Shown: positions 1-49,378 of the stretch, in pieces
How the letters are laid out: each line of letters begins with the position of its first letter
Position numbering within the stretch: the stretch's first letter is position 1
Position numbers and translations under genes: made by a program
The notes under the pieces: generated by a model
What the model saw: the letters and a program-made list of their open reading frames with translations, nothing else
What the model was told of the DNA's origin: nothing
Databases searched by the model: none
Assembly: GCA_950072105.1 (NCBI GenBank)
Contig: CATMOE010000024.1
Coordinates: 1-49,378 of the forward strand
DNA: 49,378 bases
Reading direction: 5' to 3'
Source of the DNA: an uncultured Dehalococcoidia bacterium
Lineage (GTDB): Bacteria; Chloroflexota; Dehalococcoidia; Lucifugimonadales; UBA3495

Positions 1-1034
1 GCAGCCCCCGCTTGCTGTACGTGCAGATGTTGGTGTCCTTCGCCGCGTTGACCTTCGCTCTGCCCTCGGCCAGCACCAGGGGCGTAATCATGGTCCACGT
101 CTACGAGCAGGTGATGGCCCACTGGCAGATCCCCCGGGAATCGCCTTTGAGCAAATCGGTGATGATGGCCATGGGCTCCCTGAACCGGTTGGGCTCCACG
201 GCCTTACTGGCAGGCGGAATCACCCCGGTGGTGGCTTCGTCCCTGCTGGGCGACTTTTCCTGGACCCGGTGGTTCGTATTGATGGCCATGCCCTTCTACA
301 CCATATTGTTCTTTGGCGGGATCGCCCTGTTCTTCTTCTACCGGTCGGGCTTCGATCTGAAGCCTGCTCCTGTGGGAAACCTGCTGCAAACGGGGCCGAT
401 GAGCCTGGCCGAGAAAAAAGCGGCGGCGATAGCCTTGGGTACCGCTCTCTTGTGGTTCACCGACTTCGCCCACGGTCTGCCGCCGGCGGTGCCCGCATTG
501 ATCGCCATGGGAATCATCCTGCTTCCCGGTATCGGTCTGCTGTCCTGGCGAGACTTCGAGCAGAACCTGGGCTGGAGCAATTTTTTCGTCATCGCGACTT
601 CCCTGTCGCTGGCCCAAGCTCTGGTGGCCAGCGGGGCCGCCGCCTGGTTCGCCGATACCTTGGTCGGGAGCGTGGGAGGCTTAAGAGGCTCGCCTTACTT
701 GTTGCTTCTTGCCTTGGCCGGAGCATCGGCCTTCGTGCGATTGATGATGCCCAACATATCCGGTTATCTGGCATTCCTGATACCGGTTGCCATGTCCACC
801 GGCCAATCCCTGGGCCTGAACCCCCTGGTCTGCGGCCTGACGGTCGTGGTAGTCGGCGACGCCGTGGTCTTTTATCCGGCGGGCAGCACCGCCAGCGTTT
901 TCATTTTCCAGCGGGCTGATATCAAGTCCCAAGAGGTCTTCCGGTTCGGCCTGATCATGACGGCGATAGCCATCGCGGTGGTCTTCCTTATCCTCCCCTA
1001 CTGGAATCTGGCGGGAGAAGGACTGGTTCCCTAG
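1..1034 (+). CDS. DASS/SLC13-family anion permease (5'-truncated by window edge)
   Basis: Very hydrophobic multi-TM ORF with LPSASTR, GGITPVVA and LMMPN segments resembling the SNT hairpin motifs of DASS transporters. Confidence 0.7.
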   Translation, partial: SPRLLYVQMLVSFAALTFALPSASTRGVIMVHVYEQVMAHWQIPRESPLSKSVMMAMGSLNRLGSTALLAGGITPVVASSLLGDFSWTRWFVLMAMPFYTILFFGGIALFFFYRSGFDLKPAPVGNLLQTGPMSLAEKKAAAIALGTALLWFTDFAHGLPPAVPALIAMGIILLPGIGLLSWRDFEQNLGWSNFFVIATSLSLAQALVASGAAAWFADTLVGSVGGLRGSPYLLLLALAGASAFVRLMMPNISGYLAFLIPVAMSTGQSLGLNPLVCGLTVVVVGDAVVFYPAGSTASVFIFQRADIKSQEVFRFGLIMTAIAIAVVFLILPYWNLAGEGLVP

Positions 1035-1043
1035 GAGCAAAAC

Positions 1044-1523
1044 ATGACCCAACCCGCATCACCAACCGCCCCGCCGCTGTCCCAACGGTCTCACCACCCC
1101 GACGCCACCGCTCCCGACGGCTCCGAGATACGGCTCCTGGTCGATGCCCGCCACGCAGCCACCAAGGCCAGCCTGTGCGAAGTGACTTTGCCCGCAGGAC
1201 AGGTCTCCCGCCCGGTTTGGCACCAAACGGTGGAGGAGATCTGGTACGTTTTGGAAGGCCTAGGCCAAGTGTGGCGATGTCCTCCGAGCGGTGAATCAGC
1301 CGCCATCAAGCCGGTCCGGGTAGGCCCAGGCGACGCCCTAACCATACCCACCGGCTGGCGGTTCCAGTTCAGCGCCGAAGACGCCGCCCCGCTGCGCTTC
1401 CTCTGCTACACCTCCCCACCCTGGCCAGGTCCAGACGAAGCCCAACCGGCGGAGCGCGGCGGGTTGGGGAGGGGACGGTTTAGGGGGCCAGCAACCTCGT
1501 TGCCAAAATATCCCGCCGCTTGA
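1044..1523 (+). CDS. Cupin domain protein
   Basis: HQTVEEIWYVLEG...VGPGDALTIPTGWRFQF cupin motifs; GGAG RBS. Confidence 0.8.
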   Translation: MTQPASPTAPPLSQRSHHPDATAPDGSEIRLLVDARHAATKASLCEVTLPAGQVSRPVWHQTVEEIWYVLEGLGQVWRCPPSGESAAIKPVRVGPGDALTIPTGWRFQFSAEDAAPLRFLCYTSPPWPGPDEAQPAERGGLGRGRFRGPATSLPKYPAA

Positions 1524-1549
1524 CACCACAAGCGCCAGCGACCTATACT
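1520..1549 (+). promoter_or_regulatory. Sigma70-type promoter for the T-box/trp operon
   Basis: TTGACA-18 nt-TATACT just upstream of the T-box leader. Confidence 0.7.
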
Positions 1550-1574
1550 CGATTCGTAACAATCGAATATAAAA

Positions 1575-1893
1575 AGGCTGAGAAGGGGACTAGTAGGCTT
1601 CAAGCGAGGCCCAGAGAGCCGGGTTAGGTGAGAGCCGGCGCCAGGCGCGGAAGCACGAATGGACCCCGGAGCTGCAGGCCGATCAGCGGCGCTACGGGAT
1701 CGATGATTCCGGCGGGCCGTCGCTAGGCCGGGACGGTTGGACACCGTTAGAGGTCCGCGGCACGGGAGCTACGTAGACCAGGGCTCCCCCGCCGGTTGAG
1801 AAGTTGGCCACGCTCCGTCTACTTTCCGGGAGCAAGGTTGGCGAATAGGGTGGTACCGCGGTTCAGACCCGTCCCTTGGGGATGGGTTTTTTT
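1575..1893 (+). promoter_or_regulatory. T-box riboswitch, tryptophan-specific
   Basis: GA motif/AGTA (ACTAGTAG), AGAGAG AG box, GGTGAGA distal loop, specifier GAA-TGG-ACC (TGG at 1660-1662), T-box AATAGGGTGGTACCGCG (1844-1860), downstream terminator. Confidence 0.92.
1867..1893 (+). terminator. T-box intrinsic terminator
   Basis: ACCCGTCCC-TTG-GGGATGGGT hairpin followed by a T run. Confidence 0.85.
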
Positions 1894-1922
1894 ATTGCCC
1901 AAAATTGAGAGTCCGGGGAATC

Positions 1923-2693
1923 ATGAGCACCATAAACAGCGCCGAATACGTGGAGCTGAAACAGGCGATCTACCGGGAATATAGCCGTTCCTACGACGAG
2001 GACCGGCAACGGTTCGTCTCCGCTGAATCGTTGCTTCGGCGCATCCAGTGGGCCTTGGAGCCCCTAAGTCCCGGCCAGCGTTTGTTGGACCTGGGATGCG
2101 GCAGTGGCGAGCTGCTGCTGGAAGCCCATCGGCAGATCGGCGGCGTTGGCGTGTTGGCGGGATTGGACCTGTCCCCGGAGATGTTGTCTCTGGCGCGAGT
2201 CAGGGCCGATAGAGTGGCTTCCCTGGTACAGGGCAACTCCTTGGACGGGCTTCCCTTTCAAGACGGCAGCTTCCACCTAGTCACCAGCCTGAACCTGTTG
2301 CAGGAGCTGCCCCGCCTCGCCATACAACCCCTGTTGGAGCAGGTACGGAAAGTACTGAAACCCGGAGGATATTTCCGGGCGGTAATACCTTGCAAGGCGG
2401 ACCGCAGTCCGGCTTCCCAAGCGTTCCAGAAGTTGGCCAGGGACAATGGCGCCATGGAGTTCTGGTGGCCCGAGGAATTGGAGGCTTTGCTGACAAATAT
2501 CCCCGGTTTCACTCAGCAAGAGTTCCGGGTAGCCGCCAGCACCGCGGCCTCCGCCGCCGCCGGGGGGGAAACCCGTTTCAAGTTCTTTACCGGGCTGGCG
2601 GAAGAAGTCCGCCGTCGCGGTCTGGACCCGAACCAAGTAAAGCAAGGCGTGTTGTTTTTCTCCACGCGGCGCGGCATAGAGACATCGGATTAG
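1923..2693 (+). CDS. Class I SAM-dependent methyltransferase
   Basis: LLDLGCGSG motif I, GLDLSPEML, LPFQDGSFHLV, VLKPGG; ATG at 1923 preferred over TTG at 1905. Confidence 0.88.
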   Translation: MSTINSAEYVELKQAIYREYSRSYDEDRQRFVSAESLLRRIQWALEPLSPGQRLLDLGCGSGELLLEAHRQIGGVGVLAGLDLSPEMLSLARVRADRVASLVQGNSLDGLPFQDGSFHLVTSLNLLQELPRLAIQPLLEQVRKVLKPGGYFRAVIPCKADRSPASQAFQKLARDNGAMEFWWPEELEALLTNIPGFTQQEFRVAASTAASAAAGGETRFKFFTGLAEEVRRRGLDPNQVKQGVLFFSTRRGIETSD

Positions 2694-2729
2694 AGACGCA
2701 CTTAGATAGAAGGAAGTAGGTGCAGACCC

Positions 2730-4181
2730 ATGTACCAACCATCGCTGGAAGAGGTCAAGTCCCTGGCCAGTCGGGGCAATTTAGTACCTGTGTACCGGTC
2801 CATCAACGCCGACCTAGAAACACCGGTTTCGGCCTACTTGAAGGTGGCCCGGGGGCCTTACTCCTTCCTGCTGGAAAGTGTATCCGGTGGCGAACGGCTG
2901 GGCCGATACAGTTTTATCGGTACCGACCCCTACCACGTGGTAAAGACTGGGCCGGGGCAGCCCGATGGCCAAGTTGACCCGCTGACGTTGGTGCAAGCTG
3001 AGATGGATAAGTACCGGATAGTCCCGGTGGACGGTCTCCCCCGATTTCATGGCGGAGCGGTGGGCTACCTGGCTTACGACACCATCAGCTATTTCGAACC
3101 CCGCGTGCCCCTCATGCCCGCGGACCCGCAGGGCCTGCCCGAGTCGGTGTTCACCTTTGTCGACACACTGGTTATCTTCGACCACATACGACACGACATC
3201 AAAGTGGTGAGCCACGTCCATCTCGACGGAGACATAGACAAAGCTTACGCCGAGGCGACTCGAAAGATCGACGACTTGGTAAAGAGGTTAGGCCAACCTT
3301 TGGACCTGCCGCCTGAGCTACAAGGTCCAGCCACCGTATCAACACCGGTGGAAGCAACGTCCAACTTCACCAAAGACGAGTACAACAATGTAGTGGAAAA
3401 ATGTATTGAGTACATCTATGCCGGAGACGTTATCCAAGTAGTTAACTCCCAGCGGTTCTCCCGGAAGACCGAGGCTCACCCTTTCCAAGTGTACCGGTCC
3501 CTGCGCAGCATCAACCCATCACCTTACATGTACTACCTGGACCTGGACGGCTTCCAGATCGTCGGCGCGGCCATCGAGACAGTGGTACAAGTTCAGGATG
3601 GTATCGCCGCAACGCATCCGATAGCCGGAACCCGCCCGAGGGGCAAGACCCCGGAGGAAGACGACGCTCTTGAGGATGAACTGAAGAACAGCGAAAAACA
3701 GCGGGCCGAGCACATCATGCTGGTGGACCTGGGCCGAAACGACATCGGCCGGGTCAGCGTCACCGGAACGGTTAACGTCACCCAACTGATGGACGTGGAA
3801 CGGTTCTCTCACGTGATGCACCTGGTGTCCCACGTGGAGGGCAAGCTGAAACCAGAACTCAGCGTATACGACGCCCTTCGCTCTTGCTTCCCGGCAGGGA
3901 CGGTTTCCGGCGCTCCCAAGATCCGGGCCATGGAGATCATCGCCGAGGTGGAGGGAGAGAGGCGCGGTCCCTACGGCGGCGCCGTGGGCTACTTCAGCTT
4001 TTCCGGGAACATGGACACCGCCCTGATTCTGCGCACCGGCATCTACAAGGACGGGGTGATGCACATCCAGGCCGGCGGCGGCATCGTGGCCGACAGCGTC
4101 CCCGAAGATGAGTACCTGGAGACCCAGCATAAGGCAGGGGCATTGCAGAGAGCCATCGACCTGGCCGAGGGCCGGGACTAA
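2730..4181 (+). CDS. trpE: Anthranilate synthase component I
   Basis: [47 protein letters not shown] motifs; trp operon context. Confidence 0.93.
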
Positions 4182-4211
4182 CCCACGCGCCATTCGTCAG
4201 GAGGTGATCCG

Positions 4212-4652
4212 ATGTTGAAATCCTTCTACCACACGGGATTCGTGGTCAAAGACCTGGAAACATCCGCCCGGTTCTATTCCGAAGTGCTGGGCATGCAGAT
4301 GGGTGATCGAATCGAACGTCAGGGTGAGTTCGTCGAGCAGGTTTTGGCCTTCCCCGGAGCGCATATCGACCGCGCGTTTTTGGATAAGGGAGAGGGCCAC
4401 AAACTGGAGTTGGTCCAATACTTTTCTCCGGCCAGCGGCCCGGGAGGGGTAGAGCGTAACGACCTGGGGGCCGCCCACCTGGCTTTTTTCGTCGACGACC
4501 TGGACCGGTTCTACACCGAAACGTCCCAGAAGGGCCTAAGATACAACAACCCTCCGGCGGCTCAGTACGACGGTAATGGCAACGTGTCGATGAAGGCCTG
4601 CTACGCCCAAGACCCCGACGGAAATTGGTTGGAGTTCGTGGAGATATTCTGA
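4212..4652 (+). CDS. VOC/glyoxalase-family protein
   Basis: HTGFVVKDL...LELVQY...HLAFFVDD...DPDGNWLEF; GGAGG RBS. Confidence 0.88.
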   Translation: MLKSFYHTGFVVKDLETSARFYSEVLGMQMGDRIERQGEFVEQVLAFPGAHIDRAFLDKGEGHKLELVQYFSPASGPGGVERNDLGAAHLAFFVDDLDRFYTETSQKGLRYNNPPAAQYDGNGNVSMKACYAQDPDGNWLEFVEIF

Positions 4653-5230
4653 TGCTGTTGATGATCGACAATTACGACAGTTTTACCTATAACCTGTACC
4701 AATACCTGTCCGAACTGGGCGCCGACGTGGTCACGGTGCGCAACGACAAAACGACTCTGGAAGACATCGAAGCCATGTCCCCCCGGGGAATAATCATCTC
4801 TCCGGGACCCTCGACGCCACTGGAGGCGGGCATCTCCAATGACGTGATCCAGCATTTCGGGCCCAATCTGCCCGTTTTGGGTGTCTGCCTGGGTCACCAA
4901 TGCGTCGGCCACGTTTATGGAGCAAAAGTAGATCGGGCCGACGAGATACGCCATGGAAAGACATCCATGGTCCACCACAACGGGCAGGGAGTTTTGGCGG
5001 GGCTGCCCCAGCCATTTGAAGCCATCCGCTACCACTCGCTGGTGGTCTACCAAGATTCTCTGCCGGACTGTTTGGAGGTCACCGCCTGGACAGACCGGGG
5101 GTTAATCATGGGTCTGCGCCACAAGGAATACCCGGTGGAGGGGGTCCAGTTCCACCCCGAATCCATCATGACCCCCGACGGCAAAGCGTTGCTGCAAAAC
5201 TTTTTAGACCGGGTGGAGATGCATGGGTAG
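4652..5230 (+). CDS. trpG: Anthranilate synthase component II (glutamine amidotransferase)
   Basis: IDNYDSFT, SPGP, LGVCLGHQ, RYHSL, QFHPES; start overlaps VOC stop (TGATG). Confidence 0.93.
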   Translation: MLLMIDNYDSFTYNLYQYLSELGADVVTVRNDKTTLEDIEAMSPRGIIISPGPSTPLEAGISNDVIQHFGPNLPVLGVCLGHQCVGHVYGAKVDRADEIRHGKTSMVHHNGQGVLAGLPQPFEAIRYHSLVVYQDSLPDCLEVTAWTDRGLIMGLRHKEYPVEGVQFHPESIMTPDGKALLQNFLDRVEMHG

Positions 5231-5359
5231 GAGAGTTAACGTGACTCGGGCCGTGATAAACTTGAGAGGATGGCTGCGAGTTTGCTAGTCGATTATGTCG
5301 CTACTTCCAGAAAGGTTCTAGCTATGATCGAAGAAAATAACAGCGACCCGGCTCCGTAA

Positions 5360-5614
5360 TTGCTGTCGTCCGATTTCGAATTCTCTAATCATGCGATAAA
5401 AATGCTCGAAGAGAGGAAAATCCCTCGGGAGTGGGTTATGCTCGCCCTGGAATCTCCTGATCATACTGAGATTGGGGCCGACAACAACGTCCACTACATT
5501 AAGGAGTCCAATAAATTCGGCCCTCGTACCTTTCGTGTGATAGTCAATCCCCGCGCTACACCCAACCGAGTTATTACGTTTTTCTTCGACCGCCGCTTGA
5601 GGACGCCACTATGA
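5360..5614 (+). CDS. DUF4258-family protein (putative RelE/BECR-fold toxin), pair 1
   Basis: FSNHAIKMLEERKI...LESPD...RVIVN...VITFFFDR pattern; overlaps a DUF2283 gene. Confidence 0.75.
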   Translation: MLSSDFEFSNHAIKMLEERKIPREWVMLALESPDHTEIGADNNVHYIKESNKFGPRTFRVIVNPRATPNRVITFFFDRRLRTPL

Positions 5615-5808
5615 GACTCAGATTAGACAAAGACTGCGACGCGCTGTACCTCCGGCTTGACGATTCCGAGATCGGAGAATCGGAAGAGGTGAAACCCGGC
5701 GTTATTTTGGACTTCAACGCCGAAGGGAAAGTGGTCGGTGTTGAGATTCTTAATCTAAGCGAACGAGTACCTGCTGAGCAGCTCCGGATTCTTCAATTTG
5801 AAACTTAG
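5611..5808 (+). CDS. DUF2283-family protein (putative antitoxin), pair 1
   Basis: DALYLRL...ESEEVKPGVILDFNAEGKVVGVEIL; ATGA overlap with upstream gene. Confidence 0.85.
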   Translation: MRLRLDKDCDALYLRLDDSEIGESEEVKPGVILDFNAEGKVVGVEILNLSERVPAEQLRILQFET

Positions 5809-5863
5809 TGCAACCGGTGAACTGGCTTTGGTGCCGCCTCGCTTGATTCGGGGAGCAAAATAA

Positions 5864-6889
5864 ATGATCAGAGAGTCCATCGACACGGTGGTTTCCGGCC
5901 GGTCCCTCACCATGGAGGAGGCGTCCTCAGTGATGCGGGAGATCATGGAGGGTGAGGCCACGCCGGCCCAACTGGGCGCGTTTTTAACCGCTCTCGCCTT
6001 GAAGGGAGAGACCACCCAGGAGATCGCCGGCATGGCCAGGGTGATGCGGGACATGGCCCTAAGAGTGGAGGTGGACGGCGAGTTGGTGGACACAGTCGGC
6101 ACCGGGGGCGACGGTAAGAACACTTTCAACATTTCCACCGCCACCGCCTTTATCGCGGCGGGCGCGGGGCTGAAGGTTGCCAAGCACGGGAATCGGGCCG
6201 CCTCGGGGTCCTGCGGCAGCGCCGACGTCCTGGAGGCCTTGGGAGTCCAGATCGAACTCTCACCGGTCGCGGTGGCCCAGTGTATCAACGAAGTGGGCGT
6301 TGGGTTTATGTTCGCTCCGGCCTTCCACCCGGCAATGCGTCACGCCGGCCCAGTGCGCCGGGAGATCGGGATCCGTACCGTTTTCAATATCCTGGGTCCG
6401 TTGACCAACCCTGCGGGAGCCCAGACTCAGCTACTGGGTGTGGCTTTCCCGGAGCTTGGCGGAATCATGGCCGAGGTTCTGGGGCTCTTGGGCTCCCACC
6501 ACGCCATGATCGTTCACGGCGCCGGGGGATTGGACGAGATTTCCCTTTCAGGCGATACCTCCGTATGGGAGGTGCGGAGAGGACAGGTTGAGGAGTGGAC
6601 CATACGGGTGGAGGACACCGGCCTGCCGGAAACACCCATCGAGGCCATCCGCGGAGGGAGCAAAGAAGAAAACGCCGCCACCATGCTGAGGCTCTTCCAG
6701 GGAGAGCAGGGGGCGGTCCGGGACATGGTGCTGCTTAACAGCGCCGGCGTCCTGATGGTGGGCGACAAGGCGGAAACCATACGCCAGGGAGTCGAGATGT
6801 CGGCCGGGATTATAGACAGCGGAGCCGCGCTTGCCAAGCTCGACCAGATGGTTGAAGTGACCCAGCGGTTCAGACAACATGCCACGTGA
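5864..6889 (+). CDS. trpD: Anthranilate phosphoribosyltransferase
   Basis: DTVGTGGDG, NIST, KHGNR, GSADVLEALG, RTVFNILGPLTNP, GLDEIS. Confidence 0.96.
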   Translation: MIRESIDTVVSGRSLTMEEASSVMREIMEGEATPAQLGAFLTALALKGETTQEIAGMARVMRDMALRVEVDGELVDTVGTGGDGKNTFNISTATAFIAAGAGLKVAKHGNRAASGSCGSADVLEALGVQIELSPVAVAQCINEVGVGFMFAPAFHPAMRHAGPVRREIGIRTVFNILGPLTNPAGAQTQLLGVAFPELGGIMAEVLGLLGSHHAMIVHGAGGLDEISLSGDTSVWEVRRGQVEEWTIRVEDTGLPETPIEAIRGGSKEENAATMLRLFQGEQGAVRDMVLLNSAGVLMVGDKAETIRQGVEMSAGIIDSGAALAKLDQMVEVTQRFRQHAT

Positions 6890-7140
6890 AACCGGTACTG
6901 TGGACTGCCCACGCTCGGGATAAACTTAAGCTAATCCAAAACCAAGGATTCATTGTAGACGAGGATTCGATAGTCAGCGCATTGCACCAGCCGCAACAAA
7001 TTGTACCCGGATTTTCTGGGCGATTGATCGCGCAAGCAGCCCTTGATGATGAGCACGTTATCATGGTGGTATATGAAGAGACAAACGTAATTACAGTGGT
7101 GACTTTATATCCTGGAAGGCGTAGCAGATATGAAAGTTAA
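6886..7140 (+). CDS. DUF4258-family protein (putative toxin), pair 2
   Basis: WTAHARDKL...PQQIVPG..GRLIAQ...VVYEE...VVTLYPGRRSRYE; GTGA overlap with trpD stop. Confidence 0.75.
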   Translation: MKPVLWTAHARDKLKLIQNQGFIVDEDSIVSALHQPQQIVPGFSGRLIAQAALDDEHVIMVVYEETNVITVVTLYPGRRSRYES

Positions 7141-7336
7141 ATATAGCCGGGACGTGGACATACTTTCGATACGGCTTTCGGACGATCCCTTCGATCACGC
7201 CGAGGAGAGTGAGGGCATAATCACCCATTTCTCTAAACAGGGGAAACCCGTATTACTAGAGATTCAGGGAGCCCGCGATTTCCTTCTTAGCTCAATAACC
7301 AGCCTGATCGAAGAATCGGAGGTTACGCTTCCCTAA
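7130..7336 (+). CDS. DUF2283-family protein (putative antitoxin), pair 2
   Basis: KYSRDVDILSIRLS...HAEE...HFSKQGKPVLLEI; stop abuts trpC ATG. Confidence 0.8.
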   Translation: MKVKYSRDVDILSIRLSDDPFDHAEESEGIITHFSKQGKPVLLEIQGARDFLLSSITSLIEESEVTLP

Positions 7337-8143
7337 ATGCCTAACATCCTTGACGAAATTGTAGCCGCTAAGACCCAGGAACTGGCCCAACAAAAGTTGG
7401 CCGTATCCTTGGCCGATCTGAAGAAAACAATCGCCGCTCAACCGAAAGCCTTGTCGTTGGCGGAGGCGTTGGGGGCCGGCGGGGTGCAACTCATCGCCGA
7501 GGTCAAGAAAGCTTCGCCGTCCCGGGGGCTGCTTCGCCCCAACTTCGACCCGGTGGAGCTGGCGGACATCTACTCCAGCAACGGAGCGGCGGCTATCTCG
7601 GTACTCACTGACCCTCGGTTTCAGGGCGAGTTAGAGCACATAGTCCAGATCAAACAAGCCGGAGCTTCCCGAACCGCACCGGTGTTGCGCAAAGACTTCA
7701 TTTTCGACCCGTACCAGGTCTACGAAGCCAGGGCCGCTGGAGCCGACGCCATCCTGCTCATCGTGGCCATCTTGTCACCGTCACAGATAAACGAATACCT
7801 GGAGATAGCGTCGGAACTGGGCATGGACTGTCTTGTAGAGACCCACGACGAACAAGAGATGGAGATCGCGGCCAACGCCGGGGCTGTAATCATCGGCATC
7901 AACAACCGGGATCTCCGCACCTTCAAAACCGACCTGGCGGTGACCGAGCGTTTGGCGCCCTTGGCGCCCATGGGAAAAATCGTAGTCAGCGAGAGCGGTA
8001 TCCATCAGCCAGATCACTTAACGCAACTGGCCGGGTGCGGGGTCAACGCGGTCTTGGTGGGAGAAGCCCTGGTCACGTCAGACGATGTCGCCGGAAAAGT
8101 CCGGGAACTTGCGGGCCAGGCCGTCTCGCCGGCAAAGCCATGA
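7337..8143 (+). CDS. trpC: Indole-3-glycerol-phosphate synthase
   Basis: IAEVKKASPSRG, VLRKDFI, GADAILLI, GINNRDL, SESGI. Confidence 0.96.
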   Translation: MPNILDEIVAAKTQELAQQKLAVSLADLKKTIAAQPKALSLAEALGAGGVQLIAEVKKASPSRGLLRPNFDPVELADIYSSNGAAAISVLTDPRFQGELEHIVQIKQAGASRTAPVLRKDFIFDPYQVYEARAAGADAILLIVAILSPSQINEYLEIASELGMDCLVETHDEQEMEIAANAGAVIIGINNRDLRTFKTDLAVTERLAPLAPMGKIVVSESGIHQPDHLTQLAGCGVNAVLVGEALVTSDDVAGKVRELAGQAVSPAKP

Positions 8144-8820
8144 CTCAAGCCGTAACAAAGGTCAAGATCTGCGGCATACGGACGCTCTCTGACGCCCAAG
8201 TGGCCGCCCAGGCCGGCGCCGACTTTATCGGTTTGGTGTTCGTTCCCGGCCGGCGCAGGCGATTGGAATTGGATGTAGCCCGAAAACTGGTCGAAGGCCT
8301 AAAAAATGGTCCAGGCGGAATTCCCCGGGTAGTGGGGCTATTCGCCGACCAGCCTCTTGAAGAAGTGAACCACATCATCGAAACCTGCAACTTGGACATG
8401 GCCCAACTGTGCGGGACCGAATCCCTGGACTATTGCAGCGATACCAAAGCCGAAGTGATCAAGGTGGTGCACGTCCCCCAGTCGCCGTCGTCTCCGGAGC
8501 CCCAAGGAGAACTGGTCAAGAAGATGACATCCTACCGGGAGAACGGCTGCCTGGTCACCCTAGACCGGCTGGTCGAGGGATTACAGGGAGGGACCGGAGA
8601 GAGCTTCGACTGGAGCATCGCCGCCGCCGTGGCCGAGTCAGGAAACTCGTTCATCCTGGCCGGAGGGCTGTCTCCGGACAACGTGGCCAAGGCCGTGACC
8701 ACCGTTGCTCCTTGGGGTTTGGACGTTTCCACCGGTGTAGAGACCAACGGGGATAAAGACCACAAAAAGATCAGGGACTTCTTATCCATCGCGAAACAGC
8801 GCTCAGTCTTAAAGAGCTGA
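8140..8820 (+). CDS. trpF: Phosphoribosylanthranilate isomerase
   Basis: KVKICGI, GADFIGLVF, GGTGESFDW, LAGGL, DVSTGVE; ATG at 8140 overlaps trpC stop. Confidence 0.93.
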   Translation: MTQAVTKVKICGIRTLSDAQVAAQAGADFIGLVFVPGRRRRLELDVARKLVEGLKNGPGGIPRVVGLFADQPLEEVNHIIETCNLDMAQLCGTESLDYCSDTKAEVIKVVHVPQSPSSPEPQGELVKKMTSYRENGCLVTLDRLVEGLQGGTGESFDWSIAAAVAESGNSFILAGGLSPDNVAKAVTTVAPWGLDVSTGVETNGDKDHKKIRDFLSIAKQRSVLKS

Positions 8821-8850
8821 AGGCTGACCGCTGATAGCTGAAAGCTAAAA
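8816..8850 (+). repeat. Heptamer tandem repeat (GCTGANN x5)
   Basis: GCTGAAG GCTGACC GCTGATA GCTGAAA GCTAAAA between trpF and trpB. Confidence 0.8.
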
Positions 8851-8864
8851 CCCGAGGTGTTCCA

Positions 8865-10073
8865 ATGGTCGTAGAAAATCAGACAAGCCTGCCCGACGAG
8901 CGGGGCCGCTTTGGGGACTTTGGCGGGAAGTTCGTTCCGGAGACGTTGATGGCCGCCCTGGAAGAGCTGGAAACGGCCTACCGGGAGGTCAAAGAAGATC
9001 AGCAGTTCCAGGACCGGCTGGGGCATTTACTTCGTACCTACGCCGGCCGGCCAACTCCTCTGTATCACGCCGAAAACTTGAGCCGCCACTGCGGCGGCGC
9101 CCGTATATACCTGAAGCGGGAAGACTTGGCCCACACTGGTGCTCATAAGATCAACAACGCCCTGGGTCAGGCCCTCTTGGCACAGCACATGGGAAAACAG
9201 CGGATCATCGCAGAAACCGGCGCGGGGCAGCACGGAGTGGCTGCGGCCACCGCCTGCGCCATGCTGGGACTGGAATGTATCGTCTATATGGGAGAGGGAG
9301 ACATCCGGAGGCAGTCTCTGAACGTCTACCGGATGCGGCTGCTGGAGGCCGAGGTAATCTCCGTGGGGTCGGGCACCCAGACGTTGAAAGACGCCATAAA
9401 CGAGGCCATCCGAGACTGGGTCACCAACGTCGACACCACCCACTATCTTATCGGCAGCGTGGTCGGTCCTCATCCTTACCCCATGCTGGTTCGGGACTTT
9501 CAATTGGTGATAGGCCGCGAGGCGAGGAGCCAGGTGTTGGAAGCCGCCGGACACTTGCCGGACTACGTTGTGGCCTGTGTCGGAGGAGGCAGCAACGCCA
9601 TCGGGACCTTCCATCCCTTCGTCGGTGATGAGGGAGTAAAACTACGTGGAGTAGAGGCTGGCGGAGAAGGGATCGACAGCAAAAAGCACTCGGCTACCCT
9701 TACCGCCGGCCGGACCGGCGTGCTGCACGGCTCCATGTCCTACTTGCTCCAGGACGAGCATGGCCAAGTTAACGAGACCCACAGTATCTCCGCCGGATTG
9801 GACTATCCCGGAGTCGGACCGGAGCACAGCTACCTTAAAGATTCGGGCCGGGCCGAATATTCGGAGGTCACCGACTCCCAGGCCTTGGAGGGATTCCACC
9901 TCCTGTGCCGCACCGAGGGAATCATTCCGGCCCTGGAGTCTTCCCACGCTATCTACTACGCCAGCCAATTGGCCGGGGAACTTAGCCAAGACCACATCAT
10001 CCTGGTGTGTCTCAGCGGACGGGGCGACAAAGACATCGATATAGTGGCCAAAGCCAGTGGGATAGAGATATAA
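8865..10073 (+). CDS. trpB: Tryptophan synthase beta chain
   Basis: [16 protein letters not shown] (PLP Lys), [34 protein letters not shown]. Confidence 0.97.
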
Positions 10074-10086
10074 AAAGAACCCACGG

Positions 10087-10115
10087 TTGGACGGGACGGG
10101 GCATATTGTTATAAT
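10087..10115 (+). promoter_or_regulatory. Sigma70-type promoter for the SDR gene
   Basis: TTGGAC-17 nt-TATAAT with an extended TGn. Confidence 0.6.
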
Positions 10116-10157
10116 GTGCCCCGCTCAACTTGATTCGTCACATAAGGAGTTTGGATC

Positions 10158-10955
10158 ATGGATATGGGATTGCAGGATAAAGTCGCCATCATCACCGGCG
10201 GCAGCTACGGCATCGGCAAGGCGGCGGCCTTGAGCATGGCTAGAGAAGGGGCCCGAGTGATTCTGGTAGCCCGGCGGGCGGACGTGCTGGATGAAGCCTG
10301 CCAGGACATCAAGACCGCCACCGAAGGCATCGCGATTCCGGTGGTGGGAGACGTGAGCGACCACGAAATCGCCGATCGGGTAGTGAAGACCGCCCTCGAC
10401 AATTTCGGGCGGGTAGACATTCTGGTGAACAATGCCGGAGCTTCCATGGCCAAGTCATTCGAAGAAGTTACCGATGACGAGTGGGAATTCGACTTCGATC
10501 TGAAGGTTTGGGGAGCGGTCCGATTCATCCGTTCGGTGGTCCCCGAGATGCGCAAAGTGGGCGGGGGCCGTATCATCAACGTCACCAACCTGGGCGGCCG
10601 GACTCCCGGCGCGGCGTCCATGCCCACTTCCATCTCCCGAGCGGCGGGCCAAGCGATCACCAAGGGACTTTCGCGGGACTTGGCCAAGGACAATATCCTG
10701 GTAACGACCGTGTGCATCGGCCTGATCAAGAGCGGCCAGGCGGAAAGACGGTTGGACCGAATGCAGACGGCTAACGCCAACGCGACCATCGAGGAAGTTT
10801 GGGCCGAATCGGTACGCGGCCGGGGAGTCCCTCTGGGCCGGATGGGCGAAGCCGAGGAAGCGGGCGACGTTATAACCTTCTTAGCCTCGGACCGGGCCAG
10901 CTATCTAACAGGCATCGCGGTTAACATCGACGGCGGAAATTCGGCCGTCCTTTAG
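10158..10955 (+). CDS. Short-chain dehydrogenase/reductase (atypical, lacks YxxxK)
   Basis: TGGSYGIG, DILVNNAG, ASYLTG...IDGG; the catalytic segment reads TSISR. Confidence 0.88.
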   Translation: MDMGLQDKVAIITGGSYGIGKAAALSMAREGARVILVARRADVLDEACQDIKTATEGIAIPVVGDVSDHEIADRVVKTALDNFGRVDILVNNAGASMAKSFEEVTDDEWEFDFDLKVWGAVRFIRSVVPEMRKVGGGRIINVTNLGGRTPGAASMPTSISRAAGQAITKGLSRDLAKDNILVTTVCIGLIKSGQAERRLDRMQTANANATIEEVWAESVRGRGVPLGRMGEAEEAGDVITFLASDRASYLTGIAVNIDGGNSAVL

Positions 10956-11169
10956 GGTTGTCACCCCCGAAAACGGGCGATGCACCCAAATACGATGCCC
11001 CAAAGCTCAGGAGCCCAAAACAGCGCCGGATCAACACGGCAGTTTGTCTCTAGACTCGCCCTAAAACGCGACACACCGGAGTGACAAACGAACAGTGGTG
11101 GACTAAGCTGTATCAAGGAATCAGTCAAAAGCGCGACTGATTCCATATCCCAATAGGCGGAGAAACGGT

Positions 11170-12369
11170 GTGAATAGGTCTTATCTAAACGAATTACAGC
11201 CATCCCCCAGACTCTTACTGGGTCCCGGCCCCAGCAGCGTCCACCCCCGGGTGCTCCACGCCATGACCCTTCCCGTCGTGGGCCACTTGGACCCGGAGTT
11301 CTTCCAGGTGATGGACGAAGTTGGGGACATGCTCCGGGAGGTCTTTCACACCGAGAATTTCATGACCCTGCCCCTGTCATCCACCGGCACCGGCGCCATG
11401 GAAGCCGCCTGCGCCAACGTCCTGGAGCGCGGGGACACCATGGTCGTCTGCCGCAACGGTTTCTTCGGAGACAGGCTGGCCGATATCGCGGCGCGTTGCG
11501 GGGCCGAAGTTCACATAGTGGACTCGCCCTGGGGCAAGCCCGCGGACCTGGACACTCTGGCGGCCGAACTGGACAAACACCCCAACGTCAAGGCAGTGGG
11601 TATGGTCCACGCGGAAACTTCCACCGGCGTGTTGACTCCCCTGCAAGAGATGGTTGATCTGGTCCACCGCAAGGGGGCACTGATAATCGTGGACGTGGTT
11701 ACCTCCCTAGGTGGCCATGACGTACGGATGGACGATTGGGACATCGACGTGGCCTACGGCGCCAGCCAGAAATGCTTGGGCGCTCCTCCGGGATTGGCCC
11801 CCATCAGCTTTGGACCACGGGCCATGGAGGTTATCAACTCCCGCAAGTCCCAAGTGCAGAGCTTTTACTTCAACGTGAAGGACTTGGAAACCTATTGGTC
11901 CCAGACTCGCGCCTATCACCACACGTCACCCATATCCATGACCTACGCATTGCGGGAAGCCCTCAGGATGTTGATGGAGGAAGGGTTGGAGCCCCGCATC
12001 AAGCGCCACGCCCGGGTAGCCTCGGCCCTCAGGGCAGGTCTAGAAGCGATGGGCATCGCTTTGCTGGCCGACCCGGAGTACCGCCTCAATCCTTTAACCA
12101 CCGCAGTGGTGCCTGAAGGAGTAGATGACGCCGCTGTTCGGCGCACCTTGCTGAACGATTACAACATCGAGATCGGCGGCGGGCTGGGGGACCTTCGCGG
12201 AAAGGCTTGGCGCATCGGCCTGATGGGTGATGGAGCCAGGGAAACTAACGTGTTCTCTCTTTTGTCGGCCCTGGAAATGACTCTTTCAGGACTGGGCTAT
12301 GAAGTGGCTCACGGCGCCAGCCTGTCCGCCGCCCAGCGAGACCTGGCGTCATTCGACAGTTCAACCTAA
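11170..12369 (+). CDS. Alanine/serine-glyoxylate aminotransferase (class V PLP)
   Basis: LLGPGPS, HAETSTG, DVVTSLGG, SQKCLGAPPG, YHHT, WRIGLMG. Confidence 0.9.
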   Translation: MNRSYLNELQPSPRLLLGPGPSSVHPRVLHAMTLPVVGHLDPEFFQVMDEVGDMLREVFHTENFMTLPLSSTGTGAMEAACANVLERGDTMVVCRNGFFGDRLADIAARCGAEVHIVDSPWGKPADLDTLAAELDKHPNVKAVGMVHAETSTGVLTPLQEMVDLVHRKGALIIVDVVTSLGGHDVRMDDWDIDVAYGASQKCLGAPPGLAPISFGPRAMEVINSRKSQVQSFYFNVKDLETYWSQTRAYHHTSPISMTYALREALRMLMEEGLEPRIKRHARVASALRAGLEAMGIALLADPEYRLNPLTTAVVPEGVDDAAVRRTLLNDYNIEIGGGLGDLRGKAWRIGLMGDGARETNVFSLLSALEMTLSGLGYEVAHGASLSAAQRDLASFDSST

Positions 12370-13736
12370 GAGCGCTCCGGCGACGGCTCCTCTCGATAGG
12401 CTTCGTCCAGAATATCCACCACGTGGATCACCCTAGCCGGCGTTCCCATCTGACGAAGCCCCTGCTCGATCTGCACCATGCAGCCAGGATTGGCAGTGAT
12501 CACTTGGCTGGCGCCGGTGGCGGCGATATGGCCCATCTTAGTCCCGAGGATCTTGGCCGACAATTCAGGCTGCGCCGCCGAATATATCCCCGCCCCACCG
12601 CAGCACTTTGAAGACTCCTCCATCTCCACCAACTCCAAACCAGGGATGGCATTTAGAATGGCGCGGGGTTGAGATGAGATACGCTGGGCGTGAACCAAGT
12701 GACAAGGGTCCTGGTAAGTAACTTTCCGGTTCAACTGCGCCTTCGGCGGATCAAATGGAAGATCGACCAGCACTTCGGTGACGTCCTGCGTCAGCTCTGC
12801 GAAGCGTCGCGCCGGCTCGGCGTAGCGCGGGTCGTCCGCCAATAGGTCCTGGTACTCCTTCATGTTGGACCCGCAACCGGCCGAAGACGTAACGATCAGG
12901 TCCACCCCGGCAGCCAGGAAGACGTCAATGTTTATTCGGGCCATCCGGCGCGCCATCTTCAGATCACCGCTGTGAAGGTTAAGGGCCCCGCAGCAGCCCT
13001 GTCCCATGGGCACGACCACGTCGCAGCCATTCCTCGTAAGGACTCGCACCGTGGCCGCCATCGTGCTGCCCTGCATCAGGGGCATAACGCAGCCTGAAAG
13101 AAGTCCTACGGTCAGTTTCTTTGGCGAGGTTGCCGGATATACGGTTTTGCTCGGCCCGAAAAACGGTCCGTTGAACGTGGGGATCTGAGCCTCCAGATGG
13201 CTCAATGGTCCCGGCAATAATCGCAGGATCCGGCTTTTGCGTATCAGGTTCTGAATACCCATCCGCTGGTAAGCCCGTATGAAATGAGCCCCCAGACGGA
13301 GCCGTTTTGGACTGGGCAGCGCCGCTCTGAGGAACAAGCGGCTGATCCATCTCAACCGGGCCGACTGTTGCTTTTGAGAAAGGACCTGAGCCCGAGTCAT
13401 CTCCATGATCCGGCCGTAAGGCACACCAGACGGGCAAACGGCTTCGCAGGCACGGCACTGAAGGCATTGATCCCAGTGAGACACCACCAGAGAGTTGATG
13501 CCAACCCGGCCTTCGTTCACCGCTTTCATCAATGCGATGCGGCCCCGGGGCGACTCGGTTTCCAGGGACGTCTCGGAGTACGTCGGGCAGGCGCTGAGGC
13601 ACAGCCCGCAGTGTACGCAACGGTACATGTCGGCTTCGGCAGGCATATCCTCACCGCTGAATCCACCTCGTGACATCGCGGGAGCCTCCAGGGGCCCGGG
13701 CTGGCCGGCCGGCAGTGAGGCTTCTGGATCAGCCAC
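12366..13736 (-). CDS. glcF: Glycolate oxidase Fe-S subunit
   Basis: CVHCGLCLSACP and CLQCRACEAVCP ferredoxin motifs, two CCG domains, ANPGC. Confidence 0.88.
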   Translation of the reverse strand: MADPEASLPAGQPGPLEAPAMSRGGFSGEDMPAEADMYRCVHCGLCLSACPTYSETSLETESPRGRIALMKAVNEGRVGINSLVVSHWDQCLQCRACEAVCPSGVPYGRIMEMTRAQVLSQKQQSARLRWISRLFLRAALPSPKRLRLGAHFIRAYQRMGIQNLIRKSRILRLLPGPLSHLEAQIPTFNGPFFGPSKTVYPATSPKKLTVGLLSGCVMPLMQGSTMAATVRVLTRNGCDVVVPMGQGCCGALNLHSGDLKMARRMARINIDVFLAAGVDLIVTSSAGCGSNMKEYQDLLADDPRYAEPARRFAELTQDVTEVLVDLPFDPPKAQLNRKVTYQDPCHLVHAQRISSQPRAILNAIPGLELVEMEESSKCCGGAGIYSAAQPELSAKILGTKMGHIAATGASQVITANPGCMVQIEQGLRQMGTPARVIHVVDILDEAYREEPSPERS

Positions 13737-15220
13737 TACATGCCTCCCACAAACCGGCCGGGGTTCAAGATGCCCGCCGGGTCGAATTTTTGCTTTATTT
13801 TCCGCATTATTTCAAGCCCAATAGGGGGATCGCCCCACACTTCAACTTGCCGTTTCAGTGCCGGCGGGGCATGCTCCACTACCACCGATCCGCCCAATTC
13901 ACGACCCAGCGCTTGTACCCGGCCGACGACGTCGATGAGATGGGGCTCATCGAACCGTCCCAGCCAGCCTTCCTCGGAAGAGAGGGCAACGGCGCTCCCC
14001 TGACCGGAATGGAGCGCTCCCGACCACCAGTGGAACCGGACCAGACCGAATCCGGGGTCCGCAACGATCTCGGGCGGCGAGTCCGACGGACCTTGGGGGA
14101 TCTGGGCGTGTCTACCTCCACCGGACAGTTCTTCATTTGAAGGCTGGTCGAACCAACCGGCTACTTGTCCCACCATCGAAGGCGAAACGTTAACTTTAAT
14201 GCTCAGAAAGGGCGGATCTTCGCTGTTCCAGCCCACGTCGGTGAGCTGCCGTAACAGCCCGGAACCTTGTGGGCCGCTTATTTCCTCTACTCGCGCCGCT
14301 CCCTGGCCCTGGATCAATCGGGAAGCCTCGCTGAGCTTCCGCCGCACCGCCCTCACGCGCCCCGAGAAAAATGCCAGCATGACCGCTTCTTGGGAAGCTT
14401 CGCCGGTGGCCAAATCGGACCCTAGCTCACCCCCTGCCATGGAAAGAGAAAGACGCTGGGACATGGACGAGTTGACGACTTGCAACCCGTGGGGCGCGTA
14501 GACCTGCCGCAACAACTGGGACCCGGCATCGATGGCAGACTCCATGGATGGGAAAACAGCCACCAGAGCATTGGAATCCACAGGCAGCGGTATCAACTTG
14601 AAAGTAGCTTCCAATATGATTCCCAGCGTGCCCATGGAGCCGGTGTACAGTTTGCCTAGGTCGTAGCCGGTGACGTTCTTCACCACCTTGCCGCCCGCCT
14701 TTGTTTCCACACCTCGGGCGTTGACTACTCCGATGCCTATGAGCCAGTCCCGGGGTAACCCGTAGCCGAACCGCAGGGGGCCGCTGGCGTTGGAAGCCAA
14801 TATGCCGCCGACAGTGGCCTTGGCCGGCATCGGCGCTTCGATGGCCAGGAACTTGCCTCCTTTAGCCAACTCCCGTTGCAGGGAATCCAGACTGATTCCA
14901 GCCTCCACGGTGGCAGTAAGGTCGGCGGGCTGATAGTCGATCACCCGATCGTACCGGCTCAGGTCTAGGATCAGGTCCACCCGTTCGGGCAACCCTCCCA
15001 GACAGACCTGGGTGCCACCGCCCCAGGGGAAAACAGCTACGCCTTCCGATGCGGCCCACCGGATGACCTCAACGATCTCCTGCCGCTGTTGTGGCCGAAC
15101 AACAGCTCTGGGCGTCACTCCGTCGATGGAGTAGCCTGCCAAGCTCTCCTCCGGCAGCACAGAGCTGCTATCCACGAGATCAGTGAGTTGTTGGTTAATA
15201 GTGGGCACCGGCACGATCAC
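13736..15220 (-). CDS. glcE: Glycolate oxidase FAD-binding subunit
   Basis: GGKVVKNVTGYDL, GSMGTLG, FDPAGILNPGRF. Confidence 0.85.
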   Translation of the reverse strand: MIVPVPTINQQLTDLVDSSSVLPEESLAGYSIDGVTPRAVVRPQQRQEIVEVIRWAASEGVAVFPWGGGTQVCLGGLPERVDLILDLSRYDRVIDYQPADLTATVEAGISLDSLQRELAKGGKFLAIEAPMPAKATVGGILASNASGPLRFGYGLPRDWLIGIGVVNARGVETKAGGKVVKNVTGYDLGKLYTGSMGTLGIILEATFKLIPLPVDSNALVAVFPSMESAIDAGSQLLRQVYAPHGLQVVNSSMSQRLSLSMAGGELGSDLATGEASQEAVMLAFFSGRVRAVRRKLSEASRLIQGQGAARVEEISGPQGSGLLRQLTDVGWNSEDPPFLSIKVNVSPSMVGQVAGWFDQPSNEELSGGGRHAQIPQGPSDSPPEIVADPGFGLVRFHWWSGALHSGQGSAVALSSEEGWLGRFDEPHLIDVVGRVQALGRELGGSVVVEHAPPALKRQVEVWGDPPIGLEIMRKIKQKFDPAGILNPGRFVGGM

Positions 15221-15942
15221 CCAGCCTTAAGATACTCGTCCAGCTTATCAGGAAAGTTCACGGTCATGCCGTCGGCTCCAGCGTCCACGACCTGCCGCAT
15301 CAAGTCAGTCGTGGTGACTCGCCACGCCCGAACTACGAACCCCTTCTGGTGCAGATCGTTTACCAGCTCGGCCGTTACTTCGGAGGCCGGCGGACACAGT
15401 TGCACCAGCTTCAAATCTTGGGCCTGGGTTATCACCGATTCGTTGATCTCCGGCACCAGCCAGCCCGAGTACAGTTCCGGAGCGTAGGTCCGTACTTCCT
15501 CCAGGGGAGTCAAGTCGAAGGAAGTGATGGTGGTGACACGGCCAAGACTGAAGCCCCTGACCAGATCGGCGGTCCGGTGGGCCAGACCCGGAGACCGGCC
15601 TTTGATCTCAATATGGAAGTGAAGCCAACCCTTGTACCGCTCTAACAGATGAGCCAGGGTGGGAATAGGCTCGCCTTTGAACTCCTCCGAGAACCATCCA
15701 CCGGCATCCAAGGGCCGCAGCTGGTCCAGAGTCTGATTCACCACGGGACCCGAGCCGCTGGTGGTGCGGTCCAGGGTGTCGTCATGGATAACGACGACGT
15801 GGCCGTCTGCGGAGAAATGCACGTCGAACTCTACGTTGTCCACACCCAGCGCCAATGCCTTGTCGAAGGCGGCAAAGGTGTTTTCCGGAGTGTAGGCCGA
15901 CGCTCCCCGATGAGCAATATTGATAAAATCGCGAGGCGGCAC
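15217..15942 (-). CDS. Glycerophosphodiester phosphodiesterase
   Basis: IAHRGAS..PENT, EFDV, HDDTLDRTT, IEIK. Confidence 0.92.
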   Translation of the reverse strand: MPPRDFINIAHRGASAYTPENTFAAFDKALALGVDNVEFDVHFSADGHVVVIHDDTLDRTTSGSGPVVNQTLDQLRPLDAGGWFSEEFKGEPIPTLAHLLERYKGWLHFHIEIKGRSPGLAHRTADLVRGFSLGRVTTITSFDLTPLEEVRTYAPELYSGWLVPEINESVITQAQDLKLVQLCPPASEVTAELVNDLHQKGFVVRAWRVTTTDLMRQVVDAGADGMTVNFPDKLDEYLKAG

Positions 15943-15953
15943 TATCGGCTCTA

Positions 15954-17393
15954 CTAGATGGACAAGCCCGGCTCCGGGCGTCGGGCCGGCGGTAGGTAGT
16001 GGATGCCATCGGGGAAAATCTTACCAGGATTAAGGCGGTTCTCCGGGGCGAACGCCTCCCGCACCAGGCGCATCGCCGCCATGTCGTCCTCAGTGAACAC
16101 CAGGTGCATCAATTCCTTCTTCTCCAAGCCCACTCCATGCTCACCAGTAAGGGTACCGCCGGCATCGACGCAGACTTTCATCACCTCGGCACCGGCAGCG
16201 ACGATCGCGGCCATGGCGCCTGGCTTGCGCTCGTCAAAGAGCAGACATGGATGCAGATTGCCGTCCCCGGCGTGGAAAACGTTGGCGATGGGTATGCCGT
16301 GTTCTTGACTGATCTCGGCCACCCGGCGCAATACCTGGGTCAACTGGGTGCGTGGCACCACGCCATCCACCAAATAGTAGTTGGGCGCCAAACTGCCCAA
16401 AGCGCCCAAGGCGCCCTTGCGGCCCACCCATAGAATGTCCCGGTCTTCGGCTTTCTCAGCGGTTCGCACCTGGGTGGGGCCCGACTCCCAGAGAGCGGCC
16501 TCCACCTCTTCCCCTATCTCGTCCACTTCCTCTTGTAGGCCTTCCAATTCAATCAGGAGCACCGCTCCGGCGTCGTCAGGGTAACCGGCATCCATAACGT
16601 TTTGCACCGCGCGGATGCTGAGAGCGTCGATCATCTCCAAGGCCGCCGGAACAATGCCATGGCCGATGACGGCGGAGACTGCGGTGCAAGCCGAATCTAC
16701 ATCAGGGAAGATTCCCAGGAAAGTCTTGACCGCCTCAGGTTGGGGCAAAAGCCGCACAGTGATCTTGGTAGCCACGCCGAATGTTCCCTCGGAACCGGTG
16801 AACACGCCTCGAAGGTCGTAGCCCGGCGTTTCCCGGGCCATGCTGCCCAGATACACTATCTCGCCGTCCTCCAGAACCACCTCCATTCCCAGAACGTGAT
16901 TAGTGGTGGTGCCGTAGGCCAGGCAGTGGGGCCCTCCGGCGTTCTCGGCGATATTGCCGCCCAGGCTGCAAGCTTTCTGGCTAGATGGGTCCGGAGCGTA
17001 GCGTAGACCGAATCGGTGCGCGTAGACATCCAGGTCCAGGTTGATCACTCCCGGTTCCACCGTAGCCGTCCGGTTTTCGGTGTCCACGTCTAGGATATGG
17101 TGCATCCTGGTGAAGGCGATCTGGACGCCTCCGGGGGAAGAGATGGCGCCTCCGCTTAGTCCGGTACCCGCACCTCGGCCTACGACGCTCAGCGATTCTC
17201 CGTAGGCCAACGCCATGACCTGGCTGACCTCTTCAACAGATATGGGAAACACCACCGCGCCCGGCATACCCCGGTCCACCGACCCGTCGTACTCGAAGAC
17301 AAGCAAATCTTCCGGGTAATGGATGACGTTTTCCGCCCCAACAACGGCTTTGGCCTGGTCTAAAAAGCGGCTCATCGGACCGGGAGGAAGCAC
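15954..17393 (-). CDS. glcD: Glycolate oxidase FAD-linked subunit
   Basis: GAGTGLSGG, PDPSSQ, GGNIAENAGG, HAGDGNLHP, GEHGVG. Confidence 0.9.
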   Translation of the reverse strand: MLPPGPMSRFLDQAKAVVGAENVIHYPEDLLVFEYDGSVDRGMPGAVVFPISVEEVSQVMALAYGESLSVVGRGAGTGLSGGAISSPGGVQIAFTRMHHILDVDTENRTATVEPGVINLDLDVYAHRFGLRYAPDPSSQKACSLGGNIAENAGGPHCLAYGTTTNHVLGMEVVLEDGEIVYLGSMARETPGYDLRGVFTGSEGTFGVATKITVRLLPQPEAVKTFLGIFPDVDSACTAVSAVIGHGIVPAALEMIDALSIRAVQNVMDAGYPDDAGAVLLIELEGLQEEVDEIGEEVEAALWESGPTQVRTAEKAEDRDILWVGRKGALGALGSLAPNYYLVDGVVPRTQLTQVLRRVAEISQEHGIPIANVFHAGDGNLHPCLLFDERKPGAMAAIVAAGAEVMKVCVDAGGTLTGEHGVGLEKKELMHLVFTEDDMAAMRLVREAFAPENRLNPGKIFPDGIHYLPPARRPEPGLSI

Positions 17394-17668
17394 CTTTATC
17401 TCCTCAGATCAGCTCGTTCGGCAGCCCCGTTGGCGACTCGATTCGATGATAGACCAGCGAGAGGCACCTTGGCAAGAAATGCGACTCTTAAGCCAAGCAC
17501 GCCTTGGGTCTTAGGTCGTCTCGGGATGTCGACCCAGACTTCACAGATCCCGACGAATGGGACGAAGTGCGGCCAACTGACCGAGGGTGTAAAATCGGAG
17601 TGGCAGATTTACTTGGGCTCGACCGGGCCGCTCTTAGAACCCCTTCGAATCATAGGGCAGGGAATATT

Positions 17669-17902
17669 ATGCAACGGAAATTTTCTATCAGTCAGAAAGT
17701 GCGCATCAAGACCAGCGAGGGTACTTATAGGGAGCCGCCTAACGACGCGAAGGGCGTCGAAGGAACCATCGCGGAGCAACACATCGCCGATTGGCTGGAA
17801 GCTAGCGAAATCGTGCCGATGGAGCCTTTTAGGTCATACTACGTAGAGATCTCCGAAACCCACACCGTTCTCGTGGGTGAGGATTGGCTCGAGCCCGCAT
17901 AA
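17669..17902 (+). CDS. Small hypothetical protein, SH3-like beta-barrel
   Basis: KFSISQKVRI...GVEGTI...YYVEI...EDWLEPA; start at ATG 17669 is inferred. Confidence 0.5.
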   Translation: MQRKFSISQKVRIKTSEGTYREPPNDAKGVEGTIAEQHIADWLEASEIVPMEPFRSYYVEISETHTVLVGEDWLEPA

Positions 17903-18006
17903 GCAAGCCAGCGGTTCGCCCCGATCCCATCGGGGTAACCACGAACGCGATTAAAACGCCGGGTTACGCCAGCCAATCTTCTACCTGAAATGCTAGGAGG
18001 ATCCCT

Positions 18007-19107
18007 TTGGACTTTCAAATCGCTGTACTGGCCGGTGATGGTATCGGACCGGAGGTCACCGCTCAAGGAGCCAATGTCCTCGAGACCGTAGGCCGGGTAT
18101 TCGGCCATAATTTCCGTTTGGAGTATGGCGACGTTGGCGGGATTTCCATCGACAACCACGGCACGCCCCTGCTGCCGGAAGTCAGTGACCTGGCGGCGTC
18201 GGCCGACGCCGTATTGTTCGGCGCGGTGGGCGGTCCCAAATGGGACGACCCCAGCGCCTCGGTACGCCCGGAAGACGGCCTTCTGGAGCTCCGCACCCGC
18301 CTCGGTGTGTTCGCTAACATCCGTCCGGTTAAAGTCTACCCATGGCTGCTGGACGCCAGCTCACTGAAACCTTCGGTTATCGAAGGTGTGGACCTCGTGG
18401 TAGTGCGGGAATTGACCGGCGGCCTCTATTATGCCCAGCCCAAAGGCCGCCACGAGACAGACCAGGGTTGGACGGCCGTAGACACCATGCGTTACAGCGA
18501 AGGGGAGCTGGAACGTATCCTGAGGGTAGGGTTTGAGCTGGCCCAAGGCCGCCGGCACAAACTGACCTCCGTGGATAAGGCCAACGTATTGGAATGCTCC
18601 CGGCTGTGGCGCCAGACGGCGAACCGGCTGGCCCCGGAATACCCCGACGTTGAACTGGAACATGCCCTGGTGGACTCCTGCACCATGCACTTGATCCAAC
18701 GCCCGGTGGAGTTCGATGTTATCGTGGCCGAGAATACCTTCGGCGACATATTGAGCGACGAGACATCGGTGCTGGCCGGCTCCATGGGCCTGCTGCCCTC
18801 GGCCAGCCTGTCGGGAGTGCCTATGCCAGGCCGGCGTACCAGCGGGTTTTACGAGCCGATCCACGGTACGGCTCCGGACATTGCCGGCCGGGACATCGCC
18901 AACCCCATCGGCTCCATTCTCAGCGTTGCCCTGTTGCTACGTTACTCCCTGGGACTCACCGAAGAGGCCGTGGGAGTAGAAAAAGCGGTGGACGATGTAC
19001 TGTCGGCCGGTCACCGCACGGTAGATATTTCCAACGCCGGGGCTTCTTCCGTGGGAACGCAAGAGTTGGGGAAGCGCATCACAGACGCCCTGGAATCCTC
19101 CAGGTGA
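18007..19107 (+). CDS. leuB: 3-isopropylmalate dehydrogenase
   Basis: [53 protein letters not shown]. Confidence 0.96.
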
Positions 19108-19157
19108 CCGGGGTCATCTTTCTCACGGCAGCCACGATCCGGATGGGACGTACATAA

Positions 19158-20213
19158 ATGGCGGGAGACCTGGCGATTCCGGTGATCGTGTTTCTGGTTA
19201 GCGCCGTATCGGTGATCTTTTTCGGGATACGCCTGGCCGTCTACGGGGACGCTCTTGCCAGCCTTACCGGTTGGGGGCGATTATTCGTAGGAAGCGTCTT
19301 GGTTGCCCTGGCCACATCTTTGCCCGAGCTGTCCACCAACATCTCCGCCGTCCGGCTGGACCCTCCCAACCCATCCCTGGCAGTGGGCAACGTCATGGGC
19401 GCCAACATGCTCAACATGTTCAACATGTCGTTGGTCGCTCTTATCTTCGGGGGCAAACGGTTCCTCCAGCAAATCGCGCCTCAGCAGGGCTATCTGGTCG
19501 CTTTGGCGGTGCTTTTGACGGGGCTGGCGGTGCTCTTCGGCGCGATAAAATTGGACATATCCCTGTGGCAGATCGGTCTGTCGTCCCTGATTCTCATAGT
19601 TGTATTTGTGGTGGGCATGCGGGTGGTCTACGTGACCAAACCCCCGGAGAAAGATTCCGCCGACGAAGCAGACACGGGAAGCATGACTCTCAAACGCGCC
19701 TGGGCGTTGTTCCTCTGCGTCTGTGGGGGGGTGGTGATTGCCGGGTTTTTCCTGGCCTGGAGCACCGACCGCATAGCCGATATCACTGGCGTAGCCTCTA
19801 GCACCCTTGGTATCTTAGCCGTTTCCTTTGTAACCACGATGCCGGAGATGTCGTCGGCCATCGCCGCCGCGCGAATCGGAGCGGCCGACCTAGGGGTGGC
19901 CGGTCTCTTCGGTAGCAACGCGTTCAACGTAACGATCCTATTTTTCGCCGACCCATTCTACCGGGACGGCGTTCTGAGCAGTCAAACCGAGCCGGCCCAC
20001 TTCATCGCCGGGGGCATGGCCGTCGGGCTGATGCTGGTGGCACTGGCGCTGATCTTGGCTCGCAACCGGCTCAAAGCCCCTTTGGTATCGGCCGTATTGG
20101 TCTTGGTGATGCTGGCTTACGTCGCCGGTGCGATAGCCGTGGCCACGGTGGGTGGCGCGGGTGGAGACACCATCCAGCGCACGGCTATCGCCCTGATTCA
20201 ATTCCCGTGGTAG
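19158..20213 (+). CDS. Sodium/calcium (CaCA) antiporter family protein
   Basis: Alpha repeats ATSLPEL...GNVMGAN and TTMPE...GSNAFN. Confidence 0.88.
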   Translation: MAGDLAIPVIVFLVSAVSVIFFGIRLAVYGDALASLTGWGRLFVGSVLVALATSLPELSTNISAVRLDPPNPSLAVGNVMGANMLNMFNMSLVALIFGGKRFLQQIAPQQGYLVALAVLLTGLAVLFGAIKLDISLWQIGLSSLILIVVFVVGMRVVYVTKPPEKDSADEADTGSMTLKRAWALFLCVCGGVVIAGFFLAWSTDRIADITGVASSTLGILAVSFVTTMPEMSSAIAAARIGAADLGVAGLFGSNAFNVTILFFADPFYRDGVLSSQTEPAHFIAGGMAVGLMLVALALILARNRLKAPLVSAVLVLVMLAYVAGAIAVATVGGAGGDTIQRTAIALIQFPW

Positions 20214-22506
20214 CTTTCTCAATAACCGCCTCTAGTTCCGCCCTAACCGATGCGTCTCCCAGGGTGGCAACAGCCGCGTTCAGCGTAGACCGGTACCGGG
20301 CCTGAAAATCCGCCGGCCCATCATCACCGTGCAGTAAGAAGGCCTCCATCAGCCGCCGCGTCAGCCAATCCGGCCCCTGCTTACTGAGCAGACCCTGCAA
20401 AAGATCCCCATCTCCCTCCAATGCATTGATCAAACCGGGCACCACCTTGGACCTATCCTCGTCGTAAGCGAAATAGGCCAACGACTCCGCCACCAAACCG
20501 GTCTCTCCCCGTTCGTCAAAGGCCACGATCAAGTCTGATGCCAGGGCAGCGTCGGCGTGCATCAACCGGTAAATGATTCTGGCCGGCGACGATACCACGG
20601 CAAAGCGATGCCGTGGTATCGTCAAAGCGGTTTCCAGGTCGCTTCGAAGCACGGCCGTGGCGGCGGCGGGATGATTCTGTATGAAGCCTTCCAAAGGGAA
20701 AGACGGTTGCCCAAGGATCCCGGCCATCTCGCTTGGGTCACGGAACGTCCGGACGGCTACTACCCGATACATGGCGAACAGGAAAGGCTCATCAACGATA
20801 AAATTCCCCGACGGCTCCTCCACCAAAATCGCGATGCCCACCGCCAATTCTTCCAGACTGGCTTGAGCGTCGATATCTAATTTGGCGAGCAGTTCATCGG
20901 GGGTTAGCAAAGACCGCAGGTGGAAGGGAGCAACCTCAATCGACCGGCGGAAGGAGTCTTTGTCCAGCGCCCGAACGATGCCTATGGCTGTTCCCCGGTG
21001 GGAATCGCCGAACAATTCAAAAAACAGCTTGATATCTTCTTCGGGAGCGTATTCCACACCTTCCAGGAATGCCACAAGCTCCGCCGCGCCCCGTTGGTGA
21101 TTCCGCCGTCCAGCTGCTATCACACGGTCGACGACGAGGCTGAAGCGGTTTAGCCGGTCAACAAAGCTGGCGGTCGCTTGCAGGGTCGCGCCTTCGGGTA
21201 AGGGGGCCGTATCGGCGAACAGCAACAACAAAGTTTCGTTCGCCATGGCGGGTAAGAAATTTATCAAGATCGGCCGTTTGGGAAGCTCCCCGCGCAACCG
21301 GTCCACCTGGTCTTCAGGTGATCGGCTGATCAGATCAACGGTGAACTCCAGGGCCCCGGCCAGGCTAGGCGCTCGCTCCAGCGGCAGAGATGCCATGTAT
21401 TCGGGGTGCCGGCGGTGCAGGTCCACCTTGTCCCGAAGGTAGCCTCGCCAGAAGCCAAAATTCTCCTCTTTTTGAGCGTCTCCCACCAGCAGATCGAACT
21501 GATCGGCCAGATCGAAAAGTCTCTGCCGCTCTTCCCGAACCAACAATTCCCGGTGACTTGCCAGATTCACGCCAACCAAGTCCTGCTTGCCGGTAAAGTT
21601 GTATGGGCGAAGATCCAAGTGCTCAAAACCCAGGAATTTTCCGGCAAGTATCCGGTCATCACGGGAAAGGCTCCGGTACCAAATCACGGCGTTCTGCCAG
21701 GAACCGTAAGGCCCTTGGTTGAGAAACCGGCTCCAGTACTTACGCAAGACCGGCGGGACCAAGGCCAGGTCGCCGCCGGTGTTGTAAACCATGTCGGCTT
21801 CCAAGTTGTGGATGAGGGGCTCCGGATTGGCGCTGGAAAGCTTGGGTAGGTTGCGCAGGCGTTGCCGCAAGACTTCAAAGCCGTCCGGCGGTTGGGCCAT
21901 GAATGCTAGAACGTCAGAGTGGTAACTTTGAATCGCCGGGGAAAGCTTCTGTCCGCTGGGAACATCCCAGCTCAGACCGGGTGAGCCTTCCACCGGGAAG
22001 CCACCCCAATAAGAGTGGCCCAACTCGTGCATCACTCCGATGGGCTTGGCCTCCCCAACGCCGGCCCAAAACTTGAAGCCGTAACTGCCGAAGAATCCGG
22101 GGTCGCCTCTGGTCTGGCGCAGGTCCAAGCTGTTCACCAGGGCGGCACCTTCACCCGACAAGCCGTACAACCGAACCACCGCGTCCAAACGCTCTTTAAC
22201 CCATGGAGTGTTGCTTGGATTGGGAGTGGGCAGCGGGAGGAGAGTTGGAGCGGTGGCGGTGGTGACTCCCTCTAACATCTCCCTCGGAGTCTCCGAGTTG
22301 GCGGGTTTTTCGGTAGCCGTGTTTACCAACGGCGTTGTCGAGGACGTTGGGCTGGCCGTGGCATCGGTTGTGGGGCCCGGTTGGATCGCGGATCCTTGGG
22401 CCTGGGGCGTCCCGCGGTCATCCCCGGTCGGTTCAGGAATCTCACCCCGGCAAGCCAACGAAGACAAGCCAATGAGGAGGACGCAGGAGAAGAATATCCG
22501 AAGCAT
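20185..22506 (-). CDS. Large putative lipoprotein with HExxH zincin-like motif
   Basis: Signal MLRIFFSCVLLIGLSSLAC (lipobox-like), P/T-rich linker, MHELGHSYW; start at ATG 22506 is inferred. Confidence 0.6.
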   Translation of the reverse strand: MLRIFFSCVLLIGLSSLACRGEIPEPTGDDRGTPQAQGSAIQPGPTTDATASPTSSTTPLVNTATEKPANSETPREMLEGVTTATAPTLLPLPTPNPSNTPWVKERLDAVVRLYGLSGEGAALVNSLDLRQTRGDPGFFGSYGFKFWAGVGEAKPIGVMHELGHSYWGGFPVEGSPGLSWDVPSGQKLSPAIQSYHSDVLAFMAQPPDGFEVLRQRLRNLPKLSSANPEPLIHNLEADMVYNTGGDLALVPPVLRKYWSRFLNQGPYGSWQNAVIWYRSLSRDDRILAGKFLGFEHLDLRPYNFTGKQDLVGVNLASHRELLVREERQRLFDLADQFDLLVGDAQKEENFGFWRGYLRDKVDLHRRHPEYMASLPLERAPSLAGALEFTVDLISRSPEDQVDRLRGELPKRPILINFLPAMANETLLLLFADTAPLPEGATLQATASFVDRLNRFSLVVDRVIAAGRRNHQRGAAELVAFLEGVEYAPEEDIKLFFELFGDSHRGTAIGIVRALDKDSFRRSIEVAPFHLRSLLTPDELLAKLDIDAQASLEELAVGIAILVEEPSGNFIVDEPFLFAMYRVVAVRTFRDPSEMAGILGQPSFPLEGFIQNHPAAATAVLRSDLETALTIPRHRFAVVSSPARIIYRLMHADAALASDLIVAFDERGETGLVAESLAYFAYDEDRSKVVPGLINALEGDGDLLQGLLSKQGPDWLTRRLMEAFLLHGDDGPADFQARYRSTLNAAVATLGDASVRAELEAVIEKATTGIESGR

Positions 22507-22614
22507 CTTCAAAGCGGTTAGCCCAAATCTCAACCAGACGGCCCGAGACGGTATTCCGCACCCGTGCGACGGCAATAAGTCCGGTCACTTTGCGTGGAGT
22601 CTAGCCCGGCTCCT

Positions 22615-23103
22615 TCAGACATCGGCTCCATCGAACTTGGCGATCTGGACGAATCCGCCCTCGTCATCGGACCAGGCAAATAGAGCCGCCTCGACCACTC
22701 GGCGATCGTCGATCCCCACCACAAGCTGTTGGACCGGATACGCCGGACCGTCTCCCCAAGGACTGGTGGCCACCTCCCTATCGGTGGGGGAAAAATAAGC
22801 CTGGCCGTTGGGATGGGAGTGAAAAATTATCCTGGCCGGCATTTCGGATTCCAGGGTTTCATTTAAAGACAGCACGTCGCCGCCGGTAAACACATAGGCA
22901 TTCTCGACGCCGCGTTGGGCTTCGGTGGGATGGGTTCCGGACGCTTGGGCATTCTCGCAGGCCCGCACCACCGTAACTTCATCGCCATCCTTAGGACCCG
23001 AGAGCCAGCCACAGCACTCGGCGGGAAAAGCGCTCCGGGCCTCCCGGTAAATGTCCGATAGGATGCCCGGTGAGATTTTCAACGGAATCAGTTCATCGGC
23101 CAT
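22615..23103 (-). CDS. JAB/MPN (Mov34) metalloprotease, Mec-like
   Basis: PAECCG...FHSHPNGQAYFSPTD JAMM motif. Confidence 0.88.
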   Translation of the reverse strand: MADELIPLKISPGILSDIYREARSAFPAECCGWLSGPKDGDEVTVVRACENAQASGTHPTEAQRGVENAYVFTGGDVLSLNETLESEMPARIIFHSHPNGQAYFSPTDREVATSPWGDGPAYPVQQLVVGIDDRRVVEAALFAWSDDEGGFVQIAKFDGADV

Positions 23104-23243
23104 TTCGAGACTCCTTGTAGCGATGGGGCAGCATATTTTGAATATAGCAGATGCACCTGCACGAGAGAAGTGGCATCAAAGAGTTTAGTAAGGAACACAC
23201 CGCCGGCATTACAGGCGAATCAGTGTAACCAAGGGTAACCAGA

Positions 23244-23414
23244 ATGATTTATTTTAAGGGATGCGCCAAATGCCAGGGCGATATGATTCTTGAAGAAGAC
23301 TTTTACGGAAGCTTCTACAAATGTCTCCAATGCGGGCGTCAAGTGGATGTGGAGGTTCAGGAACTTGGCTTCAGCAAGGAAACAGTCCGCGAAGCCGCCG
23401 AACTGGCTGCCTAG
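23244..23414 (+). CDS. Zinc-ribbon microprotein, 56 aa (not in ORF track)
   Basis: Hand translation MIYFKGCAKCQGDMILEEDFYGSFYKCLQCGRQVDVEVQELGFSKETVREAAELAA; two CxxC pairs. Confidence 0.75.
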   Translation: MIYFKGCAKCQGDMILEEDFYGSFYKCLQCGRQVDVEVQELGFSKETVREAAELAA

Positions 23415-23444
23415 CCCTCGCCGGCACGCCTCGGTGTGCCGGCG

Positions 23445-23936
23445 CTAAATGTCCCCAAGCGCATCTATGGCCTTCCTCCTACGTTCCCGTTCCTCGGCTT
23501 TGAGATGCTCCGAAAACTTGGTGATCACGTCTTCTTGGTCACCAGTCTGGATGGAGCCGGGGCGCTGTTCTCGGACCAATTTCACGGCGTTCTCCGGCGC
23601 GTACCCCACATATACCAGATAGCAAGCCAGGATCGTCCCAGTCCGTCCCAAACCCGCCTGGCAAGTAACCACTATCGGGTGCTCCCACGTCTCGATCTGC
23701 TCGTCGATGAACCTAACCATGCGCTCGATCTGGTCCAATCGGGGCGCGGTAAAATCGGGCACCGGTTCGTACAGGTCCGCCATCTCCACCGCTTCTCCGG
23801 AGATAGTCTGCTCTTCCATCCGTATGATTGCGGTGATTTCATTCAGCTTGAGAAACATCAGATCGCGGCGGCTCTTTGGTCCTTCCGCCCCGGCCAATGC
23901 GCCTTCCAGCAACCAGCTAAAATTTAAATATTCCAA
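23445..23936 (-). CDS. Dual-specificity protein phosphatase family protein
   Basis: NFSW, PVPDF (general acid loop), TCQAGLGRTG CX5R P-loop, RPGSIQT. Confidence 0.9.
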   Translation of the reverse strand: MEYLNFSWLLEGALAGAEGPKSRRDLMFLKLNEITAIIRMEEQTISGEAVEMADLYEPVPDFTAPRLDQIERMVRFIDEQIETWEHPIVVTCQAGLGRTGTILACYLVYVGYAPENAVKLVREQRPGSIQTGDQEDVITKFSEHLKAEERERRRKAIDALGDI

Positions 23937-24117
23937 AGTGCCAACTCCGGCATACGATTATTGTTCGGCATCCCGCCACGCCCAGACGGCAGGGTCAACA
24001 TCATGCGCGGTTAACGCAGCCGTACATTGCGCCTATTATACTTGCAGGCCGATTCTCAAGCCAGACCCACCTGTAGTTACACGACCGGAAAAGAATCGAA
24101 TTAGAGTGATCCTAGGC

Positions 24118-24408
24118 TCAGCCGAAGCTGGCCTCGAGTATCCCACGGACCTCCTCGGGGGATAGGGATTCCACCGTCACCACCTTGTTCCGGGAAGTCT
24201 GTCCACGAACGATACGCACCCTGGATTTAGCCACGCCCAATGCTTGGGCCAGCATGGATAAGACCGCCGCGTTGGCCCGGCCCTTATCCGGGGGAGCGGT
24301 CACCCTCAACTGCAGCACGCCCTCCCGATATCCAACCACTTGGTCCTTAGATGATTTGGGCTGGACTCTTATTGGAAAATTGGCCGTGGGCCCTGGTACT
24401 TTATCCAT
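24118..24408 (-). CDS. DUF167/YggU-family protein
   Basis: IRVQPKSS...VTAPPDKGRAN...IVRGQTSRNK; start at ATG 24408 is inferred. Confidence 0.88.
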   Translation of the reverse strand: MDKVPGPTANFPIRVQPKSSKDQVVGYREGVLQLRVTAPPDKGRANAAVLSMLAQALGVAKSRVRIVRGQTSRNKVVTVESLSPEEVRGILEASFG

Positions 24409-24512
24409 GTTCTTAACTCCCCGGCAGACCCAGCGATCCGGCTCTGCTGAACCCCACGGGCGGCGGTCTGGTATATTTAAGTTAGCCAGACACAAACCCC
24501 TGGAGGACCCCA

Positions 24513-25292
24513 GTGGAGTATACCAACATCAAGCTGGAGATCGAAAACGGCGTGGCCACCATCCGGCTGAACCGGCCCAACGCCCTAAACGCCCTGAGTT
24601 GGGACCTAATGGAGGAGCTTTCGGACGCCATCTCCACCGTGGAGATCGACGAAAGCGTAAAAGCTTTGGTGGTGCGGGGCGAGGGACGGGCTTTCTGCTC
24701 GGGCGCTGACCTGACATTTTTCGAGACGGCCTTTGACGATCCCAGCCAACTGACATCCTATTTAAAGAAGTTCAGCGACTGCCTTTTCGCCTTAGAGGAA
24801 CTCCCGATCCCCGTAATCTCCGTGGTCCACGGCTTTGCTCTGGCGGGAGGATTGGAGCTGATGCTGGCTTGCGACATGACCCTAGCAGCGGAAGACGCCC
24901 GTATCGGCGACCAGCACACCAATTTCGGCCTGATACCAGGCGGAGGCTCCACCCAACGTTTGCCCCGGCGTATCGGGATGCAGAGAGCGATGGAGCTTCT
25001 GACCACGGGAAAATGGCTGTCCGGCGCTGAAGCCGCCGATTGGGGGCTGGTTCTTCGAGCCGTGCCCGCCGATTCACTGGACCAGGAATTGGAAGAATTG
25101 TTAGCGCCTTTACGGACCAAGAGCCGGCCGGGGTTGGGTTGGGTCAAGTCGGTAACCCGCCGGGGCAGCGACCTGCCCTTAGAAGACGGCGTCGCCCTGG
25201 AAAGGATGGCTTTTGTTCAGTACAGCACCACCCACAGCCATCCCAAAGAGGGCATTAAAGCGTTTAAAGAGAAGCGTCAGCCCGAGTTCTAG
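24513..25292 (+). CDS. Enoyl-CoA hydratase/isomerase family protein
   Basis: LNRPNALNAL, AFCSGADL, ALAGGLEL, GLIPGGGSTQRLPR. Confidence 0.92.
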   Translation: MEYTNIKLEIENGVATIRLNRPNALNALSWDLMEELSDAISTVEIDESVKALVVRGEGRAFCSGADLTFFETAFDDPSQLTSYLKKFSDCLFALEELPIPVISVVHGFALAGGLELMLACDMTLAAEDARIGDQHTNFGLIPGGGSTQRLPRRIGMQRAMELLTTGKWLSGAEAADWGLVLRAVPADSLDQELEELLAPLRTKSRPGLGWVKSVTRRGSDLPLEDGVALERMAFVQYSTTHSHPKEGIKAFKEKRQPEF

Positions 25293-25432
25293 CCGCGCCT
25301 GTTCGACAGTGCATCGGGCCGATGCTATCATCCCCATACTCCATGTCGGCTGACGCTAGAAAGCATGGACCAGGCCGTCCGATACTATAAAAACCGAATC
25401 TCCATCCCAAAGATCAAGATTGGTAACCGTCT

Positions 25433-26314
25433 GTGAAGATTAAAGATATTCTAAATAACAACCGGACTATTTCATGCGAGTTCTTTCCTCCCAGGGCTGA
25501 GGAGGGGATACCGGATGTATTTAGCGCCGTTGAACGATTGAAGACCTACCGGCCCGACTTTGTGTCGGTCACCTACGGCGCCGGAGGTTCTACCCGCGCT
25601 TTCACCGAGCGGATCACCTCGGAGATGAAGCAACAATCGGACTTAGAGGTTATGGCCCACCTGACTTGCGTCGGCCAGACCAAAGAGGAGATTCACTCCG
25701 TTCTGGAGCGCCTTGACCAGACGGGAGTCGAAAATATCATCGCTCTGCGAGGCGACCCGCCAAGGGGAGAATCCGATTTCGTTCCCGTGGAAGGCGGGTT
25801 CCAGCACGCCACCGAATTGATCGAGCACATACGCAATAACTTTAAGATGGGAGTTGCCGCCGCGTGCTATCCCGAAGGCCACACCGAGTCGCCCAACCTG
25901 AGCTCCGACCTAGATTACGTTAAGCAAAAGGTGGACAACGGCGCCGATTTTCTGATCACCCAACTGTTTTTCGATAACAGCGATTTTTTCGGATTTATGG
26001 ACCGGGCAAAAAAGGCCGGCATCGACGTCCCAATCATACCCGGACTGCTGCCTATCCTTAGCACCCCCCAGATACGCCGGTTCGCGTCCATGTGCGGCGC
26101 GAGCATACCGCCGGACTTGGACCGCGAACTCGAAAAGTGCGCCGATGATGACCGATCAGCAAGGGCGATCGGCATAGAACACGCTACCAAACAGGTTGAG
26201 GAGCTCTGGGACAACGGTGTTCCGGGCATTCATTTCTACGTCCTGAACCGCAGCTACTCGGTTTCTAAAATCTTGGACAATCTGAATCTGCCGGGACACA
26301 ACGGCCGGGATTAA
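25433..26314 (+). CDS. metF: 5,10-methylenetetrahydrofolate reductase
   Basis: EFFPP, VTYGAGG, AHLTCV, ALRGDPP, YPEGH, ITQLFFD, HFYVLNR. Confidence 0.95.
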   Translation: MKIKDILNNNRTISCEFFPPRAEEGIPDVFSAVERLKTYRPDFVSVTYGAGGSTRAFTERITSEMKQQSDLEVMAHLTCVGQTKEEIHSVLERLDQTGVENIIALRGDPPRGESDFVPVEGGFQHATELIEHIRNNFKMGVAAACYPEGHTESPNLSSDLDYVKQKVDNGADFLITQLFFDNSDFFGFMDRAKKAGIDVPIIPGLLPILSTPQIRRFASMCGASIPPDLDRELEKCADDDRSARAIGIEHATKQVEELWDNGVPGIHFYVLNRSYSVSKILDNLNLPGHNGRD

Positions 26315-26429
26315 AACCGGTATTCCGGGCCGGCAAACATAGGACCAAGCCCGCGAAAACCTCATTTTCCCATTGAACCTACCCCCTTACGCATATCACG
26401 AGTCGATGTGATGGAGTTAAGCCAAGCTG

Positions 26430-26804
26430 ATGCTTACCACCGGCGTTGACATCATCGAGATCGACCGCGTGCGGCAGGTACTGGAGCGATACGGCCAACG
26501 TTTCCTGGACCGCGTCTTCACACCGGGCGAGATCGCTTATTGCCGGGGCCGCGCCCCAAATCTGGCGGCTCGGTTCGCCGCCAAAGAAGCAACTATGAAA
26601 GCCCTCGGCACCGGAATTCGGGGTGTGGGCTGGAAGGACATTGAAGTCGTCCGCCACGAAAGTGGAGCTCCCGCCATCAAGCTGCACCAGCGCGGTGAGA
26701 ACCGAGCCCAAAGACGAGGTGTCCAAGAGATCTCCATCAGCCTATCCCATTCCCGTGATTACGCCGTAGCCTTCGTGGTGATCCGCAGCGAGAGTCCCGG
26801 ATGA
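26430..26804 (+). CDS. acpS: Holo-ACP synthase
   Basis: GVDIIEI, ARFAAKEA.MKALGTG, SLSH. Confidence 0.95.
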   Translation: MLTTGVDIIEIDRVRQVLERYGQRFLDRVFTPGEIAYCRGRAPNLAARFAAKEATMKALGTGIRGVGWKDIEVVRHESGAPAIKLHQRGENRAQRRGVQEISISLSHSRDYAVAFVVIRSESPG

Positions 26805-28363
26805 AAGTTGTCACCGTGGACCAGATGGTGGGTTTGGAACAGGCCGCGGTACGCCACGGAGTCAGTCTGGACACTCTGATGGAAAACGCCGGACTGGCGG
26901 TGGCCGAAGCCGCTCGAAACGAATTGGGCGGCGCGGCAGGCAAGCGGGTGCTGGTGCTGGTGGGACCGGGAAACAATGGCGCCGACGGCCTGGTGGCGGC
27001 GCGCCATCTGAGCCGTTGGGGCGCGAACGCGACCGCCTACCTGGTATTGAACCGTCCCAACTCCGACCCCAAGATGAAACCGGCCCTCGAATACGGCGTC
27101 ACCGTCACCGGAGTTGACCAGGACCCCGAGCTTGCCGCCCTGGACCAACTGATGGGACGGTGCCACCTGGTCATAGACGCAATCTTGGGCACCGGGAAGT
27201 CCCGTCCTTTGTCAGGCCCGGTAAAAGCCGTGATGTCCCGGTTGGAAGCCTGCCGTCACACTAACCACCATCCGATATTTATGGCGCTGGACCTACCCAC
27301 CGGCCTGAATCCCGACACCGGTGAGGTGGATCCGGCGTGTCCCAAGATGGATATCACGGTGGCGCTGGGATATCCCAAAGCCGGTCTCCTGGGCTTCCCA
27401 GGTGCCGAACACGCCGGACGCTTGGAGGTTGCCGGCATCGGCATACCATCGGGCTTGGCGGAAGAATCGGAAATAAACCTGGACCTGATTACACCGGAAT
27501 GGACCGGGGAACACCTGCCGGTCCGTCCGCCCAACTCGCACAAAGGGACTTTTGGACACACTCTGGTGGTGGCGGGCTCTCGTAATTACGTGGGCGCGGC
27601 CTACCTGGCAGCCCAAGCGTCGGTGCGAACGGGCGCCGGGTTAACGACTCTGGCGTCACCAATCAGCGTTTATCCGATCGCCGCCGGTAAGCTGACTGAA
27701 GTCATCCATCTGCCTCTGCCCGAGGATAGCAAAGGCCGGATTCATCCCGAGGGTTCGCAAGTGGTCCGGAGTATCCTGGAACGCTATGACGTGTTGCTGG
27801 CTGGGTGCGGGATGGGTTGGTCCCAAGGTACCAAAGATTTCCTGGAGAAGCTTTTGCTGGGCGAATCTCCCCCTGAATTGCCCATGGTGATCGACGCCGA
27901 CGGTCTCAACAACCTTTCCCAGATAAGCGATTGGTGGCGCCGTCTGGGAGGACCGGTGGTCTTAACTCCCCACCCCGGAGAAATGGCCACGTTGACCGGG
28001 ACTTCTACTCCGGAAGTTCAACGCGACCGGATAAACTCGGCACGGCAATGGTCCCGTCATTGGAACGTCACGGTAGTTCTGAAGGGGGCCCATACCCTGA
28101 TTGCCGAACCCGAAGGACTGATAAGAATCTCTCCTTTCGCCAATCCGGGGTTGGCCTCGGGAGGCACCGGAGACGTGCTGACCGGAATCATCGCCGGCTT
28201 GATGGCCCAAGGGTTATCTCCCGGCGTGGCCGCCAGTTGCGGTGTATACATACACGGACAGGCGGGAGAGGCGGTGCGGACGCGGATCGGCGACACCGGC
28301 TCCATCGCCTCAGACCTGATCGAGCGGTTGCCCGAAACCATTCGTGACTTAAAACGCTCGTGA
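26801..28363 (+). CDS. nnr: Bifunctional NAD(P)H-hydrate epimerase/dehydratase
   Basis: LMENAG, GPGNNGADG, HKGTFG, DADGLN, LTPHPGEM, GGTGDVL. Confidence 0.93.
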   Translation: MKVVTVDQMVGLEQAAVRHGVSLDTLMENAGLAVAEAARNELGGAAGKRVLVLVGPGNNGADGLVAARHLSRWGANATAYLVLNRPNSDPKMKPALEYGVTVTGVDQDPELAALDQLMGRCHLVIDAILGTGKSRPLSGPVKAVMSRLEACRHTNHHPIFMALDLPTGLNPDTGEVDPACPKMDITVALGYPKAGLLGFPGAEHAGRLEVAGIGIPSGLAEESEINLDLITPEWTGEHLPVRPPNSHKGTFGHTLVVAGSRNYVGAAYLAAQASVRTGAGLTTLASPISVYPIAAGKLTEVIHLPLPEDSKGRIHPEGSQVVRSILERYDVLLAGCGMGWSQGTKDFLEKLLLGESPPELPMVIDADGLNNLSQISDWWRRLGGPVVLTPHPGEMATLTGTSTPEVQRDRINSARQWSRHWNVTVVLKGAHTLIAEPEGLIRISPFANPGLASGGTGDVLTGIIAGLMAQGLSPGVAASCGVYIHGQAGEAVRTRIGDTGSIASDLIERLPETIRDLKRS

Positions 28364-28606
28364 TTAAAAGACGAGCCCTTCGGCTGCCGATTTCTTGGGT
28401 AGCCAGGATTGCGGAAAAACTTGCATTTTCGTGCAATGTTGGGCGTTGACGTTATGATATACTTTATTTTCCCGTAGTAACCCGATGGTAATTGTATAAT
28501 ATACGCAATGCGCCGACGCCAAACGACCTCTAGCAGCAAAGCTTACATGACAACCACCGAAACCCATACGTCAAACTCATCGCTGACCCAGAACCGGGGG
28601 TAGGCC

Positions 28607-29530
28607 ATGGCTCTGGAGAGTTTCCTCGAGGCCCTTGCTGAAGACGCGAACGAAGTGGATCTGGGTGATTTCTTTGAGGCTTCCGGCCTGTTGCCCGAAG
28701 AGTTAATCATCTTCGCCCGGGCTTGGTTCGGTTTCACCGTTGAGAATCAGCGTTGGATCATCGCCACCATGGCGGAATTGGCCGAGGACAGCTCCGAATT
28801 AGACTTTTCCGCAGTCTTCCGGATGTGCTTGAGGGACAAAGATGAAGAGGTCCTGGAAAAGGCTATCGAAGGGTTATGGGAGGATGAAGACCGCGCTATC
28901 ATTCCCGGTCTGATCCAAGTTCTGCATTCAGATAAGAGTCCCCAGGTGAGAGCCGCGGCGGCCGTGGCTCTGGGCAAGTTCCCGGCGCTCGTCCAGGAAG
29001 GTAAGTTGCTGGCTAAGGACGGAGACTCGATCCTGGAAAGCCTTATGGACATCCTGAAAGACTCCGGCCAGCCCTTGGAAGTTGTCAGGCGAAGCATGGA
29101 AGCCGTCGCTCCATTCAACACGCCGGATATAAGGAAATTCGTCACCCGCGCCTACAAGGGCGATGACCTGTCGCTGAAAAGTAGCTCGATCTATGCCATG
29201 GGGCGCACTGGTGAAGTCAGCTTGCTGCCTGTAATAATCAAGGAATTGCAGAACCCGGAACCTTCCATCCGCTACGAATCGGCCCACGCCTGCGCCGAAC
29301 TAGGCGAGGAAGACGCCGTGCCCCACTTGGTCGCGTTACTCGACGATGACGACAATCAGGTGCAACTGGCCGGAATCAGCGCCTTGGGAAAGATCGGCGG
29401 ACCGCTGGCCAAGAAGATCCTCGTCAACTGCGTCAAAGACGGCGACGCCGTCCTGGAAGACGCTGCCCGGTCCGAGTTAGAGAATATCGAGTTTCTCGAA
29501 GACCCCATGGCCTTCAACTCCGAGATATAG
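28607..29530 (+). CDS. HEAT/PBS-lyase repeat protein
   Basis: Repeated VRAAAAVALG, IRYESAHACAELG and VQLAGISALGKIG units. Confidence 0.85.
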   Translation: MALESFLEALAEDANEVDLGDFFEASGLLPEELIIFARAWFGFTVENQRWIIATMAELAEDSSELDFSAVFRMCLRDKDEEVLEKAIEGLWEDEDRAIIPGLIQVLHSDKSPQVRAAAAVALGKFPALVQEGKLLAKDGDSILESLMDILKDSGQPLEVVRRSMEAVAPFNTPDIRKFVTRAYKGDDLSLKSSSIYAMGRTGEVSLLPVIIKELQNPEPSIRYESAHACAELGEEDAVPHLVALLDDDDNQVQLAGISALGKIGGPLAKKILVNCVKDGDAVLEDAARSELENIEFLEDPMAFNSEI

Positions 29531-29610
29531 CCTTCCCGGCGAACCCTCCCGGCGATCGACGGTGATTTCCCGCCTATGGTTGAATCCTCCAAGCCGTCGA
29601 TCCATCAAAG

Positions 29611-30153
29611 TCATGTATTACCGGGTTCGCCGGTGGAGTTGCCTCCCCCGTTTTGTTCCGGCAGCCCCGATCCAGAAGCCTTTTCGTCATCCTCATTCGC
29701 CCGGCCTTCGGGCTGTTCAGTTCCGCTTTGGCGCTGGCGGAGATTTTCAAGAGCTCGCTCCAGAATATCCACGGTCCAACTGTTCAGCGACACTCCGGCC
29801 CGCTGTGCCGACTCGGTGGCGCGCTCTTTGACGCTGGAGGGCATCCTAAGAAGAACCTTAGAGATAGTGTCGCTATCAAGATGAAGCGTCCATCCCGGTC
29901 TCCTTTCTTCACCTAAAGTGACCACCTCTGCTGCCAGCCGAGTACCCTCTTGGATCAGGCGGATCCGGGCGTGGGGCGCAAGCTGTTCGTTTATCTCATC
30001 TAACAGCCTATGGAATGCGTCTCGAGCCGCCGCTTCCACCAAGGGCCCGGTACTTTCGACAAACTCCTCCAGCATACGGCGGCGTTCCGTGTCGTCCACC
30101 AGGTTTAATGCCTTTTTTGAAGCGTTGGCTATATCATGAAAGTCTATGGCCAT
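29611..30153 (-). CDS. HicB-like ribbon-helix-helix DNA-binding protein
   Basis: C-terminal KVLLRMPSSVKERATESAQRAGVSLNSW RHH motif; no adjacent HicA gene. Confidence 0.7.
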   Translation of the reverse strand: MAIDFHDIANASKKALNLVDDTERRRMLEEFVESTGPLVEAAARDAFHRLLDEINEQLAPHARIRLIQEGTRLAAEVVTLGEERRPGWTLHLDSDTISKVLLRMPSSVKERATESAQRAGVSLNSWTVDILERALENLRQRQSGTEQPEGRANEDDEKASGSGLPEQNGGGNSTGEPGNT

Positions 30154-30189
30154 GGCGTTCTTTAACTCTCCAAGTCAGATATTCTCATG

Positions 30190-30239
30190 TGCTATCATAA
30201 AGCTTACTTACTGATATCATATTGATATCATACTGTCAA
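30190..30239 (-). promoter_or_regulatory. Promoter with palindromic TGATATCA operator boxes
   Basis: TGATATCA at 30212-30219 and 30223-30230, TGCTATCA at 30190-30197; minus-strand TTGACA at 30239-30234. Confidence 0.6.
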
Positions 30240-30321
30240 ACGCCTGCTTCATGAGACACGGTAACCGCTATGGGTAAGGGCGGCGTATAATCCGGCGAAG
30301 GCATCAGCAAGGGGATAACCA

Positions 30322-30756
30322 TTGGCCCAGTTCTCCACCCGTCAGTTAGAGATGTTGGCGTCGGCACGCGTCGGGCGCCTGGCCACCGCCGGAGAAGATG
30401 CCCGCCCCCACGTGATTCCGGTGTGCTTCACTACCGATGGCCGGTCCATTTACTCGGTACTGGACCAGAAGCCCAAACGAACCGGCTTGACCAGGTTGCG
30501 GCGAGTCAAGAACATTCTGGCCAATCCCCAGGCGACTCTATTGGTGGACCACTACGAGGAGGACTGGGGCAACCTCTGGTACCTCATGGTTTCCGGCCGG
30601 GCGGAATTGCTGATGGATGGCCAAGAGCAAACAAACGCCGTCTCCCTGCTGCGCGAAAAGTACGATCAATACCGGGCGATGGACATCGGCCTAAACCCGG
30701 TGATCAAGATCACCCCGGAGAACATCGTTTCCTGGGACGGCGCAACCGGCAGGTAG
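30322..30756 (+). CDS. PPOX-class F420-dependent oxidoreductase (Rv0121-like)
   Basis: ARVGRLAT...PHVIPVCF...DQKPK...LRRVKNILANP...VDHYEEDW..LW...KYDQY. Confidence 0.85.
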   Translation: MAQFSTRQLEMLASARVGRLATAGEDARPHVIPVCFTTDGRSIYSVLDQKPKRTGLTRLRRVKNILANPQATLLVDHYEEDWGNLWYLMVSGRAELLMDGQEQTNAVSLLREKYDQYRAMDIGLNPVIKITPENIVSWDGATGR

Positions 30757-30865
30757 CCGCGCTCCACCGGCCCCCACGGCAACGAGGACCCTATCTTGAC
30801 ACCGCACGAGCAGCCCACCTAAACTGGCCCGGTGCCCATGACCCATTCGAGCCTAGCGTAACAAA

Positions 30866-31369
30866 GTGGAGGCTGCCCTGGACAGGTTGTACCGGTGGGA
30901 AGACGCCCAGGTGGGAGACACAGCGCCAGCCTACTATTATGAGATGACGGCGGAGAAGATCGTCGCCTATTGCCGGGCGGCCCGCTACGAAAACGTGGCC
31001 TACACCAGCCAGGCCGCTGCCAAAGAGGCCGGACTTCCGGGGATGATCGCGCCACCAGCCATGGTCTTCACCTATGCCCCTATCTGTCTGTCCGGCTTAG
31101 CATCCACCAGAGGCCGCAGGCTCCCTGAGGATCCGGCCCTGCTGGCTCAGACGGGGCATCCGGTGAAGACTTCTATCGGTTTCCAGGGCGCCATGGTCCT
31201 TCCGGGAGACTTTGTCCGTAGCGTCACCTCGATCCAGGACAAATACCAACAGCAAGAAAGGGCAATGATCGTTCTCCGAGTGGAGGCTCACAACCAAAGG
31301 AAAGAGCGCGTGGCCGAGTATACCTGTGCCTGCCTTTGGCCTTTAGGACCCGATGATCAAGGTTCCTAG
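30866..31369 (+). CDS. MaoC-like hotdog-fold dehydratase domain protein
   Basis: AAKEAGLPGMIAPP...PGD...NQRKERV. Confidence 0.7.
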   Translation: MEAALDRLYRWEDAQVGDTAPAYYYEMTAEKIVAYCRAARYENVAYTSQAAAKEAGLPGMIAPPAMVFTYAPICLSGLASTRGRRLPEDPALLAQTGHPVKTSIGFQGAMVLPGDFVRSVTSIQDKYQQQERAMIVLRVEAHNQRKERVAEYTCACLWPLGPDDQGS

Positions 31370-31423
31370 CATCTCGGCCAGGCCCCTAGCCGCGGTAGAC
31401 GATTCAAGAAACAGGAGAGTGTT

Positions 31424-33073
31424 ATGGACGGCAACACGGCGATCGCCAACGTATTGAAGATGGAGGGAGTCGACTTCATCGCCTGCATCCCATCAAACCC
31501 CCTAATCGAGGCGGCGGCGGTGGCCGGTATCCGCCCGATCGTCTTTCGCCAGGAATGCACCGGGGTTCACATGGCCGACGGATTCGCCCGGGTAACCAAC
31601 GGCAAGCGCACCGGCATATTCCTGATGCAGAGCGGACCCGGAGCGGAAAACGCTTTCGGCGGAGTTGCCCAGGCTTACGCCGACTCGGTGCCCATGCTAC
31701 TGCTCCCCGCCGCCGCCGCCCGGGACCGCCTGGGCGTCGCTCCCACCTTCAACCCCGCCCGGAGCTACGAATCCATCACCAAGTGGTCGGCTCAGATCAC
31801 CTCCGCCCGCACCGTTTCCGAGGTGATGCGCCGGGCTTTTCAAAAACTGCGAAGCGGCCGGCCCGGTCCAGTGCTTCTGGAGATCCCCCAAGACGTTGGG
31901 GCGGAAGAGTTGAGCGAGCTGGACTTCGACTACGAACCACCTCCAACCGTCCGTAGCGCTGGCGACCCCGAAGCGATCCGCCGGGCCGCCCAGGCATTGC
32001 TGGCCGCCAAGGACCCGATCATCGACGCCGGACAGGGTGTCATGTATGCCGAGGCTACCGGCGAGTTGATCAAGGTGGCCGAGTTCTTGCAGGCCCCGGT
32101 GATGACTACCCTGGGTGGCAAAAGCGCGTTCCCGGAGAACCATCCCCTGTTCGTGGGCTGCGGCGGTCCCAGCACCACCCTGGGTGTACACCGCCACCTG
32201 ACCAGGGCCGACCTGGTATTCGGCATCGGGGTCAGTTTCGGCAAGACCAACTTCGGGGTTCAGATGCCACCCGGCAAAGTCATCATCCACGCCACCAACG
32301 ATGAAAACGACATCAATAACGACATGAAGTCCCACTACCCGGTGGTGGGCGACGCCAAACTGGTCTTGACCCAGCTTTTGGAAGAGTTGAAACTCCAGTC
32401 CGGTTCCCAAGGCCGTCCCGCCAACCAGGCGTTGGTGGATGAGATCAAGGCCGGTAAACAGGAGTGGCTTGACCAATGGATGCCCAAGCTAACTTCCAAC
32501 GAAGTCCCCATCAACCCCTACCGGGTGGTTTGGGACATGATGCACACCGTGGACCTGGACAACGTCATCGTTACCCATGAATCGGGCAGCGCCCGGGAGT
32601 ACATGGTGCCATTCTGGGAGGCCCGGCAACCCCGATCGTTCATCGGTTGGGGCAAATCCACCCAGTTGGGTTACAGCCTGGGCCTGGCCATGGGGGCCAA
32701 GATGGCGGAGCCGGATAAGCAGGTCATCAACGTCATGGGCGACTTTGCCTTCGGGTCGGTCGGCATGGACATCGAAACCGCCGTCCGGGCCGAGTTGCCC
32801 ATCATCACCATCGTGCTTAACAACTCCACGATGGCCATCTATAACGACAGCCGCTTCCCGGTGGCCGTAGGGAAGTACAACCTAAAGTCAGTGGGCGGGC
32901 AGTTTTCCGAGGTAGCCCAGGCCCTGGGCGCCTACAGCGAAAAAATCACCGAACCCCAAGAAATCATCCCGGCTATCAAACGTGCCCTGGAGGTCAACCG
33001 AGGCGGCAAGACCGTGCTGCTGGAGTTCATCACCAAAGAAGAAGGGGAGTACTCCAAGTTCAACTTCAGGTAG
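31424..33073 (+). CDS. Thiamine pyrophosphate-dependent enzyme (acetolactate synthase-like family)
   Basis: RQE..GVHMADGFAR, GPGAEN, RPGPVLLEIP, GDFAFG...LNN TPP-binding motif. Confidence 0.9.
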   Translation: MDGNTAIANVLKMEGVDFIACIPSNPLIEAAAVAGIRPIVFRQECTGVHMADGFARVTNGKRTGIFLMQSGPGAENAFGGVAQAYADSVPMLLLPAAAARDRLGVAPTFNPARSYESITKWSAQITSARTVSEVMRRAFQKLRSGRPGPVLLEIPQDVGAEELSELDFDYEPPPTVRSAGDPEAIRRAAQALLAAKDPIIDAGQGVMYAEATGELIKVAEFLQAPVMTTLGGKSAFPENHPLFVGCGGPSTTLGVHRHLTRADLVFGIGVSFGKTNFGVQMPPGKVIIHATNDENDINNDMKSHYPVVGDAKLVLTQLLEELKLQSGSQGRPANQALVDEIKAGKQEWLDQWMPKLTSNEVPINPYRVVWDMMHTVDLDNVIVTHESGSAREYMVPFWEARQPRSFIGWGKSTQLGYSLGLAMGAKMAEPDKQVINVMGDFAFGSVGMDIETAVRAELPIITIVLNNSTMAIYNDSRFPVAVGKYNLKSVGGQFSEVAQALGAYSEKITEPQEIIPAIKRALEVNRGGKTVLLEFITKEEGEYSKFNFR

Positions 33074-33125
33074 GGGGGATTGGGGCTTTGCACGGGCTAC
33101 TAGGCTGCGGGCGACGGAGACAATC

Positions 33126-34028
33126 ATGAGTCAGATCGCCATACCTTCTCCATGGCTGGGTTGGCATGTGGCGTTGCGATTGGGACGGGTATCCAATCTT
33201 CCAACGGTATGGACCAACGTCGTGGCCGGAGTGGTTCTTTCGGGCGGAACGATGGATGCCTTTCCGCTGGTGTTGCTTATCGTCGCCCTCTCCTTGTTTT
33301 ACGTCGCGGGGATGTATCTTAACGATGCGTTCGACCGTAAGACCGATGCTCGGGAACGGCCAGAACGCCCCATCCCCTCTGGACAGGTGAGAACGTCAAC
33401 CGTTTTCGCCATTGGCTTCTCGCTGCTGCTGGCCGGCGAAGGGGTCCTGGCCATAATAAGCTACGGGCTGGAAGGAGGTCAGGGTTGGCCTCCCCTGGTT
33501 GCAGGCGTGGCATTGGCCGCCGCCATCGTCTATTACGACATGCACCACAAGACGAACCCGTTGAGTCCGGTGGTTATGGGATCGTGCCGGGCGTTGGTCT
33601 ACGTAACCGCGGCCCTGGCCGTTACATCCAGCCTTTCCAACCCCGTCCTGTGGGGCGCCGGCCTGATGCTCGCCTATCTCATCGGACTTACCTATGCGGC
33701 GAAACAGGAAAACCTGGCCAAAGTTAAGAACGTCTGGCCCTTGGCGTTCCTTGCGCTCCCATTCGCATATGCGGCGACTTCGGCATTGGCAAGCCCGATC
33801 ATCGCCCTGATCTACATCGGTTTCCTGTTGTGGGTCATTTACGCGCTGGTTCACCTGATGTGGCGCAGCCGGATCAACTTCCCTTTGGCCGTGGGCAGTC
33901 TGCTGGCGGGAATCTCATTCCTAGACGCTCTCCTCATTTCCGGTCATGGGGAGGTCTTGATCGGTTTATTGGCCGTAGGGGCGGTGGTCTTGACCAGATT
34001 GGCGCAGCGCTACATCCCTGGCACCTGA
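33126..34028 (+). CDS. UbiA-family prenyltransferase, EboC-like
   Basis: RVSNLPTVWTN, GMYLNDAFD...ERPERPIPSG, YD..HK, MGSCR; ATG at 33126. Confidence 0.85.
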   Translation: MSQIAIPSPWLGWHVALRLGRVSNLPTVWTNVVAGVVLSGGTMDAFPLVLLIVALSLFYVAGMYLNDAFDRKTDARERPERPIPSGQVRTSTVFAIGFSLLLAGEGVLAIISYGLEGGQGWPPLVAGVALAAAIVYYDMHHKTNPLSPVVMGSCRALVYVTAALAVTSSLSNPVLWGAGLMLAYLIGLTYAAKQENLAKVKNVWPLAFLALPFAYAATSALASPIIALIYIGFLLWVIYALVHLMWRSRINFPLAVGSLLAGISFLDALLISGHGEVLIGLLAVGAVVLTRLAQRYIPGT

Positions 34029-35402
34029 TCAGCCGGTCAGATGATTCAAGACCAAGCCTTTAACTGCAGTGGCCGGAATGGGGCCCTCCGGAAGTAGGGC
34101 TTCTTCGGAGGAGATAAAGACTGGGCCGGCTTCAGGCCGTTCGGTCACTCGGCCATGGGAACCCTTGACCAGCGAGGCGTCGAGACCAATCACATCCATC
34201 AAAGTACGAAAGCCTAGCTTCATGTTCAGAATTCGCCAGGCTATGCGAATCTTCGGCATTCGAAGCTGAGGATCGAGGAAGAGTTCAGCCGGGTCAAATC
34301 CAGGTTTACGATGGATATCCACCGTTCTAGCAAAGTCGGGAGCTTTGTCGTCATCAAGCCAATAATAATAAGTGAACCACCGGTCTGGACGGCTGACGGC
34401 TACCAACTCTCCCGAGCGCGAATGATTCAACCCCATATCCCGCTTGCCCTCTTCGTCAAGAACCATATCCACGCCGGGTAGAGCCTCCAGCAGCGCCTTA
34501 ACTTCGGCGATTCTCTTCGGGCTACGGACGTATACGTGTGCGATCTGGTGATCGGCCACGGCGAAAGCCTCGCTAGCGCCGGGATCAAGTAGCTCAGTCC
34601 CCAACTCATTCCGGACGTGAATCAACCCCGCTTCTCTAAGAGCGCGGTTGATGTGGACCGGCCCTTCCACATCGGTGACCCCGTATTCGGACAGAACGAT
34701 GACTCGGGCTCCGTCTCGCTGCACGTTCTCGACAATCTCGCCGCATAGATCGTCGATGGCTCGCAGATCCCGGCTGATACCGGGATGAGACGGTCCAAGG
34801 CGCTGCAGATTATAGTCGAGATGTGGCAGATAGACCATGCTGAGCGTAGGCTGGAGCGTTTTTTGGATATACAAAGCACAGTCGGTGATCCACCGGCTGC
34901 CGCTTATATCGGCGAAGGGGCCCCAAAAGCGAAAGAGCGGGAACGGCCCAAACTGGGAATTTAACTCGTCGCGCAATCCGGCGGGTTGGGTATAAACGTC
35001 GGGAATCTTACGCCCGTCGGCGGGATACATGGGTCGCGGCGTGACCGATATATCCGCCGATGCATACATGTTGTACCACCAGAAGAGCTTGGCGCAGGAG
35101 AAGGAGGGATCTAGATCGCGGGCTGCCTCCCAGATCTTCTCTCCGGAAACCAACCGGTTGGATTGCCGCCAGAACCAGACCTCGGACAAGTCTCTAAAAT
35201 ACCAGCCATTACCGACGATTCCATGATCCCGTGGCATCAACCCGGTTGCCATCGTAGCCTGAACGGAGCAAGTTACCGCCGGAGTGACGGTTGATAAGGG
35301 CCTGACGCCTCCCTGTTTAACGAGGGCGTTGATGTGGGGCGTATCATCGCCAAGAAGGCCCTGAGTCAGACCAACGACGTTAATCACAACCGTGGGATGC
35401 AT
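34029..35402 (-). CDS. Alkaline phosphatase / nucleotide pyrophosphatase family protein, EboF-like
   Basis: VVINVVGLT, PAVTCSVQ, HGIVGNGWY, YLPHLDY.LQR, VADHQIAH, VDIHRKPG.DP.ELF, VKGSHG. Confidence 0.85.
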   Translation of the reverse strand: MHPTVVINVVGLTQGLLGDDTPHINALVKQGGVRPLSTVTPAVTCSVQATMATGLMPRDHGIVGNGWYFRDLSEVWFWRQSNRLVSGEKIWEAARDLDPSFSCAKLFWWYNMYASADISVTPRPMYPADGRKIPDVYTQPAGLRDELNSQFGPFPLFRFWGPFADISGSRWITDCALYIQKTLQPTLSMVYLPHLDYNLQRLGPSHPGISRDLRAIDDLCGEIVENVQRDGARVIVLSEYGVTDVEGPVHINRALREAGLIHVRNELGTELLDPGASEAFAVADHQIAHVYVRSPKRIAEVKALLEALPGVDMVLDEEGKRDMGLNHSRSGELVAVSRPDRWFTYYYWLDDDKAPDFARTVDIHRKPGFDPAELFLDPQLRMPKIRIAWRILNMKLGFRTLMDVIGLDASLVKGSHGRVTERPEAGPVFISSEEALLPEGPIPATAVKGLVLNHLTG

Positions 35403-35570
35403 ATTTCTTTGGCCTTGCCGCTCGATTTACCGGACCGTCTATCTGGCGTTAGACCTAGTCGCGACACGGAGCGAATAATATGCCTGATCGGGATTCATGT
35501 CCAACTCGGCCAAAGCTACTCTTGGAGTCAGAAACCGATAGTTATATCCAGTGCGGTAATGCATCGGGAA

Positions 35571-36842
35571 CTAGGTATGAATTGCCACCCCGCTTCCCCC
35601 TCCCCGCGGTCGCTTCGCCGCCACAACGAGGACGAAGCTAATCAGGGCACAGACCGCCAGGTAGGCCAGAGCGTCTTGGTACCGGCCCCACCGGTCGAAG
35701 GCGATGCCTAATATCAGGGGGCCTAGGGCGAAGCCGGCGACTTGGGAGGCCCGGCTTAATCCGTGCATGGACCCCAAGATTCCCCTGCCGTAATAGCTGG
35801 CCCAAAGGATCGGGGCCAGTGCGTTCAAACCGCCCGATGCCACTCCATGCAAGAAGGCGAACAGGTAGGCTTCGGCCAGATTGTCGGCAAGGATCAAGAC
35901 GCCGATGTCGATAGCGGTGGTCAGGCACACGCAGGCCATCAAGAGACGGGGCGGCACGCGTTCCGCCAGGAACCCCAGCGCCAGGATCCCCACCGCGCTC
36001 GACGTGGACATCACGCTTATCACTCCCACCGCTTGACCCGTGCTCAATCCCTGCTGCGTCAGATGCGGCACCAAGTGCAGGGTAACTCCCGAGCCGGCGG
36101 TACTGGCCAGGAACAGGGAAATCAGGATGAGCCAGAACGGAGGCGTGGCCACCACTTGCCGCAAGGTCCACTGGTCAGGTTCGCCCCCCGCAAAAACCGT
36201 GGCGGCATCGGCGTCAGGCCCCGCCCTCCCGTCCACCACCAAACCGTAGTCCTCGGGCTGACGCCGGATCAAAGCGAAGCTGGGAACGATGCCCAGGACG
36301 GCCATTACCGCCGCCAACAGAAGCCAAGCCGCGCGCCACCCCCAAGCACCGATAGCCAGTTGAACCAAAGGGGCCATGACCATTATTCCGGCCGAGCCGG
36401 AGAAAAAGACTAGAGCGATGGCTCGGCCACGATACCTCTGGAACCATTTCCCCACCGAAGGAGCGGCGCCGATCTTGATCAACCCTTGGTCGGCCGTCCT
36501 GGCGATGGTATAGCCCACATAGAATCCCAGCAGCGTTTGAACCGAAGCCAAGTACACGCAGGCCACTACCACCAGAGTCCCGCCCAAAGTCAGCACCCAA
36601 CGGGAGCCGATCCGGTCGACAAGCCGGCCAGAGAACGGGGCAAGGGAAGCCCCAAGGACGGCTCCCACGCTAGTCACGGCGGAGATTTCGGTCCGGCTCC
36701 AGCCAAACTCTTCAGTGAAGGGATTAACGAAAATTGTGAGGATGCCTATAGCCGTTGCCGCGTTGGCGAACTCCATCCCGCCGGACACCGCGACAATTAT
36801 CCAGCCATAGTAGATCCGTTTGGAGATACGCTGCATGGGCAA
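35571..36842 (-). CDS. MFS transporter (OFA/MCT-like)
   Basis: YYGWIIV, GRLVDRIGSR motif A, KWFQRYRGRA; about 12 TM segments. Confidence 0.88.
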   Translation of the reverse strand: MPMQRISKRIYYGWIIVAVSGGMEFANAATAIGILTIFVNPFTEEFGWSRTEISAVTSVGAVLGASLAPFSGRLVDRIGSRWVLTLGGTLVVVACVYLASVQTLLGFYVGYTIARTADQGLIKIGAAPSVGKWFQRYRGRAIALVFFSGSAGIMVMAPLVQLAIGAWGWRAAWLLLAAVMAVLGIVPSFALIRRQPEDYGLVVDGRAGPDADAATVFAGGEPDQWTLRQVVATPPFWLILISLFLASTAGSGVTLHLVPHLTQQGLSTGQAVGVISVMSTSSAVGILALGFLAERVPPRLLMACVCLTTAIDIGVLILADNLAEAYLFAFLHGVASGGLNALAPILWASYYGRGILGSMHGLSRASQVAGFALGPLILGIAFDRWGRYQDALAYLAVCALISFVLVVAAKRPRGGGSGVAIHT

Positions 36843-37041
36843 GGAACCCTTAACCTGCTACTCCGTCGATTTCGCCGATCGCCGCCGCCTGTTCACCTTT
36901 GGGCGCCAGACACCCCGGCAGCCGGACCATCCTACCATCAATGTGCTATGCAAAGCGCCGTCGCTGATATTTCACTGACACAAGCATCTTTCGATAAAAA
37001 TTCTTAGGTAGTATGGTTCGCCGATAGCCTACCGGGTTGGA

Positions 37042-37761
37042 GTGCCGATGAGCGGTAATGGCGACAGTCAATACCAGCCGACGATACGGGACCTGCCCCA
37101 AGGCGAGCGTCCCCGGGAGCGGCTGCGGGCATTCGGACCCAAGTCCTTAAGCAATACCGAGCTCATCGCCATTCTATTGCGCACGGGTTTGCCGGGAGAG
37201 AACGTCTTGGCCGTCTCCTCGCGCCTGCTGGCCCGTTTCGACGGCCTGGCAGGATTAGGACGAGTCAGCTTCGCTGAGTTATGCGCCGAACGCGGCCTTA
37301 GCGAGGCCAAGTCCAGCCAACTCATGGCCGCGTTGGAGTTGGGACGGCGATTCGTCTCCCTGGCGCCCCAGGAACGGGCGGTCATCAACTCGCCCCAGGA
37401 CGTGGCCAACCTGCTTTTGGCGGAGATGTCGGTCTTGGACCAAGAGCACCTGAAAGTTTTGCTGCTCAATACCCGCAATGAAGTGCTGGGCATTCAAGAG
37501 ATCTACGTGGGTAACGTCAACAGTTCAGTGATCCGAGCGTCGGAAGTGTTCCGCCCGGCGGTACAGGCAAACGCGCCGTCGATCATCGTCGTCCATAACC
37601 ACTCCTCGGGAGACCCGGCCCCCAGCTCCCAAGACGTAGACATCACCAAAGAACTGATCTCGGCCGGCAAACTGCTGGGTATAGAGCTACTGGACCACGT
37701 CGTGCTGGGCAGCGCCAACCGCTTCGTCAGCCTTAACGAGATGAGACTAGCGTTCACTTGA
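37042..37761 (+). CDS. radC: RadC (JAB domain) protein
   Basis: ERPRERL...LSNTELIAILLRTG, HNHSSGDPAPSSQD, LLDHVVLG. Confidence 0.93.
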   Translation: MPMSGNGDSQYQPTIRDLPQGERPRERLRAFGPKSLSNTELIAILLRTGLPGENVLAVSSRLLARFDGLAGLGRVSFAELCAERGLSEAKSSQLMAALELGRRFVSLAPQERAVINSPQDVANLLLAEMSVLDQEHLKVLLLNTRNEVLGIQEIYVGNVNSSVIRASEVFRPAVQANAPSIIVVHNHSSGDPAPSSQDVDITKELISAGKLLGIELLDHVVLGSANRFVSLNEMRLAFT

Positions 37762-39093
37762 GTCTTCGGTTTGCGTAGAGTGGGGCCCGGAAGCGCCCGT
37801 CGAATTAGGAGTCCACGCCGGTTCATCCGTTCCATCAACAGCCTTTTCAAGGTTAGTCCCCACCCGCCGTCGTACGAGGGGTGTCAGGACCATCACCAGC
37901 AGGATCAACAGGATCCCGGCTCCGGCGTTGATCCCGATGGCCAATCCAATACCAAAGGTGCTGGCTATCGCCCCTATCTCGGAACCTCCAATCAGGTGTC
38001 CCAGGCCGTTTACCATCCCTTGTGCCCCCATCACCCGTCCTCTTATTTCCGGCCGTGATTCCAACAGCAAGATTGTGCTCTGCATAGTGCTGAAACCCGC
38101 TTGCCCTAAGCCTCCAAAAAGCAGTAGCGCGAAAGAGACGGCGTACCAGGGAGACCAGGCCATCGACGCTACCGCTGACGCCACGACCAGCGCACCGGTA
38201 CAAAATAATCGGCCATGGTAGCGAATGTTTCTTTTTAAAGCGATGATCGAAGCGCCGATCAACGTGCCAATACCTTCCGCGGAGCCCAGCAAACCTCCCA
38301 GGACAGGTCCGACCAAGAGCAGGTCGTTGGCGATCACTGGGATAAAATACTGGATGGGAAAGACCAGCGCGTTCACTATCAGCGACATGCTGAGGACACC
38401 CAGAACCATCCGGTTGGCCAGGGAGTGCTCTACTCCCTCCCGTAGACCCCGCGCCATCGAAAGCCCAGAGCTGATAGCCTGAGCCTGAAATGGCAGCCGC
38501 ATCCTAGTGATCAGCAAGAGAGCAGCCAGGTCCAACGCCACGATCACGGCATAAGCGCCGTTAAATCCGGCCCAAGCGATCAAAATACCGCCGGCCACCG
38601 GTCCCAGTATCCTGCCCCAGTTATTCGTGATCGTTTCCAGGGACATTGCGCTGGCGATATTTTCTTGGCCCGCCAGATCAAATATGGCGGTGCGCCGGGC
38701 GGGATCGTCAGTCACCCTCACCGACCCTTGCACAAAAACGGCGATGAAGATTTGCCATGGCTGGATAGTTCCGATGATGAGTAACACCAGTATGGCCACG
38801 GCGATCCCGACGTAAGAGGTGTGCGCCGCGATCAAAATGCGGCGCCGGTCCAGCCGGTCGGCCAGAAGCCCGGCAAAGAGGGCCAGGACAGGGCGGGGAA
38901 TGTTGAGGAAGACTGCTATCAACCCCACCTGGAACGCGGAGTCGGTCAATCGGAGAATCAGGTAGCCCAACACCAGCAGCTCCATCCGCCGGGAGACCTC
39001 GTGAATCGACCTGGCGGTCCAAAGAAAGCGGAAATCTTTGCTTCGGAGAACCTCCAGCACTGGGCTCCTGGACTTCCTGAGCAAGTGGATCAA
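37747..39093 (-). CDS. MFS transporter (MFS_3/DHA3-like)
   Basis: DFRFLW, GLLADRLDRRR, DPARR, RGRVMG; hydrophobic. Confidence 0.88.
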   Translation of the reverse strand: MIHLLRKSRSPVLEVLRSKDFRFLWTARSIHEVSRRMELLVLGYLILRLTDSAFQVGLIAVFLNIPRPVLALFAGLLADRLDRRRILIAAHTSYVGIAVAILVLLIIGTIQPWQIFIAVFVQGSVRVTDDPARRTAIFDLAGQENIASAMSLETITNNWGRILGPVAGGILIAWAGFNGAYAVIVALDLAALLLITRMRLPFQAQAISSGLSMARGLREGVEHSLANRMVLGVLSMSLIVNALVFPIQYFIPVIANDLLLVGPVLGGLLGSAEGIGTLIGASIIALKRNIRYHGRLFCTGALVVASAVASMAWSPWYAVSFALLLFGGLGQAGFSTMQSTILLLESRPEIRGRVMGAQGMVNGLGHLIGGSEIGAIASTFGIGLAIGINAGAGILLILLVMVLTPLVRRRVGTNLEKAVDGTDEPAWTPNSTGASGPHSTQTEDSSER

Positions 39094-39253
39094 GCTCCTG
39101 ACGCGGAATGTGTTCGGTACGCCTGCGACTCGGTGCTATAGCGTACCACGACCCTCCAGCTAATACGCCCCCGTCCAGCACGACGTGATAGACGGAAGGT
39201 GGTGTGCAGCGGGCGGCCCGGTGAAGGGCATGAGATCCATCGCCGTCACGACG

Positions 39254-39793
39254 TCAGAAACTACCCAGCCTTTCTGCGTTCCGAAGCATGATGGTCCGCT
39301 GGATAGTGGTAACGCGCCGGTCGATGACCTGAAGAGTATCCCGCATGAATGTGCCATTTTCATGTTGAGGTCCGATCATCAGGTGCCCCAGTTCGTGGTC
39401 CATAATCTCATTGAGGAGTTCCGCCCGGCCTCCTGCCACCGCGGCGATTCCGTTGCCGGTCCACGCCAGACCCAGATCCCCCTAGGTTCCCACAGACTGG
39501 GCTAGAGGAAAGACGAATAAGGTAGGCTCTGGATGGCCCAGCTTCCACCGGTGCAGCTCGCGAAGATTCTCTCCCAGGTTATCTATCGGATTTATGTTTT
39601 CAATCCAGCCACGCACTGTGGGTTGCCAAACGATGCCCTGCCGCTTCCAAAAGACGACGCTTTCTTCCAAGGATGTCTCCACCCGCTCAATGGTTTGGTA
39701 ACTCAGGGACGGCACAACGACGACGACGTTCAATGGCACCTTGATGAAGGGCCGCGCGAGCATCCTGAGGAGCCACATTCTAGCTGTGCTCAT
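39254..39793 (-). pseudogene. Metzincin-like metalloprotease interrupted by an in-frame TAG
   Basis: ORFs 39482-39793 and 39254-39439 share a frame and are separated only by TAG (39484-39482); HELGHLMIGPQH...FM motif. Confidence 0.6.
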
Positions 39794-40183
39794 TAATCCT
39801 CCCGCGATAAGTGATTAGACGGTTTTCGCGACACCGATCAGCCGTCTTTTAGCTACACCCCTGCGCCCACATCCAACGCTAGCTTCAGGGTCTCCCCTGG
39901 TGGTAGATCAGTGTAAGAATAAGCTGAATACCTTCTCAGGCCAAGTCCCAGTCCACTATCCGGCGCTCGTCGCAGATTCCTGGCCACGCCTTGAGACCTC
40001 CACCTTAGTTGCCAAAGTGAGTTCCCGGCCCAGGGGTTGACCACACATAGTTGAAACACCGGGCGACCGATGGCTGGAGTGCACATGGGCGCCATCCTGG
40101 TTCGGATGGACCTTAAGGCCGACATGGAGCCGGCCCAGGAGGGTTGAAGGACTCAGCTCCTGGCAGGTTGCCCCACCCATCAG

Positions 40184-40213
40184 AGAGCCCCAGTTTAGGC
40201 CGGGGGCGTTGAT
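40184..40213 (+). mobile_element. IS200/IS605-family end-like hairpin (orphan)
   Basis: AGAGCCCCAGTTTAGGCCGGGGGCGTTGAT resembles the GCCCC..TTTAG..GGGG..GTTGAC ends of IS200/IS605 elements. Confidence 0.35.
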
Positions 40214-40610
40214 TTGTTGCTTAGGCTCTCGGATGCATCAGTTTTCGAACCTCGGGAACGATTTGCGGTAAATCGACGTTATGTATGTGAGCGGGACGCC
40301 TGGGTCATTAGTCCGCCGGCCGGCCAGGTCCCGCCGGTGACCGGTTGGTGACCGCATCCCTTTATAGTTTCGCTGGTCGAGGCATCCCCCATAGTCCCAG
40401 AAGTGGCGGAATCTATTTGACCTGGAAAATACAACATTTAGCGCTATGAGCGGCGAATACTATGTCAGAAGAAAAAGAAGTTCGTTCGAATGGCTTTACC
40501 AAATCGAACAGTCCTAACAGATTTGACTAGGCCGCCCTGGAGGCGGGCCAGCCCCTTAGGACATCTGGCGATCGGAGCAGTCCCCTAGCCCAGATAAGCT
40601 GCGGGCGGAG

Positions 40611-41660
40611 ATGACCGTCGCGTCGAACACTGTCATCGGTACGCTTCCGGGCGGCACGGAGGTCGTGGCCGCGTCTCTCGAGGCCGGACGGGAGCTACTC
40701 ACGACCGTCGATGACTACCTGAGCCAACAGAGCCCGTTCGATCGTCAGGCCCGGGTGAACTTGCGCCGCCAGGTCGTCGAGGTCACGCTGCCGATGTACC
40801 TCGATTACATCGCTTCACAGGTGATGAGCTGGTCGCAGACCGAGATCAAGGCCCTGGGCGCGATCGTCTCTGCGATGGCGAAGTTGTTCGCACCGCTCTC
40901 CCTGCGGCTGCCGGCGGAGATTCATCTGGTCAAGACAAGCGGCCAAGAAGAAGGCTACGCTGCCTACACCCGGCGCAAGGACACGATCGTCCTGCCGGCC
41001 AACATGGTCGCGAGCGTCGAGACCGCCACGAGCTACGGCGACCCGCTCCACCCCACCAACGACGTTTCGTATCTACAGAACGTCATGATTCACGAGTGCT
41101 TCCACCTCTTCAGCAAGAACCACCCTGAAGAGCGGTTCAAGCTCTACGATCGTATTCACTACCGCTCCACCGGCGCCGCCGTCCTGCTGCCCGACGTGCC
41201 TTGGGGCCCGCCCGGGTCCCAGTCGACGATGGCCGATCTGAAAATAACGAACCCCGACGAGCCCGACTTCGACGTCTACATCGAGATGCTCGTGCCCTCG
41301 ATCCCCGGGGACGAGGACAGCCCCCGCGTGAAAAGGGCCCTGGCGCCGCTCCTGCTCGCCAATAGACCGTACGAAGGAGGCGTCTTCTTTGAGTACCTCG
41401 AGTGGTGGTTCATGAGCATCGCGGAGGGCCCCGACCGCCGCTGGGCGCCGGTCCTGGGCCCCGACGGGTACCCCGTGATGTACGAGAGCGCGCCGCTCAT
41501 GCCCGAGTACCTCGCCCTCGTCACTGCCAATTTCACCCAGGAGATCTTTCAGCCCGACGAGATCCTTGCGCAGAACTTCGTCCTGGCGGCGAACCAGCCG
41601 AGCCTCGACATCCTCAGTTTCATGAACCAGACGCTTTCGGCCAACCGGGGGTCGTCATGA
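40611..41660 (+). CDS. Hypothetical protein with HExxH zincin-like motif
   Basis: KTSGQEEG.AAYTR, IHECFHLFS, ITNPD, QPDEILAQNF (candidate third ligand Glu). Confidence 0.7.
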   Translation: MTVASNTVIGTLPGGTEVVAASLEAGRELLTTVDDYLSQQSPFDRQARVNLRRQVVEVTLPMYLDYIASQVMSWSQTEIKALGAIVSAMAKLFAPLSLRLPAEIHLVKTSGQEEGYAAYTRRKDTIVLPANMVASVETATSYGDPLHPTNDVSYLQNVMIHECFHLFSKNHPEERFKLYDRIHYRSTGAAVLLPDVPWGPPGSQSTMADLKITNPDEPDFDVYIEMLVPSIPGDEDSPRVKRALAPLLLANRPYEGGVFFEYLEWWFMSIAEGPDRRWAPVLGPDGYPVMYESAPLMPEYLALVTANFTQEIFQPDEILAQNFVLAANQPSLDILSFMNQTLSANRGSS

Positions 41661-42781
41661 GCCTCGGACGAACGACCATTCTCTCGATCAGCGCGGCGCT
41701 CCTCAGCGCGAGTTTACTCCTCGGGTGCGCTGGGAGCCGCGATGCCGAACCGCCGTTAGGGCGGACGTTCGATACGCCAGCGTACGTGCTTGATCCCTCG
41801 TTCCCCCGGCCGTCGTGGGTGACGTTCGACACCGTGAGCTGGGTCGACCGCGATCCGGAATCGAACCTAGTCTATGTCCTTCAGCGCTCCGCGCCGCCGG
41901 TCAGCGCGTGGACGGCGGACGGAGAGTTGGTGTCGACCTGGACCACGCAAGTGCTGGGAGACCCACACTCGATATCGTTCGACACTGGTCCGGACGGCTC
42001 CACTACAGTTTGGATCACAGACATGGCCCCTCCGCTCCTTGTTGGTCAGGGGTACGGCCACTGTTTGAAGTCATTCACCCTGTCCGGAGAGTTCCTATCG
42101 ACCATCGGGACGTGCGGAGAGAACTCTCAGGGGACGGGACTCGATCCGGTGCAGTTCGACAAGGTAACCGACGTCGCCTGGGACGCGGCCGGCAATCTGC
42201 TCGTTTCCGACGGCGATCTCAACGGGCTCAACAACCGTGTGCTTAAGCTCGACTCCAGCGGTGTGGTCCTTGCGAGCTGGAGCACACCCGGCGATCAGCC
42301 TGGGAGTGGACCCGCTCAGTTCGATCTGCCACACATGCTGATCGTCGACCGGTGCGATCGCATCTGGGTGGCCGACGCGCTTAACCACCGGGTGCAGGTG
42401 ATCGCGAACGACGGCACGTTCCTCGGCGAGATCACGTCCTTCGGTGATCTCGGCGTGTACGCCGTCGCGTTCGGCGCCTCATTCTCTTCGCCTCCGGAGA
42501 CGATACTCTTCGTCGGCGCCAGCCCGACCTCTGGTGGGGGGACGGGGAGGATTTCCCTGTTTGCGGCGCCGATGGATTGTACGCAACCTACCATCGCAAA
42601 CCTGGCCGCTTTTGCGACCTTCGATGTTCCGATACCCACCTCGACGTCGACGACACTCCTTCACTCGATGACTGTCGACCCGGAGACTTGGGACGTCTAC
42701 TTGGCGGTGCTCGGAGGCAAGCTCCCCCCGCAAAAGTGGGTCCCAGCTTGGCCCGGAGGTGAGCGGCCCAGCCCGCGCTGA
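41657..42781 (+). CDS. NHL-repeat beta-propeller lipoprotein, PAL-like
   Basis: Lipobox LLLGC; PHSI, FDKVTDV, FDLPHML, VADALNHRVQV repeats; ATGA overlap with upstream gene. Confidence 0.8.
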   Translation: MSLGRTTILSISAALLSASLLLGCAGSRDAEPPLGRTFDTPAYVLDPSFPRPSWVTFDTVSWVDRDPESNLVYVLQRSAPPVSAWTADGELVSTWTTQVLGDPHSISFDTGPDGSTTVWITDMAPPLLVGQGYGHCLKSFTLSGEFLSTIGTCGENSQGTGLDPVQFDKVTDVAWDAAGNLLVSDGDLNGLNNRVLKLDSSGVVLASWSTPGDQPGSGPAQFDLPHMLIVDRCDRIWVADALNHRVQVIANDGTFLGEITSFGDLGVYAVAFGASFSSPPETILFVGASPTSGGGTGRISLFAAPMDCTQPTIANLAAFATFDVPIPTSTSTTLLHSMTVDPETWDVYLAVLGGKLPPQKWVPAWPGGERPSPR

Positions 42782-42847
42782 AAAAGCAGCGTGGCGAAGC
42801 AAAGAGCGTCCGATCCTCTTTTCATTGCGTACTTTACAAGGAGAAAC

Positions 42848-44241
42848 ATGAACGCATTAAACAGCGCCGTCGATCCCGTGCCCCCGTCCGCGTACCCGTC
42901 GCTTCAGTCCGTGACGACGCCCCAACCGGCGATGCCGGCGTTCTGGGCTGCCACCGTCCTGCTCCACCCCTTCAGCCCACCCTTGTCGACCGATCCGACG
43001 CCCGACAATCCGTTCTTCCAGCTCTGCGTCGCCGACATCAGTTACTCGCAGGGGGAGTATTTCTCCGCGCAGGTCTCCGGCTGCTCCTACGGAAACTGGT
43101 GGTACTTTATTACAGCCATTGGCACGCAACTCTCGACCGATGGCGGAAACACCTGGAAGTTTGTCGATATGGGGTGGACGCTGCCGGAGAACTGGTATGG
43201 GGCACAGGGCCCGAACGCCGCCTGCGCCGGAGCATCGCCGCTGAACTGGATGGACGCGCAGACAGTTGACTGGTGGAAGATCCCTGTTCCCCTCAAGGGC
43301 TCGCTCTCCGCCGCGACGTGGATGTGGTTCGATTCCATCACTGCGGCGCCGGTGCGCATGATGGTCGGCAATGGCCCGCCGTCGCCGACCATGGGCGATC
43401 CGACGCAGCTTGCATTCTTCCAGATGTGGTCATTCACGTATTTCCCGAACTTCCAATCCTACGACTTTGCCAGCGAGGCCACCGCGAAGCCGGAGACCTT
43501 CGTGTCTCCGTCGTTCCCCGGCTTCGCGGTGGGGAACCCGAACGGCTATCAGAATTTCGTCTGGAATTCGAACTTCGGCATGACAGCGTTCATGACCCCG
43601 GTCAACGAGCAGTTCAACCCACTCCCCACGCGCGTCCTGTACGTATGGAAGGCGGATCAAGAGTATTCCGTCTACTCGGACCGGGCCCAAAACACGTTGA
43701 TGATGTCCACCTACAACCCCGGCCAGATGGTCGCGCAGGAGGCGCTACTCACGGGCCCGGCTCCCTACGGGGTCGTTCCTCCGCCCAATAGCGCCACTGG
43801 TTTCCTCATCAACTTCGAATCGGACGGCTCATCGACGTGCATCGGCGGGAGCCAGTTCCCGTTCCCGCAGGAGCCGCCCACCTGGGTCTCCATCCCGCGG
43901 TCGAGGCGACGATCCAGGCGACGATTACGAACAACCCCGTCATCGCCCCGAACACGACCGTCACGATCTTCTCGGTGCTATTCCCGCCTGCGCCGCCAAA
44001 CTACCCGGAAGCGACCTACCTGTGGACGTGGTACGCGCCGCAGAACGCGACAGGGACGGAGAGCCGGCCCATCACGTTCATGCAGTCGCAGTCGGGGGTG
44101 AGCGTTGGGACGAGCCTCGCGCTCGCCGATTACTTTTACTACCAGGATTTTCAGCAACCCATCGACCCGTCGAACTTCGACATACCAGCGTCGTGCAGCC
44201 CGCAGACACGAAATACCGGGATGCGGCACAGACTTCCATAG
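42848..44241 (+). pseudogene. Frameshifted hypothetical protein with two ependymin/LolA-like repeats
   Basis: AAGGAG RBS and ATG at 42848; reading frame switches near 43893-43898 (WVSIP to AVEATIQAT); ends IDPSNFDIPASC. Confidence 0.6.
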
Positions 44242-44814
44242 CCGAGGGGCCTACTCGCCGCCAATCGTGTGCCTGACCCGGCGTTGCGTCCGCGATCGCA
44301 TAGTGGGCCACTATGCGCACTTCCGAACCGAGCTTTCGCAAATTTGACTTGGGCGGTTAGGCGAAGAGATTGGCATATCCTGGGTCAAAGATAGTCTTCA
44401 CCCATCAAGGCGGCGCAGGTAACCTACTGGGACCCGGGAGGCAGGACGCCTTCGAGATGACTACCAACACGCAGGCGCGCGGCGCGCATTGAAGGCCAGA
44501 TTACGGAGAACGGGCGGGGGACCTATCAGGCGACCGGTTCCTATCCCGGCGGCGACTTGGATCCAGATGTTGCCCTTACCCAAAACGGCCAAGCCCGTGG
44601 ACCAATTCCATATTCAGGGCACGCACTGGAATAATCCTTTTGGCCGTCGGTCCTGACGGTGATCCCCAGTTCGGACAACCGGTTTAGACCTGCAACGGCG
44701 CCCATCTAGACTGCCTCCACATCAACAACATTTCCAGGGTTAAGGTGCTCACCTTCCACCTCTCAGACCGCTGAAGCGACATCTACTGGGTCGATCGGAG
44801 TCTTGGAAAGGTTG

Positions 44815-44843
44815 TTGACGGGTTCGAATCGCACTTTTACACT
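44815..44843 (+). promoter_or_regulatory. Sigma70-type promoter for the amidohydrolase gene
   Basis: TTGACG-17 nt-TACACT. Confidence 0.6.
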
Positions 44844-44924
44844 GCTAGCAGACAAACGCAGTGGCGGAATTCCCGGAGAACCCGTGTTAAGCGGGAAAAC
44901 CCGGCGAGGATAGGGGGAAATACG

Positions 44925-45770
44925 ATGGCAACTCAGACTCCCACGATCGACTCACAAGTACATGCCTACGAGCGAAATAGTCCGGAGCGTCCTTGGGCCA
45001 GGATTCCACCGTGGCCGGACGAAGTAACCGGGGACGATATGGTGGCCGCGATGGACGCGGTCGGCGTAGACGGGGCTTTGCTGGTTTCGCCATTCAGTAT
45101 GTATCGCTATGATCCCTCATATGCACTCGAGGTATACTCGAAACATCCGGGCCGGTTCGGCTTGATCAAGCCATTTGATCCGCAGTCGGAAGCCGTCGCC
45201 GACGAGGTCGCTGAGTGGGCAACGACACCGGGTGTGGTCGGAGCCCGGATCATGCTCACCGACCAGCCATTCCAGGCGAACGACCCGGGTATCGATCGGA
45301 TACTCGCCGCCGGCGCTCAAGCCGGCATCCCAGTGAATATTATGTGTTCGGGCAAGCTGCCGCTCTTTCTAGAACTGGCGCGCCGCCATCCAGACACACA
45401 GATGGTGGTTGATCATGTGGGGATAGCCCAGCCCTCGGAACCACCGGCGCCGCCAGAACCGTTCGCCGATCTGGCCAACGTGGTTTCCCTAGCGGCCTGC
45501 GACAACGTGTCCATCAAGATTTCCGGCGCCTGTACCCTGTCCCATCAGCCATTCCCCTACCCGGACATCTGGGAGTCTCTGCGCCTGGTTTTCGACGCGT
45601 TTGGCCTTGATCGATGCATGTGGGGCACCGACTGGACCCGGGCCGTGGGAGTGTTGAACTACGAACAGGGCGTTGAGGCGTTCCGGGTTACGGACCAGCT
45701 CTCGGATTCAGAGCGATCCGCACTCATGGGAGGGACCCTGGCGAAGATTTACAACTGGTCTCCCAACTAG
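44925..45770 (+). CDS. Amidohydrolase_2 family protein
   Basis: IDSQVH, VVDHVG, IKISG, RCMWGTDW. Confidence 0.88.
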   Translation: MATQTPTIDSQVHAYERNSPERPWARIPPWPDEVTGDDMVAAMDAVGVDGALLVSPFSMYRYDPSYALEVYSKHPGRFGLIKPFDPQSEAVADEVAEWATTPGVVGARIMLTDQPFQANDPGIDRILAAGAQAGIPVNIMCSGKLPLFLELARRHPDTQMVVDHVGIAQPSEPPAPPEPFADLANVVSLAACDNVSIKISGACTLSHQPFPYPDIWESLRLVFDAFGLDRCMWGTDWTRAVGVLNYEQGVEAFRVTDQLSDSERSALMGGTLAKIYNWSPN

Positions 45771-46055
45771 GAGCAAGGCATCCGGCAGATGACCGGTGAT
45801 GATCTTCCTTCGTAACCCGATCCAATGCAGCCCTCATGCAAGTGGTCGACTCCACCGGTAGCCGCCGACTTACGCCCTGATTCTTTATCCCTTACCGGCT
45901 TCGTTAGTCCGGCCATGCCGTCACCCCTCCGGACCTAGGGCGAACGCGTTGTTTTGGCAGACTCCCGGCGTTTACTTGAACCAGCCGCCGATTGGAACTT
46001 AGAACACTTTAACAATAGAATGGGTATGGTTCGGTTGAGACTGGCCGAGGGTCCC

Positions 46056-46133
46056 GAGTTGCCGGACCATGTAGCGCTGGGGAGCGCCAATCGCTTTGTC
46101 AGACTCAACGAGAAGGTACTGGCGTTCGAGTAA
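46056..46133 (+). pseudogene. radC: Duplicated radC 3'-terminal fragment
   Basis: ELPDHVALGSANRFVRLNEKVLAFE* versus radC ELLDHVVLGSANRFVSLNEMRLAFT*; 19/25 aa and 59/78 nt identical by hand alignment. Confidence 0.88.
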
Positions 46134-46172
46134 GCCCGTCATTGCGGTAGATCTGGGACCGGAGGCCCGCCG

Positions 46173-46835
46173 TTGCACCATCTGCTCATCGCCGTCGCTC
46201 TGCTGGCCGCCGTCGGGCTCGATCTGATCTTTGTAACCTTCTCCGACGAGCCCTCCGCCGCGCTGACCTTCGCCCTGCTTTCCTACTTCATCATGCTGCT
46301 TTTGAGCGGTTCCGCCGGTAGCTACGTGCCCGACATGCCAGACTACACAACCTTTCTTGGCCCTTTGGTCCGAGAAGGGATGCAGGGATTTGTTTCCCGT
46401 TTGCTACTGGCGTATAGCGTGCCGGCGGTGCTGCTTCTGCTGGTGGCTTTCATCCCAAGTTTGGCCGATCCTCTCACTCCCAGCGCCACCGTCCAGTTGG
46501 GTTCCACTTTGGCGGTATTCTGGCTCTTGATGTCCTTGGGCCTGGTGGGAGTGGTCCAAGGGTTCCTCTGGCCCCACAGCGGAGTCTTCCAAGCGGTGAT
46601 CGTTGGCGGATTGGTGGTATTGACTCAAGGCCTGTTGAGTTGGGCCAAAGTCGACGCCGGCCGGGAAGAGCTGCAATTGGCTTTATACACCTGGATGGTA
46701 TGGGTGTCTATCTGCCTCATCGGAGCTTGGGTGGGGTTGCTGCTGCGTGAAGTTAGCGGACTTCAACCGAGAGGAACCCCGGAGCTTCCCGGAGAAGAGC
46801 TTCCCGCCTACGCTCAGGATATTAGGGAAGAATAA
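46173..46835 (+). CDS. Hypothetical membrane protein
   Basis: About 6 hydrophobic segments; start uncertain. Confidence 0.6.
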   Translation: MHHLLIAVALLAAVGLDLIFVTFSDEPSAALTFALLSYFIMLLLSGSAGSYVPDMPDYTTFLGPLVREGMQGFVSRLLLAYSVPAVLLLLVAFIPSLADPLTPSATVQLGSTLAVFWLLMSLGLVGVVQGFLWPHSGVFQAVIVGGLVVLTQGLLSWAKVDAGREELQLALYTWMVWVSICLIGAWVGLLLREVSGLQPRGTPELPGEELPAYAQDIREE

Positions 46836-46891
46836 CCGCTGTGCCCCGAGCGGACCGGACCCAGACTAGAAACGAAAATCAGGAGGAAACG

Positions 46892-47221
46892 ATGTCCTAC
46901 TTTGTCGACGCTGAAAACCGGGACCCAATGACGTTGGTGCCCGGAGCCCGTACTCGAACGTTCTGGGGTGAGAACATCCTCTTGTCCTTGGTGGAGATCG
47001 ACGCGAACTCGGAAGTGCCCGTCCACACTCATCCTCACGAGCAAGCTGGCATGCTGGTGAAGGGAGAGTTGGAGATGGGCGTGGCTGGCGAAGTTAAGCA
47101 TCTGAAGCCTGGAGACATGTACATCATACCCGGAGGCGTGGAGCACTACGCCAAGTGCGGCGATGTAGCGGCTCTGGCTTTGGACATCTTCAGCCCCGTA
47201 CGCGAGGAGTTCAAGTACTAG
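46892..47221 (+). CDS. Cupin_2 domain protein
   Basis: HTHPHEQAG...PGDMYIIPGGVEH...DIFSPVREEF; AGGAGG RBS before ATG 46892. Confidence 0.9.
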   Translation: MSYFVDAENRDPMTLVPGARTRTFWGENILLSLVEIDANSEVPVHTHPHEQAGMLVKGELEMGVAGEVKHLKPGDMYIIPGGVEHYAKCGDVAALALDIFSPVREEFKY

Positions 47222-47305
47222 AATCAGAGCGGTTTGAGGCCCCGGCGACACGAATCGCCCTTCATGTCCCACTCGGAAGGCTTAAATCATGGGCTTCGCC
47301 CCAAC

Positions 47306-47335
47306 TTGACAGTAGCCAGGCAGCGGATTTACGAT
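47306..47335 (+). promoter_or_regulatory. Promoter of the tRNA cluster
   Basis: TTGACA-18 nt-TACGAT. Confidence 0.6.
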
Positions 47336-47437
47336 TTGAAGTAGGCTTAGAGATGCTGTCCGGAAGGACCAGCCTTTCGAAGCCACGCAACGTTGGGTAA
47401 CCGCCCTAAGTTGCGGCCCAAGGAAGGGCGACTGCCT

Positions 47438-47513
47438 GGGGATATAGCTCAGTTGGGAGAGCGCGGCGTTCGCAATGCCGAGGCCGAGGGTTCGAGTCCC
47501 TCTATCTCCACCA
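47438..47513 (+). tRNA. tRNA-Ala (anticodon CGC)
   Basis: GGGGATA acceptor stem with G3-U70, anticodon arm CGGCG-TTCGCAA-TGCCG, TTCGAGT T-loop, encoded CCA. Confidence 0.96.
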
Positions 47514-47516
47514 AAT

Positions 47517-47592
47517 GCCCCTGTAGCTCAGAGGATAGAGCGGCGGCGTCCTAAGTCGCGCGTCGGGGGTTCGAGTCCCTCCAGGGGTACCA
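47517..47592 (+). tRNA. tRNA-Arg (anticodon CCT)
   Basis: GCCCCTG/CAGGGGT acceptor stem, GCGGC-GTCCTAA-GTCGC anticodon arm, encoded CCA. Confidence 0.92.
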
Positions 47593-47595
47593 TAC

Positions 47596-47673
47596 AGGAG
47601 CGTAGCTCAGTTTGGCCAGAGCGCTGGTCTCCAAAACCAGTGGTCGGGGGTTCGAATCCTCCCGCTCCTGCCA
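47596..47673 (+). tRNA. tRNA-Trp (anticodon CCA)
   Basis: AGGAGCG/CGCTCCT acceptor stem, CTGGT-CTCCAAA-ACCAG anticodon arm, G73, encoded CCA. Confidence 0.96.
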
Positions 47674-47685
47674 CTTTTCAAAGCT

Positions 47686-47718
47686 AAACCGGGGTCTAAT
47701 AGCCCCGGTTTTATTTTT
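47686..47718 (+). terminator. Intrinsic terminator between tRNA-Trp and the convergent integrase
   Basis: AAACCGGGG...CCCCGGTTT stem followed by a T-rich tract. Confidence 0.7.
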
Positions 47719-47726
47719 GGATTCCC

Positions 47727-47753
47727 ATTTTGCCGACATTTTGCCGACATTTT
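47727..47753 (+). repeat. Tandem 11-bp direct repeat, candidate integrase arm-binding sites
   Basis: ATTTTGCCGAC ATTTTGCCGAC ATTTT. Confidence 0.65.
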
Positions 47754-48939
47754 ATTTTATTCTGAGTTCGGAGGGCGTTGATTTCTCTCGGTCTTGGTAT
47801 TTCTTTAACCCTTCCTGCAAAGTGCGTGCGGCATCTCTCTGCAATCCGAGCGGGACATGAGAGTAAATGTCCATTGTAGTGGCAATCGTAGAATGTCCCA
47901 GCATCTCACCAACCACTTTGGGGTTGACTCCGAAGCTCATCATCAGGGTGGCGAACGCGTGGCGATTGTCGTGCAATCTGGATTCCAGGCCCGCTTTCTT
48001 AACTATTTTCTTGGAAGTATGACTGACAGTGCCGGGGTCGAGAGGAGAGCCATCCGAGTGGGCAAACACCAGGTCCATATCGTCAAATGGCAGACCCAGT
48101 AATGTTCTTTGTTCTTCTTGGTGCCTCTTATAGCCTCTAAGCAGGATAGCTAAATCGGGCGTTAAAGCTATATCTCGACGGCTCCGGGAGGTCTTGGGTT
48201 CCTTCAGGATAAATTCTCCCCTGACTCGTTGTAGAGTCCGCACTACTGAGAGTGTAGCCATGTCCAAATCAACGTCATGCCATTTCAAACCCAGCAGTTC
48301 CCCTCGTCTCATTCCAGTGTAGATAGCGGTGTAAATCAATTCATAATAAGGGGCTCCGTGGGCTTGGGCAGCAACCAATAACTGATCCACCTCTGGTGGA
48401 TTCAGGATAACCGCTTCATATCGGCTTGGCTTTGGGGGGTCCACCGCATCAGCCACGTTCCTGTGTATCAACTGCCACTTTACCGCATGTTTTAGCGCTT
48501 CAGAGAGGACTCGATGATGATGATGCACCGTCCTGGCAGATAAGCCCCCCTTTCCGTCCCGGCGCCCTTTGGCTAAAGCTTTCTTGTAATATGCTTGAAC
48601 ATCGGCTGGCTGAAGCTTCGCGAGCGGTACATTCCCCAACGCGGGTATCAAATGGCACATCACTATCATTCTGTATCCATTGGCAGTGGACGGTGCCGTT
48701 TTAATGGCTACATAATCCTCCATCCACCTTGCCAAGAATTCTCCCAGTGTTACCTTGGAAGTGTCCAGTGACATTCCGTTATCCACGGACGTGAGTAGCT
48801 TTCTGAGTTTTTGTTGGGCCTGAGTTTTGGTGCCCTTGACGTTGACGAACTTGCGGAGCCGTTTGCCATCGGCGTCCCGGCCCTGATCAATGGTCAGTTC
48901 GTAAGTGCCCTTTCCACGTTTACGTATGCTGCCGTTCAT
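47752..48939 (-). CDS. Tyrosine recombinase/integrase (phage/ICE type)
   Basis: N-terminal GSIRKRG arm-binding domain; TGMRRGE (R), EPKT (K), HDNRH, LGHS, DIYSH (Y). Confidence 0.95.
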   Translation of the reverse strand: MNGSIRKRGKGTYELTIDQGRDADGKRLRKFVNVKGTKTQAQQKLRKLLTSVDNGMSLDTSKVTLGEFLARWMEDYVAIKTAPSTANGYRMIVMCHLIPALGNVPLAKLQPADVQAYYKKALAKGRRDGKGGLSARTVHHHHRVLSEALKHAVKWQLIHRNVADAVDPPKPSRYEAVILNPPEVDQLLVAAQAHGAPYYELIYTAIYTGMRRGELLGLKWHDVDLDMATLSVVRTLQRVRGEFILKEPKTSRSRRDIALTPDLAILLRGYKRHQEEQRTLLGLPFDDMDLVFAHSDGSPLDPGTVSHTSKKIVKKAGLESRLHDNRHAFATLMMSFGVNPKVVGEMLGHSTIATTMDIYSHVPLGLQRDAARTLQEGLKKYQDREKSTPSELRIK

Positions 48940-49377
48940 CTAAACCTCCCTACTTGTCTGTGTCTCTTCCAAGCGATCCAACTCCTCCTGAAGCTCGCCC
49001 CAAGCTTCCATCACTTGGTGGAGCAGACGGAACGCAAATGAGCGCATGTCACGCTCCACTGGGAGATTATCCTCGGAGCGGCCGTCAAGGTATTCGTTCA
49101 CCGAGTCTATGAATCCCTTGTAATCCCCCGGGGTTCTCCTGATAGGCACTGGCAACGGGACCAGACCAAATACAGCAGCCTGAGCGTACCCGCGGACATT
49201 TTCGGGAAGCCAAGCGCGATAAGCGACGATTCCGTCCAGGTCACCCGTATAAGGTCTCTCACGCAGGTTGTAGCCGACTACCTGTCTTTGGGCGTAGGCG
49301 CGGACAATCCGTAATTGATCAGAGGGACCCAAGCCGTCCAACGCTACCCTCAGACGACGGATCCAGCGAGCTTCGTG
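48940..49377 (-). CDS. Hypothetical protein of the integrated element (frame open to window edge)
   Basis: ORF stop abuts the integrase ATG and contains its GGGAGG RBS; no stop upstream of 49341 within the window. Confidence 0.55.
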   Translation of the reverse strand, partial: HEARWIRRLRVALDGLGPSDQLRIVRAYAQRQVVGYNLRERPYTGDLDGIVAYRAWLPENVRGYAQAAVFGLVPLPVPIRRTPGDYKGFIDSVNEYLDGRSEDNLPVERDMRSFAFRLLHQVMEAWGELQEELDRLEETQTSREV

Positions 49378-49378
49378 C

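Follow-up and report, generated by a model that had tools for sequence, protein, structure and literature searches.

Duplicated radC gene ends around a variable interval in an uncultured Dehalococcoidia genome: a plausible scar of insertion at an ordinary gene

Results

Gene content of the radC locus

The window, a stretch of 49,378 nucleotides from an uncultured Dehalococcoidia bacterium, carries an intact radC gene and, further downstream in the same orientation, a second copy of the radC 3' end (Table 1). The product of radC scored above the cut-off of NCBIfam NF000642, and tblastn found a single full-length radC in the genome; the gene has indeed been kept whole, as the earlier note on this DNA had stated.

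Table 1. Features of the radC locus (positions in the window)
Feature	Position	Strand	Basis
Intact housekeeping radC: UPF0758 N-terminal domain and JAB domain	37042..37761	+	Pfam PF20582/PF04002
Left repeat copy: radC codons 213-239, stop, worn spacer to next-gene start-codon position	37677..37800	+	alignment
MFS transporter, genus-native	37747..39093	-	Pfam MFS_3/MFS_1; 79.5% nt to G002 gene at another locus
Variable stretch, short broken frames	39226..40610	.	no Pfam family above cut-off
Foreign three-gene cassette, later addition	40611..44241	+	order shared with Burkholderia sp., Roseateles sp.; tetranucleotides
Amidohydrolase_2, genus-native	44925..45770	+	81-85% nt to G001/G002 genes elsewhere
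Constant inner right end, retained in every variant reaching it	45878..46048	+	comparison of variants
Right repeat copy: stranded radC tail (46050-46133), spacer of apparently ancestral type, membrane-gene start codon	46049..46173	+	alignment, spacer test
Membrane protein without known family; ancestral radC downstream neighbour	46173..46835	+	synteny; Atlas cluster unnamed
Cupin gene; ancestral neighbour downstream of radC	46892..47221	+	Pfam Cupin_2; synteny
Separate tRNA-linked element, outside the finding: tRNA-Ala/Arg/Trp 47438-47673; tyrosine integrase 47752-48939 (-)	47438..48939	.	profile matches

The end of the MFS gene abuts the left repeat and, being 16 codons longer than its G002 counterpart, overlaps the radC stop. 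One minus-strand frame of the variable stretch (39254-39439) contains a HELGH motif and presumably encodes a metallopeptidase-like protein. The cassette encodes a 349-aa HExxH protein, for which the Atlas gave an eCIS_core/DUF4157-like lead, an NHL-repeat-like protein (41657-42781) and a third protein (42848-44241). In the window, the gene for this third protein has a frameshift near 43,893 that contig L059 and run X16 lack. Burkholderia sp. and Roseateles sp. have all three genes in collinear order and a Burkholderiaceae MAG has two of them; the long matches show 60-69% amino acid identity, and the cassette tetranucleotides lie at the 99.9th percentile of 1,060 genome windows. Within the constant right end, a putative promoter-like site (45992-46021) faces the downstream genes, and both of its hexamers are unchanged in contigs L062 and L065. 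A search of Rfam returned nothing above the gathering score except tRNAs.

Comparison with related contigs showed that the distance between the repeats is 1,836 bp in L062, L063 and L118, 3,070 bp in L065 and 8,371-8,373 bp in the window, L058 and L059, while L061 and L073 carry different DNA behind the left repeat. The MFS gene is present in L062, L063, L118 and L065 and absent from L061 and L073; the amidohydrolase gene is present in L065 and absent from L062, L063 and L118; the cassette is absent from L062, L063, L118 and L065. Positions 39219-40139 are shared at 92% with L073, a contig without the MFS gene. Furthermore, 3' remnants of the MFS and amidohydrolase genes lie elsewhere in the genome, on contig C17 and at a G001-syntenic locus on C80, respectively. 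The interval combines genus-native genes with a single Burkholderiales-like cassette. A radC-targeting element of about 8.3 kb, as proposed in the earlier note, is not supported: length varies among close relatives, much of the DNA is genus-native and, as described below, the genomes and viral loci searched hold no second case and the same scar adjoins seven unrelated genes.

Extent of the repeats and empty sites in relatives

Realignment of positions 37684-37761 with 46056-46133 reproduced the similarity reported previously, with 59 of 78 nucleotides and 19 of 25 residues identical in a gapless alignment and 8 codons differing synonymously; six others differ non-synonymously, as do the stops (TGA/TAA). 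The pair has a blastn E value of 3e-11. The similarity had been placed as stopping just upstream of GAG; it in fact starts about two codons earlier, at G213, where relatives have GIE in both copies. At its other end it continues past the stop and spans a 39-bp spacer as far as the start codon of the membrane gene at 46173, giving a duplication of about 125 bp. The likeness of the two spacers was significant (p<=0.001 against 2000 shuffles), and the right one contains a ribosome-binding-like GGAGG. As two contigs from independent assemblies (L058 and L059, 99.6% identity) cross both repeats, an assembly artefact is ruled out; although the assembly (G000) comprises 164 contigs with 6% contamination, the runner-up ungapped match to the 78 nucleotides on both strands of the 4.08-Mb genome has only 42 identities and four diverged contigs carry both copies, which leaves artefact or chance resemblance with practically no credit.

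The membrane gene at 46173 was matched in 11 of 202 family genomes, and in the 10 others radC lies directly upstream, at a distance of at most 0.32 kb, as it does in 7 metagenome contigs; one of the 10 (G153) is a broken copy. Since relatives have radC directly before the membrane gene, DNA was inserted at radC, in agreement with the empty site that had been anticipated, and the ancestral order is radC, membrane gene, cupin gene. It should be noted that the empty sites are imperfect, as G002-type sites contain about 230 bp of other DNA; the comparison of this gap with an eroded form of the radC insert was borderline (p 0.015-0.9). The right spacer resembles the spacers of distant empty sites (p<=0.007) whereas the left spacers do not. 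This resemblance supports the view that the right copy occupies the ancestral position.

Selection on the two copies

Among four distinct copies of each side, the coding part of the left copy has accumulated 15 synonymous and 2 non-synonymous changes, compared to 3 and 11 in the right copy (Fisher p=2.6e-4), and the stop of the stranded tail is lost in L062, L063 and L118. These ratios point to purifying selection on the left copy and neutral decay of the right one. The earlier statement that the copies diverged under coding selection thus holds for the intact copy and fails for the stranded one. The synonymous excess between copies mainly reflects selection on the intact radC; a modest share may come from a diverged donor allele. 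Overall pS and pN between left and right copies were 0.38-0.59 and 0.15-0.22, and pS was 0.25-0.50 in the radC tail versus 0.15-0.21 over the whole gene. In simulations of copies born identical, the 8 synonymous and 6 non-synonymous codons of the window had a probability of 0.01-0.04, whereas the remaining 11 left-right pairs (3-8 synonymous, 6-10 non-synonymous) matched this model. In a tree of 84 nucleotides, left with right was the best grouping (62/69), and the alternatives were still acceptable (p-AU 0.13-0.15); this tree cannot tell which copy is native.

Search for recombinases and for recurrence at radC

In agreement with the earlier description of the interval as integrase-less, neither Pfam nor PHROGs detected a recombinase within it; on contig C24, PF00589 and PF00239 matches are confined to 47854-48405, outside the repeats. 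Elsewhere in the genome, 12 tyrosine- and 8 serine-recombinase matches were found. The integrase at 47752-48939 was considered as the enzyme that mobilised the interval and was rejected, being adjacent to tRNA-Trp beyond the repeats and having short direct repeats of its own. Its element shows lower, uneven depth in the runs and is missing at this place in L062, L063 and L064. Action of this integrase in trans on the radC interval is possible. The mobile-like ends that had been attributed to the interval were not recovered: among 157 inverted repeats, no member of the longest 25 connects one end of the interval with the other.

No joint between the repeats or excised form was seen in four of four runs; three of these consist of contigs, in which rare forms are dropped, and the raw-read run holds relatives only. 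A radC-tail model that recovered the tail of the window as a positive control (E 1.4e-7) revealed no further stranded tail in 201 family genomes (149 matches in the 58 with multiple matches), in 120 class genomes, where two single short-frame matches occurred (G270, G288), or in 80 of 106 viral loci. A degenerate DNA pattern gave 0 matches in viral contigs. Viral contig L153, in which radC adjoins an integrase, was discarded as a radC-targeting phage because the other side of its integrase is a tRNA-like sequence and it has one radC match. Group II introns (G133, G046) and IS elements (G077) in radC occupy other sites without tail duplication; the window yielded no remnant of either kind, the best match being one 52-aa hit with an E value of 0.005. 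A 10-mer common to the radC promoter and the sequence preceding the right copy was also set aside, since for the pair in the window it did not exceed shuffled sequences (p 0.36); p<=0.033 was reached by 4 of 27 pairs, each of them involving L062.

The same scar at other genes

A direct-repeat scan of this genome (word size 7) yielded 57 low-copy repeats (125 raw); in eight of these, one copy is the end of a gene and the other is non-coding. In all eight, at radC and seven unrelated genes, the geometry preserves the gene (p=0.008), and at the seven other genes, which include selB, an HpaB-like monooxygenase, an amidase, DUF885 and an HD protein, the repeats enclose a short insert. Two of these targets have clean single-copy empty sites in a sister species, selB in G001 and the HpaB-like gene in G002; the empty sites of a gene on C22 and of the DUF885 array, which has three tail copies on C6, are imperfect, and the amidase insert is present in G002. 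At selB, 4 of the 5 codons that differ between copies do so synonymously. A yajQ-like (DUF520) copy inserted behind DUF885 is 94% identical to G001, compared to 91% for the native copy. When 1.13 Mb of G001 was scanned in this way, two cases preserved the gene and one did not, and 287 kb of other family genomes gave a single non-preserving case; overall the preserving geometry holds in 10 of 12 (p=0.039; end tolerance 30 bp instead of 15). As the same scar adjoins unrelated genes, it looks like the product of a general gene-adding route and not of a radC-specific mobile element.

Discussion

Origin of the radC repeats

The insertion kept radC whole and left a stranded tail with its spacer, and genes were later gained and lost between the repeats. 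We consider it somewhat probable that the repeats are the fixed scar of one old homology-directed, non-site-specific insertion, at a locus that has since turned variable. A close relative would have supplied DNA in which a radC end was joined to other genes. This DNA would have paired with the chromosome within radC, and its other end would have been attached within the tail, through homology-facilitated illegitimate recombination (HFIR) or through single-crossover integration of a circularised fragment. The mostly synonymous differences at selB and the yajQ-like copy behind DUF885 hint at such donor alleles. The locus has what such a product requires, that is one homologous anchor and no element-encoded recombinase. 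The one-sided geometry would follow because only insertions leaving a whole gene end survive selection. The gap between the now non-identical repeats may then have served as a safe place for gene turnover, the MFS gene, the amidohydrolase gene and the foreign cassette coming and going through recombination in conserved flanks. Its position between the new promoter-like site (putative) and the membrane-gene start is probably what has preserved the tail. As a unit, the region is probably immobile by now. The genome encodes DprA and has a ComEC match; however, the ComEC match contains one internal TGA and both families also give matches in non-transformable controls, so that natural competence is no more than a possibility.

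Two other explanations appear about equally unlikely. According to the first, the repeats are the relic of a site-specific integrative element that crossed over near radC codon 213, brought a replacement 3' end with spacer, and was later almost entirely deleted and replaced. The geometry is of the attL/attR type, identity blocks of such elements extend up to about 250 bp, beyond the gene end (PMC10111431), the codon differences of the window are improbable for copies born identical, and recombinases exist elsewhere in the genome. By contrast, the interval holds neither a recombinase nor a remnant, the other 11 pairs fit identity at birth, no excision joint was seen in any of the runs, no other stranded radC tail occurs in the family, class or viral sets searched, and seven unrelated targets would each require their own lost integrase.

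The second invokes replication or break-repair template switching, a mechanism known from eukaryotic work. Within one cell, synthesis would leave at the membrane-gene start, copy a gene elsewhere in the genome and resume about 125 bp back, so that the copies would be born identical. The genus-native first cargo genes, both with 3' remnants elsewhere in the genome, the pS and pN values and the left-with-right grouping of the best tree are consistent with this. However, the young selB scar differs almost only synonymously and the inserted yajQ-like copy is nearer to the sister species than the native copy is, both of which point to DNA from another lineage, and the Burkholderiales-like cassette must have an external origin.

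A tandem duplication of whole radC, in which the second copy eroded to its tail and the gap was filled by other genes, is more doubtful still. Full tandem radC paralogues do exist in G018, G020, G150 and G152, but neither codons 1-212 of radC nor its promoter left a trace in the intervals (best E values 0.75 with nhmmer and 0.93 with tblastn), the tail shares more positions with window-type radC (59-67/84) than with the paralogue of G018 (51-53/84), and an eroding duplicate would be expected to leave both gene heads and gene tails, on either side, whereas the scars in this genome are one-sided in 8 of 8.

Relation to known systems

The reading as a homology-directed insertion scar can be set against several described systems. 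Integrative elements with a replacement gene end, such as the TIGER/Islander islands, are bordered by attL/attR identity blocks, with icd, fis and tRNA genes among their targets (PMC10111431). The radC locus is like them in having an intact gene on one side, a displaced tail on the other, a repeat of about 125 bp past the stop and an empty site; it is unlike them in lacking an integrase, conserved content and recurrence at radC in the other genomes searched, in repeats only about 76% alike, and in the occurrence of the scar at unrelated genes. Tn554-family transposons and RIT elements do target radC (10.1101/2020.09.30.320143, PMC3414803); they encode two or three tyrosine recombinases of their own, truncate radC and make a repeat of about 6 bp, whereas here radC is intact, the repeat is 125 bp long and no tyrosine recombinase gene lies between the copies.

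HFIR and single-crossover insertion-duplication likewise need no element-encoded enzyme and one homologous anchor; HFIR is reported to be rare and usually yields deletions, mostly of about 1 kb in laboratory crosses, and single-crossover integration in E. coli gave duplications of 109-950 bp (PMC3240628). The radC locus, by contrast, displays natural end products only, and its joints are old and eroded; when fresh, such joints would carry 3-10 bp of microhomology, and their formation would depend on RecA and natural competence. In T6SS effector-immunity and Rhs arrays, incoming modules push 3' gene ends downstream, sometimes in stacks, which has been attributed to HFIR (PMC5361080). Stranded 3' ends, and the three tail copies at DUF885, resemble this displacement; the targets there are toxin genes and the cargo a new toxin tip with its immunity gene, whereas here housekeeping or metabolic genes receive unrelated cargo. 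Replacement flexible genomic islands of aquatic bacteria (PMC4033161) also present variable gene sets at one locus without mobility genes and raised synonymous change at the border, as in the radC tail; they are larger and carry equivalent surface functions, whereas the radC spot spans 2-8 kb of unrelated genes. Neither an element that replaces the radC end nor an account of gene-end scars across SAR202 genomes turned up in the literature searched, which covered few subscription papers.

Meaning of gene-end scars

Even where relatives have an empty site, a displaced gene tail is not necessarily the mark of an integrase target, and island callers and att-site catalogues can therefore be misled. 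Recurring gene-end scars are a simple genomic signature of integrase-free insertion at ordinary genes, a process described so far, in the literature searched, mainly for toxin arrays and laboratory crosses. More speculatively, and with a low expectation on our part, these presumably SAR202-like Chloroflexota might routinely gain and relocate genes by target-unspecific "gene-end duplication", in which relatives' DNA would be spliced behind or before almost any gene, leaving imperfect gene-end repeats of 50-140 bp. SAR202 paralogue expansions have been linked to the breakdown of dissolved organic matter (PMC6946804). If the scars are enriched in SAR202, the mechanism behind these expansions becomes testable. 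If the route is real, it could hint at a dedicated recombination pathway, and the scars, which could be counted and dated, would record the way in which the large paralogue sets of these deep-sea bacteria arose.

The radC repeat and its downstream copy

As the earlier note had observed, the 3' end of radC recurs downstream: both stretches are identical at 59 of 78 nt and 19 of 25 amino acids in a gapless alignment, with eight synonymous and six non-synonymous codon differences and stops TGA/TAA, and the runner-up 78-nt ungapped match in the 4.08-Mb genome (G000) reaches 42 identities. The repeat is real but had been drawn too short, as it runs from near codon G213 across the spacer and up to the membrane-gene start codon at 46173 (Table). 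One full-length radC is present in the genome, and both copies are covered by assemblies L058 and L059 (99.6% identity). The observation is confirmed and extended; its interpretation as one integrase-less island is partly supported.

In the four distinct right copies, 3 changes are synonymous and 11 non-synonymous, with loss of the stop among them, a ratio equal to the neutral expectation; in the four distinct left copies the counts are 15 and 2 (Fisher p=2.6e-4 for the difference). The right copy is dead. The synonymous excess, previously read as divergence of both copies under coding selection, therefore mostly reflects selection on the intact gene. When copies born identical were simulated, the 8/6 pattern of the window had a probability of 0.01-0.04, and the remaining 11 left-right pairs (3-8 synonymous and 6-10 non-synonymous differences; the pairs are not independent) fit the model, which leaves a little scope for a diverged donor allele at radC. 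The copy nearer to the orthologue of sister species G002 is the intact one (61/78 versus 52/78), as decay of the right copy predicts. An 84-nt tree grouped left and right copies weakly (62/69) and rejected no alternative. The two copies have diverged from each other about as far as radC of G000 has from that of G002 (pS ~0.5), so the insertion event is old.

Contents of the interval

Metagenome contigs with radC at least 93% identical in nucleotides were compared; L060 ends before the deciding point. The interval form of the window was found in L058 and L059. L062, L063 and L118, which are identical around the repeats and perhaps represent one population, hold the MFS gene alone between the copies (1,836 bp), L065 holds the MFS and amidohydrolase genes (3,070 bp), and L061 and L073 carry other DNA directly after the left repeat. 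The 8.3-kb interval is not a unit, contrary to what had been proposed; the absence of a recombinase was borne out, none being found between the repeats of the window.

The MFS and amidohydrolase genes are 79-85% identical in nucleotides to genes elsewhere in sister species G001 and G002, the same as core genes, and their composition is ordinary; by these comparisons they are genus-native. Gene content and order of the three-gene cassette are the same in Burkholderia sp. and Roseateles sp. loci, a Burkholderiaceae MAG has two of the three genes (3/3 loci found overall), and its tetranucleotide distance lies at the 99.9th percentile, marking the cassette as foreign. The window and L058 share a frameshift in the third cassette gene that L059 and run X16 do not have; a frameshift in the first gene is common to X16 and L058. 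The host is probably a SAR202-like member of Chloroflexota, to judge from marine and hydrothermal metagenome runs, from its abundance of TPP-enzyme and MFS paralogues (22 and 18 tblastn hits) and from the Atlas cluster of the membrane gene (below).

Ancestral gene order

The membrane gene was matched in 11 of 202 family genomes, and Chloroflexota is the most frequent phylum in its Atlas cluster (5 members with a record). The empty site that had been called for was found: in all 10 genomes besides G000 a radC end lies at most 0.32 kb upstream (that of G153 is disrupted; G018 and G152 have two radC genes in tandem, of which the second adjoins the membrane gene). The spacer measures ~40-60 bp in several of them and 39 bp after the right copy. 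Against 400 shuffles, the spacer on the right is similar to the spacers of two distant empty sites (p<=0.007), a likeness that was not found for the left spacers (p 0.13-0.95), so the right copy marks the ancestral place. Insertion occurred at the radC/membrane-gene site. In G002 and similar contigs, the radC stop is separated from the spacer by ~230 bp of different sequence, which contains a palindromic hairpin, is presumably REP-like and has short matches at several places in G000.

Coordinates of the features (window unless a locus or contig is named)
Feature	Location	Remark
Left repeat	37677-37800
Right repeat	46049-46173
radC-end repeat as first noted	46056-46133
Cassette	40611-44241
Frameshift, third cassette gene	near 43,893
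L073 rejoins window	39219-40139
Short-form joint	39196-45881
Promoter-like site	45992-46021
UbiA-like and phosphodiesterase genes upstream of radC	33077-35600	further indel; absent in L062, L063, L066, G002
Length difference	34714	L058 and L059 have 22 bases more
Length difference	47594	22 bp, window vs L058
tRNA-Ala/Arg/Trp cluster, then tyrosine integrase	47438-49378	population-variable; related integrase at this place in L068 (83% aa)
11-bp direct repeat of integrase	47728-47750
Hairpin DNA	L031:11215-11445; L064:1664-1891	L031 in G002
MFS and amidohydrolase 3' remnants (G000)	C17:56814-57094; C80:11763-11957	G001 carries whole amidohydrolase at the C80 place
ComEC (PF03772) match	G000:C3:75733-76563	one TGA inside: broken gene, two genes or read-through codon
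Group II introns in radC	L138:12735-15122 (G133); L139 ~4420-6815 (G046)	GTGCG start, 586-608-aa RT/maturase; 80% identical; TIGR04416 above cut-off for L138
Insert breaking radC near codon 87	L140 ~4614-8238 (G077)	3.6 kb; frames presumably IS21-like and IS256-like
selB scar	L267:3062-4209	G000 C10
DUF885 locus	L247:4033-7164	G000 C6
Independent gene-tail repeat around 0.56-kb insert	L321:14074-14803	G001; G000 C11 lacks insert, copy and a further ~350 bp

Search for a radC-targeting family

A profile built from the final 32 residues of radC, which recovers the tail in the window (E 1.4e-7), matched 178/202 family genomes. The proposed radC-targeting family did not emerge: no short tail lay downstream of housekeeping radC among 149 matches of 58 other multi-match family genomes, no such pair occurred in 120 further class genomes (two single short-frame matches), and no isolated tail was found in viral contigs (80/106 loci). 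Three single short-frame matches examined were two group II introns, which occupy one and the same radC site in two genera, directly after the HNHPSG codons, and one IS insertion. No radC-to-membrane-gene joint, the sign of excision, was seen in four runs, which is weak evidence as contigs drop rare forms; depth was level over the interval in three contig sets, with one joint, that of the short form.

A relic of a site-specific integrative element at radC is an unlikely reading: the geometry alone fits an integrase product (PMC10111431), and the scar resembles an att scar in its working, but it lacks both a recombinase between the repeats and recurrence at the site in the family, class and viral searches. 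Tn554 and RIT elements, known to target radC, differ from it in site, enzymes and outcome. Template switching during replication or repair is improbable to the same degree. Less probable still is tandem radC duplication followed by erosion; four genomes do carry two full-length tandem paralogues (L047 in G018, L040 in G020, L141 in G150, L142 in G152), the second 58-65% identical to radC of the window.

Proposed mechanism

Homology-based insertion of DNA from a relative, without an integrase, is the most likely mechanism. Incoming DNA with the gene end fused to other genes would recombine by homology in that gene, and its other end would join inside the tail, or a circle would integrate by one crossover; either route would give gene, cargo and stranded tail. 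After the insertion the gap repeatedly received new contents, in the manner of replacement islands (PMC4033161). The promoter-like site, unchanged in L062 and L065, may explain retention of the right end and tail. PMC3240628 reports duplications of 109-950 bp by single crossovers in E. coli and homology-facilitated illegitimate recombination in naturally competent species, and PMC5361080 proposes this process as the origin of effector tails stranded in Vibrio. In G000, dprA is present together with a comEC match that contains one TGA; this does not demonstrate competence.

The same scar at other genes

Self-comparison of G000 for direct repeats of 45-400 bp, 0.3-20 kb apart, found 125, of which 57 were low-copy. 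In eight of these the end of a gene is repeated as a non-coding copy, and in 8/8 a spare tail lies downstream or a spare head upstream, so that the gene is preserved (p=0.008). The targets are unrelated (radC, selB, HpaB-like, amidase, DUF885 with three tail copies, an HD protein, a WD40-like protein), the repeat on C132, also among the eight, is a RidA-like gene tail of the same geometry, and inspection by eye showed no motif shared by the junctions. Clean single-copy sites exist for selB in G001 and HpaB-like in G002, partial empty sites for the C22 gene and the DUF885 array; the amidase insert is common to G002. Scanning G001 (1.13 of ~3.1 Mb) gave two preserving cases and one non-preserving, and other family DNA (287 kb) one non-preserving, making 10/12 preserving overall (p=0.039).

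The selB scar, in which the first 35 codons are duplicated at 96% identity on either side of two small frames, one of them for a DUF4926 protein, is young; 4/5 differing codons are synonymous. At DUF885, three stacked tails separate SnoaL+MFS from a second yajQ-like (DUF520) gene; two tail copies are present in G001, which lacks the DUF520 insert. This DUF520 copy is nearer to G001/G002 (94/91%) than the native one (91/86%). The selB synonymous differences and the DUF520 closeness hint at donor DNA from a relative.

The radC locus is best classed as an insertion-duplication scar made without an integrase and counts as a variant of recombination products already known; its interest lies mainly in the genome-wide pattern of gene-end scars.
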